Assembly (NCBI GenBank): GCA_035513775.1
Contig: DATKBR010000099.1
Coordinates: 1,879 to 65,878, forward strand
Source: Candidatus Limnocylindria bacterium
Lineage (GTDB): Bacteria; Chloroflexota; Limnocylindria; Limnocylindrales; CSP1-4
Direction of reading: 5' to 3'
DNA length: 64,000 bases
The translations under genes and the position numbers were made by a program. Under the pieces are notes generated by a model that was not told the DNA's origin, searched no databases, and worked only from the letters and a program-made list of their open reading frames with translations. Positions 1 through 64,000 of this stretch are shown one piece after another (the first letter of the stretch is position 1; each line of letters begins with the position of its first letter).

Positions 1-1
1 C

Positions 2-124
2 CACGTCAACACGGTGAAGCGGCTGGGCGACCGCGGCGAATTGAAGTACTACCGCGTGTGCAAGCGCGGTGACCGCCGGTTCCTCCTCGAGGATGTCCGG
101 CGCTTCCTGGACAACAACCGCTGA
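2..124 (+). CDS. C-terminal end of an excisionase/MerR-type helix-turn-helix DNA-binding protein (5' part lies outside the window)
   Basis: The frame is open from the window edge: HVNTVKRLGDRGELKYYRVCKRGDRRFLLEDVRRFLDNNR, with TGA at 122-124. The G-x-L...R-x-G...RRF...DV..FL pattern resembles excisionase-family HTH tails. Confidence 0.4.
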   Translation, partial: HVNTVKRLGDRGELKYYRVCKRGDRRFLLEDVRRFLDNNR

Positions 125-316
125 CCTCGGGCGGCGCTGCACGCCGCCAACCCCTCGAAAGCGCCGGCGCAGAGTCGGCGCTTTCTGGCGTCCGGGACCA
201 GCTGGCGTCCGGGGCGGCCCAGGCTGGGATCAGCGCGGCGGCCGGCAGGCCCTGTGGCTTGCGGGTCCTTGCCGAACCTAACCGGGGCGGTACTTGGTTC
301 CCGACGGCGGAAACCT

Positions 317-410
317 ATGCCAATTGATGAATAACCGGTAGCGCTCCCTTCCGGCAACGGGATCGCCCGCGCGCCTTCCGACCGGTTTGCGCTTATGCAG
401 CAATTGGCAT
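317..410. repeat. 10-bp inverted repeat ATGCCAATTG (317-326) / CAATTGGCAT (401-410) separated by 74 bp
   Basis: Exact reverse complements read directly from the sequence. They lie in the relatively AT-rich intergenic region upstream of the acyl-CoA dehydrogenase gene. Confidence 0.85.
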
Positions 411-451
411 GGAATCTCGGCGCCGGCGAGCAGAGGACTCTGGCCAGATGA

Positions 452-511
452 GCGGCATGCGGCAAAAGCGGCATGCGGCAAGAGCGGCATGCGGCAAGAG
501 CGGCATGCGGC
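452..511. repeat. Tandem array of four copies of a 16-bp unit (GCGGCATGCGGCAARA)
   Basis: GCGGCATGCGGC occurs at 452, 468, 484 and 500 with an exact 16-bp period. Each unit carries a GCATGC palindromic core. Confidence 0.9.
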
Positions 512-603
512 GCCCCGGCGCGTCGCGCGGGCGAAGGTGGCCGCGAACGCCCCACACCGGCGAACGGCGCCGAGCCGGCCTGTGGGCACCCTAGAATGCC
601 GGC

Positions 604-1839
604 GTGATCGACCTTCGCCCGACAGATGAGAACCGGCTCGTCCAGCAGTCCGTCCGGGAGTTCGCCGAGGCCGAGATCGTCCCGTATATCCGCGAGTGGG
701 ATGCCAGGGGCGAGGTCCACCGCGAGATCTTCGGGCGCATGGCCAACCTGGGGCTGCTCGGGGCGCCGGTGCATACGCGCTGGGGCGGCTCGGGCATGGA
801 CTACATCAGCTTCGCGATGATCTGCGAGGAGCTGGAGCGCGCCGATACTGCGTTCCGCGTCGTCCAGAGCGTCCACGTGGGGTTGAACTCGTTGACCCTG
901 ATGCAGTGGGGGACCGACGAGCAGAAGCAGCGCTGGCTCGTCCCCCAGGCGAAGGGCGAGAAGCTGGCGACGTTCGGCCTCACGGAGCCCGGCGCGGGCA
1001 CGGATGCGGGGAACCTCACGTCCACCGCGCGCCGCGACGGCGATTCCTACGTGCTCAACGGGCAGAAGATCTGGATCAGCCTGGCCGACATAGCGGACCA
1101 GTTCCTCGTCTTCGCCTCGGTCGATCGGTCGAAGGGGCACCGGGGCGTGACGGCGTTCGTGCTGGAGCGCGGGATGGAGGGCCTTTCCACGGGCACCCTC
1201 CACGGCAAGCTCGGTATCCGGGCCGGCAATACGGGCCTCATCAACATGGACAACGTGCGCGTGCCCCTGGAGCACCGGATCGGCGAGGAGGGCGAAGGGT
1301 TCCTGATCGCGATGAGCGCGATCGATCAGGGGCGCTACACGGTTGCCGCCGGCAACGTGGGGCTCGCGCAGGCCTGCCTCGACGCGTCGCTCAAGTACGC
1401 CCACGAGCGCAAGACCTTCGGCGACGAGATCGGCAAGCATCAGCTGGTCAAGCAGATGCTCGCGAAGATGGTCGCGGGCATCGAGGCCGGCCGGCTCCTG
1501 GTCTGGCGCGCCGGGTTCCTGAAGAACCATGGCGTCAGGAACACGCGCGAGACTTCGCTCGCGAAGTGGCACGCCACCGACCACGCGGTGGCCAGCGCGC
1601 TCGACGCGATCCAGATCCACGGCGCGAACGGGTACTCCAACGAGTTCCCGGTGGAGCGCTACCTGCGCAACTCCAAGGCTGCCGTCATCTACGAGGGCAC
1701 GAGCCAGCTGCATACGCTGATCCAGGCCGACTTCGCCCTCGGCTACCGCGAGGACCGACCGCTGCGCTGCGAGCAGTTGCCCGCGGAGGGGTTCGAGCGG
1801 TTGCCCGCGTCCGCCGCCGCGGCCGCCGGGCGTGCATGA
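604..1839 (+). CDS. acyl-CoA dehydrogenase family protein
   Basis: 411-aa ORF with a GTG start. ACAD hallmarks are present: FGLTEPGAGTDAGN (the GLTEPxAGSD-type loop) and the C-terminal VIYEGTSQLHTLIQA motif. Confidence 0.9.
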   Translation: MIDLRPTDENRLVQQSVREFAEAEIVPYIREWDARGEVHREIFGRMANLGLLGAPVHTRWGGSGMDYISFAMICEELERADTAFRVVQSVHVGLNSLTLMQWGTDEQKQRWLVPQAKGEKLATFGLTEPGAGTDAGNLTSTARRDGDSYVLNGQKIWISLADIADQFLVFASVDRSKGHRGVTAFVLERGMEGLSTGTLHGKLGIRAGNTGLINMDNVRVPLEHRIGEEGEGFLIAMSAIDQGRYTVAAGNVGLAQACLDASLKYAHERKTFGDEIGKHQLVKQMLAKMVAGIEAGRLLVWRAGFLKNHGVRNTRETSLAKWHATDHAVASALDAIQIHGANGYSNEFPVERYLRNSKAAVIYEGTSQLHTLIQADFALGYREDRPLRCEQLPAEGFERLPASAAAAAGRA

Positions 1840-1948
1840 CGGGGGAGCGAGGGCCGGCCCGCGTGCGAGCACCGGCACGCGAGCGCGAACCGGCACGCGC
1901 CCCGCGTAGGCGCCCGGCCTGACCGGCGCCCAAGCCAACGCCCGCGTC

Positions 1949-3979
1949 GTGAGCGCCGCCCTCAGCCCGTCCGAGCTGGCGACGCTGCGGGCGCTCGCCG
2001 CGGCCTTCGTCCCGGCCAGCGACCACGCTCGCGTCGCCTCGATCGCGTCCGATGCGCTCGTACGCGCCGTCGATCCCTCGCAGCTGACTCAGCTGCGCCT
2101 GGTCCTGCGGCTGCTCGAGCAGCCCCTCGCGAATCTCGCCACCGGCTCCGGCTTCGCCGCATTCCGTGACATGGACGCGCCGGCGCGCGAACGACTGCTC
2201 CTGCGCTGGGCCGGCTCGCCGCTCCTGCCGCGTCGCTCGGCGGTGCATGCGTTCCGCAAGCTGCTGACGTTCATCGCCTACGCCGACCCCGGCCCGCCAG
2301 AGGCGCTGAACCACCTGCTGCAGGCCATCGGCTACGTCCGCGACGACCCGACGATCGCGGCAACGCAGCCGTCGATCGAACCGCTCGTCGTCGACCGATC
2401 GCCCGTGAGCGCAACGAGCGGCCTGATCCAACTTGAGGCGGATGTCGTCGTCATTGGCTCGGGGGCGGGCGGCGGCGTCGTCGCGGCCGAGCTTGCTCGA
2501 GCCGGCAGGCACGTGCTGGTCATCGAGGCTGGGCCCTACGTCGACGAGAGGACGATGCCGCGCGACGAGCTCGATGCGTATGGGCGGCTGTACCTCAATC
2601 ACGGCCTGCTCTCCACCTGGGACGGCGCGGTCACGATGCTCGCCGGCTCCGGGGTCGGCGGCGGGACGCTGGTGAACTGGATGACCAGCCTCGACGCCCC
2701 GGTCGGGGTGCGCGCCGAGTGGTCGCGCGAGCACGGGCTGGACGGCCTCGACGGCCAGGAGTGGGCGGCGGATGTCGACGCCATCGAACGCGAGATGGGG
2801 GTCGCCCCTGTCGTGGTCATCCCGCCCAAGGACGAGCTCATCCGGCGCGGAGCGGCCGAGCTCGGCTGGGACGTGGACGTGATCCGCCGCAACGGCTCCG
2901 ACTGCGGCGACTGCGGCTCGTGCCCGTTCGGCTGCCGGCGCGGCACGAAGCAGTCGGGGATCCGCGCGCACCTCGCGGAGGCGGCGAGGCACGGTGCGCG
3001 CGTGCTCGATCGTGCGCGCGTCCTGTCGCTGATCCGCTCGGAAAGCCCCGGCGACTCGGTGGCGGGGGTCGTCGGCTCGCTGGGCCCCGCCGATCCGAGC
3101 GCGCCCTACGTGGGGGAGCCGCGGCGCTTCACGGTGCACGCGAGCCAGGTCGTCCTGGCGGCCGGTGCACTCCGAAGCCCGGCGATCCTGCAGGGGTCCG
3201 GCTTCGGGCACATGGATATCGGGCGGCACCTGCGCATCCACCCCGTGCCGGTGATCGGGGCGCTGATGGACGATCCGGTGGACATGTGGCGGGGCACGAT
3301 GCAGGCGGTGCGCTCGATGGAGTTCGGGCAGGAGGAGGCCGGGCGCCGCCGCTACGTCATCGAGTCGGCGCCGGGGCACCTCGGGCTACTCGCGCTCGTG
3401 CTCCCCTGGGAGGGCGCCACCGCGCACGCCGAGCTGATGGCGAGGGCGCGCCACTTCTCTCCGCTCGTCGCCGTCACCCGCGACGGGGGCGAGGGCCGGG
3501 TTCGACTCACGAGCGCGGGGCGTGTCCGCATCGACTACCGCCTGGACGATTCAGGACGCGCAACGCTGCGCCACGCCCTCGTCTCGATGGCGCGAATTGC
3601 CCGTGCCGCGGGCGCCGCCGAGATCCTCGCGGTCTCAATGCCGCTCGAGCGGCACCTCGTCGATGGGGCGGGGGATGAGCCGCGTCAGTACGCCGAGTTC
3701 GAGCGCCGGCTCGCTGCGATGGACTTCTCGCCGCACCGGGGAACCGTCGCATCGGCCCACCAGATGGGCACGATCCGGATGGGTGCGGACCCCGCGGACC
3801 ACCCCGCAGACGAGCGCGGCCGGGTCCGTCTCGATTCTCGCGGGAGCATCATCCGCGGGCTCTACGTCGCGGACTCCTCTACGTTCCCGACAGCTCTCGG
3901 CGTGAACCCCATGGTCACCGTGATGGCGATGGCGCGGCGCGTCAGTCGGACCGTGCTCGCCGAGGGGCAGCCGGGCTGA
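1949..3979 (+). CDS. GMC-family FAD oxidoreductase (long-chain alcohol oxidase-like)
   Basis: 676 aa. It has the Rossmann motif VVVIGSGAGGGVVAAELARAG and the C-terminal GMC signatures HQMGTIRMGADP and LYVADSSTFPTALGVNP. Confidence 0.85.
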   Translation: MSAALSPSELATLRALAAAFVPASDHARVASIASDALVRAVDPSQLTQLRLVLRLLEQPLANLATGSGFAAFRDMDAPARERLLLRWAGSPLLPRRSAVHAFRKLLTFIAYADPGPPEALNHLLQAIGYVRDDPTIAATQPSIEPLVVDRSPVSATSGLIQLEADVVVIGSGAGGGVVAAELARAGRHVLVIEAGPYVDERTMPRDELDAYGRLYLNHGLLSTWDGAVTMLAGSGVGGGTLVNWMTSLDAPVGVRAEWSREHGLDGLDGQEWAADVDAIEREMGVAPVVVIPPKDELIRRGAAELGWDVDVIRRNGSDCGDCGSCPFGCRRGTKQSGIRAHLAEAARHGARVLDRARVLSLIRSESPGDSVAGVVGSLGPADPSAPYVGEPRRFTVHASQVVLAAGALRSPAILQGSGFGHMDIGRHLRIHPVPVIGALMDDPVDMWRGTMQAVRSMEFGQEEAGRRRYVIESAPGHLGLLALVLPWEGATAHAELMARARHFSPLVAVTRDGGEGRVRLTSAGRVRIDYRLDDSGRATLRHALVSMARIARAAGAAEILAVSMPLERHLVDGAGDEPRQYAEFERRLAAMDFSPHRGTVASAHQMGTIRMGADPADHPADERGRVRLDSRGSIIRGLYVADSSTFPTALGVNPMVTVMAMARRVSRTVLAEGQPG

Positions 3980-4011
3980 TCGCGGGGGCGGACCTCGTTA
4001 GGCAGACCGCG

Positions 4012-5025
4012 TTAGGCGCGGGCTGCGTCGGCGCTATGGATGTCGGCCTCGAACTCGTTGTCGGGATTAGCGGCCCCCACCTCGTCATTCGCCTGGACAC
4101 CGGCGAGGCGCCCGCGGGCGGTCACGATGATCGCCACCGCAGCGAGGATCACGGCCGACGCAACGACCGTACGCATGCTAATCGGCTCGCGCAGGAAGAC
4201 CGTGCCGAGCGCCACGGCCACGACCGGGTTGACGTAGGCATACGTCCCGACGAGCGAGAGCGGCGCGTTGCGCAGCAGCCATGCGTACGCGGTGTACGCG
4301 AGCATGCTCCCGAAGAGGATCAGGTATACGACCGCGATGATCGATGCCGACGAGACCGCCGCGGGGTCGAACGTCGCAGGCTCACCAACGATCAACGACT
4401 CGATCCCGGTCAACGCGGCGCCGGCGAGCATCTGGAGGCCGGACGCGCTCAGCGGGCTGGGCGGGAGCTTCGCCCGCCGGACCGAGTAGATCGAGCCGTG
4501 CGCCCAGCCCAGCGGGCCGAGGAACAGGATCAAGAGGCCAAGCGGATCGAAGTGGTTGGCGCCGTCACCGGATGGCCAGACGAGGAGCGCGACGCCGGCG
4601 AAGCCGAGCGCGACGGCGAACGCGACGAGCCGCGGCAGCCGCTCACGCAGGTACAGCCAGCCTAGGAGCGCGAACCAGAGCGGCATCATCCCGACAAGGA
4701 TCGCGGCGATGCCTGACGGCACGGTCTTCTCGCCGACGCCGACGAACGCATTGCCGATGCCGAGCAGCAGGCCGCCGACGATCATGGAGTCCACGACCTG
4801 CCGCCGGGTCGGTAGGTGCCGCGAGCCCGGGTGCCGCAGCAGGTCCCATGCGACCAGGATCAGGCCGGCGATCGCAAACCGGATCGTGGCCATGAGGAAC
4901 GGCGGGATGGTCTCGATCGCGACCGCGATGCCGAAGTACGTGGAGCCCCAGACGACGTAGATGATCGCGAGGTTCGCCCACATCGCGAGGCCGCGCGGTC
5001 GACGCCAGGCCGCGAACGTTGGCAT
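4012..5025 (-). CDS. EamA/DMT-superfamily transporter
   Basis: Only the C-terminal 337 aa of the 530-aa ORF is protein-like: ten hydrophobic segments and two EamA-type halves. The ATG at 5025 (MPTFAAWRRPRGLAMWANLAIIYVVWGSTYF) is chosen, with an alternative ATG at 4983. The upstream part of the ORF is Arg/Pro-rich GC-shadow. Confidence 0.8.
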   Translation of the reverse strand: MPTFAAWRRPRGLAMWANLAIIYVVWGSTYFGIAVAIETIPPFLMATIRFAIAGLILVAWDLLRHPGSRHLPTRRQVVDSMIVGGLLLGIGNAFVGVGEKTVPSGIAAILVGMMPLWFALLGWLYLRERLPRLVAFAVALGFAGVALLVWPSGDGANHFDPLGLLILFLGPLGWAHGSIYSVRRAKLPPSPLSASGLQMLAGAALTGIESLIVGEPATFDPAAVSSASIIAVVYLILFGSMLAYTAYAWLLRNAPLSLVGTYAYVNPVVAVALGTVFLREPISMRTVVASAVILAAVAIIVTARGRLAGVQANDEVGAANPDNEFEADIHSADAARA

Positions 5026-5153
5026 AGTTTGCTGGTCCAAGAGACGGATCCTAGCGCAGAATCCGGCACCGAAGGGGCTCCTGCCACAACCTACCCAATC
5101 GCACGAGATGACAGCGAGCAGATTGGCGGAACCCCCGCTGTTGGTGCCACCGG

Positions 5154-5638
5154 CTATGCCTGGGCCGTTCGCGACATGCCACCGGCCCCGGCGGATGCCG
5201 GTTGCCCCGCGGGGCCATCGCCCTGCGGCCGGTAGCCGAGGTCCGCGGACAGCGCCTCCGCGGCTGATACGACGGCGCGGGCGACCAACCCTCCTTGGAG
5301 GCGCTCGTCCAGTTGTCCGGCCAACCCGCGATGATGTCACCGACGATCCTGCCGCTGGCGTTCCGGACCGGCGCCGCGACGCCGACCGCTCCCGGGGACC
5401 GATCACCGTGGCTGGTGGCGTACCCGCGTTTGCGTGCCTCCGCGAGTTGGGCGCGGAGGCACGGGCGCTCGGCTTCGGGTCGTGCCCCGATGATGCGTTC
5501 GCGATCCGGTTGCGGTAGGAACGCCAGGATTCCGCGGCCGCTGACCCCGAGATGCGATTCGCTCTTGGGGCGGCCTTCGGCGCCCCGGTCGTGCCGCTCG
5601 GCATGGACGCCTTCGGTCAGGCCGGTCGTGTCCGCGAC
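5154..5638 (-). pseudogene. IclR-family regulator remnant (N-terminally truncated and frameshifted)
   Basis: Minus-strand translation gives IclR effector-domain-like sequence: SHLGVSGRGILAFLPQPDRERIIGARPEAERPCLRAQLAEARKRGYATSHGDRSPGAVGVAAPVRNASGRIVGDIIAGWP. It is bounded upstream by an in-frame TAG at 5639-5641. The expected C-terminus (QLDERLQGGLVARAVVSAAEALSADLGYRP, stop 5154-5156) continues in another frame after about 5315-5322. There is no room for a wHTH domain before lutC at 5727. Confidence 0.5.
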
Positions 5639-5726
5639 CTATTCGATCATGCGGGGATCGACGCACGGCATCGTGGACGCCGCGCTCCTGGCGCTTGAGC
5701 TGGGCCAAGCTGGCTGATCGCACACC

Positions 5727-6362
5727 TCAGGCCGTTCCGCCGACGATCACGACGTCAAGCACACGCGGTCCATGTACGCCCTCGACCCGCTGGAGCTCGA
5801 TGTCGCTCGTGGCCGATGGTCCGCTGATCCACGTGAGGGGGCGTCGCGGATCGAGCCGATCGAGCGCCTCCGGTACGGTCCCGACGACCCGCTCGGCGTC
5901 GACGATGCAGAGGTGCCGGTCGGGCAGGAGGCTCAACGCCCGGCGGCCCTGGCCAGGACCCGCATCGAGGACGATGGTCCCCGTCTCCGCGATCGCGATC
6001 GCGCAGTCGGTGATCACCCCATCGACGGCGTCGAGGTCGGTCACCGAGAGCGGCGGCTCGTCCCCGACGAGCTGCAGGTCGGCAGTCGCGGCAAGCCAGT
6101 CGACCGGCAGGCCAGACGGAACGACCAGTCGACTGACGCCGCGGAGCGCCAGGACCGATGCGATGACGCGGGGCAGCTCGGCCGCCGCGGCATGGTGGAC
6201 GGTGGCGCGGTAGTCGGCGACGCGCTCAGCGAACAGCCGAACCGGGTCGATGTCCGGCGGCAGGCGCCGCTCGTACTCGCGTGGGATGACCACCGCGGCC
6301 GGATCATCGACCAATGCCGCGGCGATCCGGGCGAGGATCGCCGAGCGAGCGTCGCTCATCAT
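5727..6362 (-). CDS. lutC: lactate utilization protein C (LutC/YkgG family)
   Basis: The start is chosen at the ATG in the ATGATGA overlap with the lutB stop (6359-6362). The product begins MMSDARSAILARIAAAL and shows LUD-domain-like sequence. It is the third gene of a lutA-lutB-lutC array. Confidence 0.8.
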   Translation of the reverse strand: MMSDARSAILARIAAALVDDPAAVVIPREYERRLPPDIDPVRLFAERVADYRATVHHAAAAELPRVIASVLALRGVSRLVVPSGLPVDWLAATADLQLVGDEPPLSVTDLDAVDGVITDCAIAIAETGTIVLDAGPGQGRRALSLLPDRHLCIVDAERVVGTVPEALDRLDPRRPLTWISGPSATSDIELQRVEGVHGPRVLDVVIVGGTA

Positions 6363-7870
6363 CCGCCCGTCCCCCCACCGGTCCGTCGCCACCACCGGCG
6401 GAACGCCTCTCGCGCCGGTGCCGGCAGATCGCGGCCGCGAAGCCACGAGCGGAGCCAGACCGGTCCCGGCGCCCGGCGGATCGGCCCGCCGAACCCGAGG
6501 ATGCGGCCGCCGAGGCTGGCCAGCCGTTCCGCGAATGAGAACCGGCGCGGACCCCGGAATGCCCACCCGATCGACGCCATGAGCACCGCCTCCTCGGAGG
6601 CGCGGGCCCGCCAGCCGCGCTGGTCCACGACCTTGGCGCGCAGGTGGACGAGCACCTGGGGGATGTCGATCCGCACCGGGCAGACCTCCAGGCACGCTCC
6701 GCACAACGTCGACGCATAGGGAAGCGACGCCGTCTGGGCGTCAACGGCGTGAACGTTGATCCCGCGCAACTGCGGCGTCAGGATCGCCCCGATGGGTCCC
6801 GGGTACGGCGACCCATAGGCGCTGCCACCCGTGCGCTCATAGACCGGGCAGACGTTCAGGCAGGCCGAGCACTTGATGCAGCGCAGGGCCTGACGCCCAA
6901 CCGGGTCGACGAGCGTGTCCGTCCGGCCGTTATCGAGCAGGATCAGATGGAAGGCCTGCGGGCCATCGCCAGGCGTGACCCCTGTCCACATCGAGGTGTA
7001 GGGGTTCATCCGCTCCGCCGTCGACGACCTGGGCAGGAGCTGGAGGAAGACCTCGAGGTCCTGCCAGCGCGGGACCAGCTTCTCGATCCCCATCACCGTG
7101 ATCAGCGTCTGGGGCAGCGTCAGGCACATCCGGCCGTTGCCCTCCGACTCGACGACCATCACGGTACCGGTCTCGGCCACGGCGAAGTTGGCGCCGGAGA
7201 CCGCCACCCTCGCCCGCAGGAACTTCTCGCGGAGGTGGAGCCTCGCCGCCTCCGCGAGAGCCCGGGGCTCGTCCGTCAGGTTCGGCGGCGCCGGCCGACC
7301 CACGCCGGCCATCTCACGCAGGAAGATGTCACGCACCTGCTGGCGGTTGCGGTGGATCGCGGGCACGAGAATGTGCGACGGGAGGTCCTCGCCCAGCTGG
7401 ACGATCAGCTCCGCAAGGTCGGTTTCCCATGCCGCGATCCCGGCCCGGCCGAGCGCCTCGTTGAGCTCGATCTCCTGGGTCACCATGGACTTGACCTTGA
7501 TCACCTCGTCCGATCCGGCGTCCCGGACGAGGCCGACGACGATCGCGTTCGCCTCCGCGGCGTCTCGAGCCCAATGGACGGTGCCGCCGGCCGCCGCCAC
7601 GGCCGCCTCGAGCTGGACGAGCAGGACCGGAAGCTGCTGGAGCGCGCTGTCCTTGATCGCCGCGCCCGCCAGCCGGAGGGCTTCCCAGTCTTCGCGCTCG
7701 GCGACAGCCTGCGCTCGCTTCGCCCTGATCGTGGCCGTGGCGCGCGCGAGGTTCACCCGCAGTTGGACGTCCGCAAGGGCGGCCCTGGCCGCGATCGGGA
7801 ATGGCGCCGTGCCCCTGAACGTCGGCACCGCGCGCGGCGCCCGGTCACCGGGGTCGCCACTGTCGATCAC
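6359..7870 (-). CDS. lutB: lactate utilization iron-sulfur protein LutB (YkgF family)
   Basis: 503 aa with two 4Fe-4S ferredoxin motifs (CIKCSACLNVCPVY and CGACLEVCPV). The GTG start overlaps the lutA stop (GTGA at 7867-7870). Confidence 0.9.
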   Translation of the reverse strand: MIDSGDPGDRAPRAVPTFRGTAPFPIAARAALADVQLRVNLARATATIRAKRAQAVAEREDWEALRLAGAAIKDSALQQLPVLLVQLEAAVAAAGGTVHWARDAAEANAIVVGLVRDAGSDEVIKVKSMVTQEIELNEALGRAGIAAWETDLAELIVQLGEDLPSHILVPAIHRNRQQVRDIFLREMAGVGRPAPPNLTDEPRALAEAARLHLREKFLRARVAVSGANFAVAETGTVMVVESEGNGRMCLTLPQTLITVMGIEKLVPRWQDLEVFLQLLPRSSTAERMNPYTSMWTGVTPGDGPQAFHLILLDNGRTDTLVDPVGRQALRCIKCSACLNVCPVYERTGGSAYGSPYPGPIGAILTPQLRGINVHAVDAQTASLPYASTLCGACLEVCPVRIDIPQVLVHLRAKVVDQRGWRARASEEAVLMASIGWAFRGPRRFSFAERLASLGGRILGFGGPIRRAPGPVWLRSWLRGRDLPAPAREAFRRWWRRTGGGTGG

Positions 7871-8610
7871 GACGGGCCGCCGGCGGCGAGGATCTCAGCG
7901 AGGTGCACCACTCGCACCGCCGAGCCGGTGCGCGAGAGCAATCCGCCGAGGTGCATGAGGCAGGACATGTCGGCCGCGGTGAGCACCGTGGCGCCGGAGT
8001 CCGTGATTGCGGCGATCCTATCGGCGCCCATCGCCAGCGAGGTATCGGCGTTCTTCACCGCGAACGTCCCGCCGAAGCCGCAGCACTGGTCAGCTCCTGC
8101 GACCTCTGCCAGGCTCAGCCCGCGGACTGCGGCGAGGAGCCGGCTCGGCCGGTCGCCGATCCCGAGGGTACGCACCGAGTGGCACGTCTGATGGAAGGCC
8201 ACCCGATAGGGGAACGCGGCGCCAACGTCTGTGACCCCGAGGATGTCGACCAGGAACTCGGTCAACTCGTACACGGGTGGCGCGGCGGCGACCCGCGCAG
8301 GCAGGGCGGGGTCCAGGCCGCGCGCGCTCGCAAGCCCGGCGACCGTGGCGTGCTCGCGACGGACCATGGCCGCACACGAGGGCGACGGCGTGACCACCGC
8401 GTCAAAGCCGGCGAACGTGTCCGTGAACCTGCGTACGAGCGGCACGCACGCCTCGTGAAAGCCGGTGTTGAAGTGTATCTGGCCGCAGCAGGTCTGGTCC
8501 GCAGGGAACTCGACCTCCTGGCCCAGTCGGCGGAGCAGCGTCACGACCGCCCTCCCGACGCCCGGGAAAAGCATGTCGTTGAAGCAGGTGATGAACAGCG
8601 CTACCCGCAT
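7867..8610 (-). CDS. lutA: (Fe-S) oxidoreductase LutA (YkgE family, CCG domains)
   Basis: 247 aa beginning MRVALFITCFNDMLFPGVG, with QTCCGQ and DQCCGFGG cysteine-rich CCG motifs. Confidence 0.9.
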   Translation of the reverse strand: MRVALFITCFNDMLFPGVGRAVVTLLRRLGQEVEFPADQTCCGQIHFNTGFHEACVPLVRRFTDTFAGFDAVVTPSPSCAAMVRREHATVAGLASARGLDPALPARVAAAPPVYELTEFLVDILGVTDVGAAFPYRVAFHQTCHSVRTLGIGDRPSRLLAAVRGLSLAEVAGADQCCGFGGTFAVKNADTSLAMGADRIAAITDSGATVLTAADMSCLMHLGGLLSRTGSAVRVVHLAEILAAGGPS

Positions 8611-8646
8611 GACGGTGCCGTTGGCGCTGTGGGTCGTCAGCGCGGA

Positions 8647-9891
8647 TCAGTCCGGCGCGAGGCCGACCCCGCGTCCCGGGTGGGGGAGCGGTGCCTGCCA
8701 CGGGATGCCGGCCCGGATCGTGTTCCGGATCCGGATCCTTGCCGATGCGTGCCGGTCCGTCCGCACGCCGGACTGCTGCGCTCCCGAGTCCCTGAACGTG
8801 AAGTCGCCCTCCTCGACGTCGAACACCGTCAGGTCGGCGGTCCGGCCGAGCCCGATCGCGCCGATGGGCGAGGAGCGGCCGATCGCGGCTGCCGGCCGGC
8901 TCGTGACCGATTCGATCACCCGCGAGAGCGGCATGCCGAGCGCGAGGAACTTCGACATCGTCGTGGGCAGGTCGTAGACCGGCCCCGCCGCGCTCAGTGA
9001 GTGGATGTCAGTGCTGATCGTGTCCGGCCAGAAGCCCTCGGCGATCGCGATATCAGCGACGCGATACGAGAAGCTCCCCGAACCGTGCCCGACGTCGAAC
9101 AGGACGCCGCGGGCACGTGCCTCGTGGACCCCGCGCCCGAGCCGGCCGTCCTCGACGAGGGTATTGTCGGATCCGGTGAAGCAGTGGGTGACGATGTCGC
9201 CCGGTCGCATCAGCTCGAGCAGCTCGCCGATGGGGCGCGGGCAGTACCCGATGTGCATGATCACCGGGATGCCAGCTCCCTCGCCGATCGCGATTGCCCG
9301 CCGGAGGGGCTCGAGATCGTGGTCCCGGATGACCTGCGGCGCCGTCATCCGCACCTTGACCCCGATGACGATGTCCGGGTTCTCGCGCGCCGCCCGGATC
9401 CCGGCCGGGACGTCGAGCATGTCAAGATCCGTGGCCTCGCCGGCCGGCCAGGGGGCAAGCCCCACGTTCGACACGTGGAGGAAGGCGAGCACCCGGGTCC
9501 GGTTGGCCTCGACCGCCAGGCGGCGGAACGCCTCGATCGTGTGGGCGCCGGCGTCGCCAGCGCTGACGCAGGTCGTCACCCCGGTTGTCGAGCTGATCTC
9601 GTCGGCCGGGACCGTCAGGCCGCACACGCCGACGAAGACATGCGTGTGCAGGTCGATGAACCCCGGGGCCACGATGCGATCGGTGGCGTCGATCACCAGC
9701 GTCCCCAGGTCGAGCGGCATCTGCATCCGTCGCTCGGCGATCCGGTCCGAGAGATCCGGCCCGATGGCCGCGATCCGGCCGTACCGGACGCCGACGTCGA
9801 GCCGGGCATCCAGCCCGCTGCCCGCGTCGAGCACCCGTCCACCGCGGATTACCAGGTCGAGGGCCTGGTCGTCGTCGATGCGCAGTGTCAT
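8647..9891 (-). CDS. amidohydrolase-superfamily metallohydrolase (dihydroorotase/deacylase-like)
   Basis: 414 aa. The N-terminal beta-sandwich (LVIRGGRVLDAG...RIAAIGPDL) is followed by the metal-binding motif PGFIDLHTHVF, with later H and D ligands (VIMHIGY, LFDVGHG, STDIHS). Confidence 0.8.
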   Translation of the reverse strand: MTLRIDDDQALDLVIRGGRVLDAGSGLDARLDVGVRYGRIAAIGPDLSDRIAERRMQMPLDLGTLVIDATDRIVAPGFIDLHTHVFVGVCGLTVPADEISSTTGVTTCVSAGDAGAHTIEAFRRLAVEANRTRVLAFLHVSNVGLAPWPAGEATDLDMLDVPAGIRAARENPDIVIGVKVRMTAPQVIRDHDLEPLRRAIAIGEGAGIPVIMHIGYCPRPIGELLELMRPGDIVTHCFTGSDNTLVEDGRLGRGVHEARARGVLFDVGHGSGSFSYRVADIAIAEGFWPDTISTDIHSLSAAGPVYDLPTTMSKFLALGMPLSRVIESVTSRPAAAIGRSSPIGAIGLGRTADLTVFDVEEGDFTFRDSGAQQSGVRTDRHASARIRIRNTIRAGIPWQAPLPHPGRGVGLAPD

Positions 9892-9931
9892 CGCGAGCCT
9901 CCTGTTCGCCGGCCGTTCGCCGCGCCATGGG

Positions 9932-11158
9932 TCATGGGTGCAGCGCCTGCCGGATCCTGTCGAGCGCGTCGAGCCGCATCAGGCCGTAGTGGTAGAAGTC
10001 GACGCGGCTGACGGCGTGGCGCTCCGCGAGCTCTATCTTGACCCGCAGGTTATCGACGCTCGTGGAGTCCGGGGCTGTCGGCCGGAGCGCGACCACGAGG
10101 CGCGGCCCGGGACCCAGCACCTCGCGGTAGGCGGCCATGTCTCCCGCGATCCACGCCGGGTCAGCCGCGTAGCCCAGGATCTCGATGTCGTCGGATGCGC
10201 CCGCCAGGCCGGCGAGGTCCAGCCCGAGCTGCCACGCGATCGTCGGGCTGGGGGCCCCGACGGGCCGGCCCGTGGCGTATCCCTTGTACGCCCCTGACGG
10301 GTCGAGGAACGTGAGCCTGACGCCCGCGGCGGAGAGGACAACGCGGAGCTCCGCCGCCAGGCTGGTCACGACCCGCTCGCGCATCCGGAGGTAGCCGCCG
10401 AGGTCGCCGCCGGCCATGGCCGCGACCTCGTCCCGGGTCAGTTCGCCCGGCGGGTCGTCTACATCCGCCTGAAACGCCTGCTCGATCTGCCCCGCCGCCC
10501 AGCGCCGGATCGCCTCCCCGTCCAGCCCGTCGCGGCCGGCCTCGACCAGGCACGACGCGCAGAAGCAGAGCCCCATCAGCAGCCGTGTGCGCGGTCCCAA
10601 CGGCAGGAAGTAGCGCTCGTGGTGGACCCCGTGCTCGAGCGGGAAGAACTGGACGGCCTCCGAGAGCACCGTCCGGACCCCGCGTCCCGCGACGTCCCGG
10701 GCCAGCGCACGAGCGTAGGCGCGGCCCCCCGGGTTCGACGCGCAGAGGTCGGTCTGGATCGGGTCACCGAACGCGTTCCGCGGGGCCTGCTCGAGGTGCT
10801 CGCCGAGCCGGTCGTGGTGCAGGAACACCGTCCAGGCATGGACGTCGATGCCTCGCCGGTCGGCCGCGCCGACGAGGTCCGCGAGCGGATCGCCGGCGTC
10901 CGCGAGCCGGCTAGGGCGGGCCTTGACGGTCGAATCGGCCCAGGCCGCCGGGTTGGGGCGGAAGAATGTCGAGCCCGGCTCCAGGTAGCGGACGTGGCCC
11001 GACCGCCCATGCGGGAAGACGTCGCGGCCCTCGTGGTAGGTCACGGCCATGAGCACGCCGTTGGCTCCGGCCCGATCGACGACATTCGAGACGACTTCGT
11101 CGGCCCCCTCGTCGATGACGTCGTAGGCGAACGTGAACAGCGCCGCATCCATGCTCAT
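9932..11158 (-). CDS. uncharacterised conserved protein, paralogue A (CFCxxC motif, TIM-barrel-like guess)
   Basis: The real start is taken at the ATG in the ATGA overlap with the upstream PLP gene stop (11155-11158). The 593-aa ORF's N-terminal 185 aa is Arg/Gly/Pro shadow. It shares blocks with 45694-46893: FTFAxDxxDEGAD, AWTVxLH, GxHHER, CFCxxC and the C-terminal FYxYGxMRLxALDxIRxAL. Confidence 0.7.
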   Translation of the reverse strand: MSMDAALFTFAYDVIDEGADEVVSNVVDRAGANGVLMAVTYHEGRDVFPHGRSGHVRYLEPGSTFFRPNPAAWADSTVKARPSRLADAGDPLADLVGAADRRGIDVHAWTVFLHHDRLGEHLEQAPRNAFGDPIQTDLCASNPGGRAYARALARDVAGRGVRTVLSEAVQFFPLEHGVHHERYFLPLGPRTRLLMGLCFCASCLVEAGRDGLDGEAIRRWAAGQIEQAFQADVDDPPGELTRDEVAAMAGGDLGGYLRMRERVVTSLAAELRVVLSAAGVRLTFLDPSGAYKGYATGRPVGAPSPTIAWQLGLDLAGLAGASDDIEILGYAADPAWIAGDMAAYREVLGPGPRLVVALRPTAPDSTSVDNLRVKIELAERHAVSRVDFYHYGLMRLDALDRIRQALHP

Positions 11159-12237
11159 GTCGCAGGATGTCCCTTCGATGCCGAGGCCATGTCGAGGATC
11201 GCATCCCGGTAGGCGAACACCGCGGGCAGGCCGCCGGTGTGGAGGAATACGACCGTGTCCGTGCTCGTGAGTTGTCCTTGCTGGACGGCGGCGATCAGGG
11301 CCGCCATCGCCTTGCCCGTGTAGACAGGGTCGAGCAGCAGCCCTTCCCTGCGAGCGACGATGCGCATCGCGTCGAGCCCCGCGGCAGACGGCCGGGCGTA
11401 GCCTGGCCCGATGAACCGGTCGTCCGTGTCGATCTCTGTCTCGGAGACCGACAGGCGGAGGCCCAGGACGCCGGCGGCGAGGTTGGCTGATTCGGCGGTT
11501 CGGGCGGCCATGCTCGGGCCGGCCCAGGTAATAGGCGCGATCCCCTTGACGGCCACGTCCCACCCGACCGCCTTCGCCCCCAGGACCAGTCCGCTCTGGG
11601 TTGGGCCCGCCGCCGCTGCCCAGATGTGGGTTGGCGTGACCCCGGCCGCCTCGCACTGGGCCATCAGCTCGGGCACCGCGGCGACGTAGCCGAGGGCCGC
11701 GCTCGGCGCCCACGGGTCGATCTTGAACGCCCGCCTCCCGGCCGCTCGCAGCTCGTCCACGATCTCGTCGAGCCGCTCGGCCACGACGAAGGTGATGTCC
11801 GCCTCATCGACGAAGCGGACGTCGGCTCCCAACCAGAGGTCCAGCAGGACGTTGCCCTGGATCTCGGGCATCTCCGTGTTGCGCAGGACGAGGACGATCG
11901 GGATGCCGAGCTTGGCCGCTGCCGCCGCGGCCTGTCGGGACCAGTTTGACTGGATGTTGGCGCCGGTCACGAGCACCTCCGGCTGGCGGATCAGCAGGTC
12001 GCCGAGGACGTATTCCAGGGTGCGCGTCTTGTTGCCGCCGAACGCCAGACCGGTGAGGTCGTCCCGCTTGACGAGGATGCGCGGCCCGCCGAGCGTCTCC
12101 GACAGCCTCGGGAGCTCCTCGAGCGGCGTCGGGAAGTGGCCCAGCCTGACCCGGGGCTGGTTGTCGATCCTCGCGAGCAGCTCGGCGGCAGTGACCCGTG
12201 ACGGCAGGTCCGCCGAGCCTGCAGACGCAGAGGTCAC
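11155..12237 (-). CDS. PLP-dependent ACC deaminase / D-cysteine desulfhydrase family enzyme
   Basis: 360 aa. The PLP-lysine motif AFGGNKTRTLEYVL is typical of the tryptophan-synthase-beta-fold ACCD/DcyD family. Confidence 0.85.
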   Translation of the reverse strand: MTSASAGSADLPSRVTAAELLARIDNQPRVRLGHFPTPLEELPRLSETLGGPRILVKRDDLTGLAFGGNKTRTLEYVLGDLLIRQPEVLVTGANIQSNWSRQAAAAAAKLGIPIVLVLRNTEMPEIQGNVLLDLWLGADVRFVDEADITFVVAERLDEIVDELRAAGRRAFKIDPWAPSAALGYVAAVPELMAQCEAAGVTPTHIWAAAAGPTQSGLVLGAKAVGWDVAVKGIAPITWAGPSMAARTAESANLAAGVLGLRLSVSETEIDTDDRFIGPGYARPSAAGLDAMRIVARREGLLLDPVYTGKAMAALIAAVQQGQLTSTDTVVFLHTGGLPAVFAYRDAILDMASASKGHPAT

Positions 12238-13052
12238 GCCGGGCGCTCGCCTGTGACGGGGCTGCGGAGCGCCCCGATCCCATCGATCGCCGCCACCATC
12301 GTGTCCCCGGCCGCCAGGAAGACAGGTGGCTTCCGGAACACGCCGACACCCGGTGGGGTACCGGTGAGGATGACGTCACCCGGCTCGAGGGTGAAGTGGT
12401 GCGCGCAGAAGGTCATCAGGGAGGGCACGTCGAACAGCAGCTGGTCCGTGTTCGAGCGTTGCATGACGACGCCGTTCACGTGCATCGAGAGCGCGAGGTG
12501 GACGGGATCCGGGAGACCCTCGGGCGTAACCAGCCACGGCCCCATGGGACAGAAGGTGTCGATGGACTTCGCCCGGACAAACTGGACATCACGCGCCTGC
12601 AGGTCCCGGGCGGAGACGTCGTTGGCGATCGTGTACCCCGCGACGGTCGGCCGTCCCGCGCGGTCCCGGGCCCCGACCACGACGGCGAGCTCAACCTCCC
12701 AGTCGACGTTGGTGACGCCGGTCGGCCACGAGACCGGGGTGTCGGGGCCGACGATCGAGCTCGGGAACTTGGCGAAGACGAGCGGCTCGACCGGTGGCTG
12801 GATCCCCTGCTCGAGACAGTGGTCCCGGTAGTTCATCCCGATCGCAATCACCTTGGCGGGTCGCGGCACCGGAGCCATGAGGCGGACTTCCCCGTAGCGG
12901 ACCGAGGGTGCGTTACCAGATGGGACAACCCAGTCGGCCCGCGGGATGGCGAGCAGCGCCTCCATCGGTACGCCCAGATCCACGACGCGGTCCTCGACGA
13001 CCAGGGCGGCCGAGTCGCGGCCCCCGCCGATGTCGATCGACGCAACTCGCAT
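12234..13052 (-). CDS. fumarylacetoacetate hydrolase (FAH) family protein
   Basis: 272 aa. FAH-domain blocks are present: VIAIGMNYRDHCLEQG...PLVFAKFPSSIVGP and LEPGDVILTGTPPGVG. An ATGA overlap joins it to the downstream gene. Confidence 0.85.
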   Translation of the reverse strand: MRVASIDIGGGRDSAALVVEDRVVDLGVPMEALLAIPRADWVVPSGNAPSVRYGEVRLMAPVPRPAKVIAIGMNYRDHCLEQGIQPPVEPLVFAKFPSSIVGPDTPVSWPTGVTNVDWEVELAVVVGARDRAGRPTVAGYTIANDVSARDLQARDVQFVRAKSIDTFCPMGPWLVTPEGLPDPVHLALSMHVNGVVMQRSNTDQLLFDVPSLMTFCAHHFTLEPGDVILTGTPPGVGVFRKPPVFLAAGDTMVAAIDGIGALRSPVTGERPA

Positions 13053-13058
13053 GGGCGC

Positions 13059-13532
13059 CTACTCCCTCCACTCCAGGATGGCGTCGACCTCTACGGACAT
13101 CCCGAACGGCAGGTCAGGGACCCCTACCGACGTCCGGCTGGCGATGGTGGCCGGGCCGTACAGGTCGCGCAGCAGATCCGAGAACCCGTTGAGGACGCGC
13201 GGCTGCTCCGTAAACCCCTCGACAGCGTTCACGTAGCCCGTGACCCGGAGCCACTGGACGACGTCGTCGAGCGAGCCGAGCTCACGTTCGATGGTGCCGA
13301 GCACGTTGAGGGCGGTCAGTTGCGCTGCGGCGATGCCGTCGTCGACCGTGAGGTCCCGCCCGATCTTGCCGAGATACAGCCACTCGTCACCGAACGTCGG
13401 GCCGTGACCGGCGACGTAGACGGTCCGGCCGCTCTTGGCCAAGCGACGGTACGTCAGCGTGACTCCGGGCGGGATCACCTGGCCCGGCGGGATCACCAGG
13501 CCCCGCGAAGCGAGCTTCTCGCGGATTGTCAT
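13059..13532 (-). CDS. RidA/YjgF/TdcF-family protein
   Basis: The start is chosen at the ATG at 13532 (MTIREKLASRGLV), preceded by GGAG. The C-terminal block ASRTSVGVPDLPFGMSVEVDAILE is typical of the family. The longer ORF start at 13580 would bury an operator-like palindrome. Confidence 0.75.
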   Translation of the reverse strand: MTIREKLASRGLVIPPGQVIPPGVTLTYRRLAKSGRTVYVAGHGPTFGDEWLYLGKIGRDLTVDDGIAAAQLTALNVLGTIERELGSLDDVVQWLRVTGYVNAVEGFTEQPRVLNGFSDLLRDLYGPATIASRTSVGVPDLPFGMSVEVDAILEWRE

Positions 13533-13542
13533 GTCGCTCCGG

Positions 13543-13555
13543 TTGGTCTGACCAA
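13543..13555. promoter_or_regulatory. putative GntR/FadR-type operator TTGGTCTGACCAA
   Basis: Perfect 5-3-5 inverted repeat (TTGGT-CTG-ACCAA) lying 11 nt upstream of the RidA start codon. It is a member of the recurring GGY-N3-ACC motif. Confidence 0.55.
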
Positions 13556-13606
13556 TTCGGTTGCTTCGCGGGGTCGCCACCCTCGCCTCGATGACCGCGC
13601 GTGATG

Positions 13607-13635
13607 ATCATAGCTAGCTGATAGATCACCAACAA
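13607..13635 (-). promoter_or_regulatory. candidate sigma-70-type promoter for the RidA-FAH-PLP operon (-35 TTGTTG, 17 nt, -10 TATGAT)
   Basis: Read on the minus strand, TTGTTG (13635-13630) is followed by a 17-nt spacer and TATGAT (12-7 of 136xx: 13612-13607). The site is in the AT-richest part of the divergent intergenic region. Confidence 0.4.
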
Positions 13636-13653
13636 CCCTTGAGATGGCTATTC

Positions 13654-13666
13654 TTGGTCGAACCAA
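13654..13666. promoter_or_regulatory. putative GntR/FadR-type operator TTGGTCGAACCAA
   Basis: 5-3-5 inverted repeat lying 48 nt upstream of the SDR start. It abuts a TATTCT -10-like hexamer at 13649-13654. Confidence 0.55.
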
Positions 13667-13713
13667 CCCGCACAACCGGGCTGCCACCCCGGGCCGAGAC
13701 GACAGGAGCCCAG

Positions 13714-14502
13714 ATGGACCCGAACCACTCCTTTGATGGGCGTGTCGCCCTCGTAGTCGGCGCGGCCGGAGGGATCGGCCGGGCGACGGCACGGGCGTTC
13801 GCTGGCGCGGGAGCTGTCGTGGCCATGGCAGATCTCGACGCCGACTCCACCCGTGCCGCCGCGGAGGGGTTCCCGCCCGGCACGCGTTCATTCCACGCGG
13901 TGGACCTGGCGCAGCCGGGCGGTCCGGCAGCCCTGGTCCGCGAAGTCGTGGAGGCCCACGGCAAGCTGCACGTGGTCGTCGGGGCGGCCGGCTTTCTTCG
14001 CGTGGCCTCGCTGCGCGACCTCGAGGTCGAGGACTGGGACCGCACCCTGGCGGTGAACCTCAGGGGCAACGTCCTCCTCGCCCAGGCGGCGGCGACGGTG
14101 TTCCTCGAGCAGGGCATCCAGGGACGGATCGTCGTGATCGCGTCCATCGTCTCGCGCCTGGCGCGCCTCAACAACGTCGCGTACGCCGCGTCCAAGGCGG
14201 GCCTGGTGCAGGCGGTCAGGTGCATGGCACTGGAGCTGGCGCCGCACGGGATCACGGTCAACGCGGTGTCGCCCGGTTCCACTGCTACGCCGATGCTCCT
14301 CGAGGTGCAGATGCGCGGTTCGAACGAGGCCCTGCGACAGGCCATCGAGGGCGACCTCGCGACGTGGCGGCTGGGCGTGCCCCTGGGCCACCTTGCCGAT
14401 CCGGCGGACCAAGCCGCAGCCATCCTGTTCCTGGCCTCGGACGCCGCCCGACACGTCACCGGGCAGGAACTCTTCGTGGACGGCGGCCAGACCGTCGTCT
14501 GA
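13714..14502 (+). CDS. SDR-family oxidoreductase
   Basis: The ATG at 13714 is preceded by AGGAGC. The product begins MDPNHSFDGRVALVVGAAGGIGRATA (TGxxxGIG motif). The catalytic YAASK and the C-terminal VTGQELFVDGG are present. Confidence 0.85.
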   Translation: MDPNHSFDGRVALVVGAAGGIGRATARAFAGAGAVVAMADLDADSTRAAAEGFPPGTRSFHAVDLAQPGGPAALVREVVEAHGKLHVVVGAAGFLRVASLRDLEVEDWDRTLAVNLRGNVLLAQAAATVFLEQGIQGRIVVIASIVSRLARLNNVAYAASKAGLVQAVRCMALELAPHGITVNAVSPGSTATPMLLEVQMRGSNEALRQAIEGDLATWRLGVPLGHLADPADQAAAILFLASDAARHVTGQELFVDGGQTVV

Positions 14503-14536
14503 TCGGGTCAGACGGTCTCGGGGCTTTCGTCCATCG

Positions 14537-15865
14537 CTAGAAGAAGGTGGGGACCAGGCCTCGGACCCGTCGGGCGTCATCGACCGCGAGCATGACCCGC
14601 CAGCGCTCGAACGCCTCACAGGGGTGCGAGATTCCACATCCGATGAGATCGCCGGGCGCCGGATCGATGCGGCCGCCGAGGTCCAGGTAGGCATGTTGGT
14701 CGTCCATCCGTCGGACACGGATGGCGGGCTCGATCGGCTCGACTTCGTGGCCGCGCCGGAGGTGCCACCGGGCCAAGGGCGTGTCGATGCGCGCCGGCGC
14801 GTCGCGGTGGCCGAAACCCACTACCGCGAGCTCACGCTCCGGCCGGGAGATAACGACTCCCCAGAGCTCGAGCGCTGCCTGCAGCCGGCCGTACTGCGGG
14901 AGCCGACCGCTGGTGGCCGACATCGGGGATGACCGCAGGTAGAGGCCGTCGTCGTGCGTCACGTAGCCACCCGGCCGGAGGACCAGTTGGTAGTCGGGCA
15001 AGGCCGACCTGCCAAGCATGGCCACCACGCGGTCGAAGTAGACGCTGCCTCCGGCACTCACCAGCGGCTTCGCGACGGCAAGGTCGGGCAGGATCCGGCG
15101 TGCGACCTCGGCGAGCGAATCAAGGTACGCGTCCGCGGCCAGCTCGCGGGCCTCCGCCGTGTCCCCGGGAGCAATCCCCTCATATCCCTCGATCCCGAGG
15201 AGTTCGACCCGGGGATGCGCCTCGCGAGCGGCGCGGATGACGCGGTCGATCGAGCCCGGGTCGCGAGCCCCGGCGCGGCCGCCCGGGAAGCCATGCTCGA
15301 CGAGCATGCCGACGGGGCGATCGAGCCCAGCCGCCGTTGCGGCATCCGCCCACGCTGCCACATTGACCGGATCATCTACCAGTACGATCAGCGAGAACGT
15401 GGGATCGGCGGACAGCTCGGCGACGAGCCTGCCGATCTCGCCGGGATGGGTGACCTCGTTCGCGATGAGGATCCGGCCGATGCCGAACGCGCGGCAGCTG
15501 AGTGCCTGCCGCGTGGTTGCGACCGTCACGGCCCACGCCCCAGCCCGCAGCTGCTCGGCAATGATGTGCGGGGCCATGGTCGTCTTGCAGTGCGGCGCCA
15601 GCCAGGCCCCCGCATCGTCGCAGAAGGACTGCATGGTCGCGATGTTTGCCAGGAGGGAGTCCCAGCGCACGACCATCTGAGGGAAGGTCACGCGGTCGTC
15701 GAACGCGGAGATCCCGGCTTCGGCGATGCCCGCCGGCGTCGCGGCGACGTCACGCGGCCCGCTGCGGAAGGAGGGATCGAGGGGCCGTGCCGCCCAGCTG
15801 CGCAGCGCTGCGTCGAGCGGCGCGAGTCCCGTCCCGGTGGCCGCTGCGTCGCCCGCGGCCGTCAC
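14537..15865 (-). CDS. DSD1-type PLP enzyme (alanine-racemase-fold N domain plus D-serine-dehydratase-like C domain)
   Basis: 442 aa. The GTG start overlaps the stop of the lipoyl-domain gene (GTGA at 15862-15865). It carries the PLP-lysine block LAPHCKTT and overall resembles the D-Ser dehydratase / D-Thr aldolase / D-3-hydroxyaspartate enzyme family. Confidence 0.75.
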   Translation of the reverse strand: MTAAGDAAATGTGLAPLDAALRSWAARPLDPSFRSGPRDVAATPAGIAEAGISAFDDRVTFPQMVVRWDSLLANIATMQSFCDDAGAWLAPHCKTTMAPHIIAEQLRAGAWAVTVATTRQALSCRAFGIGRILIANEVTHPGEIGRLVAELSADPTFSLIVLVDDPVNVAAWADAATAAGLDRPVGMLVEHGFPGGRAGARDPGSIDRVIRAAREAHPRVELLGIEGYEGIAPGDTAEARELAADAYLDSLAEVARRILPDLAVAKPLVSAGGSVYFDRVVAMLGRSALPDYQLVLRPGGYVTHDDGLYLRSSPMSATSGRLPQYGRLQAALELWGVVISRPERELAVVGFGHRDAPARIDTPLARWHLRRGHEVEPIEPAIRVRRMDDQHAYLDLGGRIDPAPGDLIGCGISHPCEAFERWRVMLAVDDARRVRGLVPTFF

Positions 15866-16107
15866 GCGGGATCGGTGTCGTCGATGTAGCCGAGTACGAT
15901 CTCGACGGGGACGGGATCGTTGCTGGCGGCCACGAGGATCTCGAGCCGTCCGTCCGCAGGAGCCTCGATCTCGGCGTTGGCCTTGTCGGTCTCCACGACG
16001 AGCAAAGGGTCGCCCTTGGCGACGCGCTCTCCGCTATGCCGCAGCCACTCCACGACCGTCGCCGACTCCATCAGGCCCAGTTGCGGGATGACGATCTCGG
16101 TCCTCAT
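15862..16107 (-). CDS. free-standing lipoyl-attachment domain protein (81 aa)
   Basis: MRTEIVIPQLGLMESATVVEWLRHSGERVAKGDPLLVVETDKANAEIEAPADGRLEIL carries the ETDKA lipoyl-lysine motif. The ATG lies in an ATGA overlap with the RidA stop (16104-16107). No E2 catalytic domain follows. Confidence 0.8.
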   Translation of the reverse strand: MRTEIVIPQLGLMESATVVEWLRHSGERVAKGDPLLVVETDKANAEIEAPADGRLEILVAASNDPVPVEIVLGYIDDTDPA

Positions 16108-16541
16108 TCCGCCGCGCCTTTCGGCAGTGGCGCGTAGGCAATGCATTCGATCTCCACCAGGTAGATGCCGTAGATCTTCCCGCCGACGGACGTCCGGGCG
16201 GGCGGCTCGGTCGGGAAGTACTCCTGGTAGACCCGGTTGTAGGCAAGGAAGTCACGATCGACGTCGCGGAGGAACGTATTGACCTTCACGACGTCCGCGA
16301 GCGTGGCGCCGGCCGCCGCGAGCGCCCCCTTGATGCTCTCGAGTGCTTGGCGCGTTTCCGCCTCGATGCCGCCCGGGATCAGCTCGCCGGGCAGCCACGT
16401 CGTGCCCTCCCCGCTTGGCGGGCGGTTCGGCAACAGGCCGGCGTGCCCGGACACGAAGACGAGGTCACCAGCCCGCACCGCGGGTGAGAGGAACGGATGA
16501 TCCGGGGGTCCGTCCGGAACCTTGATCACGACCTTGCTCAT
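16104..16541 (-). CDS. RidA/YjgF-family protein
   Basis: 145 aa with FVSGHAGL..., VVKVNTFLRDV and PARTSVGG...VEIECIAY blocks typical of RidA. Confidence 0.85.
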   Translation of the reverse strand: MSKVVIKVPDGPPDHPFLSPAVRAGDLVFVSGHAGLLPNRPPSGEGTTWLPGELIPGGIEAETRQALESIKGALAAAGATLADVVKVNTFLRDVDRDFLAYNRVYQEYFPTEPPARTSVGGKIYGIYLVEIECIAYAPLPKGAAE

Positions 16542-16582
16542 CGCCTGCTACTCCTCGCTTGTCCGTGCCAGCGTTGCGCCTG

Positions 16583-17281
16583 TCAGATGTGCCCGTGGTG
16601 GTCGAAGCTCTCCGACGGCGTGGCGCCCTCGCGGATCTCCGCCCGGACCTTGCCTTCGGCGACGACGATGCTCTCGGCCCGCTCCAGAACGGCCTCGGCC
16701 TGCGCGCGAGGCACGATCAACACCCCCTCGAACTCGGCGATGACGATGTCGCCGGGGTGTACGACCACATCGCCGATGGTCACCGGGACCTGCTCCGCGA
16801 CCATCTCCCAGCGGCCGATCCCGTTGCGCGAGCAGAGGTCGCGAAAGACGATCGGCAGGCCGATCTCGCGCAGGCCCGCGACGTCGCGCAAGTTGCCGTC
16901 AAGGATCACGCCGACACAGCCGCGGCCCTGGGCCGCATTGCCGGTCAGCTCGCCGAAGTGTCCGACGAAGCCCTCCGGGGTCGTCGAGACGAGCACCGAA
17001 TCGGGCTCGAGTTGCTCGAAGACGCGGAGGTACGAACGCATCCGCCCAACGCCCTCGTCCCAACCGACAGCCGGAACGATCTCCTTACCGACGACCGTGT
17101 ATGCGACTCCCACGAATGCCTGCTCTGGAAAAAGTGGCCGCAGGTTCGACGGGAGGAGCGGCTCGGGCAGCCCCAGCTCGAAGAGAGCGTCGCACACCGC
17201 GGGCATGTAAAGGGCGCGGAACCGGCGGCAGATCTCGGCGATCGTCAACGGAGTCTCCATCAGCGGGCGGGCCGACGCCAT
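16583..17281 (-). CDS. RraA-like protein (HMG/CHA aldolase / oxaloacetate decarboxylase family)
   Basis: The ATG at 17281 is chosen (MASARPLMETPLTIAEICRRF). The motif GELTGNAAQGRGCVGVILDGNLRDVAGLREIGLPIVFR is present. The ORF-track TTG at 17308 would overlap an operator-like site. Confidence 0.8.
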   Translation of the reverse strand: MASARPLMETPLTIAEICRRFRALYMPAVCDALFELGLPEPLLPSNLRPLFPEQAFVGVAYTVVGKEIVPAVGWDEGVGRMRSYLRVFEQLEPDSVLVSTTPEGFVGHFGELTGNAAQGRGCVGVILDGNLRDVAGLREIGLPIVFRDLCSRNGIGRWEMVAEQVPVTIGDVVVHPGDIVIAEFEGVLIVPRAQAEAVLERAESIVVAEGKVRAEIREGATPSESFDHHGHI

Positions 17282-17291
17282 TGTATCGAAG

Positions 17292-17304
17292 GCGGTAGGA
17301 CCAA
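17292..17304. promoter_or_regulatory. putative GntR-type operator GCGGTAGGACCAA
   Basis: GGT-AGG-ACC core lying 11 nt upstream of the RraA-like ATG. It sits inside an 18-bp block identical to 18959-18976. Confidence 0.5.
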
Positions 17305-17369
17305 TCAATACACTGGCGATGCTGTTTCGCGCGTCAATTCATCACGCCTTGGGCGGGAGATGAGACGCA

Positions 17370-17382
17370 ATGGCCGGACCAT
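17370..17382. promoter_or_regulatory. putative GntR-type operator ATGGCCGGACCAT within the 7-5-7 inverted repeat GCAATGG-CCGGA-CCATTGC
   Basis: Read directly at 17367-17385. The 22-bp block 17367-17388 is identical to 19036-19057. Confidence 0.5.
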
Positions 17383-17520
17383 TGCGATCATCAGCCAACG
17401 GCGCTGGGACACGTGGCGGGCTCGGGATCCCGGCGTGATTGCCAGCCTTGACGACCGGTCGAGTCGTCGCGATCCCCCGGCTGGGGATACGCGCGTCCGC
17501 CAACAGCACCTCCGCGGTGA

Positions 17521-18807
17521 TCAGAACGTGACCGGCAGCGTCTCGAGAATGCGGACCGTCGGCTTTGCGATCGCCCATCGAGGATGCTCGTCGGCAAGCC
17601 GGATGCCTGGCATACGCCTGATCAGGGCCTTGAAGAAGACGTGGGCCTCCAACCGGGCCAGCGGCGCGCCGATGCAGAAGCTGATGCCATATCCGAATGC
17701 CAGGTTCTGCAAGCGCGGCCGCTCGATGTCGAAGACGTCAGGATCCTCGAACCGGACGGGATCGCGATTCGCTGCGTTGAGCATCTGGATGACCATCTCT
17801 CCCTTGCGCAGCGGTTTGCCCCCGAGCTGGGTGTCCTGCTTCACCAGTCTCGTGTTCCGGGCGAGCGGGCTCTCAAAGCGGAGCATCTCCTCGATAGCCG
17901 CGGGGATGAGCGTCGGGGTCTCGCACAGAAGCCGCCACTGGTCGGGATGCTGGAGCAGGCACAGGAGACCGCTGCTGACAAGCGACGCGGTGGTCTCGTG
18001 GCCAGCCAGCAGCAGCGTTCCTAGATTGTTCACCAGCTCGGTTTCGCTGAGTGCGCCACTCGTCTCCTGCGCCACGACCATCCGGGTGAGCAGGCCGTCC
18101 TGTGCGTTCGCACCCAACCGGATCCGCTCCTTCTGTGCGGCCAGGTAGTCATGGATCTCGAGAATCGCGTCCTGCGCCGCCAGCAGAGACTCGTATGTTG
18201 GCTGCCGCCTGGTCTGGAACGCGAGCAGGCGATCTGCAAGACGGCGGAACATCCGGCGGTCGGACTGGGGGACCCCGAGGAGCAGGCAGAGGACGGCAAT
18301 CGGAAGGTCGAAGGCGACCGCCTCCATGACGTCCATCTGTCCATCGTCCACAACCCTGTCGAGCAGAGCCTCGACCGTCTGCTCGATGCGCGGACGGAGA
18401 GCCTCCACCTGCCCAGGCGTGAACCCCCACTTCAGAAAGAGCCGGCGCAGGCGCGTGTGATCGGGAGGGTCGGCGTGCACGAGGCTGCCGCTGCCGTAGA
18501 AGCAGGCAAAGGCATCCAGTTGCCGTTGTTCAGCCGGGGCGAGGTGATCCAGCGCCTTGAGCATGCGACCCTGCCTGGTGAAGTGCTCGAGGTCGAGGGT
18601 GGAGCCCAGGACGTCGTCGTACCGAGTGAGGAGCCAGGCTCCGATTGCATCGCTCCAGTGGACCGGGTCATCGTCGCGGAGCCGACGGAGAGCGGGGTAT
18701 GGATCAGCGAGGAACTCCGGGGACACGAGGACCTCGTCGAAGTCCGTTGAGTCAACTGGCAGAGTCAGCGACGTCCTCCTTCTAGTCGCAACCGGTTCCG
18801 GTGCCAA
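17521..18807 (-). CDS. cytochrome P450
   Basis: 428 aa with the heme-thiolate loop FGYGISFCIGAPLARLE, the ExxR motif (EEMLRFESP) and the I-helix LLLAGHETTA. The start is uncertain. The ORF track uses TTG at 18807, but a perfect AGGAGG (18780-18775) sits 6 nt before an in-frame CTG at 18768. Confidence 0.88.
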   Translation of the reverse strand: MAPEPVATRRRTSLTLPVDSTDFDEVLVSPEFLADPYPALRRLRDDDPVHWSDAIGAWLLTRYDDVLGSTLDLEHFTRQGRMLKALDHLAPAEQRQLDAFACFYGSGSLVHADPPDHTRLRRLFLKWGFTPGQVEALRPRIEQTVEALLDRVVDDGQMDVMEAVAFDLPIAVLCLLLGVPQSDRRMFRRLADRLLAFQTRRQPTYESLLAAQDAILEIHDYLAAQKERIRLGANAQDGLLTRMVVAQETSGALSETELVNNLGTLLLAGHETTASLVSSGLLCLLQHPDQWRLLCETPTLIPAAIEEMLRFESPLARNTRLVKQDTQLGGKPLRKGEMVIQMLNAANRDPVRFEDPDVFDIERPRLQNLAFGYGISFCIGAPLARLEAHVFFKALIRRMPGIRLADEHPRWAIAKPTVRILETLPVTF

Positions 18808-18959
18808 TTTCCCGATCTACGTCTCTCGTCGTCGAGCCACGACAAGAGGGGAGATCAATCGAGATGGACGCGGCAGTCTGGACGGCGGCAGTGGTGGACG
18901 TTGCGCCAATCCCGCAGCGGTGACTCCGCAGACGTCGGATCGACGTTGGTGCTTCTCTG

Positions 18960-18972
18960 GCGGTAGGACCAA
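18960..18972. promoter_or_regulatory. putative GntR-type operator GCGGTAGGACCAA (second copy)
   Basis: Identical to 17292-17304 and located in the P450/SDR divergent intergenic region. Confidence 0.5.
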
Positions 18973-19038
18973 TCAAGACGCCAATGACAAAGAGCTCGAG
19001 CGATTGAACCATCATAAACAAGTCCCGTAGTGGCTGCA

Positions 19039-19051
19039 ATGGCCGGACCAT
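19039..19051. promoter_or_regulatory. putative GntR-type operator ATGGCCGGACCAT (second copy)
   Basis: Identical to 17370-17382. It ends 5 nt upstream of a TTGACA -35 hexamer. Confidence 0.55.
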
Positions 19052-19056
19052 TGCGA

Positions 19057-19086
19057 TTGACACCGAGCTGGTCGTGACCCTATCGT
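19057..19086 (+). promoter_or_regulatory. candidate promoter of the SDR-E1alpha-E1beta-GntR operon (-35 TTGACA, 18 nt, -10 TATCGT), probably giving a leaderless mRNA
   Basis: TTGACA lies at 19057-19062 and TATCGT at 19081-19086. The GTG start at 19094 is only 7 nt after the -10 and has no SD. Confidence 0.45.
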
Positions 19087-19093
19087 CCGGGGC

Positions 19094-19873
19094 GTGGACG
19101 AAGGATTCCCGCCGCGCGGTGCCGAACGGTTCTCGCTCGTGGGACGGGTCGCCGTCGTGACCGGTGCGGGCAGCGGCCTCGGCCAGGCTGTAGCCATTGG
19201 GTTCGCCCAGGTTGGGGCCCGGATCGTGGTCGCGGACCTGCCCGGCGCGGACTTTGGCCCGGTCCAGGCGGCGTCTCCCGATCCTGTCATGGCGATTGAC
19301 GTGGACGTTTCCGACCGGGACGCCGTGGACCGGATGGCTGCCACTGTCCTCGCCGAACTGGGCCGCGCGGACGTCCTGGTCAACAGCGCCGGAATCGGCG
19401 GACGCTCCCCGGCCGAGACCTACCCGGCGGACCTCCTCGCGAAGATCCTGGCCGTGAACCTCGTAGGCACGCTGAGTTGCTGCCAAGCTTTCGGCCGGAT
19501 CATGCTCGCGGCGGGCCGCGGCTCGATCATCAACTTCGCCTCGGTCGGGGGACTGGTGGGCTACCCGGGCAGTGTCGGGTATCAGGCCAGCAAGGGCGCG
19601 ATCGTCCAGGTCACACGCTCCCTGGCCATCGAGTGGGCAACGCGCGGCGTCCGCGTCAACGCGATCGCGCCCTGTCAGTTCGAGACCCCTGTCGTGCGGC
19701 GGCAGTGGGAGCGCGAGCCGGAGATGAAGCAGTACTGGTTGTCCCGCACGCCGATCGGGCGCCTCGGTCATCCGGAGGAGATCATCGGCCCGGCGATCTT
19801 TCTCGCCTCGGATGCATCGGCCATGGTGACGGGGCACACCCTGCCGGTCGATGGAGGATTCGTCGCCCAGTGA
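19094..19873 (+). CDS. SDR-family oxidoreductase
   Basis: 259 aa with VAVVTGAGSGLGQAVA, the catalytic YQASK and VTGHTLPVDGG. Confidence 0.85.
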   Translation: MDEGFPPRGAERFSLVGRVAVVTGAGSGLGQAVAIGFAQVGARIVVADLPGADFGPVQAASPDPVMAIDVDVSDRDAVDRMAATVLAELGRADVLVNSAGIGGRSPAETYPADLLAKILAVNLVGTLSCCQAFGRIMLAAGRGSIINFASVGGLVGYPGSVGYQASKGAIVQVTRSLAIEWATRGVRVNAIAPCQFETPVVRRQWEREPEMKQYWLSRTPIGRLGHPEEIIGPAIFLASDASAMVTGHTLPVDGGFVAQ

Positions 19874-20868
19874 CCCGCAAGGCCGTTGCGGACCATCCGC
19901 TCGAGTCCGCGGACCTCCGGCGCCTCTATGAGACGATGGTCAAGATCCGCATCTTCGAGGAGCGGGTCCAGGAGCTGTTTCTGGCGCGGAAGCTGCCGGG
20001 GTTCGTCCACGTCTATCTGGGCGAGGAGGCCGTGGCCACGGGCGTCTGCGACGCGCTTCAGCCGGGCGACTACATCACCTCGACCCATCGCGGGCATGGG
20101 CACGCCGTGGCCAAAGGGGTGCGCCTGGATCCGCTGATGGCCGAGCTGTACGGCAAGGAGACCGGAGTCTGCCGCGGTCGCGGCGGATCGATGCACGTCG
20201 CGGACTTCAGCCTCGGGATGCTGGGCGCCAACGGAATTGTGGGGGGCGGTTTCGGGATCGCGGCAGGGGCCGCGCTCACCTCAAAGCTGCTTGACCTGGG
20301 GCGAGTGGCAGTGTGCTTCTTCGGGGACGGCGGGATCAACAAGGGGACGTTCCACGAGGCGCTGAACTTCGCATCGGTGCAGCAGCTCCCCGTCGTCTAC
20401 GTGTGCGAGAACAACCAGTTCGCCCAGTTCACGGCCCGCGAGCGCACGACGTCCGTCGAGGACCTGTCAGTGCGCGCAGCGGGCTACGGCATTCCGGGCC
20501 ACACGGTCGACGGCAACGACATCGAGGCCGTTCGCGGAGTGGCGGGTGATGCGATCGACAGGGCGCGCCGGGGCGAGGGTCCGAGCCTCCTTGTCATGGA
20601 GACCTATCGCTACGGCGGTCACTTCGTCGGCGACATGGAGGAGTACCGCGACAAGGCCGCCGTCGAGCAGCAGCGCGACCGCGACCCGATCCGGCGGGCC
20701 GAGACCATCCTGCTCGCGCGTGGCGTGGACGAGGCTGAACTCGCGAAGGTCCGGGAGGCGGCCCGGGTAGAGGTCGAGCTCTCGGTGGAGTTCGCCGAGC
20801 AGAGCCCCTACCCGGACGCGTCGACCGCGCTCGACGGCCTGTTCGCCACACCGGTGGTGCAGTCGTGA
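19870..20868 (+). CDS. TPP-dependent 2-oxoacid/acetoin dehydrogenase E1 component, alpha subunit
   Basis: The GTG at 19870 overlaps the SDR stop (GTGA). The TPP motif FFGDGGINKGTFHEALNFASVQQLPVVYVCENNQFA is present. The upstream part of the 463-aa ORF is shadow. Confidence 0.9.
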   Translation: MTRKAVADHPLESADLRRLYETMVKIRIFEERVQELFLARKLPGFVHVYLGEEAVATGVCDALQPGDYITSTHRGHGHAVAKGVRLDPLMAELYGKETGVCRGRGGSMHVADFSLGMLGANGIVGGGFGIAAGAALTSKLLDLGRVAVCFFGDGGINKGTFHEALNFASVQQLPVVYVCENNQFAQFTARERTTSVEDLSVRAAGYGIPGHTVDGNDIEAVRGVAGDAIDRARRGEGPSLLVMETYRYGGHFVGDMEEYRDKAAVEQQRDRDPIRRAETILLARGVDEAELAKVREAARVEVELSVEFAEQSPYPDASTALDGLFATPVVQS

Positions 20869-21923
20869 CGGCGATGGGGCCCGATGGGCCAGAGCGGGCG
20901 GTCGATCGCCAGATGACCTTCGGCCAGGCGACGGTCGAGGCGCTCAGCATCGCGATGCGTGCTGACGAACGCGTGATCGTCCTGGGCGAGGATATTGGCT
21001 GGGGCGGCAACTTCGGCCAGTTCCGTGGCCTGCTCAAGGAGTTCGGGCCGAGGCGGGTGATCGACATGCCCATCTCTGAGTCGATCATCATGGCGGTGTC
21101 CGTCGGCGCGGCATCGACCGGCATGCGCCCGGTCGCCTCGATGAGCTTCGTCGAATTCACGATGGGAGCGATGGATGAGATCGTGAATCAGGCTGCGAAG
21201 TTCCGGTTCATGTTCGGTGGCCAGACATCGGTGCCGCTCGTGCTCCGTGCGTCAGACGGCGTGCTCCGGTCCTCGGCCGCGCAGCACTCCGAGAGCTTCG
21301 AGGCAATCTTCGCCCATATCCCGGGGCTCAAGGTCGTCGCGCCCGCGACGGCTGCTGACGCAAAAGGACTCCTGGCGACCGCGATCGCCGACGACGACCC
21401 GGTCGTCTACCTCGAGAACAAGCGGATCGGCTCGAGCCGCGGCGAGGTGCCCGACGGCGAATATTTCGTCCCGCTTGGCCGGGCTCGTATCGCCCGGGAG
21501 GGCCGCGACGTGACAGTGGTCTGCTACTCGGTCATGGTCACCTATGCGCTCGACGCAGCGAAGGTCCTCGCCGAGCAGGATGGCATCGACGTGGAGATCG
21601 TCGATCTGCGCACGCTCGTGCCGCTCGATATGGCGACCGTCGATGCCTCGGTGGCCAAGACCGGACACGCGGTGATCGCCCACGAGGCCTGGCGATTCGG
21701 CGGCTTCGGGGCGGAGCTGGCAGCCCAGATCTCCGAGCGCCACTTCGGCCGGCTCGGCGCGCCCGTGGCACGGGTCGGCGCGAAGCACTCGCACATGCCG
21801 TTCAGTCCGCCCCTGGAGCGCGCCGTCGCGCCGCAGGCCGAGGAGATCACCCACGCCGTGCGGACGACGCTCGCTCACCGCGCCCGCGCTGTGGCCACCG
21901 GCCGGGACGCTGGACGGACATGA
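20865..21923 (+). CDS. 2-oxoacid/acetoin dehydrogenase E1 component, beta subunit (transketolase-like)
   Basis: 352 aa with VIVLGEDIG...RVIDMPISESIIMAVSVGAA and the C-terminal transketolase domain. A GTGA overlap joins it to E1 alpha. Confidence 0.9.
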   Translation: MTAMGPDGPERAVDRQMTFGQATVEALSIAMRADERVIVLGEDIGWGGNFGQFRGLLKEFGPRRVIDMPISESIIMAVSVGAASTGMRPVASMSFVEFTMGAMDEIVNQAAKFRFMFGGQTSVPLVLRASDGVLRSSAAQHSESFEAIFAHIPGLKVVAPATAADAKGLLATAIADDDPVVYLENKRIGSSRGEVPDGEYFVPLGRARIAREGRDVTVVCYSVMVTYALDAAKVLAEQDGIDVEIVDLRTLVPLDMATVDASVAKTGHAVIAHEAWRFGGFGAELAAQISERHFGRLGAPVARVGAKHSHMPFSPPLERAVAPQAEEITHAVRTTLAHRARAVATGRDAGRT

Positions 21924-22672
21924 ACCGCCAGCTGGCCGCCGAACGTCCGGACGACTTGCCCGCCGCGGGTCAGGACGGGGCCGATGGGTCCGGGAACCTT
22001 CGAACGATGTCGCTGGCGGAGGGCGCCGCTGTCAAGATCGCTCAGGAGATCACCTCGGGAGCGATCCGGCCCGGCCAGCGGCTCCCAGCCGAGCGAGAGC
22101 TCGCCCAGCGCTTCGGCCTCAGCCGTGGCGCGTTGCGGGAGGGCCTGAGGACCCTGGAATCGGTCGGACTCGTCACGGCCAGGGTAGGGCAGGGGCGGTT
22201 CGTCGCCGATACGGGCTCTGATCGTCCGTCCATGGCCCTGACCGCCCTGATGCAGGTTCAGCCGAGCGGCGACATCGTGGCGCTCCGCTCGCTCCTCGAG
22301 CCGGCGCTGGTCCGGGAGATGCCGGCGGCCCAGATGGCTCCGACCGCGGCGGCAGCAGCCGAGCTCCTGGTCAGGATGCGGCGCGCCCAGGCCGCCGGCG
22401 CGATCAACCAGGCCGTCCGCGACCACACGGAGTTCCACCGTCTTCTGATTCGTTTCGGCGCGACGCGTCTGTCGCGGACGCTCCTGTCGAGTCTCATCGA
22501 AGCGGCCGCGGTATGGCAGCCGGCCATCCTCCGCGACCGCGACGCCGCCCGGACCTGGGTGGAGGAACACCGGGAGATCGTGACCGCCCTCGAGACTGGG
22601 GATATCGATCGTGCCGCGGAGCAGGTGTTGGCGCATCTCCGGCCGGCGTTCACCTACCGAAGCGCTGACTGA
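21920..22672 (+). CDS. GntR-family transcriptional regulator (FadR/FCD subfamily)
   Basis: The wHTH is LPAERELAQRFGLSRGALREGLRTLESVGLVTARVGQGRFV. The helical FCD-type C-terminal domain has conserved His residues (EFHRLL, EHREIV, LAHL). An ATGA overlap joins it to E1 beta. Confidence 0.9.
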   Translation: MNRQLAAERPDDLPAAGQDGADGSGNLRTMSLAEGAAVKIAQEITSGAIRPGQRLPAERELAQRFGLSRGALREGLRTLESVGLVTARVGQGRFVADTGSDRPSMALTALMQVQPSGDIVALRSLLEPALVREMPAAQMAPTAAAAAELLVRMRRAQAAGAINQAVRDHTEFHRLLIRFGATRLSRTLLSSLIEAAAVWQPAILRDRDAARTWVEEHREIVTALETGDIDRAAEQVLAHLRPAFTYRSAD

Positions 22673-22692
22673 CCTGATCGGGTCGCAATAAC

Positions 22693-23913
22693 GTGTCGAT
22701 CGACCGACGCGCGTTCATCCGATCCCTGAGCGGTCAGGCGGTCCGATCCATCGGCGCGGCACTGGCGTTGACCGGACAGGTGCGCCAGGACATCGCGCAA
22801 GAGCTGCGCCAGGAGGACCCGGTCGCCGCGCAGTCCACCGAGGCGCGGCCGACGCACGCGGATGATCGCTCCGCGGACTGGCAGTCGGCGGAGATCCATC
22901 CCGGTCCGACGGAAGGCGTGGCACTCGGCGCGTGGGCTGACGTGCCCGCCGTGCCGAGCGTCCTGACCGAGGCGGGCACAATCGAGGCCCTGGACCAGCG
23001 ACGACTGCCGCATGACGTCCAGTGGGTGACCCTTGCGTCGGCCGGCGAGGTCGTGCAGGCGATCAGGGACGGCGTCATCGACGGCGGTGCGGCGATGGTC
23101 GGGGTCGCCGTCCAGACCGTCGCCATGGTGGCCACCCGGGCCGCCGATGCCCCCGCCACGTCCCGTGGGGCGGTCATCTCGGGCGCGGCGCGGGCGCTTT
23201 CCGCGGCCCGGCCCGATACCCCGCTGGTCCGCGAGGCCCTGGCCGCGTTCATCCCCGACCTGCACGCCATCGAGATCCCGACGCTCGATGAGCTCCGGTC
23301 GGCCGCGGCGTCGCGCGCCGCGAGCGTCCAGGCCGAGCATCGGGCTCTGGCCAGCGTGGGAGCCGCCTGGTTGCTGGAGCGCTTCCGGCCGGACGCCAAC
23401 GTCGTATTGGCTGGGGAGTTCGGACCCGCCGCCGCGGCCTCCATCGGGACGACCTCGGCCGTGCTCCGAGGGGCCGCCGAAGCCGGACTGCACCTCCGTG
23501 TCCACGTACTGGACGGCGAGCCGCCGGCCACGAGCGTCGCGCTGCTGCTGGCTGCAGTCGGAGTTGCCCCGATCGAAATCCGATCCGTCCCGGACGTTCG
23601 CCTGGAGCAGCTGTTGGCCGAGTCCGACGTCAACGTCGTCCTTCTGGGGGCCAGTTGGGTGAGCGCGGACGGAACCCTGGCGGGCCGCCTCGGATCCGTC
23701 GCGGCCGCGCTACTGGCACGGCGACGAGGGATCCCGGTCGTCGGTCTCGCCTCCCGGTCGATGGTCGTCCACGGCGCTGCCGGCCAGGCGGCTGCTGCGA
23801 CGTCACGGTCGCACGGAGGCGTTCCGCTGGAGCTCGTGGACGGCTCGCTCGTGGACCTGATCCTCACCGACGTCGGCGCGGTCAGCCCTGAATCCATGGG
23901 CAGACTCCGATGA
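22693..23913 (+). CDS. eIF-2B alpha/beta/delta / MtnA-like family protein (divergent)
   Basis: 406 aa. IEALDQRRLPHDVQWV matches the LDQxxLPxE entry motif of MTR-1-P isomerase-like proteins. Later blocks (VLLGASWVSADGTLAGRLGSVAAALLARRRGIPVV) align to GADRIAxNGDxANKIGT but with substitutions. The N-terminus (MSIDRRAFIRSL) resembles a twin-arginine motif. Confidence 0.6.
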   Translation: MSIDRRAFIRSLSGQAVRSIGAALALTGQVRQDIAQELRQEDPVAAQSTEARPTHADDRSADWQSAEIHPGPTEGVALGAWADVPAVPSVLTEAGTIEALDQRRLPHDVQWVTLASAGEVVQAIRDGVIDGGAAMVGVAVQTVAMVATRAADAPATSRGAVISGAARALSAARPDTPLVREALAAFIPDLHAIEIPTLDELRSAAASRAASVQAEHRALASVGAAWLLERFRPDANVVLAGEFGPAAAASIGTTSAVLRGAAEAGLHLRVHVLDGEPPATSVALLLAAVGVAPIEIRSVPDVRLEQLLAESDVNVVLLGASWVSADGTLAGRLGSVAAALLARRRGIPVVGLASRSMVVHGAAGQAAAATSRSHGGVPLELVDGSLVDLILTDVGAVSPESMGRLR

Positions 23914-23944
23914 TCGGGCGCGCCACGGGGGGTCGGCCCTGAGC

Positions 23945-25531
23945 ATGGCGGGTGCCGTCGACGTCGTGATACGGCACGGCTCCATCATCGACGGTCTGGG
24001 CGCCCCCGCCGTCCGAGGGGATATCGCGATCGACGGCGACCGGATCGTGGCCGTCGGGCCCGGCCTCAGTGCCGACGCGCGCGAGGTCGTGGACGCAGAC
24101 GGACTCGCGGTGGCTCCGGGCTTCATCGACCTCCACGCGCACGCGGACCTGGGACTGCTTGCCGATGGGCGCTGGCAATCCTCGCTGGACCAGGGCGTGA
24201 CGACCCTGGTCATCGGCCAGGACGGGCTGGGTTTGGCCCCGCTCAACGATCGCGCGGTGGCAATCCGGCGCGAGCTGCGGGGCATCAACGGCGATCCGGA
24301 CGTTGTGTCCTGGACGTGGCGCACGTTCGCCGAGTACCTGGCCCGGATGGAGGGCCGGATCGGGCCGAACGTCGCGGCCATGGTCCCCCACGGGACGATC
24401 CGGCTCGTGGTGATGGGCGAGGACGATCGACCGCCAACCGAGTCCGAGCTCGTCGAGATGCAGGCGCTCGTCATGCGCTCAATGCAACAGGGGGCATTCG
24501 GGCTGTCGGCGGGGCTGACCTACGCGCCCGCCACATTCGCGGACGACGAGGAGCTGGTTGCCCTCTGCCGCGAGATTGCCCCGTTCGGCGGCTTCTACCA
24601 GCCGCACCATCGGAACTACGGCGAGTGGGCAATCCGCGAGTTCGCCGCGTCGATCGAGATCGGCCGACGCGCTGGTGTCCCCGTCCACCTGACGCACGCT
24701 CACCTCAGCTTCCCGGTCAACGCCGGACGTGCGCACGAGCTGCTGTCGCTCGTGGACGAGGCGCGCGCGGCCGGCCACGACGTCACGCTCGACTCCTACC
24801 CGTACCTCGCCGGAGCGACGTACCTGGGAGCGTTCCTCCCGTCATGGGCGCAGGTCGGCGGCCCCGACGGCGTCGTCGCCCGCCTCGGCGATCCGGCTGC
24901 CCGCGCGCGGATTGCGGGCGAGATGGTCCGGGGTTGCGACGGCCTCCAGGGGATCCCGGTCGACTGGTCCCTGATCACCGTAGCCGGGGTCGACTCCCCG
25001 GCGATGTCCGCCGTCGTCGGGAAGTCGATCGACGAGCTCGCGGCGGCGTGGGGTACATCGGCCTTCGACGCCTTCTGCCGGCTCCTCGTCGACGACCGCA
25101 TGGGCACGATGGCGCTGCTCACGGTCGGGCACGAGGACAACGTGCGCGCCATCATGGCGCACCCCATGCATATGCCGGCCAGCGACGGGATCGTCATCGG
25201 CCAGCGTCCACATCCGCGTGCCTGGGGCACATTCGCCCGGTTCCTCGGGGTCTACGTCCGTGAGCTCGGGCTCGTGCCGCTCGAGGAGATGGTCAGGAAG
25301 ATGACCTCGGCGCCCGCTCGGCGCCTCGGCCTCGTGGATCGCGGCGTCCTGCAACGCGGCATGGCTGCCGACATCGTCGTCTTCGATCCGCGGACGATCA
25401 TCGACCGCGCGACCTACGCCGAGCCGAAGCGCCCCCCCGAAGGCGTCGACGCCGTCCTCGTCAACGGGGCCTTCGTGCGTCGCGACGGCCGCTCGCTCGA
25501 CCCTCGATCCGGTCGTGTCCTTCGACGGTGA
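23945..25531 (+). CDS. N-acyl-D-amino-acid deacylase (D-aminoacylase) family amidohydrolase
   Basis: 528 aa. VVIRHGSIIDGLGAP...IAIDGDRIVAVG...APGFIDLHAHAD...QGVTTLVIGQDG is colinear with characterised D-aminoacylases. Confidence 0.85.
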   Translation: MAGAVDVVIRHGSIIDGLGAPAVRGDIAIDGDRIVAVGPGLSADAREVVDADGLAVAPGFIDLHAHADLGLLADGRWQSSLDQGVTTLVIGQDGLGLAPLNDRAVAIRRELRGINGDPDVVSWTWRTFAEYLARMEGRIGPNVAAMVPHGTIRLVVMGEDDRPPTESELVEMQALVMRSMQQGAFGLSAGLTYAPATFADDEELVALCREIAPFGGFYQPHHRNYGEWAIREFAASIEIGRRAGVPVHLTHAHLSFPVNAGRAHELLSLVDEARAAGHDVTLDSYPYLAGATYLGAFLPSWAQVGGPDGVVARLGDPAARARIAGEMVRGCDGLQGIPVDWSLITVAGVDSPAMSAVVGKSIDELAAAWGTSAFDAFCRLLVDDRMGTMALLTVGHEDNVRAIMAHPMHMPASDGIVIGQRPHPRAWGTFARFLGVYVRELGLVPLEEMVRKMTSAPARRLGLVDRGVLQRGMAADIVVFDPRTIIDRATYAEPKRPPEGVDAVLVNGAFVRRDGRSLDPRSGRVLRR

Positions 25532-25541
25532 CCGAACAAGA

Positions 25542-25554
25542 TTGGTCGGACCGA
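25542..25554. promoter_or_regulatory. putative GntR-type operator TTGGTCGGACCGA (within extended palindrome AACAAGATTGGTCGGACCGATTTGTT)
   Basis: Read directly from the sequence. It ends 4 nt before a TTGACT -35 hexamer upstream of the ABC importer genes. Confidence 0.55.
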
Positions 25555-25558
25555 TTTG

Positions 25559-25587
25559 TTGACTTGCCGGAGCGAATCTGCTATTCC
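25559..25587 (+). promoter_or_regulatory. candidate promoter of the ABC importer operon (-35 TTGACT, 17 nt, TGc-TATTCC extended -10)
   Basis: The hexamers lie at 25559-25564 and 25582-25587. This would leave a 5' leader of roughly 130 nt before GTG 25722, which has the SD GGAGGAGGAG. Confidence 0.35.
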
Positions 25588-25721
25588 TCGCTTGGACGAG
25601 CGGGGACTCGAACCATGGTCGATCCCCAGTGGTCCAACCGTAGGCGGACGAGACAGGGTTCGAGCACCGGAGCCCGAGCGGACGGCCCGGCGGGCTCGCC
25701 TGTCAATGGAGGAGGAGTCGC

Positions 25722-27443
25722 GTGACCGAATATCGGCAGCTTGACGGGCTCGTCACCGAGTACCTCGAGCGACAGATTACCCGTCGGACATTCATGAAGA
25801 GGGCCGCCGCCATGGGGGTTGTGGCCTCGTCGGCCGCTGCGATCCTGGCCGCTTGCGGGACCGCGACGACGTCCTCGCCTGCCGCCTCGACCGATGCAAG
25901 CTCAGGCGCGGCAAGCGCGGCTCCGCCCGCCGGGCCGAAGACCGGCGGCACGTTCATCGAAGGCTACGATCGTGACTTCAGCCCCGTCACGACGGTCAAC
26001 GCAGCCTGGGTCGACCCCACGCACGAGGCGTTCCTCGAGCCCCTGGTCCGATCGGACCCGGCCGGGAAGCTCACGGCGGTTCTCGCCGAGTCGTGGACGT
26101 CGAACGCGGATGCGACCGAGTGGCGGCTCAAGCTCCGTCCCGGATTGAAGTTCAACTCCGGCGCCGACTGCGACGTGGCTGCAATGGTCGAGACCCTGAA
26201 GGTCGTGAGCGGGCCGAACGGCCAGCACCCCTACTGGTGGGCGCAGGTCACGGACATCTCGGCCGACGGTGACGAGATCGTCATCACCTGCAGCAAGCCG
26301 TACTTCAATCTCCTCGAGTCGGTCATCCGTCAGGAGTTCTCCAACGCCTACCTCGTGGCGACCGCTGTCAGTGCGGGCAGTGACTACGGCGTGACGGTGG
26401 TCGACGGGACTGGCCCGTTCACCTTCACCGAGTTCCAGCCCGGCAGCCATGTCAGCGGCACGCGCTGGGAAGGCTACGCGGGGCTCCCCGAGGGTGCCTG
26501 GTTCTCGAACAAGGGCAAGGCCTACCTCGACGGTGTCAAGTGGGTGCCCCTGCTCGAGGCGGCGAACCGAGCCAACGAGCTCATCTCGGGCAGCGTCCAC
26601 GCGATGAAGCGCCCGCTTCCCTCCGACCTCGATGCCCTCAAGGCGAACCCCGACATCGTCGTGATCGAATCCGAGGAGTCCGCCGGCCTCACCTTCGGCC
26701 TCAACTTCACGAAGACCGAGCTCGGCTTCGACGACCTCCGGGTGCGGCAGGCGATCTCGCAGGCGATCAACCGCCAGGCGATCGTCGACACGGTCCTCCT
26801 GGGACATGGCGCGGCCGCGTACGGTCCGTTTCCGACCAAGTACAAGTGGTACGAGAAGGGCGTCGAGGCGTTCAACAAGTACGATCCGGCGGCGGCATCC
26901 GCGCTTCTCGACGCGGCCGGCTGGGTGCCGGGCGCTGATGGAATCCGGGCCAAGTCCGGGAACCGCCTCTCGTTCTCGATCACGAACTTCACCGAGGCCG
27001 TGCGCAACCAGACCGGTGACGCGGTCGTCGCGATGCTCGCGGAGATCGGCGTCGAAGCCAAGATGAGCAATCTCGAGGGCGGCGCCTTCTTCGACATGTT
27101 GGGTAATCCGGACAATCAGGCCTTCTTCTTCAACTGGCTGTGGATGTCCCCGCCGAACCTTCTGCAGGTCATCACCGGCAGCCAGTTCCGACCCGCTCCG
27201 AACTGGGAGCAGGCCAACATTCCAGAGGTCGACGCGGCGATCGACAAGTGGCAGTTCGCGGCCAACGATGCCGACGCAGAGGCGGCCGCCAGGGAGATCC
27301 AGCTGGTCATCGCCGAGAAGCTGCCGACCCTGACGATCTGGATCCCGACCGTCGTCTGGGCGCATCACAAGAAGGTCCACGGCTGGCTGCCGACGGACAC
27401 GAACCTGTACCCGTACTACAACGACGTCTGGCTCGACTCCTAG
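25722..27443 (+). CDS. ABC transporter substrate-binding lipoprotein, family 5 (peptide/nickel type), Tat-type signal
   Basis: 573 aa. It has the twin-arginine motif ITRRTFMKRAAAMGVVASSAAAILAAC with the lipobox LAAC, and an SBP_bac_5-like body. Confidence 0.9.
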   Translation: MTEYRQLDGLVTEYLERQITRRTFMKRAAAMGVVASSAAAILAACGTATTSSPAASTDASSGAASAAPPAGPKTGGTFIEGYDRDFSPVTTVNAAWVDPTHEAFLEPLVRSDPAGKLTAVLAESWTSNADATEWRLKLRPGLKFNSGADCDVAAMVETLKVVSGPNGQHPYWWAQVTDISADGDEIVITCSKPYFNLLESVIRQEFSNAYLVATAVSAGSDYGVTVVDGTGPFTFTEFQPGSHVSGTRWEGYAGLPEGAWFSNKGKAYLDGVKWVPLLEAANRANELISGSVHAMKRPLPSDLDALKANPDIVVIESEESAGLTFGLNFTKTELGFDDLRVRQAISQAINRQAIVDTVLLGHGAAAYGPFPTKYKWYEKGVEAFNKYDPAAASALLDAAGWVPGADGIRAKSGNRLSFSITNFTEAVRNQTGDAVVAMLAEIGVEAKMSNLEGGAFFDMLGNPDNQAFFFNWLWMSPPNLLQVITGSQFRPAPNWEQANIPEVDAAIDKWQFAANDADAEAAAREIQLVIAEKLPTLTIWIPTVVWAHHKKVHGWLPTDTNLYPYYNDVWLDS

Positions 27444-27464
27444 CCCATCCCCCAGACCACTGTC

Positions 27465-29009
27465 GTGGCGCGATCGACGAACGGGACGCCCGAGCTCTCC
27501 GGGCGGGGCGTCCCGCGCCACGGCGAGATCCTCCGCGAAGGTTTCGACTACGACTTCTCTCGGGTGGATCCCGCAGGAGGGGCACATGTTGACCCTCCGT
27601 GGTGCGCGATCTACGAAACGACACTGGTCTTCGATGAGGGTTCGCGGCCGGGTCCGATGCTGGCCGACCGCTGGCGCGTGGATGACGACCTCCTCACGTG
27701 GCGTCTCCACGTTCGGCCCGGGGCCCGCTTTCATTCGGGCGCCCCGTGTGACGCGCGCGCCGTAGCCGCCGCATTCGACCTCCACCGGGACGCAGTCGCA
27801 TCACCGGTAAACCAGTTCTTCTGGCGTCCTGTCCGTGATGTCTCGGTGGAGGGCGGCGAGGTCCTGCTCCACCTCCGCCACCCGTACGCGAACCTGCCGA
27901 CCCTGCTCCGATCCTGGCATTCCGCGATCCATGACCAAGCGGCGCGCGCCGTTGCCGGAGACCGGTGGGGTTGGAGCACGGCGAGCGGGAGCGGCCCGTT
28001 TCGCTTCAGCGAGCTCGTTCCCGGCAGCCACCTCGAGGTTCGGCGGTGGGAAGAGTATCCCGGCTCGTCGGTGGAATGGCTATCGAACCGGGGCGCCGCG
28101 TATCTCGACGGCATCCGGTGGATCGCGCTCCTCGACGAGGACTCGCGGGCCGCCGCCCTCGAGGACGACCGGGTGGACTGCGTTCAGAACCCCTCGCTGC
28201 TTCACGTCGACCGGTTGGCGTCCAACCCGGATCTGCGGGTGATCGAGTACCAGCAGTCCGCACTCGCGTACCTTGCACTCGACCATCAGACCACCCAGTT
28301 CGGATTCCACGATGTCCGGGTCCGGCGAGCGATCTCGTGGGCCATTGACCGTGGCCGGATCGTCGAACAGGATCTGGGTGGTCATGGCTGGGCCGCGGAT
28401 GGGCCCATCCCGTCCGCGTCACCCTGGTACGACGCCGGGGTCGAGGCCATGGCCCGCGTCGATCCCGACGGTGCCGCCCGCCTCCTCGACGAGGCCGGGT
28501 TTCCCGCGGATTCCGACGGCGTCCGGATGACGGTCCCGACGCTCGTGGTCGAGGACGCGACGCTTCGGAGGGTGACGGATACCCTGACGGAGATGCTTGC
28601 CCGGATCGGCGTACGGCTCGCGGTCGAGCGGATCACGGGGTTCGCGGCCTTCTACGAGGCGGCCGGCGCGCATCCGCCCGCCTTCATCTCGAAGTGGCTG
28701 TGGCCCGATCCGGTCGACGCGATCATCGGCTTCGTCGACTCCCGGTCGCATGCCGGACCGAACTGGCAGCGGGCGTCGATCCCCGAGATCGACGCGGCTT
28801 GCGATGCCTGGACGACAGCTCCGGGGGAGGCGGAGCAGAGGGCCGCCGCCGGCCAGCTCCAGCGGGCATGCGCGGAACACCTGCCCCTCCTGCCGCTTTA
28901 TGCCCCCGCTGCGGTCTGGGCGCACCACAAGCGGGTCCGGGGGTGGCGCCCGGTGCGGGCGAACCTGTACCCCCTGTATAACGACGTGTGGCTCGACGCC
29001 GGGAGCTGA
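27465..29009 (+). CDS. family-5 substrate-binding protein paralogue lacking any signal peptide
   Basis: 514 aa, colinear with the mature part of the preceding SBP (compare GEILREGFDYDFSRVDP with GGTFIEGYDRDFSPVTT). It is in the same reading frame as the preceding gene, 21 nt after its TAG. I see no hydrophobic N-terminus and no SD. Confidence 0.8.
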   Translation: MARSTNGTPELSGRGVPRHGEILREGFDYDFSRVDPAGGAHVDPPWCAIYETTLVFDEGSRPGPMLADRWRVDDDLLTWRLHVRPGARFHSGAPCDARAVAAAFDLHRDAVASPVNQFFWRPVRDVSVEGGEVLLHLRHPYANLPTLLRSWHSAIHDQAARAVAGDRWGWSTASGSGPFRFSELVPGSHLEVRRWEEYPGSSVEWLSNRGAAYLDGIRWIALLDEDSRAAALEDDRVDCVQNPSLLHVDRLASNPDLRVIEYQQSALAYLALDHQTTQFGFHDVRVRRAISWAIDRGRIVEQDLGGHGWAADGPIPSASPWYDAGVEAMARVDPDGAARLLDEAGFPADSDGVRMTVPTLVVEDATLRRVTDTLTEMLARIGVRLAVERITGFAAFYEAAGAHPPAFISKWLWPDPVDAIIGFVDSRSHAGPNWQRASIPEIDAACDAWTTAPGEAEQRAAAGQLQRACAEHLPLLPLYAPAAVWAHHKRVRGWRPVRANLYPLYNDVWLDAGS

Positions 29010-29015
29010 CACGAG

Positions 29016-29948
29016 ATGATCCGCTACGTCATCCGCCGGCTCGCCTACACCGTCGTAATCCTGTTCGTCGCGTCGATCGTGGTCTTCCTCGCCCTCCGGA
29101 TCACGCCCGGCGACGCCACCAACTTCGTCGTGACGCCGATCTCGTCGCCCGAGCGTTTCGAGGAGCTTCGCCGCGAACTGGGACTGGACCGGCCGCTCAT
29201 CGAGCAGTACGGGGTCTTCATTACCCGGATTCTTACCGGCAACTTCGGTGCCTCCGACATCAGCCATCGCGAGGTCGCCGAGATCATCACCACGGGTCTG
29301 CCCTACACGGTGTGGCTGGCGCTGAGCGCGGCGCTGCTCGTCTACGGCCTGGGCATCCCGCTCGGGGTCATCGCCGCCCTTCGCCGGGATCGCTGGCCCG
29401 ACCAGGTCATCAGCGCCTCGGCGGTGCTTGGCCTCGGAATCCCGAACTTCGTGCTCGCGATCATCCTGATCATGATCTTCGCTATTGGCCTCAACCTGCT
29501 GCCTGTCTCCGGCGCCAGCGGCCCCATGAACGTCATCCTGCCCGCGATCGTGCTCGCCGTGGAGCCCCTCGCGGTCGTCATGCGCGTCGTGCGTTCGTCG
29601 GTGATCGACCAGCTTGGCCAGGACTATGTCCGCACCCTGGAGGCGAAGGGCCTGGCCCGGCGCAGGATCATCTGGGTGCACGTCCTCAGGAACTCCCTGG
29701 GGCCGGTCATCTCGCTGGCCGCCGTCCAGTTCCGCTCAATGCTCGGGTACACGCTCATCGTCGAGGTGATCTTTCGGTGGCCGGGGCTGGGCTCGCAACT
29801 CGTTGACGCCGTCCTGAAGCGCGACTATCTCGTCGCCCAGGACCTGGCCCTGCTGCTCACGGCAGTCGTCATCGTCCTGAATACGCTGGCTGACATCGGG
29901 CAGGCCTATGCGGACCCTCGGGTGCGCGTCCAGGTGACCAACGCATGA
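29016..29948 (+). CDS. ABC transporter permease (DppB/OppB type)
   Basis: 310 aa, multi-TM, with the typical MIRYVIRRLAYTVVILFVASIVVFLALRITPGD N-terminus. Confidence 0.9.
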   Translation: MIRYVIRRLAYTVVILFVASIVVFLALRITPGDATNFVVTPISSPERFEELRRELGLDRPLIEQYGVFITRILTGNFGASDISHREVAEIITTGLPYTVWLALSAALLVYGLGIPLGVIAALRRDRWPDQVISASAVLGLGIPNFVLAIILIMIFAIGLNLLPVSGASGPMNVILPAIVLAVEPLAVVMRVVRSSVIDQLGQDYVRTLEAKGLARRRIIWVHVLRNSLGPVISLAAVQFRSMLGYTLIVEVIFRWPGLGSQLVDAVLKRDYLVAQDLALLLTAVVIVLNTLADIGQAYADPRVRVQVTNA

Positions 29949-30904
29949 CCGGCGAACCGCTCCCGCCGATCGAGGCGCTCGAGACCCCTACCGTCGACGT
30001 CGAAGCGCTCAAGACCGTGGAGCCTGGGGCGGGCGGCCTCGTCATCACGGGCCGTCGCCGTCGTGGGATCCTTCGGAGCCGTTCGGCGACCATCGGCGCG
30101 GTGATCGTGGCGATCTTCTTTGTCATCGGGTGCATCGGGCTGGCGCTCCTCACCATTCCGGGCCTTGACGCGAGTTGGAAGGACCAGAACCTGGGCGGCG
30201 CCCTCAAGGGTCCGATGTACGACGGCCATATCCTCGGGACGGACAGCCTCGGCCGCGACCTGCTCGCCCGGGTCACCGTCGGGGTCGGCGTGTCGTTCTT
30301 CATCGCATTCGTGGTCACGATCGCGTCGCTCGTGCTCGGCGTCACGGTGGGCCTGATCGGCGGGTACTTCCGCGGACCAGTCGACACGTTCTTCAGCGCG
30401 ATGACTGACGTGACCTGGGGCTTTCCGGTGATCCTGCTCGCCGTGATGTTCGCGGGGATGCTGGAGCCGGGATTCGCGACGATCATCCTCGCGGTCGCAC
30501 TGCTCAGCTGGGCTGGCGTCGCCCGGATCATCCGTGGCTACGCGCTGTCGCTGCGCGAACGCGAGTTCGTGGGGGCAGCCAAGGCGATCGGGATCCCGAG
30601 CTGGAAGATCCTCCTGGTGCATCTCCTGCCGAATGTCGTGGCGCCGATCCTCGTGCTCGCCAGCTACTACGTCGCGGTGACCATCGTCATCGAGGCGGGA
30701 CTGTCCTTCCTTGGCCTCGGGGTCCAGTCGCCGGTGCCGAGTCTCGGCGCGATGCTGAGCGAGGGTCGCAACTTCATTCGCCTGAGCCCCTGGCAGACGA
30801 TCCTCCCCGGCGCCGTGCTGGCCATCGCCGTGCTGGGCTTCAACCTGCTCGGCGACGGGCTGCGTGATCTGCTCGACCCGCGGCTCTCGAGACCACAGGG
30901 ATGA
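29945..30904 (+). CDS. ABC transporter permease (DppC/OppC type)
   Basis: 319 aa, multi-TM, with an ATGA overlap to the previous gene. The DppC-like block LGTDSLGRDLLARV is present. Confidence 0.9.
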   Translation: MTGEPLPPIEALETPTVDVEALKTVEPGAGGLVITGRRRRGILRSRSATIGAVIVAIFFVIGCIGLALLTIPGLDASWKDQNLGGALKGPMYDGHILGTDSLGRDLLARVTVGVGVSFFIAFVVTIASLVLGVTVGLIGGYFRGPVDTFFSAMTDVTWGFPVILLAVMFAGMLEPGFATIILAVALLSWAGVARIIRGYALSLREREFVGAAKAIGIPSWKILLVHLLPNVVAPILVLASYYVAVTIVIEAGLSFLGLGVQSPVPSLGAMLSEGRNFIRLSPWQTILPGAVLAIAVLGFNLLGDGLRDLLDPRLSRPQG

Positions 30905-31920
30905 CGGTCGCGCCCGCGATCCCGCCCATGAAGAGCCCGTCGACGAGCCTGCTCGAGGTCCGCGGTCTCACGACCGTCGTCGAAGGCGACGGCTGGGAGT
31001 CCGCTGCGGTTGACGACGTGTCCTTCTCGATCGCACGCGGCGAGATCGTGGGTGTCGTGGGCGAGAGCGGCAGCGGGAAGTCGTTGACGGCGCTGTCGAT
31101 CCTCGGGCTGGTGGCGCGGCCGGTATCCGTACGATCGGGGTCGGTCCGGTTCGACGGACAGGAGCTGATCGGCCTCGGCGGACGCGAGCTGCGCAGGATC
31201 CGCGGGGCCCGGATCTCCATGATCTTCCAGGAACCGATGACCAGCCTCGATGGGGCATTCACGATCGGCGACCAGATGATCGAGACCGTCCGGGCGCACC
31301 GGCCGGTCAATCGCGAGGCTGCCGAAACGATGGCCGTGACGATGCTCGACAGGGTCGGGATCGCCTCCGCGCGCCAGCGCCTGCGGGCGTATCCCCACGA
31401 GTTCTCCGGTGGCATGCGCCAGCGGGTGATGATCGCGATGGCGCTCCTCCTCCATCCCGAGCTCCTGCTTGCCGATGAGCCGACCACGGCCCTCGACGTG
31501 ACCACCCAGGCACAGATCCTGGAGCTGATCGGGGAGCTCCGTCGCGAGATGGGCCTGAGCGTGATCCTGATCAGCCATGACCTCGCTGCCGTGCTCGACG
31601 TTGCGGACCGCATCGTCGTCATGTACGCCGGACGCGTCGTAGAGGTCGCCACGGGCGAGGAATCGTTCGTATCCCCACTTCACCCGTACACCCAGGGCTT
31701 GATCCGATCGAAGCTCAGTCTGCGAGATCGCGGCCGACCGGTCGCGGTCATCGAGGGGCAGGTCCCAGGGCTGGGCCACCGGCCGATGGGCTGCCGCTTC
31801 GCGACGCGCTGTCCGAACAGGATCGACCGATGCATCACGGTCGAACCCGCGCTGGTCGCGGCGACTGACGGGCCGCGCCTGCTGCGCTGCCACAACCCGA
31901 GCGCCTGGGTCGAGCCGTGA
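30901..31920 (+). CDS. ABC transporter ATP-binding protein (DppD/OppD type)
   Basis: Walker A GESGSGKS, signature FSGGMRQRV, Walker B LLLADEPTTALD and the oligopeptide C-terminal extension. Confidence 0.9.
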   Translation: MTVAPAIPPMKSPSTSLLEVRGLTTVVEGDGWESAAVDDVSFSIARGEIVGVVGESGSGKSLTALSILGLVARPVSVRSGSVRFDGQELIGLGGRELRRIRGARISMIFQEPMTSLDGAFTIGDQMIETVRAHRPVNREAAETMAVTMLDRVGIASARQRLRAYPHEFSGGMRQRVMIAMALLLHPELLLADEPTTALDVTTQAQILELIGELRREMGLSVILISHDLAAVLDVADRIVVMYAGRVVEVATGEESFVSPLHPYTQGLIRSKLSLRDRGRPVAVIEGQVPGLGHRPMGCRFATRCPNRIDRCITVEPALVAATDGPRLLRCHNPSAWVEP

Positions 31921-32948
31921 CCGCCCCGCCACAGATCGGGAAGCAGGACGCCCCGATCCTCCAGGTCGAGCATCTCACGAAGCAGTACGCCGCCCGGCAT
32001 GACCTGCTGGGCCGGGTTCGAAGCCGGGTCTCGGCCGTCGACGACGTGAGCTTCACGATGCGTCGCGGTGAGACCCTTGCCGTCGTTGGCGAAAGCGGCT
32101 CCGGCAAGAGCACGCTGGCGAAGCTCGTGGTCCGCCTCGCCGCCCCGACCTCCGGCCGGATGCTGTTCCGAGGGATCGACGTCGGGACGGCACGTGGAGA
32201 GGCGTCGCGGGAGCTGCACCGCAGGATCCAGATCGTGTTCCAGGATCCGTATTCTTCCCTCGACCCGCGCCAGGTCGTGGGGCGGATCATCGCGGAGGGC
32301 CTCCATTTCTCCGGGCTTGACCGGGCAGCCCGGAAGCGGCGCGTGCTCGAATGCATGGCCAGCGTCGGGCTCCCGACCAACATGGTCTCGAACTACCCGC
32401 ACCAGCTCTCGGGCGGCCAGCGCCAGCGAGTGGGGATCGCCCGCGTCCTCGCCGCAGACGCGGACCTCATCGTCGCCGACGAACCGGTCAGCGCGCTCGA
32501 CGGTTCGATCCAGGGGCAGGTGCTGAACCTGCTCAAGAAGCTACAGGCTGAGCGCGGCCTCACGATGTTGTTCATCACCCACGACCTCTCGGTCGCGCGC
32601 TACATGGCCGATCGGATCGCCGTGATGCACCTCGGACGGATCGTCGAGTTCTCGCCGACCGAGCGGCTTTTCGAACAGCCGGTGCATCCGTACAGCCAGG
32701 CGCTGCTCTCGGCGGTCCCGCGCTTCGGGCGAGGAGACGGCAAGCGCATCATCCTGTCGGGAGAGGCGCCGAGTCCGATCGATCCGCCGCCGGTGTGCCG
32801 CTTCGCGGGGCGATGTCCGTGGCGCACCGACGTCTGTGTCAGCGGCGATCCGGCGCTGATCGAGGAAGTCGGTCCGGATCATTCCGTGGCCTGCTTCAAC
32901 TGGCGCGTCATCCCCGCCGACTCGTTCGGTCATCAGGCCGCAGGATGA
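31917..32948 (+). CDS. ABC transporter ATP-binding protein (DppF/OppF type)
   Basis: Walker A GESGSGKS, signature LSGGQRQRV and Walker B LIVADEPVSALD. Confidence 0.9.
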   Translation: MTAPPQIGKQDAPILQVEHLTKQYAARHDLLGRVRSRVSAVDDVSFTMRRGETLAVVGESGSGKSTLAKLVVRLAAPTSGRMLFRGIDVGTARGEASRELHRRIQIVFQDPYSSLDPRQVVGRIIAEGLHFSGLDRAARKRRVLECMASVGLPTNMVSNYPHQLSGGQRQRVGIARVLAADADLIVADEPVSALDGSIQGQVLNLLKKLQAERGLTMLFITHDLSVARYMADRIAVMHLGRIVEFSPTERLFEQPVHPYSQALLSAVPRFGRGDGKRIILSGEAPSPIDPPPVCRFAGRCPWRTDVCVSGDPALIEEVGPDHSVACFNWRVIPADSFGHQAAG

Positions 32949-33610
32949 TGCTCCCTGGGCTGGGCATCGGCGCGGTCGTCGAGGTCCGGGTCGCCGACGG
33001 CATGACGATTCGCGGTGAGCGCTGGGATGGCGATCCCGACCGCCTCGTCGTCCTCGTGCACGATGACGACGAGGACCTCGACAGCGTGCGCGCGCTCGCG
33101 ATGGCCATGGCAGGCGCTCGGTTCACGACCCTCGCGATCGACCAGGTCGGCCACGGTGCGTCCGAGGGGGAGCCAGATCCGGATCGGCTCAGCGCTGACC
33201 TTCGCTCCGTGATCGACGACTTCGCACCGCCCGACTGGGGCGTCTACCTGATCGGCGTCGGCCGGGCTGCCGCAAGCTGCCTTGAGGTTGCTGCGAGCGT
33301 GCACCCGAGTGCGCTCGCCGTGATCTCACCCCGGGACCTGGAGCGGCTGCCGGCGTCCGTGATCGGAGGCGACGGGGCGCCGATCCTCGTGGCGTACGGA
33401 TCGTGGGATGCGATGGCGGACGCGACGGCTCGGCAACTCGTAGCGGCGCGACCCGGGCCGTTCCAGCTCGTCCAGCTGCCCACGGTTCTCCAAGCGACGG
33501 CGCTGCTCCGGGACGACCTTGGGGCGCAGGTCACGAATCACGCCGTCGGCTATCTGCGCCAGGTCCTGCCTTTGCAGCGAGTGGAGGATTCCGGTGCGGC
33601 TGACGAATGA
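32945..33610 (+). CDS. alpha/beta-hydrolase-fold protein, apparently lacking the nucleophile serine
   Basis: The ATG lies in an ATGA overlap with the ATPase stop. The layout LVVLVHDD...TLAIDQVGHGASEG...YLIGVGRAAAS resembles an alpha/beta hydrolase, but GxSxG is replaced by GVGRA. Confidence 0.5.
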   Translation: MMLPGLGIGAVVEVRVADGMTIRGERWDGDPDRLVVLVHDDDEDLDSVRALAMAMAGARFTTLAIDQVGHGASEGEPDPDRLSADLRSVIDDFAPPDWGVYLIGVGRAAASCLEVAASVHPSALAVISPRDLERLPASVIGGDGAPILVAYGSWDAMADATARQLVAARPGPFQLVQLPTVLQATALLRDDLGAQVTNHAVGYLRQVLPLQRVEDSGAADE

Positions 33611-34340
33611 CGTTCATCTGGTCGGCGGGGGCAACTTCGCGTTCAACCTGTCCAGTGGCGCCGACTGCCACATCTATGCGCTCAAGACGGGCGACGGGCT
33701 CGCCCTGATCGACGCCGGGGTCGGCCTGGGCATGGACCTCGTGATCGACAACCTCCGCGAGGACGGGCTCGATCCGGCCGACATCAAGGACATCTTCGTC
33801 ACTCACTACCACGTGGACCATGCTGGCGCCGTCGCCCGGTGGCGACGGCTTACCGGGGCTCGGGTCCATGCCTCCCACGGCGCGGCGAAGGCCATCCGCG
33901 ACGGCGATGAGATCACCGTCGGGCTCAAGCAGGCGAAGATCGGCGGGTATTACCCAGCCGACTACGTCCTCGAGCCCTGCGCCATCGACGCAGAGTTCGA
34001 CGGAGGTGTGCCAATCCAGCTGGGCCGCCTGCAGCTGACGCCGGTCGACGCCGCGGGTCACTGCGACGGCCACGCCGTCTTCCTCGTGGAGGGCGGCGAC
34101 CGTTCGTACCTGTTCAGCGGCGACTGCTTGTTCTGGGGTGGCACGATCATCCTGCAGAACATCCCCGACTGCAACATCCCGGAATACGCGGCCACGATGG
34201 AACGGCTGGATCGCCTGGCCTTCGATGCGCTGCTTCCCGGCCATCTCACGATCAGCCTGCGAGACGGCAAGCGCCACGTCGACACCGCCGTCCGTGCGTT
34301 CCGGAGTCTGGGCCTGCCGCGCCAGGCCATCCAGCTGTGA
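33594..34340 (+). CDS. MBL-fold metallo-hydrolase (paralogue 1)
   Basis: The GTG at 33594 is preceded by GGAGGA. VRLTNDVHLVGGG...ALIDAGVG...VTHYHVDHAG carries the HxHxDH motif. It is 248 aa, the same length as the paralogue at 43307-44050. Confidence 0.8.
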   Translation: MRLTNDVHLVGGGNFAFNLSSGADCHIYALKTGDGLALIDAGVGLGMDLVIDNLREDGLDPADIKDIFVTHYHVDHAGAVARWRRLTGARVHASHGAAKAIRDGDEITVGLKQAKIGGYYPADYVLEPCAIDAEFDGGVPIQLGRLQLTPVDAAGHCDGHAVFLVEGGDRSYLFSGDCLFWGGTIILQNIPDCNIPEYAATMERLDRLAFDALLPGHLTISLRDGKRHVDTAVRAFRSLGLPRQAIQL

Positions 34341-34369
34341 CACCCGAGCCAGAGCACAGGAGGTTGGAC

Positions 34370-34951
34370 ATGGCACCCGACAGCCCCGACGTCCGCGAGT
34401 TCCACCAGGAACGCGCCTATGCCCCTGGCGCGGGCCCAATGAACGCAGCCGAGATCGACGAGTTCCTGGCGTCGCCCGACAGCACCTGGCTGCTCAAACT
34501 GTGCGTGCTGAAGGCGGACGGCTGGCCCGCGATCACCCCACTCTGGTATGCCTGGGCCGAGGGCGCTTTCTGGGTCGTCGGCCGGAAGCGTAGCGAATGG
34601 GTCCAGGACCTCAAAGCCGATCCGCGGTGCGCAATCTGCATCGAGGAGCGCGAGCACCCCCGGATTCGCAAGGTGCTCGCCCAGTGCACAGCAGAGATCG
34701 TCGAGGGGCCCAGCGTCGCCGCCGGGTCGAAGTGGCTGCCCGTCGCCGAGGAGATGGCCGTCCGGTACATCGGTCACGACGGCGCCGAACAGCTCTCCCC
34801 GTCGCATGGCTGGGAGCGCTACCTCGTCAAGTTGACGCCGCGTGACGGCAAGCTGGTCACCTGGCAGGGTGCCGATTGGGCGCGCCGCTACTTCGACCCC
34901 GGCCAGCGGCCGGACCTGGAGGCGAACGTCGGCCGCTCACCGGGTCGATGA
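34370..34951 (+). CDS. pyridoxamine-5'-phosphate-oxidase-like (split-barrel flavin/deazaflavin-binding) protein, paralogue 1
   Basis: The ATG is preceded by AGGAGG. MNAAEIDEFLASPDSTWLLKLCVLKADGWPAITPLWYAW...FWVVGRKRSEWVQDLKADPRCAICIEE shows the PNPOx-like fold pattern. Confidence 0.75.
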   Translation: MAPDSPDVREFHQERAYAPGAGPMNAAEIDEFLASPDSTWLLKLCVLKADGWPAITPLWYAWAEGAFWVVGRKRSEWVQDLKADPRCAICIEEREHPRIRKVLAQCTAEIVEGPSVAAGSKWLPVAEEMAVRYIGHDGAEQLSPSHGWERYLVKLTPRDGKLVTWQGADWARRYFDPGQRPDLEANVGRSPGR

Positions 34952-36135
34952 ACGGGCGCGTCGTCGCCGCCCGGGCGGCCAGGGCACGACGCTCGGCGAT
35001 CCGCCAGATCTTCGACGTCGCCCAGGGCCGCCGGGACCTCATCCGCCTCGAGATCGGCGAGCCGAGCTTCACGACCCCGGCGCACATCATCGAGGGGGCA
35101 CGGGCGGCCGCCCTGGCGGGCCACACCGGATACGGGCCGAACGGCGGTCTCCGCAGCCTCCGCGAGCTTCTGGTCGACAAGCTCGAGACCGTTGACGGCA
35201 TCCGATCGGAGCCCGACGAGATCATCGTCACGCCCGGCGGGATGAACGCGTTGTTCACGACATACCTGACGCTGCTCGAGACCGGCGACGAGGTGCTCCT
35301 CCCGTCGCCGGGCTTCCCGAACATGGACGAGATGATCCGGCTCCTCGGTGGTGAGCCGGTCTTCTACCCGCTGCTCGCCGAGTCGGGGTACCTGCCCGAC
35401 CCGGAAGTGCTCGCATCGCTGATCACCCATCGGACCGCGGTCCTGTTCGTCAACTCGCCCTCGAATCCAACTGGCGCGGTGATCCCGGGCGACCTGATGG
35501 AGTCCTTGGTCGGCTTCGCCCGGAAGCATGACCTCTGGTTCATTTCGGACGAGGTCTACGACGAGCTGATCCTCGATCCCGGTGTCCCCCACGTGGCCGC
35601 CAGGCGGTTCGACACCGACGGCAGAGTCATTACGATCCACAGTTTTTCCAAGGTCTACGCCATGACCGGGTGGCGGGTCGGCTACGCCGTCGCACCAAGG
35701 GACGTCGCCGACATCATGCGCAAACTTGAGGAGCCGCAGTACTCGTGTCCGAGCACGATCTCGCAGAAGGGCGCCGAGGCCGCCCTGCTCGGTCCCCGTG
35801 CGCCGATCAACGAGATGCGGGACACCTACCGCCTCCGTCGGGATGCCGCCTGGGCCGCAATGGGCCGGGCGGGCCTTCGAGGCCACCGGTCGGCGTCGAC
35901 GCTCTACCAGCTCATCGACGTCAGCGACGCGGGGATGCCATCGCTCGACTTCAGCCTCCGCCTGCTCGACGAGGACGGCGTGACCGTGGCGCCCGGCAGC
36001 GTCTTCGGCCCGCTCGGTGAGGGCCTCATTCGGATCTCGTTCGCCGCCTCGACCGATGCGATCGAGGAGGGGATCGTGCGGATCGGCCGAGCCGTTCAGG
36101 CGTGGGGGGCGTCGACGAGTCCATCGAATGGTTGA
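34948..36135 (+). CDS. class I/II pyridoxal-phosphate-dependent aminotransferase, paralogue 1
   Basis: The ATG lies in an ATGA overlap. IRLEIGEPSFTTP, NSPSNPTG and the PLP-lysine block SFSKVYAMTGWRVGY are present. Confidence 0.9.
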   Translation: MNGRVVAARAARARRSAIRQIFDVAQGRRDLIRLEIGEPSFTTPAHIIEGARAAALAGHTGYGPNGGLRSLRELLVDKLETVDGIRSEPDEIIVTPGGMNALFTTYLTLLETGDEVLLPSPGFPNMDEMIRLLGGEPVFYPLLAESGYLPDPEVLASLITHRTAVLFVNSPSNPTGAVIPGDLMESLVGFARKHDLWFISDEVYDELILDPGVPHVAARRFDTDGRVITIHSFSKVYAMTGWRVGYAVAPRDVADIMRKLEEPQYSCPSTISQKGAEAALLGPRAPINEMRDTYRLRRDAAWAAMGRAGLRGHRSASTLYQLIDVSDAGMPSLDFSLRLLDEDGVTVAPGSVFGPLGEGLIRISFAASTDAIEEGIVRIGRAVQAWGASTSPSNG

Positions 36136-37357
36136 CGAGGCGGTGCTCCTGACCTGGGTCGACAGGCGTTCGGACGAGATCCTGGAGTTCGCCCGGGATC
36201 TGATCCGCTGCCCCAGCGTGAATCCGCCGGGCGGTGAGCGTGCCGTGGCCGAGCTCGTCACCAGCCGCCTCCGGGCGCTTGGGATCGACGACGTGAGGAC
36301 CCTCGCGGAGATCGAGGAGCGGCACAACGTGATCGCCCGGGTCCGAGGCGAGGGCGCCGGACCCGTGCTCATCCTGAGCGGCCATCTCGACACCAAGCCT
36401 CCCGGCGACCGGACGGCCTGGCGAACAGACCCGTGGGACCCGGTGATCGATGGGGATCGCATGGTCGGCCTGGGCTCCGGCGACATGAAGGCCGCGGTCG
36501 CGGGCATGGTCTACGCGGCGGGCGCGCTGAAGACAGCCGGCGGGTTCGGCGGCGAGCTCCAGCTGGTGTTCACGGCGGACGAGGAGGCCGGGTCGATGCA
36601 CGGTTCGCGCTGGCTCGCCGCCGAGGGTCACCTCCAGGCGGACGCGGCGATCATCGGCGAGCCGAGCGGGATCACGGACGAGTGGGAGGCCATCCACCTG
36701 ATCTCGAGGGGCGCGATGCTGCTCAAGGTCAAGGTCACCGGGACCCAGATGCATTCCAGCGTCTCCGATCGGTTCCGGCCCATCAACGCCACCGTCAAGA
36801 TGGCGCGCCTCATCGACCGGATGGACCGCGAGCTCAAGGGTTCTCTCACCTACGCCGGGCACCCGCTCGGCGGGCTGGGTCCCACGGTGAACGTGGGCGT
36901 CATGGCATCGGCCGGCGTGTTCTACGGGATCTACCCGGGGAGCGCGGAGTTCGCCTGTGACATCAGGACGCTGCCGGGGATGACCCGTGCGCAGGTCGAG
37001 GCCGACCTCCGTGCCTTTCTGGCACGGGCCATGGACGAGGACCCCGATCTCCACGCGGAACTCGTGGTGGAGGCATGGGTAGAGGCGACAGAGATCAAAC
37101 CGGACGAGCCCATCGTGCAGGCCCTGCTCGCCGCCGCGCCGGGCGCTCTCGGGTCGATCCCCCGGCTCGACGCCTTCCCGGGGGCCACGGACGCGCCCCA
37201 CTTCCAGCTCGTGGCCGGCATCCCGACGGTCGCAGCCTTCGGTCCGGGAATCCTGCCCCGAGCCCACAGCCCCAACGAGTGGCTGGATCGGTCCGGTCCG
37301 TGGCGGGCCGCCCGCGTGTACGCCCTCGCGGCCGCGCGCTTCCTGGCGCCGGGCTGA
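36128..37357 (+). CDS. M20-family metallopeptidase/deacylase (ArgE/DapE/ACY1 type), paralogue 1
   Basis: The ATG at 36128 overlaps the aminotransferase 3' end by 8 nt. LILSGHLDTKPPGD, GSGDMKA and TADEEAGS metal-ligand blocks are present. Confidence 0.85.
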   Translation: MVDEAVLLTWVDRRSDEILEFARDLIRCPSVNPPGGERAVAELVTSRLRALGIDDVRTLAEIEERHNVIARVRGEGAGPVLILSGHLDTKPPGDRTAWRTDPWDPVIDGDRMVGLGSGDMKAAVAGMVYAAGALKTAGGFGGELQLVFTADEEAGSMHGSRWLAAEGHLQADAAIIGEPSGITDEWEAIHLISRGAMLLKVKVTGTQMHSSVSDRFRPINATVKMARLIDRMDRELKGSLTYAGHPLGGLGPTVNVGVMASAGVFYGIYPGSAEFACDIRTLPGMTRAQVEADLRAFLARAMDEDPDLHAELVVEAWVEATEIKPDEPIVQALLAAAPGALGSIPRLDAFPGATDAPHFQLVAGIPTVAAFGPGILPRAHSPNEWLDRSGPWRAARVYALAAARFLAPG

Positions 37358-37416
37358 CAGCCGGTGGATCGCCCATCCATTCCCGGGCCGGGGCCGCGTC
37401 CGCTCGGATCCCCGTC

Positions 37417-38604
37417 GTGACCGAGCGGCGCGACGGCCGGAGCGTCCGGCTGCTGTCCGAACTGATGGCCGTCGACAGCGTGAACCCGGCCTTCCCGGGC
37501 GGTCGCCCGGAAGCCGAGCTGGCGAGGTGGGTCGCGGCCTGGTGCGCGGAGATCGGGTTGCAGACGGAGCTCGACGAGGCGCTGCCCGGCCGCCCGAACG
37601 TGATGGCGCGTCTGGCGGCCGGGGAGGGCCGCGGGCTGCTCCTGTTCGAGGCCCACCTCGACACGGTGAGCTTCGGCGTCGAATCCATGCGGACCCCACA
37701 GGTGCGGGGAGACCGGCTCTATGGCCGGGGCTCCTGCGACACCAAGGGCAGCCTCGCGGCGATGCTGCTCGCACTGGAGCGGCTCGCGCGCAGGCGGACG
37801 GAGCTGGCGATCGACGTCATGCTGCTGTGCACCGTCGACGAGGAGCGTGCGGGTGCCGGTGTCGCCCACTTCGTGACGCGCGGGATTCGGGCGGACGGAG
37901 CCGTCGTCGGCGAGCCGACCAGCCTGCGGACGGTCGTGGCCCACAAGGGCTGCGTCCGCTTCCGGCTGACGACGCGCGGCCGGGCTGGCCACAGCTCCGA
38001 TCCTGACCGTCTGGAGAGCGCCATCTACGCGATGGCGGATCTGCTCGGGCACCTCCGCTCGGAGGTGTTCCCCAGGGCTCGAACGCGGAGTCATCCGCTG
38101 GTGGGCGCCCCGACTTGGAGCGTCGGCACCATCCAGGGCGGGGTCGCAGTCAACATCGTCCCCGACCGGTGCGTAATCGAGGTCGACTACCGGAGGATCC
38201 CGGGCGAGACGGCCGAGCAAGTCCTGGCCGAGGTTGACCAGGCGCTCGACGTGTTCCTCGCCTCGCGCCCCGGGCTGGTCGTCGAACGCGAGTCGCCGTT
38301 CGTGGTCTCGCAGCCGCTCGACACGTCCACGTCGGCCGCCGTCGTGCGGGCGGCGACCTTGGCCCAGGCGCGGACAGGCGGCTCGAGTGCGCTGCATGGC
38401 GTCGCGTACGGGTCCGATGCCAGCACCCTCGCGCTGGTCGCGGGCATCCCGAGCGTCGTGATCGGCCCGGGAGATATCGCGTCGGCTCATGGGCCGGAGG
38501 AGTACGTCGAGCTGGCACAGCTGGAGCGGGCGATCGACCTGTACGAGGCGATCGCCCTGGCGTTCGATCCCTCCCAGACCCCCGCCCAGGAGGACCGACG
38601 GTGA
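37417..38604 (+). CDS. M20-family metallopeptidase/deacylase (ArgE type), paralogue 2
   Basis: The GTG at 37417 is chosen so that VRLLSELMAVDSVNPAFPGG aligns with the N-terminus of paralogue 1. LLFEAHLDTVSF, GSCDTKGS and TVDEERAG blocks are present. Confidence 0.8.
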   Translation: MTERRDGRSVRLLSELMAVDSVNPAFPGGRPEAELARWVAAWCAEIGLQTELDEALPGRPNVMARLAAGEGRGLLLFEAHLDTVSFGVESMRTPQVRGDRLYGRGSCDTKGSLAAMLLALERLARRRTELAIDVMLLCTVDEERAGAGVAHFVTRGIRADGAVVGEPTSLRTVVAHKGCVRFRLTTRGRAGHSSDPDRLESAIYAMADLLGHLRSEVFPRARTRSHPLVGAPTWSVGTIQGGVAVNIVPDRCVIEVDYRRIPGETAEQVLAEVDQALDVFLASRPGLVVERESPFVVSQPLDTSTSAAVVRAATLAQARTGGSSALHGVAYGSDASTLALVAGIPSVVIGPGDIASAHGPEEYVELAQLERAIDLYEAIALAFDPSQTPAQEDRR

Positions 38605-39119
38605 GCGAGGAAAAGACCTGGCGCGGCAAGATCGGCGCCATGAGCCCGGAGGACGTGAACGAATTTCTCGAGGAACCGCACCTGGCCCGGGTGGCCTGCC
38701 TCGATGCCACCGGGTGGCCCACGGTGGTCCCGATGTGGCACCAGTGGGACGGACGCGGGTTCTGGGTCGTCGCCCGGGAGAAGTCCGAGTGGGCGGGCCT
38801 GCTCGAACGCGACCCCCGGTGCGCCCTCACGATCGATGAGGAATCGCACGGAGAGGATACGGGGACGGGTCGCGCGCAGCGCCGGTTCCTGGCTCAGTGC
38901 ACGGCGACGATCGTGGAACGGCCGAACGTCGGCGGCCGATGGGTCGAGATCGCACGGGTAATGTCCCTGCGCTACTACGGAGCGAATGGCCCGAAGTACC
39001 TGGAACCCACGCTCGGCTGGAAGCGCTGGCTGATTCGGCTCGATCCGGTCAGCACAATGACCTGGCAGGGGATCGGGTGGCCGCAGCGCTACCTGGAGGG
39101 CACATCGGCCGGTCGTTGA
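38601..39119 (+). CDS. PNPOx-like split-barrel protein, paralogue 2
   Basis: The GTG lies in a GTGA overlap. MSPEDVNEFLEEPHLARVACLDATGWPTVVPMWHQW...FWVVAREKSEWAGLLERDPRCALTIDEE is colinear with 34370-34951. Confidence 0.75.
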   Translation: MSEEKTWRGKIGAMSPEDVNEFLEEPHLARVACLDATGWPTVVPMWHQWDGRGFWVVAREKSEWAGLLERDPRCALTIDEESHGEDTGTGRAQRRFLAQCTATIVERPNVGGRWVEIARVMSLRYYGANGPKYLEPTLGWKRWLIRLDPVSTMTWQGIGWPQRYLEGTSAGR

Positions 39120-39166
39120 ACGCGGCCCTGCGTAGTGGACTGGACGGGATCAGGATCGGAGCAACA

Positions 39167-40384
39167 GTGACGATCAAGAACGAGCACAGGGTCGGGATGG
39201 GACCGAAGCCATCCGAGGCCGCGGCATCGATGCCTGGATCCGGGATCCGGGACATGATGCATCGCATCGCGACGATGGACGACGTCATCAACCTGGCGCC
39301 GGGCGAGCCGGACTTCCCCACACCCTCGCACATCGTGGCCGCCGGCATCGAAGCGCTCCGGGCCGGGCATACGAAGTACGCGAACAACGCTGGTCTCCCG
39401 GAGCTTCGCTCGGAGCTCGTGCGCAAGCTCCATCGCCACAACCGGGTCACGGTCGACCCGGACCGGCTCATCGTCACGAACGGAGCGGCCGAGGGGCTGT
39501 ACTCAGCGTTCGTCGCTCTCGTGGGACCCGGCGACGAGGTGCTCCTGCCGGATCCTGGCTGGCCGAACTTCCGGATGATGGCGATTCTGCGGAACGCGGT
39601 CATCCGTGACTACCGCCTGAGCGCGGAGACTGGGTACCTCCCCAGCATCGCGCAGCTCGAGACACTGGTCAGCCCGAAGACGCGGCTGATCCTCCTCAAC
39701 ACCCCGCTGAACCCCGTCGGATCGATCATCGGGAGGGAGCTGATGATCGAACTCGTCAGGTTCGCGGAGCGGCACGACATCTGGATCCTGTCCGACGAGA
39801 CCTACGACGCGATCACGTACGACGACAGCTATGTGAGCGCAGCCTCGCTCGACACCTCCGGCCGGGTGGTCGGGGTCCACAGCTTCTCGAAGACGTACGC
39901 GATGACGGGCTGGCGCGTGGGGTATGTGGCCGCGCCAGCCTCCGTCGCCCCGATCATCGCCACGCTCCAGGAGGCGATGATCTCGTGCGTCAACACGCCC
40001 GCCCAGTGGGCTGCTCTGGCAGCGCTGCGCGGTCCGCAGGAGCCGGCGGAGATGATGCGCGCCGCCTACGCCGACCGTCGAAGGCAGAGTCTCGAGTTGC
40101 TGGGTTCGCTGGGGATCCCGGCTCACCCACCGTCCGGGGCGTTCTACCTCTGGCTGGACGTCCGCGGCTCGGGTGTCGGCAGCGACGCCTTCGCACGGTC
40201 GCTCCTTGACGAGGAGCGCGTCGCTGTCGCTCCTGGGTCGACGTTCGGACCATCGGGCGAAGGTTTCGTGCGGATCGCCCTCACGTCGGGACAACGTCTC
40301 GCCGAGGGCCTCACCCGTCTCGCGCGGCACCACGGCGCGATGGCCGCCGCACGGGGACGCGTGACGGTTGCTCGCACGGGCTGA
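39167..40384 (+). CDS. class I/II PLP-dependent aminotransferase, paralogue 2
   Basis: The GTG at 39167 lies 5 nt after GGAG; an alternative ATG is at 39197. INLAPGEPDFPTP, NTPLNPVG and SFSKTYAMTGWRVGY are present. Confidence 0.85.
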   Translation: MTIKNEHRVGMGPKPSEAAASMPGSGIRDMMHRIATMDDVINLAPGEPDFPTPSHIVAAGIEALRAGHTKYANNAGLPELRSELVRKLHRHNRVTVDPDRLIVTNGAAEGLYSAFVALVGPGDEVLLPDPGWPNFRMMAILRNAVIRDYRLSAETGYLPSIAQLETLVSPKTRLILLNTPLNPVGSIIGRELMIELVRFAERHDIWILSDETYDAITYDDSYVSAASLDTSGRVVGVHSFSKTYAMTGWRVGYVAAPASVAPIIATLQEAMISCVNTPAQWAALAALRGPQEPAEMMRAAYADRRRQSLELLGSLGIPAHPPSGAFYLWLDVRGSGVGSDAFARSLLDEERVAVAPGSTFGPSGEGFVRIALTSGQRLAEGLTRLARHHGAMAAARGRVTVARTG

Positions 40385-40408
40385 AGACCGACCGCGCCGA
40401 CCGCGCCG

Positions 40409-41476
40409 TCAGGCGTCGAGCGACCTGGCCGCGTCCTGACCGAGACGTGGGCCGGCCGGAGATGCGGGCCGGTCTCGCCGAGCCGGCCCGTCGAGGACGT
40501 TGCCGATCGCCCCGAGGATCGAGGTCGCATCCGGGATGGCCGCGGCCTGCAGGCTGGGAGCGGCCGGGATCGGGATATCGGGCGCGCCGATCCGCTCGAT
40601 CGGTGCGTCAAGGTCCCAGAAGCACTCCCTGGCCGCGCGAGCCGCGATCTCGGCGCCGAATCCGCCCGTCAGGTTGGCCTCGTGGGCGATGACGAGCCGT
40701 CCGGTCCGGTGCACCGATTCGGCGACAGTCGCGAAGTCCAATGGCGACAGCCACCGAAGATCGATGACCTCCACACTGTGACCTTCCGCCGCGGCTGCTT
40801 CGGCCGCCCGGATGGACTCGGTCACCAACCGCGACCAGCTCACGAGCGTCACGTCCGAACCGGGTCGCACGACGCGGGCTCCCCCGATTGGCTCGACGGG
40901 CCCGCCGAGGGTGACAGGCCCTGTGTCCGGGTAGAGCAGGCGACTCTCGATGACGAGTGTCGGATCTTCCGAGGCGATCGCGGATCGGAGGATCTCGTAG
41001 GCATCCCGTGGGCTCGCTGGGATGCCGACCCGCAGCCCCGGGATGTGGCCGTACCAGGCCTCGAGACTCTGCGAGTGCTGGGCGCATGCGCCCGGGGAAT
41101 AGCCCTGTTGCGTCCGGATCGTGATCGGTGCCGACCAGGTTCCGCGCGACACATACCGGGTGTTGGCCACCTGATTGACGATCTGGTCCATGGCCACGGC
41201 CATGAAGTCGCCGTACATGATCTCGATGATCGGGCGCCGACCGCGCATACCCGCTCCCAGCGCAGCGCCGATGATCGCGGCCTCGGAGATCGGCGTGTCG
41301 AAGACTCGCCCTCCGAATGCATCATGCAGACCCTTCGTAGCTCCGAACGGTCCACCCGGCAGCGCGACATCTTCACCGAAGATCAGGGCTTCGGGGTGGG
41401 TTTCGAGGGCCCAACGCAGCGCTGCGTTGACGGCCTGGATGTAGCGCAGCTCCTGTGGACCCGCGATCTCAGGCAT
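40409..41476 (-). CDS. 2-oxoacid/acetoin dehydrogenase E1 beta subunit (second copy)
   Basis: The ATG at 41476 overlaps the E1 alpha 3' end by 8 nt. MPEIAGPQELRYIQAVNAALRWALE...LIFGEDV...VFDTPISEAAIIGAALGAG matches the family. The upstream part of the 427-aa ORF is shadow. Confidence 0.9.
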   Translation of the reverse strand: MPEIAGPQELRYIQAVNAALRWALETHPEALIFGEDVALPGGPFGATKGLHDAFGGRVFDTPISEAAIIGAALGAGMRGRRPIIEIMYGDFMAVAMDQIVNQVANTRYVSRGTWSAPITIRTQQGYSPGACAQHSQSLEAWYGHIPGLRVGIPASPRDAYEILRSAIASEDPTLVIESRLLYPDTGPVTLGGPVEPIGGARVVRPGSDVTLVSWSRLVTESIRAAEAAAAEGHSVEVIDLRWLSPLDFATVAESVHRTGRLVIAHEANLTGGFGAEIAARAARECFWDLDAPIERIGAPDIPIPAAPSLQAAAIPDATSILGAIGNVLDGPARRDRPASPAGPRLGQDAARSLDA

Positions 41477-42455
41477 AGACGTGATCCGCGACGGTTCGGG
41501 CGTCCGGGTACGAGATCGTCCGAGCGCTGGCGAGCGACATATCGACCAGCTCGGCGACCTCCCGATCGATCTCATCGAGCCGATAGGTGGAGTCCTGACC
41601 TCGCGCAACGGCAGCGTGGCGGAGTCTGACGAGCGGCTCACGCTCGCGTGCCGATGCGAGCTCGCCGGCCGGTCGGTAGTGCTGCAGATCACCGCTGTAG
41701 TGGCCCACGAGCCGTTCGGTCAGGGCCTCGATGAGCGTAGGGCCACCGCCCTGTCGGGCACGAACGACGGCGGCTCCGACAGCATCCGTGACCGTATCCG
41801 CGTCGTTGCCGTCGACGGTCAGCCCCGGGATGCCGTAAGCATCGGCGCGTCGCGACAAGGGCTTGATACGGACCATGGCATCGATTGGCGTCATCTCGGA
41901 GTAGACGTTGTTCTCGACGACGATGACCAGCGGCAACGAGTACACAGCTGCGAAGTTCAACGCTTCGTGGACCGCGCCCTGGTTCAGGGCTCCGTCGCCG
42001 ATCGAAACGAGGCTCACCGCTCCGCGCCCGTCGTGCAGTGACGCGAGCGCAGCGCCTGCGGCCATGGGCACGCCTCCGCCGACGATCGAGTTCTCGCCGA
42101 GGAATCCGTGCGCCGCGGACGAGAAGTAGGGTGACCCCGCTCGTCCGCCGCACAGAACGGAGTCGCGGGCGAGCAATTCGGCGAACAGGTCCACCAGCGG
42201 GATCCCGCGGGCGATCGCCCACCCATGGCCGCGGTAGGTCGCTGTGAGCGCATCACGACTCTCGAGCGCTCGGCAGGCTCCAACGGGGATAGCCTCCTGT
42301 CCGTTGCACAGGTGAATGGAGCCCGGGATCTCCCCGGCTGCCTTGAGCTCGGAGCAGCGGTCCTCGAACGCCCGGATCAGCGCGATCGCTCGGTAGTTCT
42401 CCTCAAGCGACACGACGGCACCCGGGTGGCGTCGTCGAATCGCGCCGCGGCTCAC
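41469..42455 (-). CDS. TPP-dependent E1 alpha subunit (second copy)
   Basis: 328 aa with the TPP motif SIGDGALNQGAVHEALNFAAVYSLPLVIVVENNVYS. Confidence 0.9.
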   Translation of the reverse strand: MSRGAIRRRHPGAVVSLEENYRAIALIRAFEDRCSELKAAGEIPGSIHLCNGQEAIPVGACRALESRDALTATYRGHGWAIARGIPLVDLFAELLARDSVLCGGRAGSPYFSSAAHGFLGENSIVGGGVPMAAGAALASLHDGRGAVSLVSIGDGALNQGAVHEALNFAAVYSLPLVIVVENNVYSEMTPIDAMVRIKPLSRRADAYGIPGLTVDGNDADTVTDAVGAAVVRARQGGGPTLIEALTERLVGHYSGDLQHYRPAGELASAREREPLVRLRHAAVARGQDSTYRLDEIDREVAELVDMSLASARTISYPDARTVADHVYA

Positions 42456-42463
42456 GCAGCCGA

Positions 42464-43306
42464 TCAGGCCTCCGGGACATCGTAGACCTGGGCTGTCAGG
42501 CCACCATCGACGACAAGGTTATGGCCGGTGACGTACGACGCATCGTCCGATGCGAGATAGAGGAACGCGCTCGCGACTTCGTCAGCTGACGCCATGCGAT
42601 CCATGGGAACGACGGGAAAGGAATCTCGAAACTTGGCCATCGCCGCGTCGCCGACGATGTCGACCGATTGCTGCGTGTCGACCGGTCCCGGGCTGACGGC
42701 GTTGACTCGGATGTGGTTCGGGGCCAATTCCACCGCCATCGACTTGACGAGCGAAAGGATGCCGGCTTTGGCAACGCAGTAGTGGCTGAAGCTGCGGCTG
42801 GCCCCGAGTCCGCTCACGGACGCGGTGTACAGGATGACGCCGCCACCATGCCGAGCCATGACTCGCGCCGCGCGCTGTCCGATCACGAACGAGGCTGTGA
42901 GATTCACGGCGATCAGGCGTTGCCATGACTCGTCCTTGAGTTCCAGGAACGACTCTTCCGTCCACGCGGCCGCATTGCTGACGACGACATCCAACGGAAG
43001 GTCCCCTCGCGTCGCCGTGTCGATGGCGGCCTGACAGGCGTCGATCGACCCGAGATCCACGCAGATCGCGACCGCATCCACCCCGAGGTCCGTAAGCTCA
43101 GCGACGACGGCGTCCGCACGATCCTGGAGCCGATCGACAACATGAATCGCTGCGGCCCCTTCCTGTGCGAACCGCAGCGCGGTCGCGCGTCCGATCCCGC
43201 TGCCGGCTCCAGTGATGAGGATCCGCTTGCCTGCAAGTCGCCCGGTCGCCAATTGCACGTTCCTTTCCGACTGCGATCCCCCCCGCTTCGTTTGCGGGAG
43301 CCACAC
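42464..43306 (-). CDS. SDR-family oxidoreductase
   Basis: RILITGAGSGIGRATA, the catalytic YCVAKA and VTGHNLVVDGG are present. The ORF-track start at 43306 is GTG and abuts the MBL stop. An alternative GTG at 43258 would give VQLATGRLAGKR. Confidence 0.85.
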   Translation of the reverse strand: MWLPQTKRGGSQSERNVQLATGRLAGKRILITGAGSGIGRATALRFAQEGAAAIHVVDRLQDRADAVVAELTDLGVDAVAICVDLGSIDACQAAIDTATRGDLPLDVVVSNAAAWTEESFLELKDESWQRLIAVNLTASFVIGQRAARVMARHGGGVILYTASVSGLGASRSFSHYCVAKAGILSLVKSMAVELAPNHIRVNAVSPGPVDTQQSVDIVGDAAMAKFRDSFPVVPMDRMASADEVASAFLYLASDDASYVTGHNLVVDGGLTAQVYDVPEA

Positions 43307-44050
43307 CTAGGCCAGCAGATTCCGCGGGGCTCCGATCTGTCGGAACTCATTGTCAGCTCGCTCGACGTGGCGTTTGCCGTTCTGCAGCGAGAACGTCAGA
43401 TGTCCCGGCAAGAGCGCGTCGAATTCGAGTTGCCGAAGTTTCGCCATCGAAGCCGCGTAGTCGGGAATGCTGACGTCGACGACGTTCTGGAGGACGATCT
43501 TGCCGCCCCAGAAGACGGCGTCGCCGGAGAAGAGGTAGCGGCGGTCGCTGCCCTGCAGCAGGTAGCAGAAGTGACCCTTGCAGTGACCGGGCGTGTAGAT
43601 CGCCTCGATCCGGAACCGTCCGACGTCGATTGTCTCCCCGCCGAGGAGCTCTTCGTCGACCTCACACGGCTCCAGGACGTACTCGGGCGGGTAGAAGTTG
43701 AAGCTCTGCGCCCAGGCCAGGCCATTCCAGTAGGAGTCACCCTGGCGGATGGGATCTGCCGCCTCCTGCCCAGTGATCACGCGGCTGCCGTAGGACCGCT
43801 TCCAGCCGGCCAGCCCACCGGCGTGGTCGGCGTGGTAATGAGTGACCAGCACCTTCGTGATCCTTGACGGATCAAGCCCGTCTGCTCGGATGTTCGCCTC
43901 TATCTGAGCCTGAGCAGGACCGAACCCGGCATCAATGAGAACGAGCTCATCACCGCCGTCGATCAGATAGACATGACTGTCCTTGGAATGGGTCATGTTC
44001 AGGCCGTTGTCGCCGCCGGCAACCAGGTACACATCCTGTGTCAGTCTCAA
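43307..44050 (-). CDS. MBL-fold metallo-hydrolase (paralogue 2)
   Basis: A TTG start at 44050 is chosen because GGGAGG lies 6 nt upstream. It gives (M)RLTQDVYLVAGG, colinear with paralogue 1 (VRLTNDVHLVGGG) and of identical 248-aa length. VTHYHADHAGG is present. Confidence 0.72.
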   Translation of the reverse strand: MRLTQDVYLVAGGDNGLNMTHSKDSHVYLIDGGDELVLIDAGFGPAQAQIEANIRADGLDPSRITKVLVTHYHADHAGGLAGWKRSYGSRVITGQEAADPIRQGDSYWNGLAWAQSFNFYPPEYVLEPCEVDEELLGGETIDVGRFRIEAIYTPGHCKGHFCYLLQGSDRRYLFSGDAVFWGGKIVLQNVVDVSIPDYAASMAKLRQLEFDALLPGHLTFSLQNGKRHVERADNEFRQIGAPRNLLA

Positions 44051-44372
44051 GGCAGACCTCCCGCGGGAATTCGTGCTCACAGGGCAGCCATCCGGATGCC
44101 GCCACGCCCCTTGGCCGTTGTGCGCCGGAGTGTACGTGAGCAGCGCGTCCCGGACTTCGCTTCCAGCAGTTGCTGAAGGCATTCGTCGGCCCCGGGACCA
44201 GGTCTCCGTCGTATCCGTACGCGGCGATCTTCAGGACGGTTTGGGCGACGATCGCCGACGTCGATCCGCACGGCAAGCGATGTCGATGCCGGCCTCGGTC
44301 AAATCCGGGACCTTCAGGGCGACGACGGCGAAGGGTGTGGGCGAGGGGCGATGACGTGGCCAATCCCGGGCG

Positions 44373-45497
44373 TCACTGCACGCGTCCTCTGGCGGCAACG
44401 CGCCAGCGGTCGACGACCGCTCCGGACTCCGCGACCAGCAGCTCGTCCGTGAGGTTGACGACCGTGCAGGCATGGCTCGGGATGATGGCCACGCGGTCGC
44501 CGACCCGCAGCGGCGAGCCCGGTGGCACGGCGATGATCCCGTGCTCCTCGTTGACGCGCACCACCTGGTAGTCGGGCCGGTCGGCGAGCTGCCCTACGAT
44601 CGGAGGGGCGCCACGCTTGTTCACGCGGTCCGATGAGAGGGTCTTGGAACCCGCGTCGACGACGACCCAGCTGTGGTGCACGCTGACGACCGTCGCCACG
44701 ACCCAGATCGCGACGTCGTCCAGCGTGGCCGCTCCCTGGGCGACGGTGGTCACGTCGTGGAACACGTAGGTGCCGGGGCGCAGCTCGGTCACGCCTGGAG
44801 CCCGCATCCCGAACCGGGCGGTCGCCGTCGAACCGACCGAGACCCGGTTGACCTCCAACCCGCGCGCCCTGATGGCCTCCGCGACCCACACGACCTGGGC
44901 ACATGCCGCGAGCGTCTCGCGCTCCAGCTCGGCGTGGGTGGCCGAACGGGGCAGCGCATGGCCTTCGTGGGTCAGGACGCCGTCAAAGCCGATACCGGGC
45001 AGGGCTGCGATGTGCAGCGCAAGGTCGACCGCGCCCTCGTCCGGTGGCACGCCGATGCGGTCCAGCCCAGTGTTCAGCTCCAGGAGCACGGGGATCACCA
45101 GGCCGCGGGCGTGCGCGGCCCGGCCGATCGGCGCAGCGACTTCGAGCGAGTCCAGGCTGACCGAGAGCTGGACTCGCTCCGCGAGGTCCAGCAACCGCGC
45201 AACCTTGGCGGCACCAACGACCGGGTAGCCGATGAACAGGTCCGTGACGCCGCTGGCCAGGAGCACCTCCGCCTCGCCGAGCTTGGCCACCTGCAGCCCG
45301 GACGCCCCGGCGTCCAGCTGCATCCGGGCAATCTCGAGCGTCTTGTGTGCCTTGGTGTGAGGTCGGAGGCCCCTGCCGCTGTCCCTGGCCATCGCCGCCA
45401 TCCGCTCGACGTTGCCGCGGACGACCGGTGCATCGACCACGACAGCCGGCGTGTCGGGGACGGCGTCGAGGACCGCCAGCCTTTGGTCGAGGGTCAT
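44373..45497 (-). CDS. DSD1-type PLP enzyme (D-serine dehydratase / D-threonine aldolase-like), second copy
   Basis: The ATG at 45497 is preceded by GGGAGGG. PAVVVDAPVVRGNVERMAA...LRPHTKAHKTLEIARMQL carries the PLP lysine. The C-terminal block VNEEHGII...GDRVAIIPSHACTVVN is present. Confidence 0.8.
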   Translation of the reverse strand: MTLDQRLAVLDAVPDTPAVVVDAPVVRGNVERMAAMARDSGRGLRPHTKAHKTLEIARMQLDAGASGLQVAKLGEAEVLLASGVTDLFIGYPVVGAAKVARLLDLAERVQLSVSLDSLEVAAPIGRAAHARGLVIPVLLELNTGLDRIGVPPDEGAVDLALHIAALPGIGFDGVLTHEGHALPRSATHAELERETLAACAQVVWVAEAIRARGLEVNRVSVGSTATARFGMRAPGVTELRPGTYVFHDVTTVAQGAATLDDVAIWVVATVVSVHHSWVVVDAGSKTLSSDRVNKRGAPPIVGQLADRPDYQVVRVNEEHGIIAVPPGSPLRVGDRVAIIPSHACTVVNLTDELLVAESGAVVDRWRVAARGRVQ

Positions 45498-45693
45498 GTC
45501 GCCAGTCCCTCCCGCCGATCCGCGTTCGCCACTTGCCGGAGTCCGTGACCTGCACGGAGGATATCCTGCTGCTGCCGCCCGGCCGTGGCGGGGATCGGCC
45601 TCGTGGCCGCGAGCCTGCGCGACAAGCCGACTGCCTGTACGACAGTATGACGATGCGCCCGCCGACGAGCGCGCATCATGCTGAGTGCTCGCA

Positions 45694-46893
45694 ATGGCCT
45701 CGACCTCGACCACGCTCCTCACCTTCGCGATCGATCTCCTCGATGAGGGGGCCGATGTCGTTGCGCGGCGCGCGGTGGACGCCGGCTTGACCTGTCTATC
45801 GACGACGGCCGCCTACCATGCCGGCCGCGACCTTCTCCCGCACAACCCGGTGCGCTCCATCGCGTACCAGCCGAGCGGCGCCGTCTACTTTCAGCCGGAC
45901 TGGGGCGTATATGGTGACGACATACTGCGTCCGGTAGTGGCCCCGGTCGTCGGTTCGAGGGACGTGATGGTCGAGCTTGCGGAGGCCGCGACCCGGCACG
46001 GCCTGGCGACGTCGGCCTGGACGGTTATCCTGCACAACTCCCGCCTGGCGGAGGCGAGGCAGGACCTCGCCCCGCAGACGGCCCTCGGCGACCGGCTCCT
46101 GCACATGCTGTGTCCGGCGAACCCGGCGGTCCAGGCGTACGCCACCGCCTTGGCCTGCGACATCGCGGGTCGCGGGCCGTCGATCATCCACCTGGAGTCG
46201 ATGACCTACCTGCCGTTCGACCACGGCGGTCATCACGAGCGGGTGATGATCCCGCTCCGCGCTCAGGAGCGACGAATGCTCGGCGTCTGCTTTTGTGGCG
46301 CCTGCATCGAGGCGGCGAAGGCAGGCGGCGTGGATGGAGACGCCGTTCGCCGCGCAGTCGGGCGGCATCTCCGGTGCGTGCTCGACGGTCCCGGGAGCGC
46401 GATCGGCGACGCGGATCCATCCCTCGAGCGGATGCTCGATGACTACCTGGCGACCCGCCGAGCGATGATCTCGGCCTTCGTCGAGCACGTCTCCGGAAGC
46501 GTGCGCTCAAGGGCGCCGAACGTGGAGATCGCCGTCATCGACGTGTCGGGCTACTTCGCCTCGTTGGACCCGCGCACCCGATCAGTCGACGTCGCGGCCA
46601 GCGATGGCTTCGACCTGGGCAGGATGGCAGGGCCGGTCGACCGCGTCTCGGTCACGGCGTACTTCCAGGACGTCGAGCGATACCGGCGCGAAGTGTCCGA
46701 CTACGTAGAGACCCTGGGTGACCCGTCGCTGCTCGAGGTGATCCTCCGCCCTGGCCCGCCCGACAGCCACAGCCCAGAAGACCTACGACTCCGCGTGCAG
46801 ATTGCTCGCGACGCGGGGGTCCGTCATCTCGCGTTCTACAACTACGGGATGATGCGGCTGGAGGCGCTCGACTGGATCCGCGCAGCCCTCTAG
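45694..46893 (+). CDS. uncharacterised conserved protein, paralogue B (CFCxxC motif)
   Basis: ATG at 45694, with an alternative GTG at 45685. MASTSTTLLTFAIDLLDEGAD...AWTVILHN...GGHHERV...CFCGACIEAAK...FYNYGMMRLEALDWIRAAL is colinear with 9932-11158. Confidence 0.7.
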   Translation: MASTSTTLLTFAIDLLDEGADVVARRAVDAGLTCLSTTAAYHAGRDLLPHNPVRSIAYQPSGAVYFQPDWGVYGDDILRPVVAPVVGSRDVMVELAEAATRHGLATSAWTVILHNSRLAEARQDLAPQTALGDRLLHMLCPANPAVQAYATALACDIAGRGPSIIHLESMTYLPFDHGGHHERVMIPLRAQERRMLGVCFCGACIEAAKAGGVDGDAVRRAVGRHLRCVLDGPGSAIGDADPSLERMLDDYLATRRAMISAFVEHVSGSVRSRAPNVEIAVIDVSGYFASLDPRTRSVDVAASDGFDLGRMAGPVDRVSVTAYFQDVERYRREVSDYVETLGDPSLLEVILRPGPPDSHSPEDLRLRVQIARDAGVRHLAFYNYGMMRLEALDWIRAAL

Positions 46894-47167
46894 CGAGCCC
46901 ACTCCGGCGAGGAGCCGCGGCACCCGGAGGCGGCCTGCGGGCGCGGATCGCAGGCACGGACTTGATGCGCGGTCAACACTCCCGGACCCGTCGGTCGTCG
47001 AGATCGGTCGCGGGAACCACGCTCGGCTTCGTCATCGTCGACGCTGAGCACTCGAGGACCGGGGGAGACGGTCGACCGCCTCGTCAACAGCGGTCGCGGG
47101 TCTGTTGTCGACAGTCGTGCGGTCGACCCCGCCGGGCGCATCGCCTGGCATTTCACCCGTCGCCGGG

Positions 47168-47980
47168 CTAGGCGGCAAGGGTGGCGCCCGACGCCGGACG
47201 GCATTCCCGGCAGGCTCGGTAACCCGCGGCCACGGCTGCCGCCAGCGACCGGAACGGGACTCGATGCCGGGGCGTGATCCGCTTCGCGTTGTGGCAGGTC
47301 GGCAGGCAGACGATGTGCGTCGTATCGGAGCCGCTGTACCGGGTCCCCGCCTCCGCCTCCGCCTCGAGCCAGTCCGTGTCCAGTCCTTCGGCGGCCAGGA
47401 TCCGGCGCTTCGCGTCCGGCCCGCCCATCGAGTACTGCCCGATCATCCCGTCACTGCGAACCACGCGGTGACAGGGCACGACGAGCGGCACCGGGTTGTG
47501 GGCGAGCGCGCTCCCGACAGCCCGAACGGCCTTCGGCTTGCCGATCTCCGCCGCGATCCAGCCGTACGGCCGAACCTCGCCGCGCGGGATCTCCAGCGCC
47601 TTCGTCCAGACCGCGACCTCGAACGGCGTGTGGCCGCGCAGGTCGAGGTCGATCCGGACCCGACGATCGCCACCGAGGCGCTTGCCGATGGCCGTCGAGA
47701 GTCGCGCCGGCAGCTGCTCCGCCGCCGCGATGTCGCGACCGACCGCCGACCGGAATCGCGTCTCGAACTCGGCGCGGTCGCCGGCGGGCGTGACCCACGA
47801 GACGCCGCGGCCGTTCCAGGCCACGAACACGGTGCCGAGGGGCGTGTCGATCGGCGCGTAGTGGTCCGCGAGCCCGGCCTCGACCAGCGCTCCGAACCCG
47901 ACCGAGGTCGGGGCAATCGCCCGCAGGCCGCGCAGGGCATCCCGGAGCCCATGATCGGTGAGCGGCGTGGCGTTGGTCAT
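47168..47980 (-). CDS. ogt: methylated-DNA-[protein]-cysteine S-methyltransferase with a C-terminal Ada-type zinc (methylphosphotriester-repair) domain
   Basis: The MGMT active site VPCHRVV is preceded by the N-terminal MGMT domain (IDTPLGTVFVAWNGRGV). The C-terminal CLPTCHNAKRITPRHRVPFRSLAAAVAAGYRACRECRP matches the Ada N-domain pattern C-x3-C...AAGFRPCKRCxP. The ATG lies in an ATGA overlap with the sigma-factor stop. Confidence 0.85.
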   Translation of the reverse strand: MTNATPLTDHGLRDALRGLRAIAPTSVGFGALVEAGLADHYAPIDTPLGTVFVAWNGRGVSWVTPAGDRAEFETRFRSAVGRDIAAAEQLPARLSTAIGKRLGGDRRVRIDLDLRGHTPFEVAVWTKALEIPRGEVRPYGWIAAEIGKPKAVRAVGSALAHNPVPLVVPCHRVVRSDGMIGQYSMGGPDAKRRILAAEGLDTDWLEAEAEAGTRYSGSDTTHIVCLPTCHNAKRITPRHRVPFRSLAAAVAAGYRACRECRPASGATLAA

Positions 47981-48630
47981 CGGACGGCCTCCGTGGCCGG
48001 CAGCAGGCGAGCGGCCCGCTGCCGTTGGGTGGTGGTGTGGGTGTGCTCCGGCCCGTCCTCGAGCAGGACGCGCAGCTCGCGCAGCCCGCGATGGACCTGC
48101 GCCTTGACCGTGCCCTCCGGCCGGCCCAGCGCCTCGGCGGCCTCGGCGACCGACAGCCCATCGACGTGCCGGAGGACGATGGCGGACTGGACGGCCGGGG
48201 TCAGACGAATGAGCGCGGCCGCGAGCTCCCGTTGCGTCTCGCGGCGATCCGCCGCAGTCGCCGGTGCACCTCGGCCGTCGGCCGGCGGGTCGAACCCCGC
48301 GTCCAGCATCGGCTCGAGCGAGCCCGGTGGCTGCCGGTCATCGTGTCGCCGGCGCCGATTGCGCGCCAGGTTGACGGCGATCGAGGCGAGCCACGGCCGG
48401 AGCCTGAGCGCGGCGATCCGATCGCGCGGGTAGCCGTGCATGGCCCGATACGCCCGGACGAGTGCGTCCTGCGCGACCTCCTCGGCATCGCGCCGATCGC
48501 CGAGCAGGCGCAGGGCGATCGTAAACAGCCGGTCCGAATGCTCGGTCACGAGCGCTGGAAACCCCGCGTCGACATCCCGGGCGAGCCGTTCGGCGAGCGC
48601 GACATCGGTGTCCATCGAGCGATTCAACAC
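47977..48630 (-). CDS. ECF-type RNA polymerase sigma-70 family factor
   Basis: 217 aa with region 2 (LFTIALRLLGDRRDAEEVAQDALVRAYRA) and region 4.2 (VLRHVDGLSVAEAAEALGRPEGTVKAQVHRGLRELR). GTG start at 48630, with an alternative ATG at 48615. Confidence 0.9.
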   Translation of the reverse strand: MLNRSMDTDVALAERLARDVDAGFPALVTEHSDRLFTIALRLLGDRRDAEEVAQDALVRAYRAMHGYPRDRIAALRLRPWLASIAVNLARNRRRRHDDRQPPGSLEPMLDAGFDPPADGRGAPATAADRRETQRELAAALIRLTPAVQSAIVLRHVDGLSVAEAAEALGRPEGTVKAQVHRGLRELRVLLEDGPEHTHTTTQRQRAARLLPATEAVR

Positions 48631-48741
48631 GCTGTCCCGGGATTCGGTTGCGCAGTCGGCGCGCCCGGCTTGCCGCCGCAGCGTCGGGCCACCCGAGGCG
48701 GCGGCCGCCGCGAGGCGTCGATCGAGCCGCGGTCGCTGGCG

Positions 48742-49185
48742 CTACTCCGTGATCGTGATCGAGCCCGGCATCTGCCCGTGCAACGTGCAGTGGAACGCGA
48801 AGGTTCCAGCCTTCGAGAAGGTGAGGCTGCGCGTGCCGCCACCACCGTCGATGTTCCCGTCCATCGTGCAGGTTCCGTCGTCGAACGCGAGCTTGTGCGG
48901 GGCGTCATCACCGTTCGTCCAGGTGACGACGTCGCCGACCTTCGCCGTCACCGAGCCCCACGCGAACCCGCCCACGCTGGTCTCGACGTCCGTCGCCGCG
49001 GTGGTCTCCTCGCAGACCTTCGCCATCTGGGTTTCCGCGGGCGGTTCGCTCGTAGCAGGTGGGATCGTGGCCACCGGTCCCGACGTGGGGGCCGCCGTCG
49101 GCGCCGGCGTCGGCGTCGCGCCGCCACACGCGACGAGCAGGACGGCGGAGGACAGGGTCGCCAGACCGCGGACGAATGGGCGCAT
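48742..49185 (-). CDS. cupredoxin (plastocyanin/amicyanin-like blue copper) lipoprotein
   Basis: The ATG at 49185 is preceded by GGAGGA. It has the signal plus lipobox MRPFVRGLATLSSAVLLVACGG, a Pro/Thr-rich linker, and type-1 Cu ligands: H in DDAPHKL and C-x2-H-x2-M in FHCTLHGQM. The rest of the 650-aa ORF is shadow. Confidence 0.8.
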   Translation of the reverse strand: MRPFVRGLATLSSAVLLVACGGATPTPAPTAAPTSGPVATIPPATSEPPAETQMAKVCEETTAATDVETSVGGFAWGSVTAKVGDVVTWTNGDDAPHKLAFDDGTCTMDGNIDGGGGTRSLTFSKAGTFAFHCTLHGQMPGSITITE

Positions 49186-49257
49186 CGGATCCTCCAGGGC
49201 AGTCGTTGTGCGCGTCACGATAGCGCGGCGGGCGCCGCTTCCTCGTATGGTTCGTCC

Positions 49258-50205
49258 GTGGGCGGCGTTCGGATCTTTGACCACGACCTTGCCCGCCGGC
49301 TGGTGCTCCACGAGGCCCGGGCCCAGCAGACGCCCACGCGAGAGCTGCGTGATCTTGGCGATGGCTGGCTGTTCCACGACACGGGCGACGCCGAGCCCTT
49401 CTGGAACCGGCTCGTCGCGCCGCAATGGCCGGTTGGCAGCGCCGCCTTCGATCGTCGCCTCGACGAGGTGATCACGCTGTTCTCTGCCCTGGGCCGCCTG
49501 CCGCACGTTCGCCCGCTGCCGCTTGGCGGGACGCCGGCCGATCTCGCCGGGCGTCTCGCCACGGCGGGCTTCGAGACCGTCGGGGCGGATCTGCGGATGG
49601 TCCTCATGCATCACGGCGATGCGGATGCGCTGGTGGCGGCGCTGACGGCGAGGGTCGAGCGGGCATTCGGGGGCGGGTCGGCGGTCACGGTGAGCCGGCG
49701 CGAGTGGAACCGCGGCGCGGGCCGTGCAGGGGACGGGACGCGCGGGACGGGCCGGCCTGGACGTGCGGGCAGCCCGGGCGCGTCCGTCAGCAGGCAGTGG
49801 GCGGAGCGTCGCCGGTGGGCGGTCGATGCCTCGCTGGTGCTCGCCGACGCGTTCGGCGTCGACCCGAACCGGCGCGTCGCGCTGGAGAACGACGTCCTGG
49901 CCTGCGTCTCTCGGCCCGGCTGCTCGGTCGTCCTGCTGTCGATCGACGGCGTGCCCGCCGCGATCGCCCGCCGCGCCACGACCGACGCCGGCAGCTACCT
50001 GTCGTCGATCGGCACGCGGCCGGCGTTCCGTGGCCGCGGGCTCGGTGGCCTGGCGACCGCGATCGCGGTACGCGACGCGCTCGGTGCCGGCAGCGAGGTG
50101 GTCCATCTCGGCGTCGAGGCCGAAAACGAGCCGGCGCAGCACTTGTATGAGCGCCTCGGCTTCGCCACCGTCGGCGAGGCCGCGCCGGACCTGTTGCTGC
50201 GGTGA
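49258..50205 (+). CDS. GNAT-family N-acetyltransferase (two-lobed)
   Basis: GTG at 49258. The C-terminal GNAT core is IGTRPAFRGRGLGGLATAIAVRDAL...HLYERLGFATVGE. Only the last 315 aa of the 726-aa ORF is protein-like. Confidence 0.7.
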   Translation: MGGVRIFDHDLARRLVLHEARAQQTPTRELRDLGDGWLFHDTGDAEPFWNRLVAPQWPVGSAAFDRRLDEVITLFSALGRLPHVRPLPLGGTPADLAGRLATAGFETVGADLRMVLMHHGDADALVAALTARVERAFGGGSAVTVSRREWNRGAGRAGDGTRGTGRPGRAGSPGASVSRQWAERRRWAVDASLVLADAFGVDPNRRVALENDVLACVSRPGCSVVLLSIDGVPAAIARRATTDAGSYLSSIGTRPAFRGRGLGGLATAIAVRDALGAGSEVVHLGVEAENEPAQHLYERLGFATVGEAAPDLLLR

Positions 50206-50217
50206 TCGAGTAGTGAT

Positions 50218-50280
50218 CCGGCGATCAGCACCGGCGATCCGCCGGCGATCCGCCGGCGATCCGGCGATGATCCGGCGATG
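50218..50280. repeat. cluster of six CCGGCGAT direct repeats, mostly at 11-bp spacing
   Basis: CGGCGAT starts at 50219, 50232, 50243, 50254, 50262 and 50273. The cluster fills the 72-bp gap between the GNAT stop and the next ATG at 50278, and the last copy contains that ATG. Confidence 0.85.
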
Positions 50281-50739
50281 AGCTGGCGTGAGCTGGTCGA
50301 TGCCGCCGAGGCCGTCCGCGCCGCGGCGTTCACCTACGACGCGTCGCTCGAGGGCCTGCCGCTTGCCGGAATCGGCTGGGCGGCCGTCGATTTCGAGCGC
50401 GCACAGCAGGAGCTCGACGCCCGGCTGGGCCTGGAGGAGGACGACGCGGCCACACCGTGGACGCCGATCGCCCGTGATCCGGCGCTCGGGGCGCGCGCGT
50501 GGCTCCGGTCGGCCGGCGAGACAGGGCCGCCCGATATCCGCCGGCCCGCCCTCGTCCTGCTGGAGCCGGACACGGAGGGACGCATTGCCGCCTCGCTGGC
50601 GCGATTCGGCGAGGGCGTGGCGGTCATCTACCTGGGCGACGGGCCGGCCGGACCAGGCCGCCTCCTCCGCGGCGGCGGCATGTGGGGCCCGCACGTCGTT
50701 GTCGTCGGCAGCAGCGGCGGTAACGAGGGCACGGCATGA
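50278..50739 (+). CDS. hypothetical protein (possible glyoxalase/VOC-like fold)
   Basis: 153-aa ORF with an ATGA overlap to the downstream DUF4032-like gene. GIGWAAVDFERA...LLEPDTEGRIAASLARFGEGVAVIYL is weakly VOC-like. Confidence 0.5.
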   Translation: MSWRELVDAAEAVRAAAFTYDASLEGLPLAGIGWAAVDFERAQQELDARLGLEEDDAATPWTPIARDPALGARAWLRSAGETGPPDIRRPALVLLEPDTEGRIAASLARFGEGVAVIYLGDGPAGPGRLLRGGGMWGPHVVVVGSSGGNEGTA

Positions 50740-51947
50740 CCGAGGCGTCGGAGTTCCCGCTCCTCCGCCTTCGGCGCACTGAGGGCCTGCTCGACCTCCC
50801 GTGGGAGCTGCCGCTGGCGGCGTGGCCGGACGAGCTCGCCTTCCGCGAGCTTGCGGTCGGGCCGTCGCGGCACCTGGTGCGCTTCCTCGTCGTCGATGGC
50901 GTCCTCGTGGCGCTCAAGGAGGAGCCCATCACGGTGGCCCGGCGCGAGTACGCAGTGCTGGGCCACCTGGAGCGCGTCGGACTCCCGGCCGTGCTGCCGA
51001 TCGGCATCGCGGAGCACACCCGGACCGGCAGCGCGATCCTGGTCACCGAGTACCTCGCGCACTCGCTCCAGTTCCGGCGGCTCCTCGCCCGGTTCCCACT
51101 TGGGCCGGGGCCGTACCGGACGCGCCTCCTCGATGCCATGGCTTGGCTTCTCGTCGACCTTCACCGGGGCGGCGTGTTCTGGGGCGATTGCTCGCTCGCG
51201 AACACGCTGTTCCGGCGCGACGGCGACCGGATCCAGGCCTTCCTCGTCGACGCCGAGACGAGCGAGGTCCATCCCGCTCTCTCCGACGGCCAGCGGGCCT
51301 TCGACCTCGACATCCTCGTCGAGAACGTGGGCTTCGGCCTGGCCGACGTCGCGGCGCTGCAGGGTCGCCCGGAGGACTTCGATGACGCGGTGGCCTCCGC
51401 CGAATCTGTTCGCGCCCGCTACGAGGCGATCTGGGACGAGCTGCACCTCGAGCCGGCGATCCCGGCCGGCGACCGGCACGCGATCCGGAGCCGCCTCCGA
51501 CGCCTCAACGACCTGGGCTACGCGGTGGACGAGATCGAGGTCGTGCCCCAGGGGGCCGGCTCCGAGGTGCGCGTGCGCATGACGACGTCGAATCGTGCCT
51601 TCCACGCGCACGAGCTGGAGCGGCTGACGGGGCTCGTCGCGCTCGAGGGCCAGGCGCGCCTCCTGCTCAACGACCTGCGCGAGCACGTCGCCTGGCTCGA
51701 GCTCTCGACGGGCCAGCGCATGCCGATGGCCCAGGGCGCGCGCCGCTGGCGGCGCGAAGTCTTCAACCCGGCGATCCGGCGCCTCCGAACGGCGATCCGC
51801 GGGCGCGACCCGGTCCAGGCGTACTCCGACGTCCTGGAGCACAAGTGGCTTCTCTCGGAGCGCGAGGGCCGCGACGTGGGCCTGGATCGCGCGACGGCCG
51901 CGTACCTCGCCGAAGGGGCTCCGGCGCCCGAGACGCCGCTCGGCTGA
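50736..51947 (+). CDS. DUF4032-type protein with Kdo/RIO-like kinase fold N-domain
   Basis: 403 aa. VALKEEP, LVTEYL and HRGGVFWGDCSLANTLFRRDGDRIQAFLVDAETSE show the kinase-like catalytic and DxE pattern. The C-terminal EHKWLLSEREGRDVG is typical of DUF4032. Confidence 0.7.
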   Translation: MTEASEFPLLRLRRTEGLLDLPWELPLAAWPDELAFRELAVGPSRHLVRFLVVDGVLVALKEEPITVARREYAVLGHLERVGLPAVLPIGIAEHTRTGSAILVTEYLAHSLQFRRLLARFPLGPGPYRTRLLDAMAWLLVDLHRGGVFWGDCSLANTLFRRDGDRIQAFLVDAETSEVHPALSDGQRAFDLDILVENVGFGLADVAALQGRPEDFDDAVASAESVRARYEAIWDELHLEPAIPAGDRHAIRSRLRRLNDLGYAVDEIEVVPQGAGSEVRVRMTTSNRAFHAHELERLTGLVALEGQARLLLNDLREHVAWLELSTGQRMPMAQGARRWRREVFNPAIRRLRTAIRGRDPVQAYSDVLEHKWLLSEREGRDVGLDRATAAYLAEGAPAPETPLG

Positions 51948-51950
51948 TGC

Positions 51951-52472
51951 CTACCAGCCCTCGCGGTGGAGCACCTCGTCGATCGGCCGGCGGCCGCCGG
52001 CCTTCGGTGGCCTCGTGAGGTCCTCGGGATCGGCGGGATAGCCGAACGAGAGGATGTAGCCGCACCACCGATCCTCCGGATAGCCGAGGACCTCGCGGGC
52101 GACGGGCTGCTCGTACACCGTAGCTGGACAGCTGCCGATCCCGAGCTCCCACCCCGCCAGCATCATGTTCTGGGCGGCGAGGCCGGCGTCCCAGACGAGC
52201 GATAGCGACGCACCCGGCGTCGTGGGGTCGGGCGTGACGAGCCCGATCGCCGCGGCCGCGCCCCCGAGGTGGCCCGCGTGCGGCCCGACCTCCGCGAGAC
52301 GCCGGAGCGTGGATCGGTCCTCGACCACGACGAAGTCCCAGCGCTGCTGGTTCTTGGAGCTGCCCGCGTGCCGCCCCGCGTCGACGATCCGGAGGAGGTG
52401 CTCGGAGGCGATCGGGCGGTCTTCGAAGCGGCGGACCATACGCTTGGTGCGGATCGCCGTCCAGGTGTCCAT
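51951..52472 (-). CDS. nitroreductase-family protein
   Basis: 173 aa; MDTWTAIRTKRMVRRFEDRPI...AGRHAGSSKNQQRWDFVVV is the typical nitroreductase N-terminus. Confidence 0.85.
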   Translation of the reverse strand: MDTWTAIRTKRMVRRFEDRPIASEHLLRIVDAGRHAGSSKNQQRWDFVVVEDRSTLRRLAEVGPHAGHLGGAAAAIGLVTPDPTTPGASLSLVWDAGLAAQNMMLAGWELGIGSCPATVYEQPVAREVLGYPEDRWCGYILSFGYPADPEDLTRPPKAGGRRPIDEVLHREGW

Positions 52473-52482
52473 CAGGCGTCCA

Positions 52483-53604
52483 TCAGGCGAGCTCGGAGCC
52501 CGGGATCGGGGCGGGCAAGTCGGCGTCCACGGGCTCCACGCGGTTCCGGCTCGCCATCCGGAGCCCGCGGAGGAGTGTCTGCAGGCCGCTCCGCTCGGGT
52601 TCGATCGCGGAGAACGGGTGCTCGCGCTGTGGCATGCGGGCGGCAGGGGTAGCCCGCGCGATCGACTCGGCCTCGGCCGGGCCCAGCGGGCCCCCCAGCG
52701 ACTCTGTCAGGAAGCGGCCGACGGCGCCCCGGTACGCTCCGAACTCGTACAGCCAGCTGTGCTCGCCACCGGGGATCACGAGAACGTCGACCCCGCCCGT
52801 CCCGGGCTCGTCGTCGCGCGCGCGGCGGGCGGCCCGCTCAAGCCTCGAGAGGTGGCCGACCGGCACCACCCGGTCCGCGTCGCCGTGGATCAGGAGCACG
52901 GGCCCGGTGTAGGTCTCGATCGCCCGCGCCGCCGAGACGGATCGCACCGTGTGGCCGCGGGGCTCCAGGAATACGTGCGTCGTCAGCCAGGCGAGCGGCC
53001 ACGCGAACGGGCCGGGGAGCGGCAGCTTCGCGAGGCGGAACGTCTGGCGCGTGAGCCGGTACGGGTCGGCCGGCGTCGAGGCGGCGACCACCGCAGCGAC
53101 GCGTGGCTCGGCGGCCGCGGCGAGCAGGGCCCCGATGCCGCCCATGGAGTGCCCCAGGACCCCGACGGTCGTGACGTCCGGCCGGGCGAGCAGCGCACGC
53201 ACGCCCGTCAGGGCGTCCTCGCCGAACTCGCCCGCCGTCAGCGGCAGGTCCTCGGGCGGATTGTCTCCGTGGCCGCGCACGTCCAGGGTGAGCACGTGGA
53301 TGCCGATTGCGTTCAGGATCTGGGCGTTCGGCAACGTGCGGTCGCGGGCCGATTCCCAGCCGTGGATCAACAGGACGGCCGGTCCGGGGGTCCCGTCGCG
53401 CGCCGGGATCCACCACGCCCGGAGGTCGACGCCGCCGGACGGGATCGCGAGCTCCTCGAAGGCGAGTCCCAGGCTGGCGGGGTCGTGATCCGGCGGGTGC
53501 CGGTGGGGATAGCCGGCGCGCGCGCGGTACGCCTGCGCGAATCGCCACGCCGCGATGGGCCCCACGGTCAGTGCGGCCGTGACCCCCAGCCTTCGACCAC
53601 TCAT
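52483..53604 (-). CDS. alpha/beta hydrolase
   Basis: 373 aa with LLIHGWES, the nucleophile elbow GHSMGG and the late LIHGDADRVVP block. Confidence 0.8.
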   Translation of the reverse strand: MSGRRLGVTAALTVGPIAAWRFAQAYRARAGYPHRHPPDHDPASLGLAFEELAIPSGGVDLRAWWIPARDGTPGPAVLLIHGWESARDRTLPNAQILNAIGIHVLTLDVRGHGDNPPEDLPLTAGEFGEDALTGVRALLARPDVTTVGVLGHSMGGIGALLAAAAEPRVAAVVAASTPADPYRLTRQTFRLAKLPLPGPFAWPLAWLTTHVFLEPRGHTVRSVSAARAIETYTGPVLLIHGDADRVVPVGHLSRLERAARRARDDEPGTGGVDVLVIPGGEHSWLYEFGAYRGAVGRFLTESLGGPLGPAEAESIARATPAARMPQREHPFSAIEPERSGLQTLLRGLRMASRNRVEPVDADLPAPIPGSELA

Positions 53605-53666
53605 CGCGGCATGGTAGGTCGTGCGCGTTCGACGGGGTCCCCGGCGGCCCCCGATACACTTCGATC

Positions 53667-54335
53667 GTGCCCAAACGGAACCCTCACGACGTGCTCGGCG
53701 TGCCCCGCGACGCGGGACAGGCGACGATCAAGGCCGCGTGGCGCCGCCTCGCCCGCGAGAACCACCCGGACCTGACGCAGCACGACCCCGCCGCGGCGGA
53801 GCGCGCGACGCGCCGGATGGCCGAGATCAATCGCGCCTACAACGAGCTGCGCACCGCCTTCCCGGACGAGGCAAATGGCGACGGCGGCGACGGTCGCCGG
53901 GGCGCGTGGCCGCCGGAACCGCGCCCGACCCGCCCGGTGACGGGTCGCGTGGACACGACCGCCACGTTCCGCGCCCGGAACACGACGACGGGGCCGCGGG
54001 TTCGCCACGAGCCGAACCCGCCGTCGACGGCCGATCGCCTGCGACGGGAGCCGCTGCGTGCCTCCCAGCCGAACGGGCCAATTGGCCGGGGCCGGCAGCG
54101 CAACTTCCGCCCGCCGGAGCCACCGTCCCTCGACGCGGCCAAGGCGTGGCCGATCGAGTTCGGCAAGTTCCACGGGCACACCCTGGGCGAGGTCGCGGAT
54201 TTCGAGCCCACCTACATCGACTGGCTCGCGAAGACCATCTCGCGTGATCCAGACCTCGTCGCCGCGGCGCGCGTCCTGCAGGGCGACCTCGATACCAGGG
54301 GCATCGTTCGACACCCGCGTCCCGTCGCGACGTGA
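53667..54335 (+). CDS. J-domain protein with DUF3820-like C-terminal domain
   Basis: GTG start. The J domain is NPHDVLGVPRDAGQATIKAAWRRLARENHPDL. The C-terminal FGKFHGHTLGEVADFEPTYIDWL matches the FGKxKG...YLxWL pattern. Confidence 0.75.
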   Translation: MPKRNPHDVLGVPRDAGQATIKAAWRRLARENHPDLTQHDPAAAERATRRMAEINRAYNELRTAFPDEANGDGGDGRRGAWPPEPRPTRPVTGRVDTTATFRARNTTTGPRVRHEPNPPSTADRLRREPLRASQPNGPIGRGRQRNFRPPEPPSLDAAKAWPIEFGKFHGHTLGEVADFEPTYIDWLAKTISRDPDLVAAARVLQGDLDTRGIVRHPRPVAT

Positions 54336-55024
54336 CGGCGGCAACCCGCGCGCCCGGGGCCGACCCCTGCGCGGCCGGTGCTCGCGCGTCTGAAGCCCGC
54401 GTGCGACGCGGATTCGCGCTCGCGGCCCTGGCGCTCGTCGTCCTGGTCGCGGCCTGTGGCGGGTCGGTCAATCCCAGCCTCCCGAACGGCGCTGGCTGCG
54501 CCACGGACATCCGCGCCCCGGGCGCCTTCCCGAACCTGGAGGCGCTCCTGCCACTAGGAATGATCGAGGCCTCGCCGACCACCGTCGACTCCGGCGCGAA
54601 CTGCAGCCGCGCCTCCCTGGGGACGTACACCGGACACGGCATCGGCGAGCTCCGGTTCGCGGGCGCGACGTGGGACCACGGCGACGGCGAAGGGACCGTG
54701 GTCGCGGTCTTCACGACGCCACAGGCGGGGCAGCCGGCGCTCGAGGCCACCTGGGTCGAGGAGTTCTACACCGCGGGCGCCGTGGCCGGCCGGACGATCG
54801 ACGACGTCAAGACCAGCCGCCCGGTGATGCGTGGCGCCGGCCAGGTCTTCCGCCTCGAGGCCATCAACAACCTGTCGCTGCAGACCGTCGTCATCTGGCC
54901 GGCGGGGCCTTACGTGCGTGTAGTCATCGTCGCGACGAACGTCGAACCGAACGCCTCCCGTGCCGACCACGACCAGCGTGTCGAGACTGCCGTCGAAGTC
55001 GCCGCCGCGGTGCCGGTCCAGTAG
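54332..55024 (+). CDS. hypothetical secreted lipoprotein
   Basis: A GTGA overlap joins it to the J-domain gene, with an alternative GTG at 54401. The signal plus lipobox is [20 protein letters not shown]. Confidence 0.55.
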
Positions 55025-55115
55025 CAGTGCCGGTCAAGTAGCGGCCGGCAAGGCGCGCCGAGCCGGCGATCGCCGGCCTCCGGGCCGGACGGGACCTCGT
55101 GCTACTGTCGCCCCC

Positions 55116-56792
55116 ATGACGGACCCGATCGACTGGCAGGCACGCCGGCAGGCGTGGAAGGTCGAACGACTGGACCCGGCCCTCGCTCGCTCGCCCGAGC
55201 GCCAGCCCAGCTTCAAGACCCTCGGCGAGATAGAGCTCGAGCCCGTCTACGGCCCGTGGGACCCGCGCGACGACGCCCGGATCGGGCTGCCTGGGGAGCC
55301 GCCCTACACCCGCGGGATCCACCCGTCTGGCTACCGCTCGCGCCTGTGGACGATGCGGATGTTCGCGGGCTTCGGCGCCGCGGAGGACACCAACGCGCGA
55401 TTCAAGGACCTGCTCGCCGCGGGCCAGACCGGACTCTCGATCGCCTACGACATGGCGACGCTCTACGGATACGACGCGGACGACGATGAGGCGGAGGGCG
55501 AGTTCGGGACTTGCGGCGTGGGCGTCAGCAGCCTGGCCGACATGGAGGCCCTGCTCGACGGCCTGCCGCTCGATCGCGTGTCGACGTCGATGACGATCAA
55601 CTCGCCGGCCGCGCCGATCTGGGCGATGTACATCGTCGCGGCGGAGAAGGCCGGCTACCCGCGGGCGATGCTGGAGGGAACGCTCCAGAACGACATCCTC
55701 AAGGAGTTCGTTGCCCAGAAGGAGTTCCTGTTCGCGCCGGAGCCGTCGATGCGCCTCGTCACGGATACGATCGAGTTCGGGACGAAGGAGATGCCGCGCT
55801 GGAACACGGTCTCGATCTCCGGCTACCACATCCGCGAGGCCGGCTCCACCGCCGTCCAGGAGCTCGCGTTCACCATCGCCGACGGCATGGCCTACGTCGA
55901 GGCCGCCATCGAGCGCGGGCTGCGCGTCGACGACTTCGCGCCGCGCCTGTCGTTCTTCTTCAACAGCCACAGCGACTTCTTCGAGGAGATCGCCAAGTTC
56001 CGCGCCTCGCGGCGGATCTGGCACCAGCTGATGACTGAGCGCTACCACGCGGAGAACGAGCGCTCGACATGGATGCGCTTCCACACCCAGACCGCGGGCG
56101 TGTCGCTTACGCCGCAGCAGCCGCTCAACAACCTGACGCGTGTCGCGATCCAGGCGCTCGCGGCCGTTCTCGGCGGGACGCAGTCGCTCCACACGGACGC
56201 CTACGACGAGGCCCTCGCGGTACCCACCGCGGAGGCCGCCCTGCTCGCGCTGCGCCAGCAGCAGGTCATCGCCGAGGAGACGGGCGTGACCGGCACCATC
56301 GACCCGCTCGGCGGGTCGTGGTTCGTCGAGTCGCTGACGGACGAGGTGGAGCGCCAGGTCTGGGTGTACCTCGACGAGATCGACCGGCGGGGCGGGATGG
56401 TCGCGGCCGTGGTCGATGGCTACCCCCAGCGCGAGATCGCCGAGGCGGCGTACCGGTTCCAGCGCGAGTTCGACCAGCGCGAGCGGCGGATCGTCGGTGT
56501 GAACAGCTACGTGGACACCCGCGAGGTCACCACGGTGCCCGTCCTCGAGGTGCCGCCGGGCTCCTTCGAGGCGCACATGGCGCGGCTGGAGCGCACGCGC
56601 CGGGAGCGCGACGGGAGCGCCGTGGAAAGCGCGTTGCGCGGCCTGCGCGAGGCGGCCAGTCGGCCCGGCTCGTCGGATTCGAACCTCATGCCCCACTTCA
56701 TCCGCTGCGCCGAGGCATACGCGACCCTCGGGGAGATGTGCGGCGTGCTGCGCGCCGTCTTCGGCGAGTACCGCGAGCCGGCAGGGGTCTGA
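55116..56792 (+). CDS. adenosylcobalamin-dependent acyl-CoA mutase, large (substrate-binding) subunit, isobutyryl-CoA-mutase-like
   Basis: The ATG at 55116 gives 558 aa. [43 protein letters not shown] and [10 protein letters not shown] are colinear with MCM/ICM catalytic domains. Phe (MFAGF) and Gln (VAQKE) occupy the positions that are Tyr/Arg in MCM and Phe/Gln in ICM. There is no B12-binding domain. Confidence 0.88.
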
Positions 56793-56801
56793 GGCGCGCC
56801 G

Positions 56802-57278
56802 ATGTACCTCAACGCCCTGGAGTTCCTCGAGGAGGAGCGCGAGGCGTGGCGCCCGTTCGAAGCCCTCGACGGGCTGACCGACCAGCAGCTGGCCGTCTCG
56901 ATCGATGACGCCCACCACTGGTCGGGCCGAGACCTCATCGCGCACGTCGTCGGGTGGCAGGAGAACGCCCTCGCGGTCGCGAAGGAGCTGGCCGTCAACG
57001 AGCGGAGCGCCGTGAAGGAGCGCTCGGACCTGGACTGGGACGCTCGCGGCGACGCGATCAACGACGAGCTCCAGGCAACGTGGCGCGCACTGCCCATGGC
57101 TGAGGTGCGCCGCCGGCTACGCGAGGTCCCGGGGGAGCTGCGCGGCCACCTCACCGTCGTGCCGGAGTCGCGCTGGATCAAGCACTCGGACAACCTGCGC
57201 TTCTTCTACGACGAGACGATCGACCATTACGCGGAGCACGCCCCGGATCTCGAGGCGATCCTGGATTCGGCGCGCTGA
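56802..57278 (+). CDS. DinB/ClbS-like four-helix-bundle protein
   Basis: 158 aa. The spacing HHWSGRDLIAHVVGWQ...DETIDHYAEHAPDL (His...His) is reminiscent of the DinB_2/ClbS superfamily. Confidence 0.5.
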   Translation: MYLNALEFLEEEREAWRPFEALDGLTDQQLAVSIDDAHHWSGRDLIAHVVGWQENALAVAKELAVNERSAVKERSDLDWDARGDAINDELQATWRALPMAEVRRRLREVPGELRGHLTVVPESRWIKHSDNLRFFYDETIDHYAEHAPDLEAILDSAR

Positions 57279-57365
57279 CATTCGCTCCACGCCTCCGCCC
57301 AATCCGGCCGCCGGGCACGCGATCGTCCCCTGCGCAGGTTTCGTCCTGACCCCGGCTCCGCAGTC

Positions 57366-57671
57366 GTGATTCCGTCGCTGCCGGCGCTGGTAGCCGAGAT
57401 CGTCATCGAGCTGCCGAAGGCCCGGGGCCTGTCCGCCGACGGGGTCATCACGTGGTCGGTCGGCGACCAGCCCTTTGCCACCGTCGGACCGGCGGGCGTG
57501 GAGGTACGCCTCGATCCCACGATCGCGGCCGCCGCCGGGCGCACGCCGGACGCCGGCCCGTCACCGCGGGGCGCGGAGTGGGTCCGCTTCGACCCGCTCG
57601 AGCTCGACGGCCACGCGGTGGACCGCCTCCGCGCCTGGCTCGAGCTCGCCTACCGCCGTGCCGAAGGCTGA
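57366..57671 (+). CDS. hypothetical protein
   Basis: 101-aa ORF with protein-like composition and a GTG start. No motif recognised. Confidence 0.35.
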   Translation: MIPSLPALVAEIVIELPKARGLSADGVITWSVGDQPFATVGPAGVEVRLDPTIAAAAGRTPDAGPSPRGAEWVRFDPLELDGHAVDRLRAWLELAYRRAEG

Positions 57672-57972
57672 CCGCGCCCCGGAACCGCCCCCGCGCCGCC
57701 CCCGCGCGATCACTGCCAAATCGCCGTCTGTCGAACGCTAGCCACGTCAGTGCCAGCCCCACCAGCGTGTCGGGGGACCGTGCACGTTCCGGCTATCGCG
57801 TTCGCATGGCCTTTCCAGCCGGGTCGGCATGGTCTTCGCGGGATCTCAGGTCCCACTCGAGGCTAACCACCAGATGGCGGGAATCTGGCGGGCGATTCCG
57901 GCCTCCGGGCCGATTACGACCGTCGGTTGGGGATCTGGCAATGATCCGGCACCCGAGGAGTTCCGGAATCCA

Positions 57973-57998
57973 AAAGGCCCCCTGGGTCGGGGGCCTTT
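57973..57998 (-). terminator. rho-independent terminator of trxA
   Basis: AAAGGCCCCC (57973-57982), a 6-nt loop, then GGGGGCCTTT (57989-57998). On the minus strand the 10-bp GC-rich stem is followed by TTTT. It lies about 29 nt after the trxA stop. Confidence 0.7.
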
Positions 57999-58026
57999 GC
58001 AGGACTCGCGAGGGCGACTCGGAGGG

Positions 58027-58419
58027 TTACGCGGCGTCGCTCGCGGTGGCGGGCGCGGTGTCGGTCGCAGCAGCGGCAGAGGCCTCGGTCACCTTCGGGT
58101 ACGAGTCGAGGCTGAACTGGACCTCGAGCTGCTCGGCGGGCCGGAAGCCCACGACGCCCATCGGCTGCTTGCCGGGCGCGAAGAACGCGATCGTCGGGAT
58201 CGACATGATGTTGAACGCACGGGAGAGGCCGGGGTTCGCGTCGACGTCGACCTTGACGATGTCGATCACGCCCTCGTACTTCTCGGCGAGCTTCTCCATC
58301 TCGGGGGCGACGAGCTTGCATGGCCCGCACCAGGCGGCCCAGAAGTCGACCACTACCGGCTTGTCGTTCTGGAGGACCTCGGCCTCGAAGGTGTCATCGG
58401 TTGCTGTCTTGATCGCCAT
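58027..58419 (-). CDS. trxA: thioredoxin
   Basis: 130 aa with VVVDFWAAWCGPCKLVAP (the WCGPC active site) and an Ala/Thr-rich C-terminal tail. Confidence 0.9.
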   Translation of the reverse strand: MAIKTATDDTFEAEVLQNDKPVVVDFWAAWCGPCKLVAPEMEKLAEKYEGVIDIVKVDVDANPGLSRAFNIMSIPTIAFFAPGKQPMGVVGFRPAEQLEVQFSLDSYPKVTEASAAAATDTAPATASDAA

Positions 58420-58499
58420 CGCTGTTGATCCTTTCTCCCGCTAGGCGGGGCTTGCCCGCCGTGCGGGCAATGGTTCTCGCCCCTAGCGGGCGCGCCCGA

Positions 58500-58796
58500 T
58501 CAACGGGCGATCGACTGGAGCAGGGTGAAGGCCTCGAGGACCCGCGGGTCGGCGAGGCGGTAGAAGACGGTGCTGCCCTCGCGCCGCGTGGACACGAGGC
58601 CCGCGGAGCGCAGGACCGCGAGGTGCTGGCTCATGTTCGGCACCTGGCACGCGACCCGGCCGGCCAGCTCGCTGACCGAGAGCTCGCCCGCCGCGAGGGA
58701 CTCGAGCACGCACAGGCGCTTCGGATCGGCGAGCGCGCGACCGAGCACGGCCGTTCGCTGGTAGTCCGTTTCGCGATTCTGGAGCTCGATTACCAT
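58500..58796 (-). CDS. ArsR/SmtB-family transcriptional regulator
   Basis: 98 aa; LADPKRLCVLESLAAGELSVSELAGRVACQVPNMSQHLAVLRSAGLVSTRREGSTVFY is a canonical ArsR wHTH. Confidence 0.9.
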   Translation of the reverse strand: MVIELQNRETDYQRTAVLGRALADPKRLCVLESLAAGELSVSELAGRVACQVPNMSQHLAVLRSAGLVSTRREGSTVFYRLADPRVLEAFTLLQSIAR

Positions 58797-58815
58797 CGCC
58801 GCCGATCATGTCATA

Positions 58816-58835
58816 ACTTGCGCAATCGCGCAAGT
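58816..58835. promoter_or_regulatory. 8-4-8 perfect inverted repeat ACTTGCGC-AATC-GCGCAAGT, probable ArsR operator
   Basis: Read directly from the sequence, 20 nt upstream of the arsR ATG in the divergent region shared with the membrane-protein gene. Flanking TCAT/ATGA extends the symmetry. Confidence 0.55.
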
Positions 58836-58936
58836 CATGGACGGCGATACACAGCGGCAACGGCGACTCCGGAGATCGGTGCCTTGCGGCGCCCGAGCGG
58901 CGCGGAATCGGCCGGAGCCGAGCGTATCCTCCGCGC

Positions 58937-60073
58937 ATGTTCGAACCCGAAGGCGGTGGCTCCGACCCGGCAGAGGACACCGTCCGGCGGCCTTCCGCCC
59001 CGACGCCGGAATCACCGGCCTGGGCGAAGGCGTACGAGCTGCCGACGGCGAGAAAGGTCGTCGGTGCGGGCCTGCATCTCGCGGCCACGTCCAGCGCCGC
59101 GATCCGCCGCGCCTCGCTGTACATCGGACTGCTCGTCCTCGGCGCGTTCGGCCCGACGGCCGTCCTCATGCTGGTCGGCATCGGGCGGCTGCTGAGTGAC
59201 CCGGCGACGGTGGAGGCGCTGGCGGAGGACCCGGTGCGCGTGTTCCAGGAGCACCCCGAGATCGTCGAGCCGCTCCTGGCCATCTACTTCCTCGTAATGG
59301 TGGGGATCCTGCTGCTGGTGACGATCTCGATCGACGCCCAGGCCATCGCCATCGCCGTGCTCGGCGGCATCGCGTCGGACCGGCCACTTCGGCTTTGGGA
59401 GGCCGTGGTCCGCGCCCGGCAGGTGTTCTGGCGCCTGGCCGGCGCCGGGTTCCTCGTCGGGCTTGCCTCGGCTGTCGTCGCCTTCGCCGTCTCGATCCCG
59501 TTGCTTCGGCCGTTGGACACGAACACGGGCATCACGTTCATCGCGTCGATGGTCGGCGCGCTCGTCGTCACGCCCTTCGCGTTTGCCGCGACCGGCATCG
59601 TCCTCGGCGACGTGGGGGCCATCGAGAGCCTGCAGCGGTCCATGAGCCTGTTCCGCGCCCGGCCATCGATCGCCTTCGTCGTGGTGCTGTTCACGCTCGT
59701 GACCTCGGCGATCCAGTCGTTCGCGCTCGGCGCCGGGCTGGACGTCGCGGTCCGCGTCGCGGAGTTCCTCGGGCTCGGGCTCGACGGCGGTGGTGCCGCC
59801 ATCGTCCTGCCGGCGGTCCTGATCCTCGGCCTCATCACGGCCTTCGGGAGCCTGACCTTCACCGTTGCCGCGATAGTCGCGGCGCCGCAGGTCGCGGCCT
59901 TCCTCGGCCTGACGTTCTACTCGGCCGGCCTCGACCGCGCCCGGAGCGACGGCTCTGCCCGGCAGCGCGGCTTCCGGTGGGTGACCCTGCCGATGGTCGC
60001 GTTCATGGCCGGACTCGCAATCGTCGCCCTCCTTCAGCTACCGGCCATCGCCGCCCTCGACCTCGCGCCCTGA
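58937..60073 (+). CDS. hypothetical polytopic membrane protein
   Basis: 378 aa with about 7 hydrophobic segments after a charged N-terminus. No motif recognised. Confidence 0.6.
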   Translation: MFEPEGGGSDPAEDTVRRPSAPTPESPAWAKAYELPTARKVVGAGLHLAATSSAAIRRASLYIGLLVLGAFGPTAVLMLVGIGRLLSDPATVEALAEDPVRVFQEHPEIVEPLLAIYFLVMVGILLLVTISIDAQAIAIAVLGGIASDRPLRLWEAVVRARQVFWRLAGAGFLVGLASAVVAFAVSIPLLRPLDTNTGITFIASMVGALVVTPFAFAATGIVLGDVGAIESLQRSMSLFRARPSIAFVVVLFTLVTSAIQSFALGAGLDVAVRVAEFLGLGLDGGGAAIVLPAVLILGLITAFGSLTFTVAAIVAAPQVAAFLGLTFYSAGLDRARSDGSARQRGFRWVTLPMVAFMAGLAIVALLQLPAIAALDLAP

Positions 60074-60487
60074 TCAGTTGGCGCCGAGCTCCTCGAGCCG
60101 CTCGTCGTCGATGCCCATGTGGTGCGCGAGCTCGTGGAGGACTGTCAGCCGCACCTCGTCCTCGAGATCCAGCGGATCCAGGAAATCCTCCTCGAGCGGC
60201 AGCCGGAAGAGGGTGATCCGGTTCGGCGAGGCCGCCCAGTCGGCGGCGTACTCGGCGCGCGGGACCCCTTCGTACAGGCCGTAGAGCGAGCCCCCGGGCT
60301 CGATGTCGTTCTCGCGCAGCTGCTCCCGCGACGGCTCGTCCTCGATGACGATCGCGACCTCGTCGAGCGCGATTCGGTAGGGATCCGGGATCGCCGCGAG
60401 CGCGCGGTCCACGAGGCGCTCGAAGGCGGCCGCGCGGGCGGCGGCCCGGGCGACGCCGCGGGGCGAGACGCGCGAACGCTTGACCAT
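60074..60487 (-). CDS. zincin-like metallopeptidase family protein (DUF1025 type)
   Basis: 137 aa with the HExxH motif in VLHELAHHMGIDDERLEELG at the C-terminus, typical of this small family. Confidence 0.75.
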   Translation of the reverse strand: MVKRSRVSPRGVARAAARAAAFERLVDRALAAIPDPYRIALDEVAIVIEDEPSREQLRENDIEPGGSLYGLYEGVPRAEYAADWAASPNRITLFRLPLEEDFLDPLDLEDEVRLTVLHELAHHMGIDDERLEELGAN

Positions 60488-60611
60488 GACCTGCGGATCG
60501 TAGCCCGGGTGCGCGTTGGGGCACCGGAACTCGGCGCGCAGGCTCGCCCGGGCAGGGCACCGTGGCGCGCAGGCTCGCCCGGGCCGCAGCGCTCGCCGGT
60601 ACGATCCGCGA

Positions 60612-61685
60612 ATGAAGGTCGTCCACAGCGAGCGCCACCGCGGCCACGACCCGAAGGTCGAGACTTACCTCGGCCTGCCGGTGCCCGCCAATGAGGTGCC
60701 GGAGCGTGCCGAGGCGATCGTCAGGGCGCTCACCGCCGACGGCGGTTTCGAGCTCGTGGCGCCTACGGACCACGGCACAGCACCGATCCTTGCCGTGCAC
60801 GATGCCGGCCTGCTGCGCTTCCTCGAGGAGGCGTGGCCGGAGGTCGAGCGCCAGCGCATCGACCGCGAGTTCCTGGTCGCCGACACCTATCCGGTCCGGT
60901 CGATGTTCGGCGGCATGAGCGAGGAGCTCGTCGCGGCGCGCCCGGAGCCGGACGCGATCGGGGGGCGCGTTGGCTGGTGGGGCCTGGACTCGTCGAACCC
61001 GCTCGTCGCCGGCAGCTACGACGCGGCGCGAGGTGCCGTGGATGTTGCACTGACGGCGACGGACCTCGTCCTCGGGGGCGAGGCGGTGGCGTATGGGCTG
61101 TGTCGCCCGCCCGGGCATCACGCAGCGGCCGCCATGGCCGGCGGCTACTGCTTCTTGAACAACGCCGCCATCGCGGCGCACGCGATCGCAGAGGCGTCGG
61201 GGGAGCGCGTCGCGATCCTCGACGTCGACGTCCACCACGGCAACGGCACCCAGCAGATCTTCTGGCGTCGCGCCGACGTGATGTACGCCTCCCTGCACGC
61301 GGACCCGCGGCGCCTGTACCCGTTCTACATGGGCCACGCCGACGAGGTCGGGGAGGGGCCGGGCGCGGGCGCCAACCTGAACCTGCCGCAGCCCCTCCGC
61401 GCAGACGACGCGACCTACATCGCCGACCTCGATCGCGCCCTCGAGTGGATCGATGCCTCCGCGGGCTCCATCGTGGTGGTTTCGCTCGGCTTCGACACGT
61501 ACCACCTCGACCCCATCGGTGACCTCGCGCTGACCACGGACGGCTATCACGCAATGGGCCGCCGGGTTGCGGCGCTCGATCGCCGCCTGGTGATCCTCCA
61601 GGAGGGCGGCTACCACGTCGGCGATCTCGGCGCGAACGCGGTCGCGTGGCTCCGTGGCGCTGGGGGCCGGCCGCCCGCCGAATGA
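60612..61685 (+). CDS. histone-deacetylase-family amidohydrolase (acetylpolyamine/acetoin-utilisation type)
   Basis: ATG at 60612. The blocks [19 protein letters not shown] and SLGFDTY...DPIG are arginase/HDAC-fold signatures. Confidence 0.85.
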
Positions 61686-61719
61686 GGTCCTCGGGCGGAC
61701 GGGAGTACGATCCCCGGAC

Positions 61720-62427
61720 ATGACCGCCCTTCCAGACCACGTTCGCAAGCTCGTCACCGAGATCGAGACCGAGATCGGCGAGGAGCATGGGCTTGACGGC
61801 CGCGAGGCCGAGGACGAACGCACCCAGCCCATCGTCGGCTCGCCATCCCTCGCCACGCCTACCGCCCCGGTGGAGGAGGCCGTCCGCGAGATCCTCCTGG
61901 AGATCGGCGAGGACCCCGACCGCGACGGCCTCCGGGGCACGCCGGATCGGGTGCACCGGATGTACGCGGAGCTCACGGCCGGCTATCACGTCGACCCCGA
62001 TCGGCTCATCAACGGCGCCGTATTCGAGGTCGACTACTCGGAGATGGTGGTCGTCAAGGACATCCCGTTCTACTCGCTCTGTGAGCACCACCTGCTGCCG
62101 TTCTTCGGCGCGGCGGCGGTTGCCTACATCCCGCGCGGCAGGGTCATCGGGCTGTCGAAGATCCCGCGGATCGTGGAGATGTACGCCCGCCGACTCCAGG
62201 TCCAGGAACGGATGACGCAGCAGATCGCCGACTTCCTCAACGATCGGCTCGCTCCGCAGGGCGTGGGCGTCGTGGTGGAGGGCAATCACCTGTGCGCCGT
62301 CATGCGCGGGATCCGCAAGCCGGGCACGATCATGACGACGTCGGCGGTGCTCGGGCTCTTCCGCTCGCGCGACCGCACCCGCGCCGAGTTCCTCAGCCAC
62401 CTCGACCGGCGTCGCCCAGGAGATTGA
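61720..62427 (+). CDS. folE: GTP cyclohydrolase I
   Basis: ATG at 61720. The blocks [38 protein letters not shown] and RLQVQERMT are FolE signatures. Confidence 0.9.
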
Positions 62428-62435
62428 ACGAACCC

Positions 62436-62903
62436 ATGGACGCCACCAGCGGGCAGCCCACCGTCGCCGAAACCCTCGCCCGCATGGACGAAGGCTGGGC
62501 CGACTTCCGCGAGCGGGTCCAGTCCATCCCGAGCCAGGTGCTCGAGGAGCACATCGCCACGGGTTCGTGGACGCTCAAGCAGATGCTCGCCCACGTGGCG
62601 ACCTGGCACCAGCTCACCATCGAGCGGCTCAGCGGGCTGATCGAGACGGGGGAGCCGCAGAGGACGCCGGACGACGAGGACGTCATCAACGCGCGAGCGG
62701 CTCGCGCGGCCGCCGGCCGCACGACCGGCGAGATCATCCTCGACATCGAGCACACCTATCGCCAGCTGCGCCGCAAGGTCGCCCGGCTCACCGACGACCA
62801 GCTGGCCGCGCACGACGCCTGGGCCGCCGCCGTGATCGCCGGCAACAGCTACGGGCACTACCGCGAGCACCTCGCCGACCTCGGCCCGCGCCAGAACGGG
62901 TAG
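62436..62903 (+). CDS. DinB-family protein
   Basis: ATG at 62436. WTLKQMLAHVATWH...GHYREHLADL has the His triad spacing of DinB / mycothiol-dependent-enzyme N domains. Confidence 0.65.
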   Translation: MDATSGQPTVAETLARMDEGWADFRERVQSIPSQVLEEHIATGSWTLKQMLAHVATWHQLTIERLSGLIETGEPQRTPDDEDVINARAARAAAGRTTGEIILDIEHTYRQLRRKVARLTDDQLAAHDAWAAAVIAGNSYGHYREHLADLGPRQNG

Positions 62904-63208
62904 CCGTCGGCGCGCGCGCTGCTCGTCGCGCCTCGTCGCGCCTCGGCCGCCTCGCAAGATGGCGCCGCCGACCGCCCCACCGCCCGCGTTGCGAGCACGC
63001 GACAAACGTCGAAGGAGGGGCGCGCGGAGCGGGAGTCCAGCCTCCGATCGGGCTGCCCTCTGTCGCCGGACGACCCGCTGGTCGAGGGGTAGCTTTCGCG
63101 GTGAACGTGCGAGGAGCGGGATCGCCGCGCTACGCCGAGTTCCAGCGTGGATCGTGATGGCCTCACCGGCGGCGTTTCGACGATTGTCGTGTCTGCGCGA
63201 CGGGGGGG

Positions 63209-63280
63209 GCAGGCGCGACAGGGAGCAGGCGCGACAGGGGAGCAGCTTGACGGGGAGCGGGCGAAACAGTGGAGCAGACG
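63209..63280. repeat. degenerate tandem repeat of a 16-17-bp unit (GCAGGCGCGACAGGGRA)
   Basis: Two near-perfect units (63209-63224 and 63225-63241) are followed by 2-3 decayed units (GCAGCTTGACGGGGA, GCGGGCGAAACAGTGGA, GCAGACGGG). The array lies about 50 bp upstream of the HTH gene. Confidence 0.75.
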
Positions 63281-63327
63281 GGCCTGCCGATAAGCGCCCG
63301 GTGACCGAGGCTCGCCAGACTGGGCCG

Positions 63328-63979
63328 ATGGCGACGCGGGAAAGCCAGGTGGCCCGTGGCGCGCGGCGAAGCCGGATGCTCAGGCATCGAGCCGGCGACG
63401 AGCTTGGCGCGACCCGACGGGCCAGCGGCGTCAGCCTGCGCGAGGTCGCGAGGGGGCTTGGGGTCAGCGTCGACCGACTCGCCCGCGCCGAACGCGGTGA
63501 CCCTGCCAGCCTGACCGTCGACTTTGCGGCGCGGTACGCGTCGATGCTCGGGCTCGAGCTCGCCGTGTCGCTTCTTTCCGGCGGGCAATCCCGTTCGTGA
63601 CAAGGGTCATCTCGCGTTGCTCCAGCGATTCCAACGCCGGCTGCCTCCGAACGCTCGATGGCGGACCGAAGTCCCAATCCCGCTCGCCGGCGATCCGCGA
63701 AGTGCCGACGGCATGGTGTACGCGGAGTCGGGGGATTACCTCGTCGAGGCGGAGACCCACCTGGGCGACTTCCAGGCGCTGGGACGCAGTGTCGCCGGCA
63801 AGGCGAGGGACATCGGAGCGGACGGAATCGTGCTCCTGCTTGCCGATGCTCGGCACCACCGCGGCCTCGTACGGGACCTTTCCGCCCTCAAGGAACGGTT
63901 TGCCGTCGATGCGCGGACCTGGTTCCGCGCGGTCGCGACCGAGCGCGATCCGGGCGGGGATGCCCTCGTCATCCTTTGA
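63328..63979 (+). pseudogene. XRE-type HTH protein fused to a C-terminal PD-(D/E)xK-like domain, apparently split by a +1 frameshift
   Basis: Frame A (63328-63600) encodes the HTH SLREVARGLGVSVDRLARAERG and ends LELAVSLLSGGQSRS*. Frame B (ORF 63524-63979) reads ...FFPAGNPVRDKGHLALLQRF...VEAETHLGDFQAL...VLLLADARHHR. The two frames join smoothly (LELAVSL/FPAGNPVRD) if one nt is removed in CTTCTTT (63571-63577). Confidence 0.45.
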
Positions 63980-64000
63980 TCGAGCCAGACGGAAGCACGA

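Follow-up and report, generated by a model that had tools for sequence, protein, structure and literature searches.

What can a lipoyl domain do when it is tethered to nothing? Textbooks illustrate substrate channelling with the 2-oxoacid dehydrogenase complexes, whose lipoyl arms are fixed to an E2 core. We analysed a 64-kb stretch (the window) of a 66-kb contig from a Candidatus Limnocylindria MAG, in which a complete E2-type lipoyl domain stands alone as an 81-aa ORF at 15862-16107 on the minus strand, its sequence beginning with MRTEIVIPQLGLMESATVVEWLRHSGERVAKGDPLLVVETDKANAEIEAPADG. A preliminary description had held that this ORF consists of a lipoyl-attachment domain and nothing else. 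Pfam Biotin_lipoyl (PF00364; 2.2e-16, 59.9 bits at a cut-off of 22.1) covered it over profile positions 2-72 of 73, the C-terminus lies only 6-7 residues past the domain, and no linker or further domain was seen. Within the polypeptide, Pfam gave no match to the peripheral-subunit-binding domain PF02817, and neither the catalytic domain PF00198 nor its DHRxxDG motif was found. The lipoyl-lysine is K42, in the motif ETDKAN with its DKA turn. The AlphaFold model was all-beta (pLDDT 74), placed K42 where strand 34-39 turns into strand 44-48, and matched the solved lipoyl domains 2dnc, 3crk and 1y8n with TM values of 0.77-0.82. By profile, model and motif the protein is a true lipoyl domain, with K42 at the predicted tip of a hairpin and DKA around it rather than the MKM of biotin carriers. 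Covalent lipoylation of K42 is predicted. The best NCBIfam match was the N-terminus of the acetoin dehydrogenase E2 AcoC (NF011457, 8.5e-19). A biotin carrier was ruled out by DKA instead of MKM and by the best matches, which are lipoyl domains; with GCV_H (PF01597) at 16.7 bits, below the cut-off of 22.2, the protein is not of the H-protein type. Translation from an ATG at 16146, which would give 94 aa, is improbable: the close homologues P0002-P0008 have a length of 82 aa and begin with MRTEIVIP or a near variant.

The gene is embedded in an operon on the minus strand. The translational coupling on both sides that had been described before was read directly in the sequence: an ATGA overlap at 16104-16107 joins the lipoyl gene start with the stop of a RidA-family enamine/imine deaminase (16104-16541; Pfam Ribonuc_L-PSP 3.8e-23; NCBI "RidA family protein", HUG30775.1), and a GTGA overlap at 15862-15865 joins its stop with the start of a DSD1-type, fold-type III PLP enzyme resembling D-serine deaminase (14537-15865; Pfam Ala_racemase_N and D-ser_dehydrat; PDB 3gwq "D-serine deaminase", 1.7e-60). 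The stop of the DSD1-type gene is separated from that of a convergent SDR gene by only 34 bp in the window. The first gene of the operon (16583-17281) encodes an RraA-like aldolase/oxaloacetate decarboxylase family protein (Pfam RraA-like 4.2e-24), which stayed below the cut-off of the NCBIfam model for 4-carboxy-4-hydroxy-2-oxoadipate aldolase/oxaloacetate decarboxylase. Its start is probably the ATG at 17281, an assignment made partly from an operator-like box at 17293-17308. A cytochrome P450 gene (17521-18807, minus strand; Pfam p450 3e-32) lies between this operon and a divergent one; this insertion is missing from the syntenic loci L001, L002 and L022.

Conservation and selection were used to judge whether the small ORF is a gene at all. 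All 11 homologues were 79-94 aa in length, and K42 was invariant among 15 and among 11 relatives. For the lipoyl gene dN/dS ranged from 0.08 to 0.29 (about 0.2), compared to 0.07-0.17 for RidA and 0.23-0.31 for DSD1. The arrangement of RraA-RidA-Lip-DSD1 divergent from SDR-E1alpha-E1beta was kept in L001 (with E1alpha and E1beta called as fragments), L002/L003 and L022, and the short locus L023 retains RidA-Lip-DSD1. A pseudogene was ruled out by dN/dS together with the conserved frame, lysine and gene overlaps; as far as can be judged from sequence, the lipoyl ORF is a real gene under purifying selection.

The preliminary description had also listed two complete E1alpha/beta pairs, each following an SDR gene, and both pairs were recovered by Pfam. 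Pair 1 belongs to the divergent operon on the plus strand. This operon starts with an SDR oxidoreductase (19094-19873; Pfam adh_short_C2 4e-59), which is joined by a GTGA overlap to E1alpha (19870-20868; Pfam E1_dh 3.9e-76) with the ThDP motif GDG...NN and a loop histidine in YRYGGH. E1alpha reached 346.7 bits against TIGR03182, under the cut-off of 393.85, while the following E1beta (20865-21923; Pfam Transket_pyr and Transketolase_C; QHSE motif) scored 341.8 bits against NF006667, over the cut-off of 321. A GntR/FCD regulator (21920-22672; Pfam GntR and FCD), an IF-2B-family isomerase-like gene (22693-23913) and a D-aminoacylase-like amidohydrolase (23945-25531; NCBI name "D-aminoacylase") follow on the same strand, and after the latter a peptide-type ABC transporter is encoded at 25722-32948. 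The stretch 22693-25531 is conserved in L001 and L002. Pair 2 is part of a second module on the minus strand (40409-45722), composed of a DSD1-type enzyme (44373-45722), an MBL-fold protein (43307-44182) directly upstream of the SDR gene (42464-43306), E1alpha (41469-42455; Pfam) and E1beta (40409-41476; Pfam; start corrected to the ATG at 41476). No lipoyl gene was found in this module. The ThDP motif, the alpha-loop histidine and the beta "QHS" histidine are present in both pairs; we take the two histidines to act in reductive acylation, as in the Geobacillus and human E1. The order SDR-E1alpha-E1beta occurs twice in the window, and by sequence the substrate may be a ketol or a 2-oxo acid. 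Homologues of pair 2 with 63-76% identity are widespread in E1alpha-E1beta-SDR modules, one of them in a complete Micromonospora genome; neither lipoyl nor E2 genes lie within 10 kb of these modules. Elsewhere in the window, LutA/LutB-like proteins with HdrB-type CCG domains are encoded at 6359-8610.

Upstream of the lipoyl operon, at 17293-17384, two operator-like boxes were recognized, TTGATTGGTCCTACCG (17293-17308) and the palindrome CAATGGTCCGGCCATTG (17368-17384). A second copy of both boxes lies at 18961-19053, in the spacer that separates the P450 gene from the SDR-E1 operon of pair 1; the second module is free of them. Each box has exactly two sites in the 64 kb, a result equalled by 0 of 100 shuffles, and both boxes are kept in the intergenic regions between SDR and RraA of L001, L002 and L022. 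The lipoyl operon therefore appears to share a regulon with E1 pair 1, and the boxes link the lipoyl gene to this pair only. The GntR/FCD protein encoded behind E1beta is the likely binder of the shared boxes.

The absence of an E2 catalytic domain and of a dihydrolipoamide dehydrogenase (E3) from the 64 kb, claimed before, held up in every search of the window. Pfam scans of the approximately 50 called genes found neither E2 nor E3 and no lipoate ligase or transferase gene. A six-frame hmmsearch with the E2 catalytic-domain HMM gave a best E-value of 1.3, the motifs DHRxxDG and CxxxxCxP[ST]K (E3 type) occurred in no frame, and tblastn with an E2 catalytic fragment was negative. The AcoC-type alpha/beta-hydrolase parts of two related loci (L006 and L010) detected nothing in the window by tblastn at E <= 1, and no stand-alone catalytic-domain gene was found in the same gene cluster. 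Two possible substitutes for E2 were rejected: the alpha/beta hydrolase encoded at 52483-53604 has no relationship to AcoC, and two unassigned 405-aa paralogues have no profile similarity to the E2 catalytic domain. The AlphaFold model of one of these paralogues, based on a two-sequence alignment, had a pLDDT of 44, too low for a fold search.

In order to place the 81-aa protein, its relatives were collected from genomes and metagenomes. No close relative was found in the genome-contig scan, in which the best matches (53-58% identity) were AcoC-type lipoyl domains following E1alpha-E1beta in L006 and L010. Among the matches listed for the metagenome scan, relatives were 33-49% identical and mostly ordinary E2s, with a stand-alone protein in about 4 of 80 loci. 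A profile search of 1.84 billion representative proteins yielded no count of stand-alone proteins: the top 150 were all long multi-lipoyl E2s, because the scores of repeated domains add up. The co-occurrence of free lipoyl proteins with E1 that had been proposed as a check was observed, with free lipoyl genes directly after E1beta in several phyla. The order E1alpha-E1beta-Lip was found in Aeromicrobium and an Actinomycetota MAG (L005, L007), in L004, L070 and L099, and on Thermus thermophilus megaplasmids (L110); the encoded proteins have 79-82 aa, and their genes abut or overlap the E1beta stop where this was read. No E2 was seen in the flanks of these loci, which extend to at most 10 kb for L004, L005 and L007 and are shorter for L070, L099 and L110. 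In the sample of free lipoyl genes from other lineages, E1beta was the most frequent neighbour, either by itself or in company with a stand-alone catalytic gene. A 76-aa free lipoyl protein is encoded on Sphingobium megaplasmids, where no E1 gene is close by.

The stand-alone catalytic-domain proteins form a family of their own, 217-255 aa in length and with DHRAVDG intact, and their genes adjoin free lipoyl genes in L024, L025, L026 and L058. On the Phaeobacter plasmid pGal_E78, E1alpha and E1beta are accompanied by lpdA and two further genes: the product of one has two lipoyl domains and a binding domain and lacks a catalytic domain, and that of the other combines a binding and a catalytic domain in a polypeptide of its own. 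Closer to the window, a catalytic gene directly follows DSD1 in the sister loci L002/L003 and L027; together with the systems just described, this makes an E2 in trans plausible. The sister-locus gene is cut off at the TISNL motif in L002/L003 (SRR11714420), where the damage coincides with the contig end, while in L027 (ERZ13693045), where the coverage is only 2.3x, a deletion and a frameshift have removed the DHRAVDG region. In these cases some of what looks like decay may stem from the assembly. From the window, L001, L022 and L023 the catalytic gene is gone. Here it has been lost locally, and the pattern suggests that it is dispensable in the clade of the window. Our literature search, of partial coverage, returned only papers on the H protein, LbpA and lipoyl synthase; none dealt with free lipoyl proteins of the E2 type beside E1alpha/beta or with split E2.

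The retained lipoyl gene and the loss of the catalytic gene beside it point to an untethered version of the classic multienzyme complex. As the lipoyl domain forms a polypeptide of its own that lacks linker, E1/E3-binding domain and catalytic domain, it can act only as a dissociated carrier. We give roughly even chances to the reading that the 81-aa protein is lipoylated and functional as an untethered carrier, that it represents the lipoyl half of a split E2, and that it serves pair 1 and uses an E2 core and E3 in trans. With the catalytic gene lost from the locus, both the catalytic core and the E3 would have to come from elsewhere in the genome. In such a pathway the D-aminoacylase-like hydrolase and the DSD1-type PLP enzyme would convert an imported D-amino-acid derivative to a 2-oxo acid, assisted by RidA and possibly by the RraA-like decarboxylase/aldolase. 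E1alpha/beta pair 1 would decarboxylate the 2-oxo acid on ThDP and then reductively acylate the predicted lipoyl-Lys42. The acyl-dihydrolipoyl protein would diffuse to the E2 catalytic core to yield acyl-CoA, and the carrier would be reoxidised by a general dihydrolipoyl dehydrogenase. Acylation by pair 1, the nature of the 2-oxo acid and the use of E2 and E3 in trans are what we infer from sequence. The earlier proposal of a dissociated carrier for both orphan E1 pairs is retained in part: the protein is a separate polypeptide and is linked to pair 1 by the E1beta-Lip loci and the shared boxes, while pair 2 is not tied to it by boxes. The further suggestion of non-E2 partners in a possibly CoA-independent module is not supported by the relatives, which normally pair the free lipoyl protein with an intact stand-alone E2 catalytic domain.

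A module independent of E2, in which the acyl group leaves the free lipoyl protein by hydrolysis (through an MBL-fold or other thioesterase) or to another acceptor and only an E3-type reoxidation is needed, appears rather unlikely to us. We are similarly doubtful of its evolutionary form, in which E1alpha/beta and a free lipoyl protein constitute a minimal CoA-independent oxidative decarboxylation module that arose repeatedly (Limnocylindria, Actinomycetota, Thermus megaplasmids) by losing the catalytic half of a split E2. The 64 kb devoid of an E2 catalytic domain would fit, as would a catalytic gene degraded or lost in every sampled member of the clade next to a lipoyl gene under purifying selection, the recurrence of Lip-only E1alpha-E1beta-Lip operons with E2-free flanks in unrelated phyla, and the two MBL-fold genes of the window, one of them directly upstream of the SDR-E1alpha-E1beta genes of pair 2. 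However, no candidate for an off-loading enzyme is common to the Lip-only loci, the closest complete architectures always include a canonical catalytic domain whose active-site motif is intact, and by hydrolysis the thioester would be lost unused. Nor does absence from a 64-kb contig or a 10-kb flank tell anything about the rest of the genome.

The decay of the catalytic half in the clade could also mean that a split E2 is being dismantled and has left the lipoyl gene behind, the small protein having no or a minor role and the E1 pairs being lipoate-free ThDP lyases, carboligases or dye-linked oxidoreductases. The pair 2 homologues in modules without lipoyl or E2 genes agree with this, and in the paulomycin cluster E1-like pairs are reportedly used without E2. 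We consider it unlikely, since the dN/dS of the lipoyl gene is not above that of the neighbouring DSD1 gene, K42, frame and translational coupling are kept in every relative, independent lineages retain the E1beta-Lip coupling, and the histidines associated with lipoyl reduction are present in both E1 pairs. Very unlikely, in our view, is a carrier unrelated to E1, be it a cofactor-assembly relay (as GcvH in Bacillus) or a dithiol redox partner of another enzyme of the RidA/DSD1 operon. The position of the gene between RidA and DSD1 instead of beside E1beta in this clade, the Sphingobium gene and the LutA/LutB-like proteins might be taken in its favour, but the window has no gene for lipoate attachment, the operator boxes are common to the lipoyl operon and SDR-E1alpha-E1beta, E1beta is the prevailing neighbour elsewhere, the protein is of the E2 and not the H-protein type, and the LutAB-like genes are not conserved in L001.

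Compared to known systems, the 81-aa protein shares domain family, fold and lipoyl-lysine motif with the E2 lipoyl domain of 2-oxoacid and acetoin dehydrogenase complexes, but differs from these E2s in having no linker, peripheral-subunit-binding or catalytic domain. AcoC, in which lipoyl is fused to binding and hydrolase-type/catalytic domains, has no counterpart in the window. The split E2 systems (L024, L025, L026, L058, pGal_E78) likewise have a free carrier of the same size beside E1alpha/beta, often translationally coupled, and the sister loci were formerly arranged in this way, with DSD1 between the two halves; the window differs in that the catalytic half is missing, and the lipoyl domains of L024-L026 are only 34-39% identical. 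The corynebacterial/mycobacterial OdhA-AceF system, in which a catalytic domain uses lipoyl domains supplied in trans by another polypeptide, is a precedent. Its lipoyl domains stay within a full E2 (AceF/DlaT), unlike the stand-alone protein. Bacillus subtilis BLAP (YngHB, PDB 1z6h) is also a single-domain protein of the same superfamily, with a weak fold match (TM 0.60, 18% identity, rank 42); it is a biotin carrier from an acyl-CoA carboxylase context. The glycine cleavage H protein and LbpA of the sulfur-oxidising sHdr systems (PMC6067878) follow the same principle of a small, free lipoylated shuttle between separate enzymes. The H protein belongs to another subfamily and has about 125 aa versus 81 aa, and the partners of these shuttles are the P and T proteins or Hdr, whereas those of the 81-aa protein would be E1alpha/beta-type ThDP enzymes.

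Free lipoyl proteins represent a recurrent alternative across phyla; some are accompanied by a free catalytic domain, and others, as in the window, have none in the vicinity. If the carrier works with its own E1 and the resident E2/E3, E1alpha-E1beta-Lip would be a portable "plug-in" adding a 2-oxo-acid specificity, an idea which fits the location on Thermus megaplasmids. If no E2 were needed, a new type of lipoate-dependent reaction would result. Thermus thermophilus strains with a TrmB-E1alpha-E1beta-Lip-TRAP operon, whose megaplasmid copy at 284950-287137 of NZ_AP024930.1 includes an 82-aa lipoyl gene, are in culture and tractable for tests of either idea. Annotation is affected as well: at present the lipoyl genes carry the names "biotin/lipoyl-containing protein" or "hypothetical protein", and the E1 genes those of pyruvate or acetoin dehydrogenase.

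The 81-aa free lipoyl protein Lip is encoded at 15862-16107 on the minus strand of the window, which has a G+C content of 70%. Pfam assigned it to Biotin_lipoyl (2.2e-16, whole profile covered), and the H-protein model GCV_H scored under its cut-off. The motif VVETDKANAEIEAP is of the lipoyl DKA type rather than the MKM type of biotin carriers. The AlphaFold model of Lip was all-beta (pLDDT 74), with the predicted lipoyl-lysine K42 in the turn joining strands 34-39 and 44-48, and matched solved E2 and E3BP lipoyl domains with TM values of 0.77-0.82; in a PDB sequence search with Lip, E2 lipoyl domains ranked first. Lip belongs to the E2-type lipoyl domain family and is not an E2, an AcoC (acetoin dehydrogenase E2) or an H protein, although it resembles the latter in its predicted working mode as a free shuttle. 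In alignment A1, the beta1-beta2 loop (GL-ME; column 13) of the lipoyl proteins was one residue shorter in the window clade than in all other aligned relatives. This loop adjoins the lipoyl-lysine turn and aids E1 in recognising its cognate domain. Of 10 window proteins submitted, 8 had exact matches in the protein collection; for 7 of these, NCBI TPA accessions in the range HUG30773 to HUG30809 were listed, on a contig of 66,340 bp from a MAG assigned to Candidatus Limnocylindria bacterium (Chloroflexota).

Lip is the third gene of a minus-strand operon which comprises an RraA-like gene (16583-~17281), RidA (16104-16541), Lip and a DSD1-type PLP enzyme (14537-15865; PDB 3gwq, "D-serine deaminase", 1.7e-60). 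Read from the sequence, the Lip start overlaps the RidA stop (ATGA) and the Lip stop overlaps the DSD1-type start (GTGA), in agreement with the coupling on both sides given for this lipoyl-only ORF in the preliminary description. Divergently, on the plus strand, an SDR gene (19094-19873) is followed by E1alpha (19870-20868), E1beta (20865-21923), both of pair 1, and a GntR/FCD regulator (21920-22672) within the same operon; further downstream lie an IF-2B-family protein, a D-aminoacylase-like amidohydrolase and a peptide-type ABC transporter. The second module, on the minus strand, contains a DSD1-type gene (44373-45722), an MBL-fold gene (43307-44182) and, directly after the latter, the SDR (42464-43306), E1alpha (41469-42455) and E1beta (40409-41476) of pair 2. 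Thus, the gene coordinates bore out two E1alpha/beta pairs, each preceded by an SDR gene. The ThDP motif GDG...NN is present in the E1alpha of either pair, as is a loop histidine (YRYGGH in one, RLVGH in the other), and QHS(E/Q) is present in both E1beta proteins; according to the Geobacillus and human E1 literature, these loop and QHS histidines act in the reductive acylation of lipoate. Pfam scans of ~50 called window genes yielded no 2-oxoacid_dh, E3_binding or dihydrolipoyl dehydrogenase. A best E of 1.3 was obtained with an HMM of E2 catalytic domains against all six frames, DHRxxDG and E3 redox-disulfide motifs were absent from every frame, and tblastn of a catalytic-domain fragment and of AcoC-type alpha/beta-hydrolase domains against the window was negative. 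The observation that the window holds neither E2 nor E3 was therefore confirmed in full.

The palindrome CAATGGTCCGGCCATTG (17 bp) and the box TTGATTGGTCCTACCG (16 bp) occur at exactly two sites each in the 64 kb, counts reached in 0/100 shuffles. One copy of each lies at 17293-17384, upstream of the Lip operon, and one of each at 18961-19053, in the region shared with the SDR-E1 operon. Both boxes are kept in the equivalent intergenic regions of the sister loci L001, L002 and L022, and pair 2 is without such a box in the 64-kb window. By these shared boxes, Lip is assigned to the same regulon as E1 pair 1. Their half-sites look like GntR-family operators, and the GntR/FCD gene within the E1 operon is the candidate for their binder. 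The box region is present on either side of a P450 gene (17521-18807) upstream of the Lip operon; since relatives without the P450 carry a single copy, insertion of the gene seems to have been accompanied by a doubling of the promoter/operator region.

A total of 11 homologues of Lip were found, all of 79-94 aa, and K42 was invariant among the aligned relatives. The divergent arrangement of SDR-E1alpha-E1beta and RraA-RidA-Lip-DSD1 recurs in L001, L002/L003 and L022, and RidA-Lip-DSD1 is present on the 2.3-kb contig of sister locus L023. Pairwise dN/dS (Nei-Gojobori) was 0.08-0.29 for Lip, 0.07-0.17 for RidA and 0.23-0.31 for DSD1; thus, purifying selection on Lip is as strong as on its enzyme neighbours. 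In L001 (ERZ25039516 contig_4594) E1alpha, E1beta, GntR, the IF-2B-like gene and DSD1 were all called as fragments, probably as a result of long-read assembly indel error rather than as true pseudogenes, and L001 was for this reason left out of the evidence on gene decay.

In L002/L003, whose Lip is 79% identical, a gene for an E2 catalytic domain only begins 3 bp past DSD1. Its ORF ends at a TISNL motif (L002:11577-12174), where DNA similarity to sister locus L027 also ends, with unrelated sequence from there to the contig end. L027 (150-800) shows the layout of the window plus the catalytic gene, namely DSD1 end, catalytic gene and convergent SDR; this gene lacks ~20 codons including DHRAVDG and carries a frameshift. 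The damage appears to be of two independent kinds, with the caveats that in L002/L003 it lies at a contig end and that the L027 sequence rests on a coverage of 2.3x only. The DSD1 stop is separated from the convergent SDR stop by 9-71 bp in the window, L001, L022 and L023, and no catalytic-gene remnant lies between the two. Taken at face value, these sequences suggest that the clade sheds the catalytic gene yet keeps the lipoyl gene.

A search with the L002/L003 catalytic gene led to a protein family, 217-255 aa in length, in which the catalytic domain stands alone; its members match PF00198 only, and S(S/A)DHRAVDG was intact in 7 of the 10 sequences read. In the gene contexts of this family a split E2 recurs. 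L024 (Solirubrobacteraceae) encodes, near E1alpha-E1beta, a Lip of 74 aa directly followed by a catalytic protein of 225 aa, and L025 a Lip of 80 aa directly followed by one of 239 aa. L026 has E1alpha-E1beta-E1alpha-E1beta, then Lip (80 aa) and a catalytic protein (231 aa), and L058 the order catalytic-only gene, cyclase, E1alpha, E1beta, Lip. In the cultured bacterium Phaeobacter gallaeciensis, the conjugative plasmid pGal_E78 (L111; NC_023141.1, 33170-42428) also encodes a split E2, in the order SDR, M24 peptidase, E1alpha, E1beta, 431-aa protein, succinate-semialdehyde dehydrogenase, 292-aa protein and lpdA. The 431-aa protein combines a binding domain with two lipoyl domains but lacks a catalytic domain, and the 292-aa protein is a separate binding-plus-catalytic E2. 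On the basis of these contexts, a detached lipoyl carrier normally has as its partner a canonical CoA-dependent catalytic domain borne by a separate polypeptide; among the free-lipoyl loci examined there was no evidence of an exotic acyl acceptor. Full-text searches of an incomplete library returned no paper describing split E2s or a coupling of E1alpha/beta to free lipoyl proteins of the E2 type. The full list in a 2018 paper comprises five characterised lipoate-dependent complexes and LbpA (PMC6067878).

In more distant lineages, free lipoyl genes were found directly after E1beta, overlapping or abutting the E1beta stop where read. These are L004, L005 (Aeromicrobium sp.), L007 (Actinomycetota MAG), L070, L099 and Thermus thermophilus megaplasmids, with no catalytic domain in the flanks examined. 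The Thermus operon (L110; plasmid NZ_AP024930.1, 284130-290743) consists of a TrmB regulator, E1alpha, E1beta, Lip (82 aa) and a TRAP transporter, and neither E2 nor E3 is encoded within 9 kb of it; its lipoyl protein also matched on several other T. thermophilus plasmids. Belonging to a cultured model organism, it offers a tractable test system. Public annotation lists free lipoyl genes as "biotin/lipoyl-containing protein" or "hypothetical protein". On a Sphingobium sp. plasmid (AP027325.1, 448316-448546), a free lipoyl protein of 76 aa was also found under the label hypothetical, with matches, likewise hypothetical, on megaplasmids of eight further Sphingobium strains. No E1 gene lies within 9 kb; the neighbours are SDRs, an alkene reductase, a 3-keto-5-aminohexanoate-cleavage-family enzyme and an acyl-CoA synthetase.

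The best-supported model, to which we give about an even chance, is a dissociated system of E1 pair 1, the free lipoyl carrier, and a catalytic core and E3 encoded elsewhere. A 2-oxo acid would be produced via D-aminoacylase-like, DSD1, RidA and possibly RraA-like steps and decarboxylated by E1 pair 1, the acyl group would be loaded onto lipoyl-K42, and the distant core and E3 would complete the cycle. E1 enzymes are known to prefer the lipoyl domain of their own complex, whereas E3 and acyl transfer are less selective, from which we infer the rationale of such a system; its minimal transferable unit would be E1alpha-E1beta-Lip. Loss or damage of the catalytic gene in a clade that kept Lip, and Lip-only operons in other phyla, would also fit an E1 and free carrier working without any E2. 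However, positive evidence for this was not found, nor a candidate off-loading enzyme common to the Lip-only loci, and we consider it unlikely. Of the carrier reading in the preliminary description, the dissociated carrier for E1 holds, in view of the E1beta-Lip linkage and the shared boxes, while a non-E2, CoA-independent route is not supported, as split E2s have a canonical catalytic domain. That Lip is a mere leftover of a split E2 would agree with the E1alpha-E1beta-SDR modules homologous to pair 2, which are common without a nearby lipoyl or E2 gene, e.g., in a complete Micromonospora genome; the selection data on Lip speak against this, and we hold it to be very doubtful.

Homologues of pair 2 (63-76% identity) were found in L108 (Micromonospora CP130426.1) and L109 in the order enolase-superfamily dehydratase, E1alpha, E1beta, SDR. 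These clusters also hold rhamnose mutarotase, GFO/IDH/MocA, M20 peptidase and Amidohydro_2 genes, with no lipoyl or E2 gene within 10 kb, which suggests a widespread, uncharacterised role of orphan E1alpha/beta in sugar-acid-like catabolism. Two paralogous ~405-aa proteins (9932-11158, minus; 45685-46893, plus; 35% identity, E 1e-73) occur in the window, one per DSD1/SDR/E1 module. They matched no Pfam family, with a weak GHL10 (TIM-barrel) match as the sole hint; hhalign showed them not to be E2-like, and the AlphaFold model, at pLDDT 44, was unusable. Downstream of the Lip operon on the same strand (6359-8610) lie LutB-like (LUD plus 4Fe-4S) and LutA-like (two CCG domains, HdrB-type) genes, which L001 does not share; that they might act in dithiol/disulfide chemistry is purely speculative. 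Besides the MBL-fold hydrolase gene of the second module, the window carries another at 33519-34340 (plus). As thioesterases, glyoxalase II among them, are found in the MBL-fold group, both genes would be candidates should the acyl-lipoyl thioester undergo hydrolysis.

Follow-up and report, generated by a model that had tools for sequence, protein, structure and literature searches.

We analysed a 64,000-nucleotide stretch of Candidatus Limnocylindria DNA (hereafter, the window). On its minus strand, an ECF sigma factor gene overlaps the gene of a 270-aa protein (hereafter, the partner) that combines an O6-alkylguanine-DNA methyltransferase (MGMT) module with an Ada-type zinc domain (Table 1). 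In the 217-aa sigma ORF, Pfam finds Sigma70_r2 (E 8e-13) and Sigma70_r4_2 (E 1.4e-14), and the protein scores 76.8 bits against NCBIfam TIGR02937 (sigma70-ECF superfamily; cut-off 42.9). Having only sigma2 and sigma4 domains and about 200 aa, it is an ECF sigma factor (sigma-70 group 4). It is cysteine-free, with a linker of about 35 aa between the two domains. The mechanically called ORF begins with a GTG at 48630, and the conserved start, ATG-GAC at 48615, gives 212 aa. Since the GTG belongs to the conserved -10 element, the ATG is probably the real start. The identified flanking genes are a cupredoxin gene and a 402-aa ORF with no Pfam match. A scan of positions 46700-48900 for sigma-70 promoters and intrinsic terminators gave no match.

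Table 1. Features of the sigma-partner locus (positions in the window)
Feature	Position	Strand	Basis or remark
ECF-type promoter (predicted), GCAAC-N18-GTT	48626..48652	minus	-35 (C)GCAACCGA at 48652-48644; -10 CGTGTT, end 48626
ECF sigma factor gene	47977..48615	minus	212 aa from conserved ATG; Pfam, NCBIfam
ATGA overlap, sigma stop TGA / partner start ATG (translational coupling)	47977..47980	minus	read from sequence; tcat on the plus strand, 4-nt overlap
Partner gene, 270 aa	47168..47980	minus	anti-sigma-domain remnant, MGMT and Ada-type zinc domain, in that order
N-terminal extension, residues 1-40	47861..47980	minus	anti-sigma-domain remnant, end of helix 3 + helix 4
O6-alkylguanine-DNA methyltransferase module (N-domain + DNA-binding/catalytic domain)	47384..47860	minus	Pfam PF01035, Foldseek
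Acceptor Cys170 codon	47471-47473	minus	PCHR motif
Ada-type Zn(Cys)4 methylphosphotriester-acceptor domain, residues 213-262	47195..47344	minus	Pfam PF02805
C225 codon, equivalent of Ada Cys38	47306-47308	minus	alignment to N-Ada

In the partner, Pfam places DNA_binding_1 (MGMT, PF01035) at residues 119-199 (E 1.6e-30). Y139, R153, N162, C170, H171, R172, Y183 and E198 are invariant across 69 homologues, which are 61-78% identical to the window's protein. The PCHR acceptor and the catalytic network (Asn hinge, Arg finger, Tyr and Glu) are thus those of an MGMT/Ogt protein. The best Foldseek match of the AF2 model (mean pLDDT 88.7, pTM 0.80) is 1sfe (E. coli C-Ada; E 5.7e-13). Ada_Zn_binding (PF02805) covers residues 213-262 (E 4e-8, 33.5 bits; cut-off 23). 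By phmmer, C225/C229/C257/C260 line up with Cys38/42/69/72 of Ada (PDB N-Ada 1adn). The domain also aligned to 1wpk/1u8b, with a Foldseek probability of 0.98 for 1wpk. The four Cys ligands and the Pfam score over the cut-off identify it as an Ada zinc domain. In the 69 homologues, C225, C229 and C260 never vary, and C257 is retained in at least 90%. The residues through which N-Ada contacts DNA are likewise preserved (R255 and R261 invariant; T220/T221 at least 90% conserved). A preliminary description, made from the DNA letters alone, had reported a complete MGMT module with PCHR, a C-terminal Ada-type Cys4 zinc domain and the absence of an AraC-type HTH. All three observations hold, Pfam finding no HTH family in the 270-aa partner.

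Like E. coli Ada, the partner is a single protein with two suicide methyl acceptors, the MGMT PCHR and a Zn-Cys4 site that includes a Cys38 equivalent. However, the order of Ada (Zn-HTH-MGMT) is reversed, with MGMT preceding zinc and no AraC-type HTH. The score against the NCBIfam Ada equivalog (NF011964) is 108 bits, below the cut-off of 345, and the partner is thus not an E. coli-type Ada. Its zinc domain is the sole Ada_Zn domain in the genome. A second, plain Ogt is encoded elsewhere in the genome, and therefore the window copy is free to be specialised.

Conservation of the gene pair and its promoter

The sigma gene is found immediately upstream of the partner gene in all 77 related Limnocylindria loci with upstream DNA. 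The 4-nt overlap, already pointed out in the preliminary description, is retained in 70 of 76 related loci, which is beyond chance. An overlapping upstream sigma gene is also present in all eight distant lineages sampled, namely L086, L087, L088/89, L090, L092/93, L094, L167 (Longimicrobiales) and L168 (Thermoanaerobaculia), with overlaps of 1, 4 or 11 nt. Among the distant lineages, the label Ktedonobacterales comes from P0282. Relatives of the window pair are labelled Limnocylindria/Chloroflexota. It is extremely improbable that the adjacency is a gene-order accident or an annotation artefact with no functional link. We found no support for this explanation, and it is contradicted by the pairing in every one of these loci and lineages despite differing neighbour genes, as well as by the promoter that the lineages have in common.

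The preliminary description had suggested a survey for co-occurrence or fusion of the two proteins. The pair co-occurred in every locus and lineage given above. No genuine sigma-partner fusion that could serve as Rosetta-stone evidence was found among the candidates from a concatenated query (P0121 and P0124) and a representative search (P0183 and P0248). P0121 and P0124, read over their full length, contain garbled Arg-rich out-of-frame stretches and were taken as frameshift artefacts. P0183 and P0248, which have only part of the sigma and look equally garbled in the stretches inspected, were taken likewise. Relatives without the Ada zinc domain (L087, L092, L094 and L168) still have the overlapping sigma gene. 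Therefore, the zinc domain is accessory and not indispensable to the link with the sigma factor.

The predicted promoter of the sigma gene, always the same distance from the conserved ATGGAC, is present in 74 of 75 related loci. A GCAAC-N18-GTT-type motif is also found in the distant lineages L086, L087, L092 and L094. In the window's genome, the sigma promoter is the best genome-wide PWM match (30.5 bits; null maximum, 14.7). The sigma ATG follows the -10 element at a distance of 10 nt. This geometry, from which the transcription start site is placed, predicts an mRNA with little or no leader. As judged from sequence comparison, conservation across phyla extends to both the sigma-partner coupling and a predicted autoregulatory ECF promoter.

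The promoter pattern gave 56 matches in 20 genomes of the genus, against 18 with a reversed control. About nine high-scoring matches lie outside sigma promoters, and five of these closely precede EamA transporter genes. A 21.8-bit motif is located ahead of an EamA-sigma-partner operon in Ktedonobacterales. The EamA-family target of the window's own genome sits on another contig. Eighteen genomes, including this one, carry that transporter, and the motif is upstream of its gene in three, one of them having only a version with a 19-nt spacer. For this reason we rejected EamA as a universal regulon member and call it a recurrent one. No alkA/alkB/aidB-type targets were found among the predicted promoter matches. 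The predicted regulon comprises the operon itself and the EamA transporter, unlike the Ada-type repair gene set. The alternative wiring of the adaptive response envisaged in the preliminary description must be qualified in this respect.

The N-terminal extension of the partner

The canonical MGMT N-domain begins at about Y41, and the partner ORF cannot be extended further upstream. The 40-aa N-terminal extension, as described earlier, is therefore genuine. In the AF2 model it forms two helices (residues 9-18 and 25-34; pLDDT 61-74). L19, A23, P24, G36 and D39 are invariant in 69 species, and L32, L37 and A38 are nearly so. A Pfam scan of the 45-aa N-extension by itself gave no meaningful match. 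However, long-form relatives of the partner possess a full N-terminal zinc anti-sigma domain (zf-HC2, PF13490) with an HxxxCxxC motif. On one long form, zf-HC2 scores 26.3 bits (cut-off 22.2). C3/H29/C33/C36 are invariant in 12 long forms, and PF13490, PF01035 and PF02805 are precomputed together on many of the best 120 long-form matches. The hhalign alignment of the window protein with the long form runs from one end to the other and puts residues 8-40 of the extension on long-form residues 42-75, right after HxxxCxxC. The long-form N-terminus is predicted by AF2 to have four helices, with low confidence near the helix 3-helix 4 junction. Compared with PDB sequences, its sole match is ChrR, a weak one (E 4.8). 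Among the 50 Foldseek matches against the PDB listed for each of the short and long models, MGMT and N-Ada were the only folds, with no anti-sigma fold.

On these alignments, the N-extension is homologous to the C-terminal part of a class I anti-sigma domain, including the sigma2-binding helix 4. In the class I anti-sigma domain (ASDI), helix 4 contacts regions 2.1/2.2 of sigma2 and accounts for 12 of the 14 strongest co-evolution contacts (PMC7406223). The long forms resemble class I anti-sigma factors in zf-HC2, in the four predicted helices with HxxxCxxC and in the weakly modelled junction. In contrast, the window protein has no counterpart of helices 1 and 2, of the zinc motif or of most of helix 3. 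It retains only the last 35 or so residues of the domain, with two short helices, no Pfam match and no Cys/His motif (HxxxCxxC) in residues 1-40, and thus does not have the class I four-helix domain. The helix-4 remnant alone may not inhibit the sigma factor. As with RsrA, ChrR and RslA, the gene is directly downstream of and overlapping with an ECF sigma gene, the 4-nt overlap making the two adjoining and co-transcribed. Like ChrR, the partner would be a cytoplasmic sensor fused to an anti-sigma domain. A tree of the MGMT core was set aside as a guide to whether the short form is derived. It is poorly resolved, with at least 10 changes between the interleaved long and short forms, and fragments may account for many of the apparent 'no-Zn' proteins.

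The partner is very probably the regulator of the sigma factor, as zf-HC2 in the long forms and the gene coupling suggest. In this part, the sensor or anti-sigma role put forward in the preliminary description is supported, without the zinc domain as an essential link. The anti-sigma portion is present as ancestry and located in the N-extension, where that description had not seen it.

Relation to catalogued ECF groups

The pairing of an ECF sigma factor with MGMT is not new. ECF122 and ECF203 have an MGMT gene at +1, and ECF203 also has Ada_Zn_binding in its context (PMC7826278; bioRxiv 10.1101/2019.12.11.873521). Both groups are described as 100% actinobacterial, with no putative anti-sigma factor and a suggested role in DNA damage repair (Casas-Pastor et al. 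2021), and the MGMT has been named as a possible non-canonical regulator (PMC8999054). New here are the conservation counts of the pair, the anti-sigma ancestry of the extension, the accessory nature of the zinc domain, and the conserved promoter with its EamA target. The ECF122/ECF203 sources make no mention of an anti-sigma ancestry of the MGMT partner or of an EamA target.

The window pair shares with ECF122 the MGMT gene at +1. However, ECF122 is described with the predicted promoter CTCAC-Xn-CGTCTAC, a cysteine within sigma2 and a linker that is shorter, in Actinobacteria. The window sigma differs in all of these, having GCAACCGA-N-CGTGTT, no cysteine and a long linker, in Limnocylindria/Chloroflexota. 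Judged by the published group description, membership of ECF122 is thus unlikely. With ECF203, the window pair shares both MGMT at +1 and Ada_Zn_binding. The ECF203 context in Actinobacteria includes TetR, HTH and MFS neighbours, whereas no TetR/MFS-like neighbours are apparent among the other ORFs of positions 44000-52000, judged by their translations. The predicted promoter of the actinobacterial ECF51, GCAACCG-Xn-GCGTGTC, is nearly identical to the window motif. The likeness concerns the promoter; ECF51 partners are class I anti-sigma factors with one transmembrane helix, not MGMT fusions.

The ECF classification also bears on the idea that the partner is merely a co-expressed output, its extension a functionless anti-sigma relic and the sigma factor controlled elsewhere, for example by transcription or an unlinked factor. 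ECF122 and ECF203 are listed without an anti-sigma factor and a TetR repressor is proposed for ECF203. Moreover, ECF sigma factors without anti-sigma factors are known (PMC8999054), and the window protein has lost most of the anti-sigma domain. Nevertheless, we regard this explanation as rather unlikely. A relic would have decayed or vanished, and the five invariant and three nearly invariant positions of the extension stay conserved. Without an inhibitor, a positively autoregulated sigma factor would stay permanently on. The widely retained stop/start overlap is typical of sigma/anti-sigma stoichiometry, and no other conserved regulator lies beside the pair.

A candidate alkylation-responsive sigma switch

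On balance we favour, with some reserve, a two-gene, self-inducing sigma/anti-sigma module in which the anti-sigma factor itself is the suicide methyl acceptor. A single near-leaderless transcript would supply the ECF sigma factor and the partner in coupled amounts. The partner would keep the sigma factor inactive, mainly through its N-terminal helix, the remnant of the anti-sigma helix 4 that covers sigma regions 2.1/2.2 in class I factors. The MGMT body may add further sigma contacts. Cys170 would irreversibly take up a methyl group from O6-methylguanine, and/or zinc-bound Cys225 would be methylated from methylphosphotriesters or directly by SN2 methylating agents. The methylated partner would then change in conformation or stability, and the sigma factor would be freed. 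Free sigma would act on its own GCAAC-N18-GTT promoter, replacing the used-up repair protein, and in the window's genome would also induce the EamA-family exporter. Methyl damage probably switches the operon on. Both the binding of sigma by the partner and the release of sigma upon methylation are steps that we infer, and a literature search brought up no measured interaction, methyl transfer or induction for the pair. The logic resembles that of E. coli Ada in that a repair protein is both sensor and output of its own induction. It differs in that the output would run through a separate sigma factor, not through direct DNA binding.

The identity of the signal was also considered. The partner may be a real anti-sigma factor that senses small electrophiles or oxidants through its unusually nucleophilic thiolates, as in RsrA, with chemical detoxification and export, in place of a DNA-damage response, as the outcome; we judge this unlikely. 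The reactive thiolates would be the MGMT cysteine, the Zn-Cys4 site and, in the long forms, the ZAS site, a motif of the type that is redox-sensitive in RsrA. The Cys38 of Ada is open to direct methylation by SN2 agents such as methyl iodide. Beyond the operon itself, an EamA/DMT exporter and no repair gene recurs in the predicted regulon. Against this, the MGMT residues for DNA binding and base flipping (Y139, R153, N162) are invariant and the DNA contacts of N-Ada are kept, which argues that DNA lesions are real substrates. In addition, the short form has no ZAS site.

More tentatively, and with a little less than even confidence, the module with the suicide acceptor may be read as a damage counter. 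The truncated anti-sigma factor would be consumable, one methyl group taken from DNA irreversibly disabling one inhibitor and freeing one sigma factor, and synthesis of the repair protein and EamA exporter would scale with the alkylation load. This would constitute an Ada-independent adaptive response, with full or remnant anti-sigma domains, in lineages labelled Limnocylindria, Ktedonobacterales, Thermoanaerobaculia and Longimicrobiales.

To our knowledge, no characterised anti-sigma factor has been described with a covalent, single-use methyl acceptor as its fused sensor. In the damage-counter reading, the module would be the first sigma/anti-sigma switch whose input is a DNA lesion passed covalently to the anti-sigma factor. 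If the partner does prove to be an anti-sigma factor that its own methylation inactivates, a covalent, single-use input would join proteolysis, redox, partner switching and phosphorylation as routes of sigma release. The module would then also explain the control of ECF122- and ECF203-like groups, which are catalogued without an anti-sigma factor or a known mechanism. It would give a second, sigma-based adaptive response to alkylation to soil and freshwater lineages that are abundant, uncultured and without the Ada regulator. The 212-aa sigma factor, the 270-aa sensor and a 30-bp promoter would together make a compact alkylation-responsive genetic switch.

The sigma factor and its alkyltransferase partner

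The ECF sigma gene overlaps a gene for an MGMT-type protein, here called the partner. Pfam places the MGMT domain DNA_binding_1 at partner residues 119-199 (E 1.6e-30) and Ada_Zn_binding at residues 213-262 (33.5 bits; cut-off 23), and the same search of the 270-aa ORF found no HTH. Against the NCBIfam Ada equivalog the protein scores 108 bits, far under the cut-off of 345. C225, C229, C257 and C260 align with Cys38, 42, 69 and 72 of the solved N-Ada, and the MGMT catalytic set (Y139, R153, N162, C170, H171, R172, Y183 and E198) shows no variation in 69 homologues. The AF2 model (pLDDT 88.7, pTM 0.80) contains an MGMT fold (Foldseek match 1sfe, E 5.7e-13), a C-terminal domain resembling N-Ada (1wpk, probability 0.98) and two N-terminal helices, where confidence is lower. 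The preliminary description of an ATGA overlap and an MGMT module with a C-terminal Ada-type zinc domain, lacking an HTH, was therefore correct.

Features of the sigma-partner region
Feature	Position	Strand	Assignment
Sigma ORF	48630-47977	minus	Sigma70_r2 + Sigma70_r4_2 (Pfam)
Partner ORF, 270 aa	47980-47168	minus	DNA_binding_1 + Ada_Zn_binding (Pfam)
ATGA overlap, sigma ORF/partner ORF	47977-47980	minus	read from sequence
Cupredoxin/plastocyanin-type lipoprotein gene, 147 aa	48742-49185	minus	Copper-bind (Pfam)
402-aa ORF, convergent with the sigma-partner operon	45685-46893	plus	no Pfam match at E<=0.001

The partner family is large: the best 120 matches all carry PF01035 and PF02805, and among 1.84 billion cluster representatives a profile search returned 563 clusters at E<1e-30. 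In 80 species-level genomes, labelled mostly Limnocylindria or Chloroflexota, a sigma gene lies directly upstream of the partner in 77 of the 77 loci having upstream DNA, and the 4-nt overlap is retained in 70 of 76. An ECF sigma gene is also directly upstream, with overlaps of 1, 4 or 11 nt, in all eight lineages of a distant sample (L086, L087, L088/89 from Ktedonobacterales, L090, L092/93, L094, L167 from Longimicrobiales and L168 from Thermoanaerobaculia), and the remaining neighbours vary. These distant sigmas are 39-49% identical to that of the window, whose nearest paralogue within its own genome is 36% identical. Chance is an extremely improbable explanation of this adjacency. The organisms involved are all uncultured.

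No genuine sigma-partner fusion was found with a concatenated query and the cluster-representative search. Two candidates, P0121 and P0124, were rejected because their full sequences are frameshifted gene calls, and P0183 and P0248 appear frameshift-like too, judging from partial domains and partial sequence. These entries could mislead domain-architecture surveys, as could P0205, a predicted MGMT+EamA 'fusion' in public protein collections that was assessed by Pfam matches only. Partners 67-79% identical to that of the window occur at L006, L016, L019, L042 and other loci in MAGs whose titles name Patescibacteria, Eisenbacteria, Binatia, Methylomirabilota or Dormibacterota. Such titles probably reflect binning or labelling noise, and phylum counts resting on them are therefore unreliable. 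In G013, a genome of the same genus, two promoter sites (L114 and L115) are each followed by a sigma-MGMT-type operon, which suggests a duplicated module.

Anti-sigma ancestry and the accessory zinc site

Relatives of about 300 aa (long forms) begin with a zinc anti-sigma domain. Its residues C3, H29, C33 and C36 (HxxxCxxC) are without variation in 12 diverse long-form sequences, zf-HC2 scores 26.3 bits on the long form P0171 (Pfam cut-off 22.2), and PF13490 is precomputed for many among the best 120 long-form matches. A long-form AF2 model has four helices, with low confidence around the helix 3-helix 4 junction, and thus fits class I anti-sigma domains as described in PMC7406223. Because residues 8-270 of the window's protein align with long-form residues 42-303 in a profile-profile alignment, its 40-aa extension is homologous to the post-CxxC segment (helix 4 together with the end of helix 3). 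In class I domains, helix 4 binds the part of sigma (regions 2.1/2.2) that touches the clamp helices of RNA polymerase, and 12 of the 14 top co-evolution contacts fall in this helix (PMC7406223). The partner is therefore a descendant or sister form of true anti-sigma fusions. The MGMT-core tree is too poorly resolved to order domain gains and losses. The window's partner itself lies outside the four-helix definition of the class I domain. The partner might instead be a mere output of the sigma factor and its extension a relic; we consider this unlikely, and across 69 homologues five positions of the extension are invariant and three more are nearly so.

Zinc-domain presence was scored by a simple Cys-pattern test in the best 150 cluster representatives. 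Seventy-five have the short extension, 39 with the zinc domain and 36 without (some of the latter are possible fragments). The long extension is found in 26; the ZAS motif is present in 12 of them, each of which has the zinc domain as well. The zinc-less forms L087, L092, L094 and L168 retain an overlapping sigma, so the invariant partner of the sigma is the extension plus MGMT. Of the proposal that the Ogt/Ada-Zn protein may be a sensor or anti-sigma partner, the anti-sigma part gains support from the ancestry of the extension. The Ada-type zinc site is accessory, a putative second input.

Promoter and predicted targets

The motif TGCAAC(C/G)GA...CGTGTT (GCAAC-N18-GTT) lies upstream of the sigma gene in 74 of 75 loci, followed about 10 nt downstream by a conserved ATGGAC, and it recurs at the distant loci L086, L087, L092 and L094. 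Because both elements are conserved, GTG 48630 falls within the -10 element and ATG 48615 is the likely start; from this geometry, its sole basis, the sigma mRNA is predicted to be leaderless or nearly so. About 110 bp separate the cupredoxin-type gene from the sigma gene downstream of it. A 3' coding end much like that of the cupredoxin-type gene (...TTCCACTGC...CAC...ATGAAGGGCACGATCACGATCTCGTAG) precedes the sigma gene in the majority of the closest relatives listed and is absent in more distant ones.

When the window's 2.46-Mb genome was scanned with the PWM, the sigma's own promoter scored 30.5 bits (null maximum 14.7). One more strong site (22.3 bits) is on contig C105, 116 nt ahead of a gene for an EamA-family transporter. 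There, at ~4540-4560 (L084, outside the window), a (GTGGGT)x4 hexamer repeat separates GCAAC-N18-GTT from the EamA start codon. In 20 genomes of the genus we counted 56 occurrences of the pattern and 18 of the reversed control. With sigma promoters excluded, about 9 high-scoring sites are left. Five of these lie ahead of genes for EamA transporters, and in several cases an ATG follows the -10 by about 10 nt. In Ktedonobacterales an EamA-sigma-partner operon is preceded by a 21.8-bit motif, and at L092 the EamA gene is divergent from sigma. The C105 transporter is present in 18 genomes (its own included), only 3 of which have the motif upstream, one with a 19-nt spacer only; the EamA link is recurrent, not universal. 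An exporter target would suit an anti-sigma factor sensing free electrophiles or oxidants in place of DNA lesions, but the DNA-binding residues are intact, and we think this reading quite unlikely.

No alkA, alkB or aidB-like targets were among the predicted promoter sites. The window's genome has one other Ogt, a plain one (C78), and no second Ada zinc domain. At L143 (G010:C130:1-298), a 28-bit motif precedes an ORF that is cut by the contig end and whose start is weakly MGMT N-domain-like (blastp E 0.057); this could be an alkyltransferase that stands alone and is controlled by the same sigma. Another ECF sigma gene (L160, G018:C1:476042-477427) has a 23.7-bit motif at about 235 nt upstream, which could be cross-regulation or chance.

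Proposed mechanism and relation to known ECF groups

The simplest interpretation is that sigma and partner form a self-inducing sigma/anti-sigma pair whose inhibitor would be a single-use methyl acceptor; their binding, the release of the sigma and the kind of signal are inferred. Once methylated at Cys170 and/or Cys225, the partner would lose activity or stability and set the sigma free. The sigma would then replace the consumed partner protein and, in some genomes, induce an exporter. The sigma promoter resembles the published ECF51 motif (GCAACCG-Xn-GCGTGTC) and is unlike that of ECF122 (CTCAC-Xn-CGTCTAC). Compared by published description only, the sigma matches ECF122 in none of promoter, sigma2 cysteine, linker and phylum. 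In the accessible text of the ECF classification (PMC7826278; bioRxiv 10.1101/2019.12.11.873521), ECF122 and ECF203, two groups with an MGMT gene at +1, are both exclusively actinobacterial, and we found no experimental study of such a sigma-MGMT pair in the literature searched. That text does not mention the origin of the partner from an anti-sigma domain or a sister form of it, a zinc domain that can be dispensed with, a promoter conserved outside Actinobacteria, or EamA as a target.
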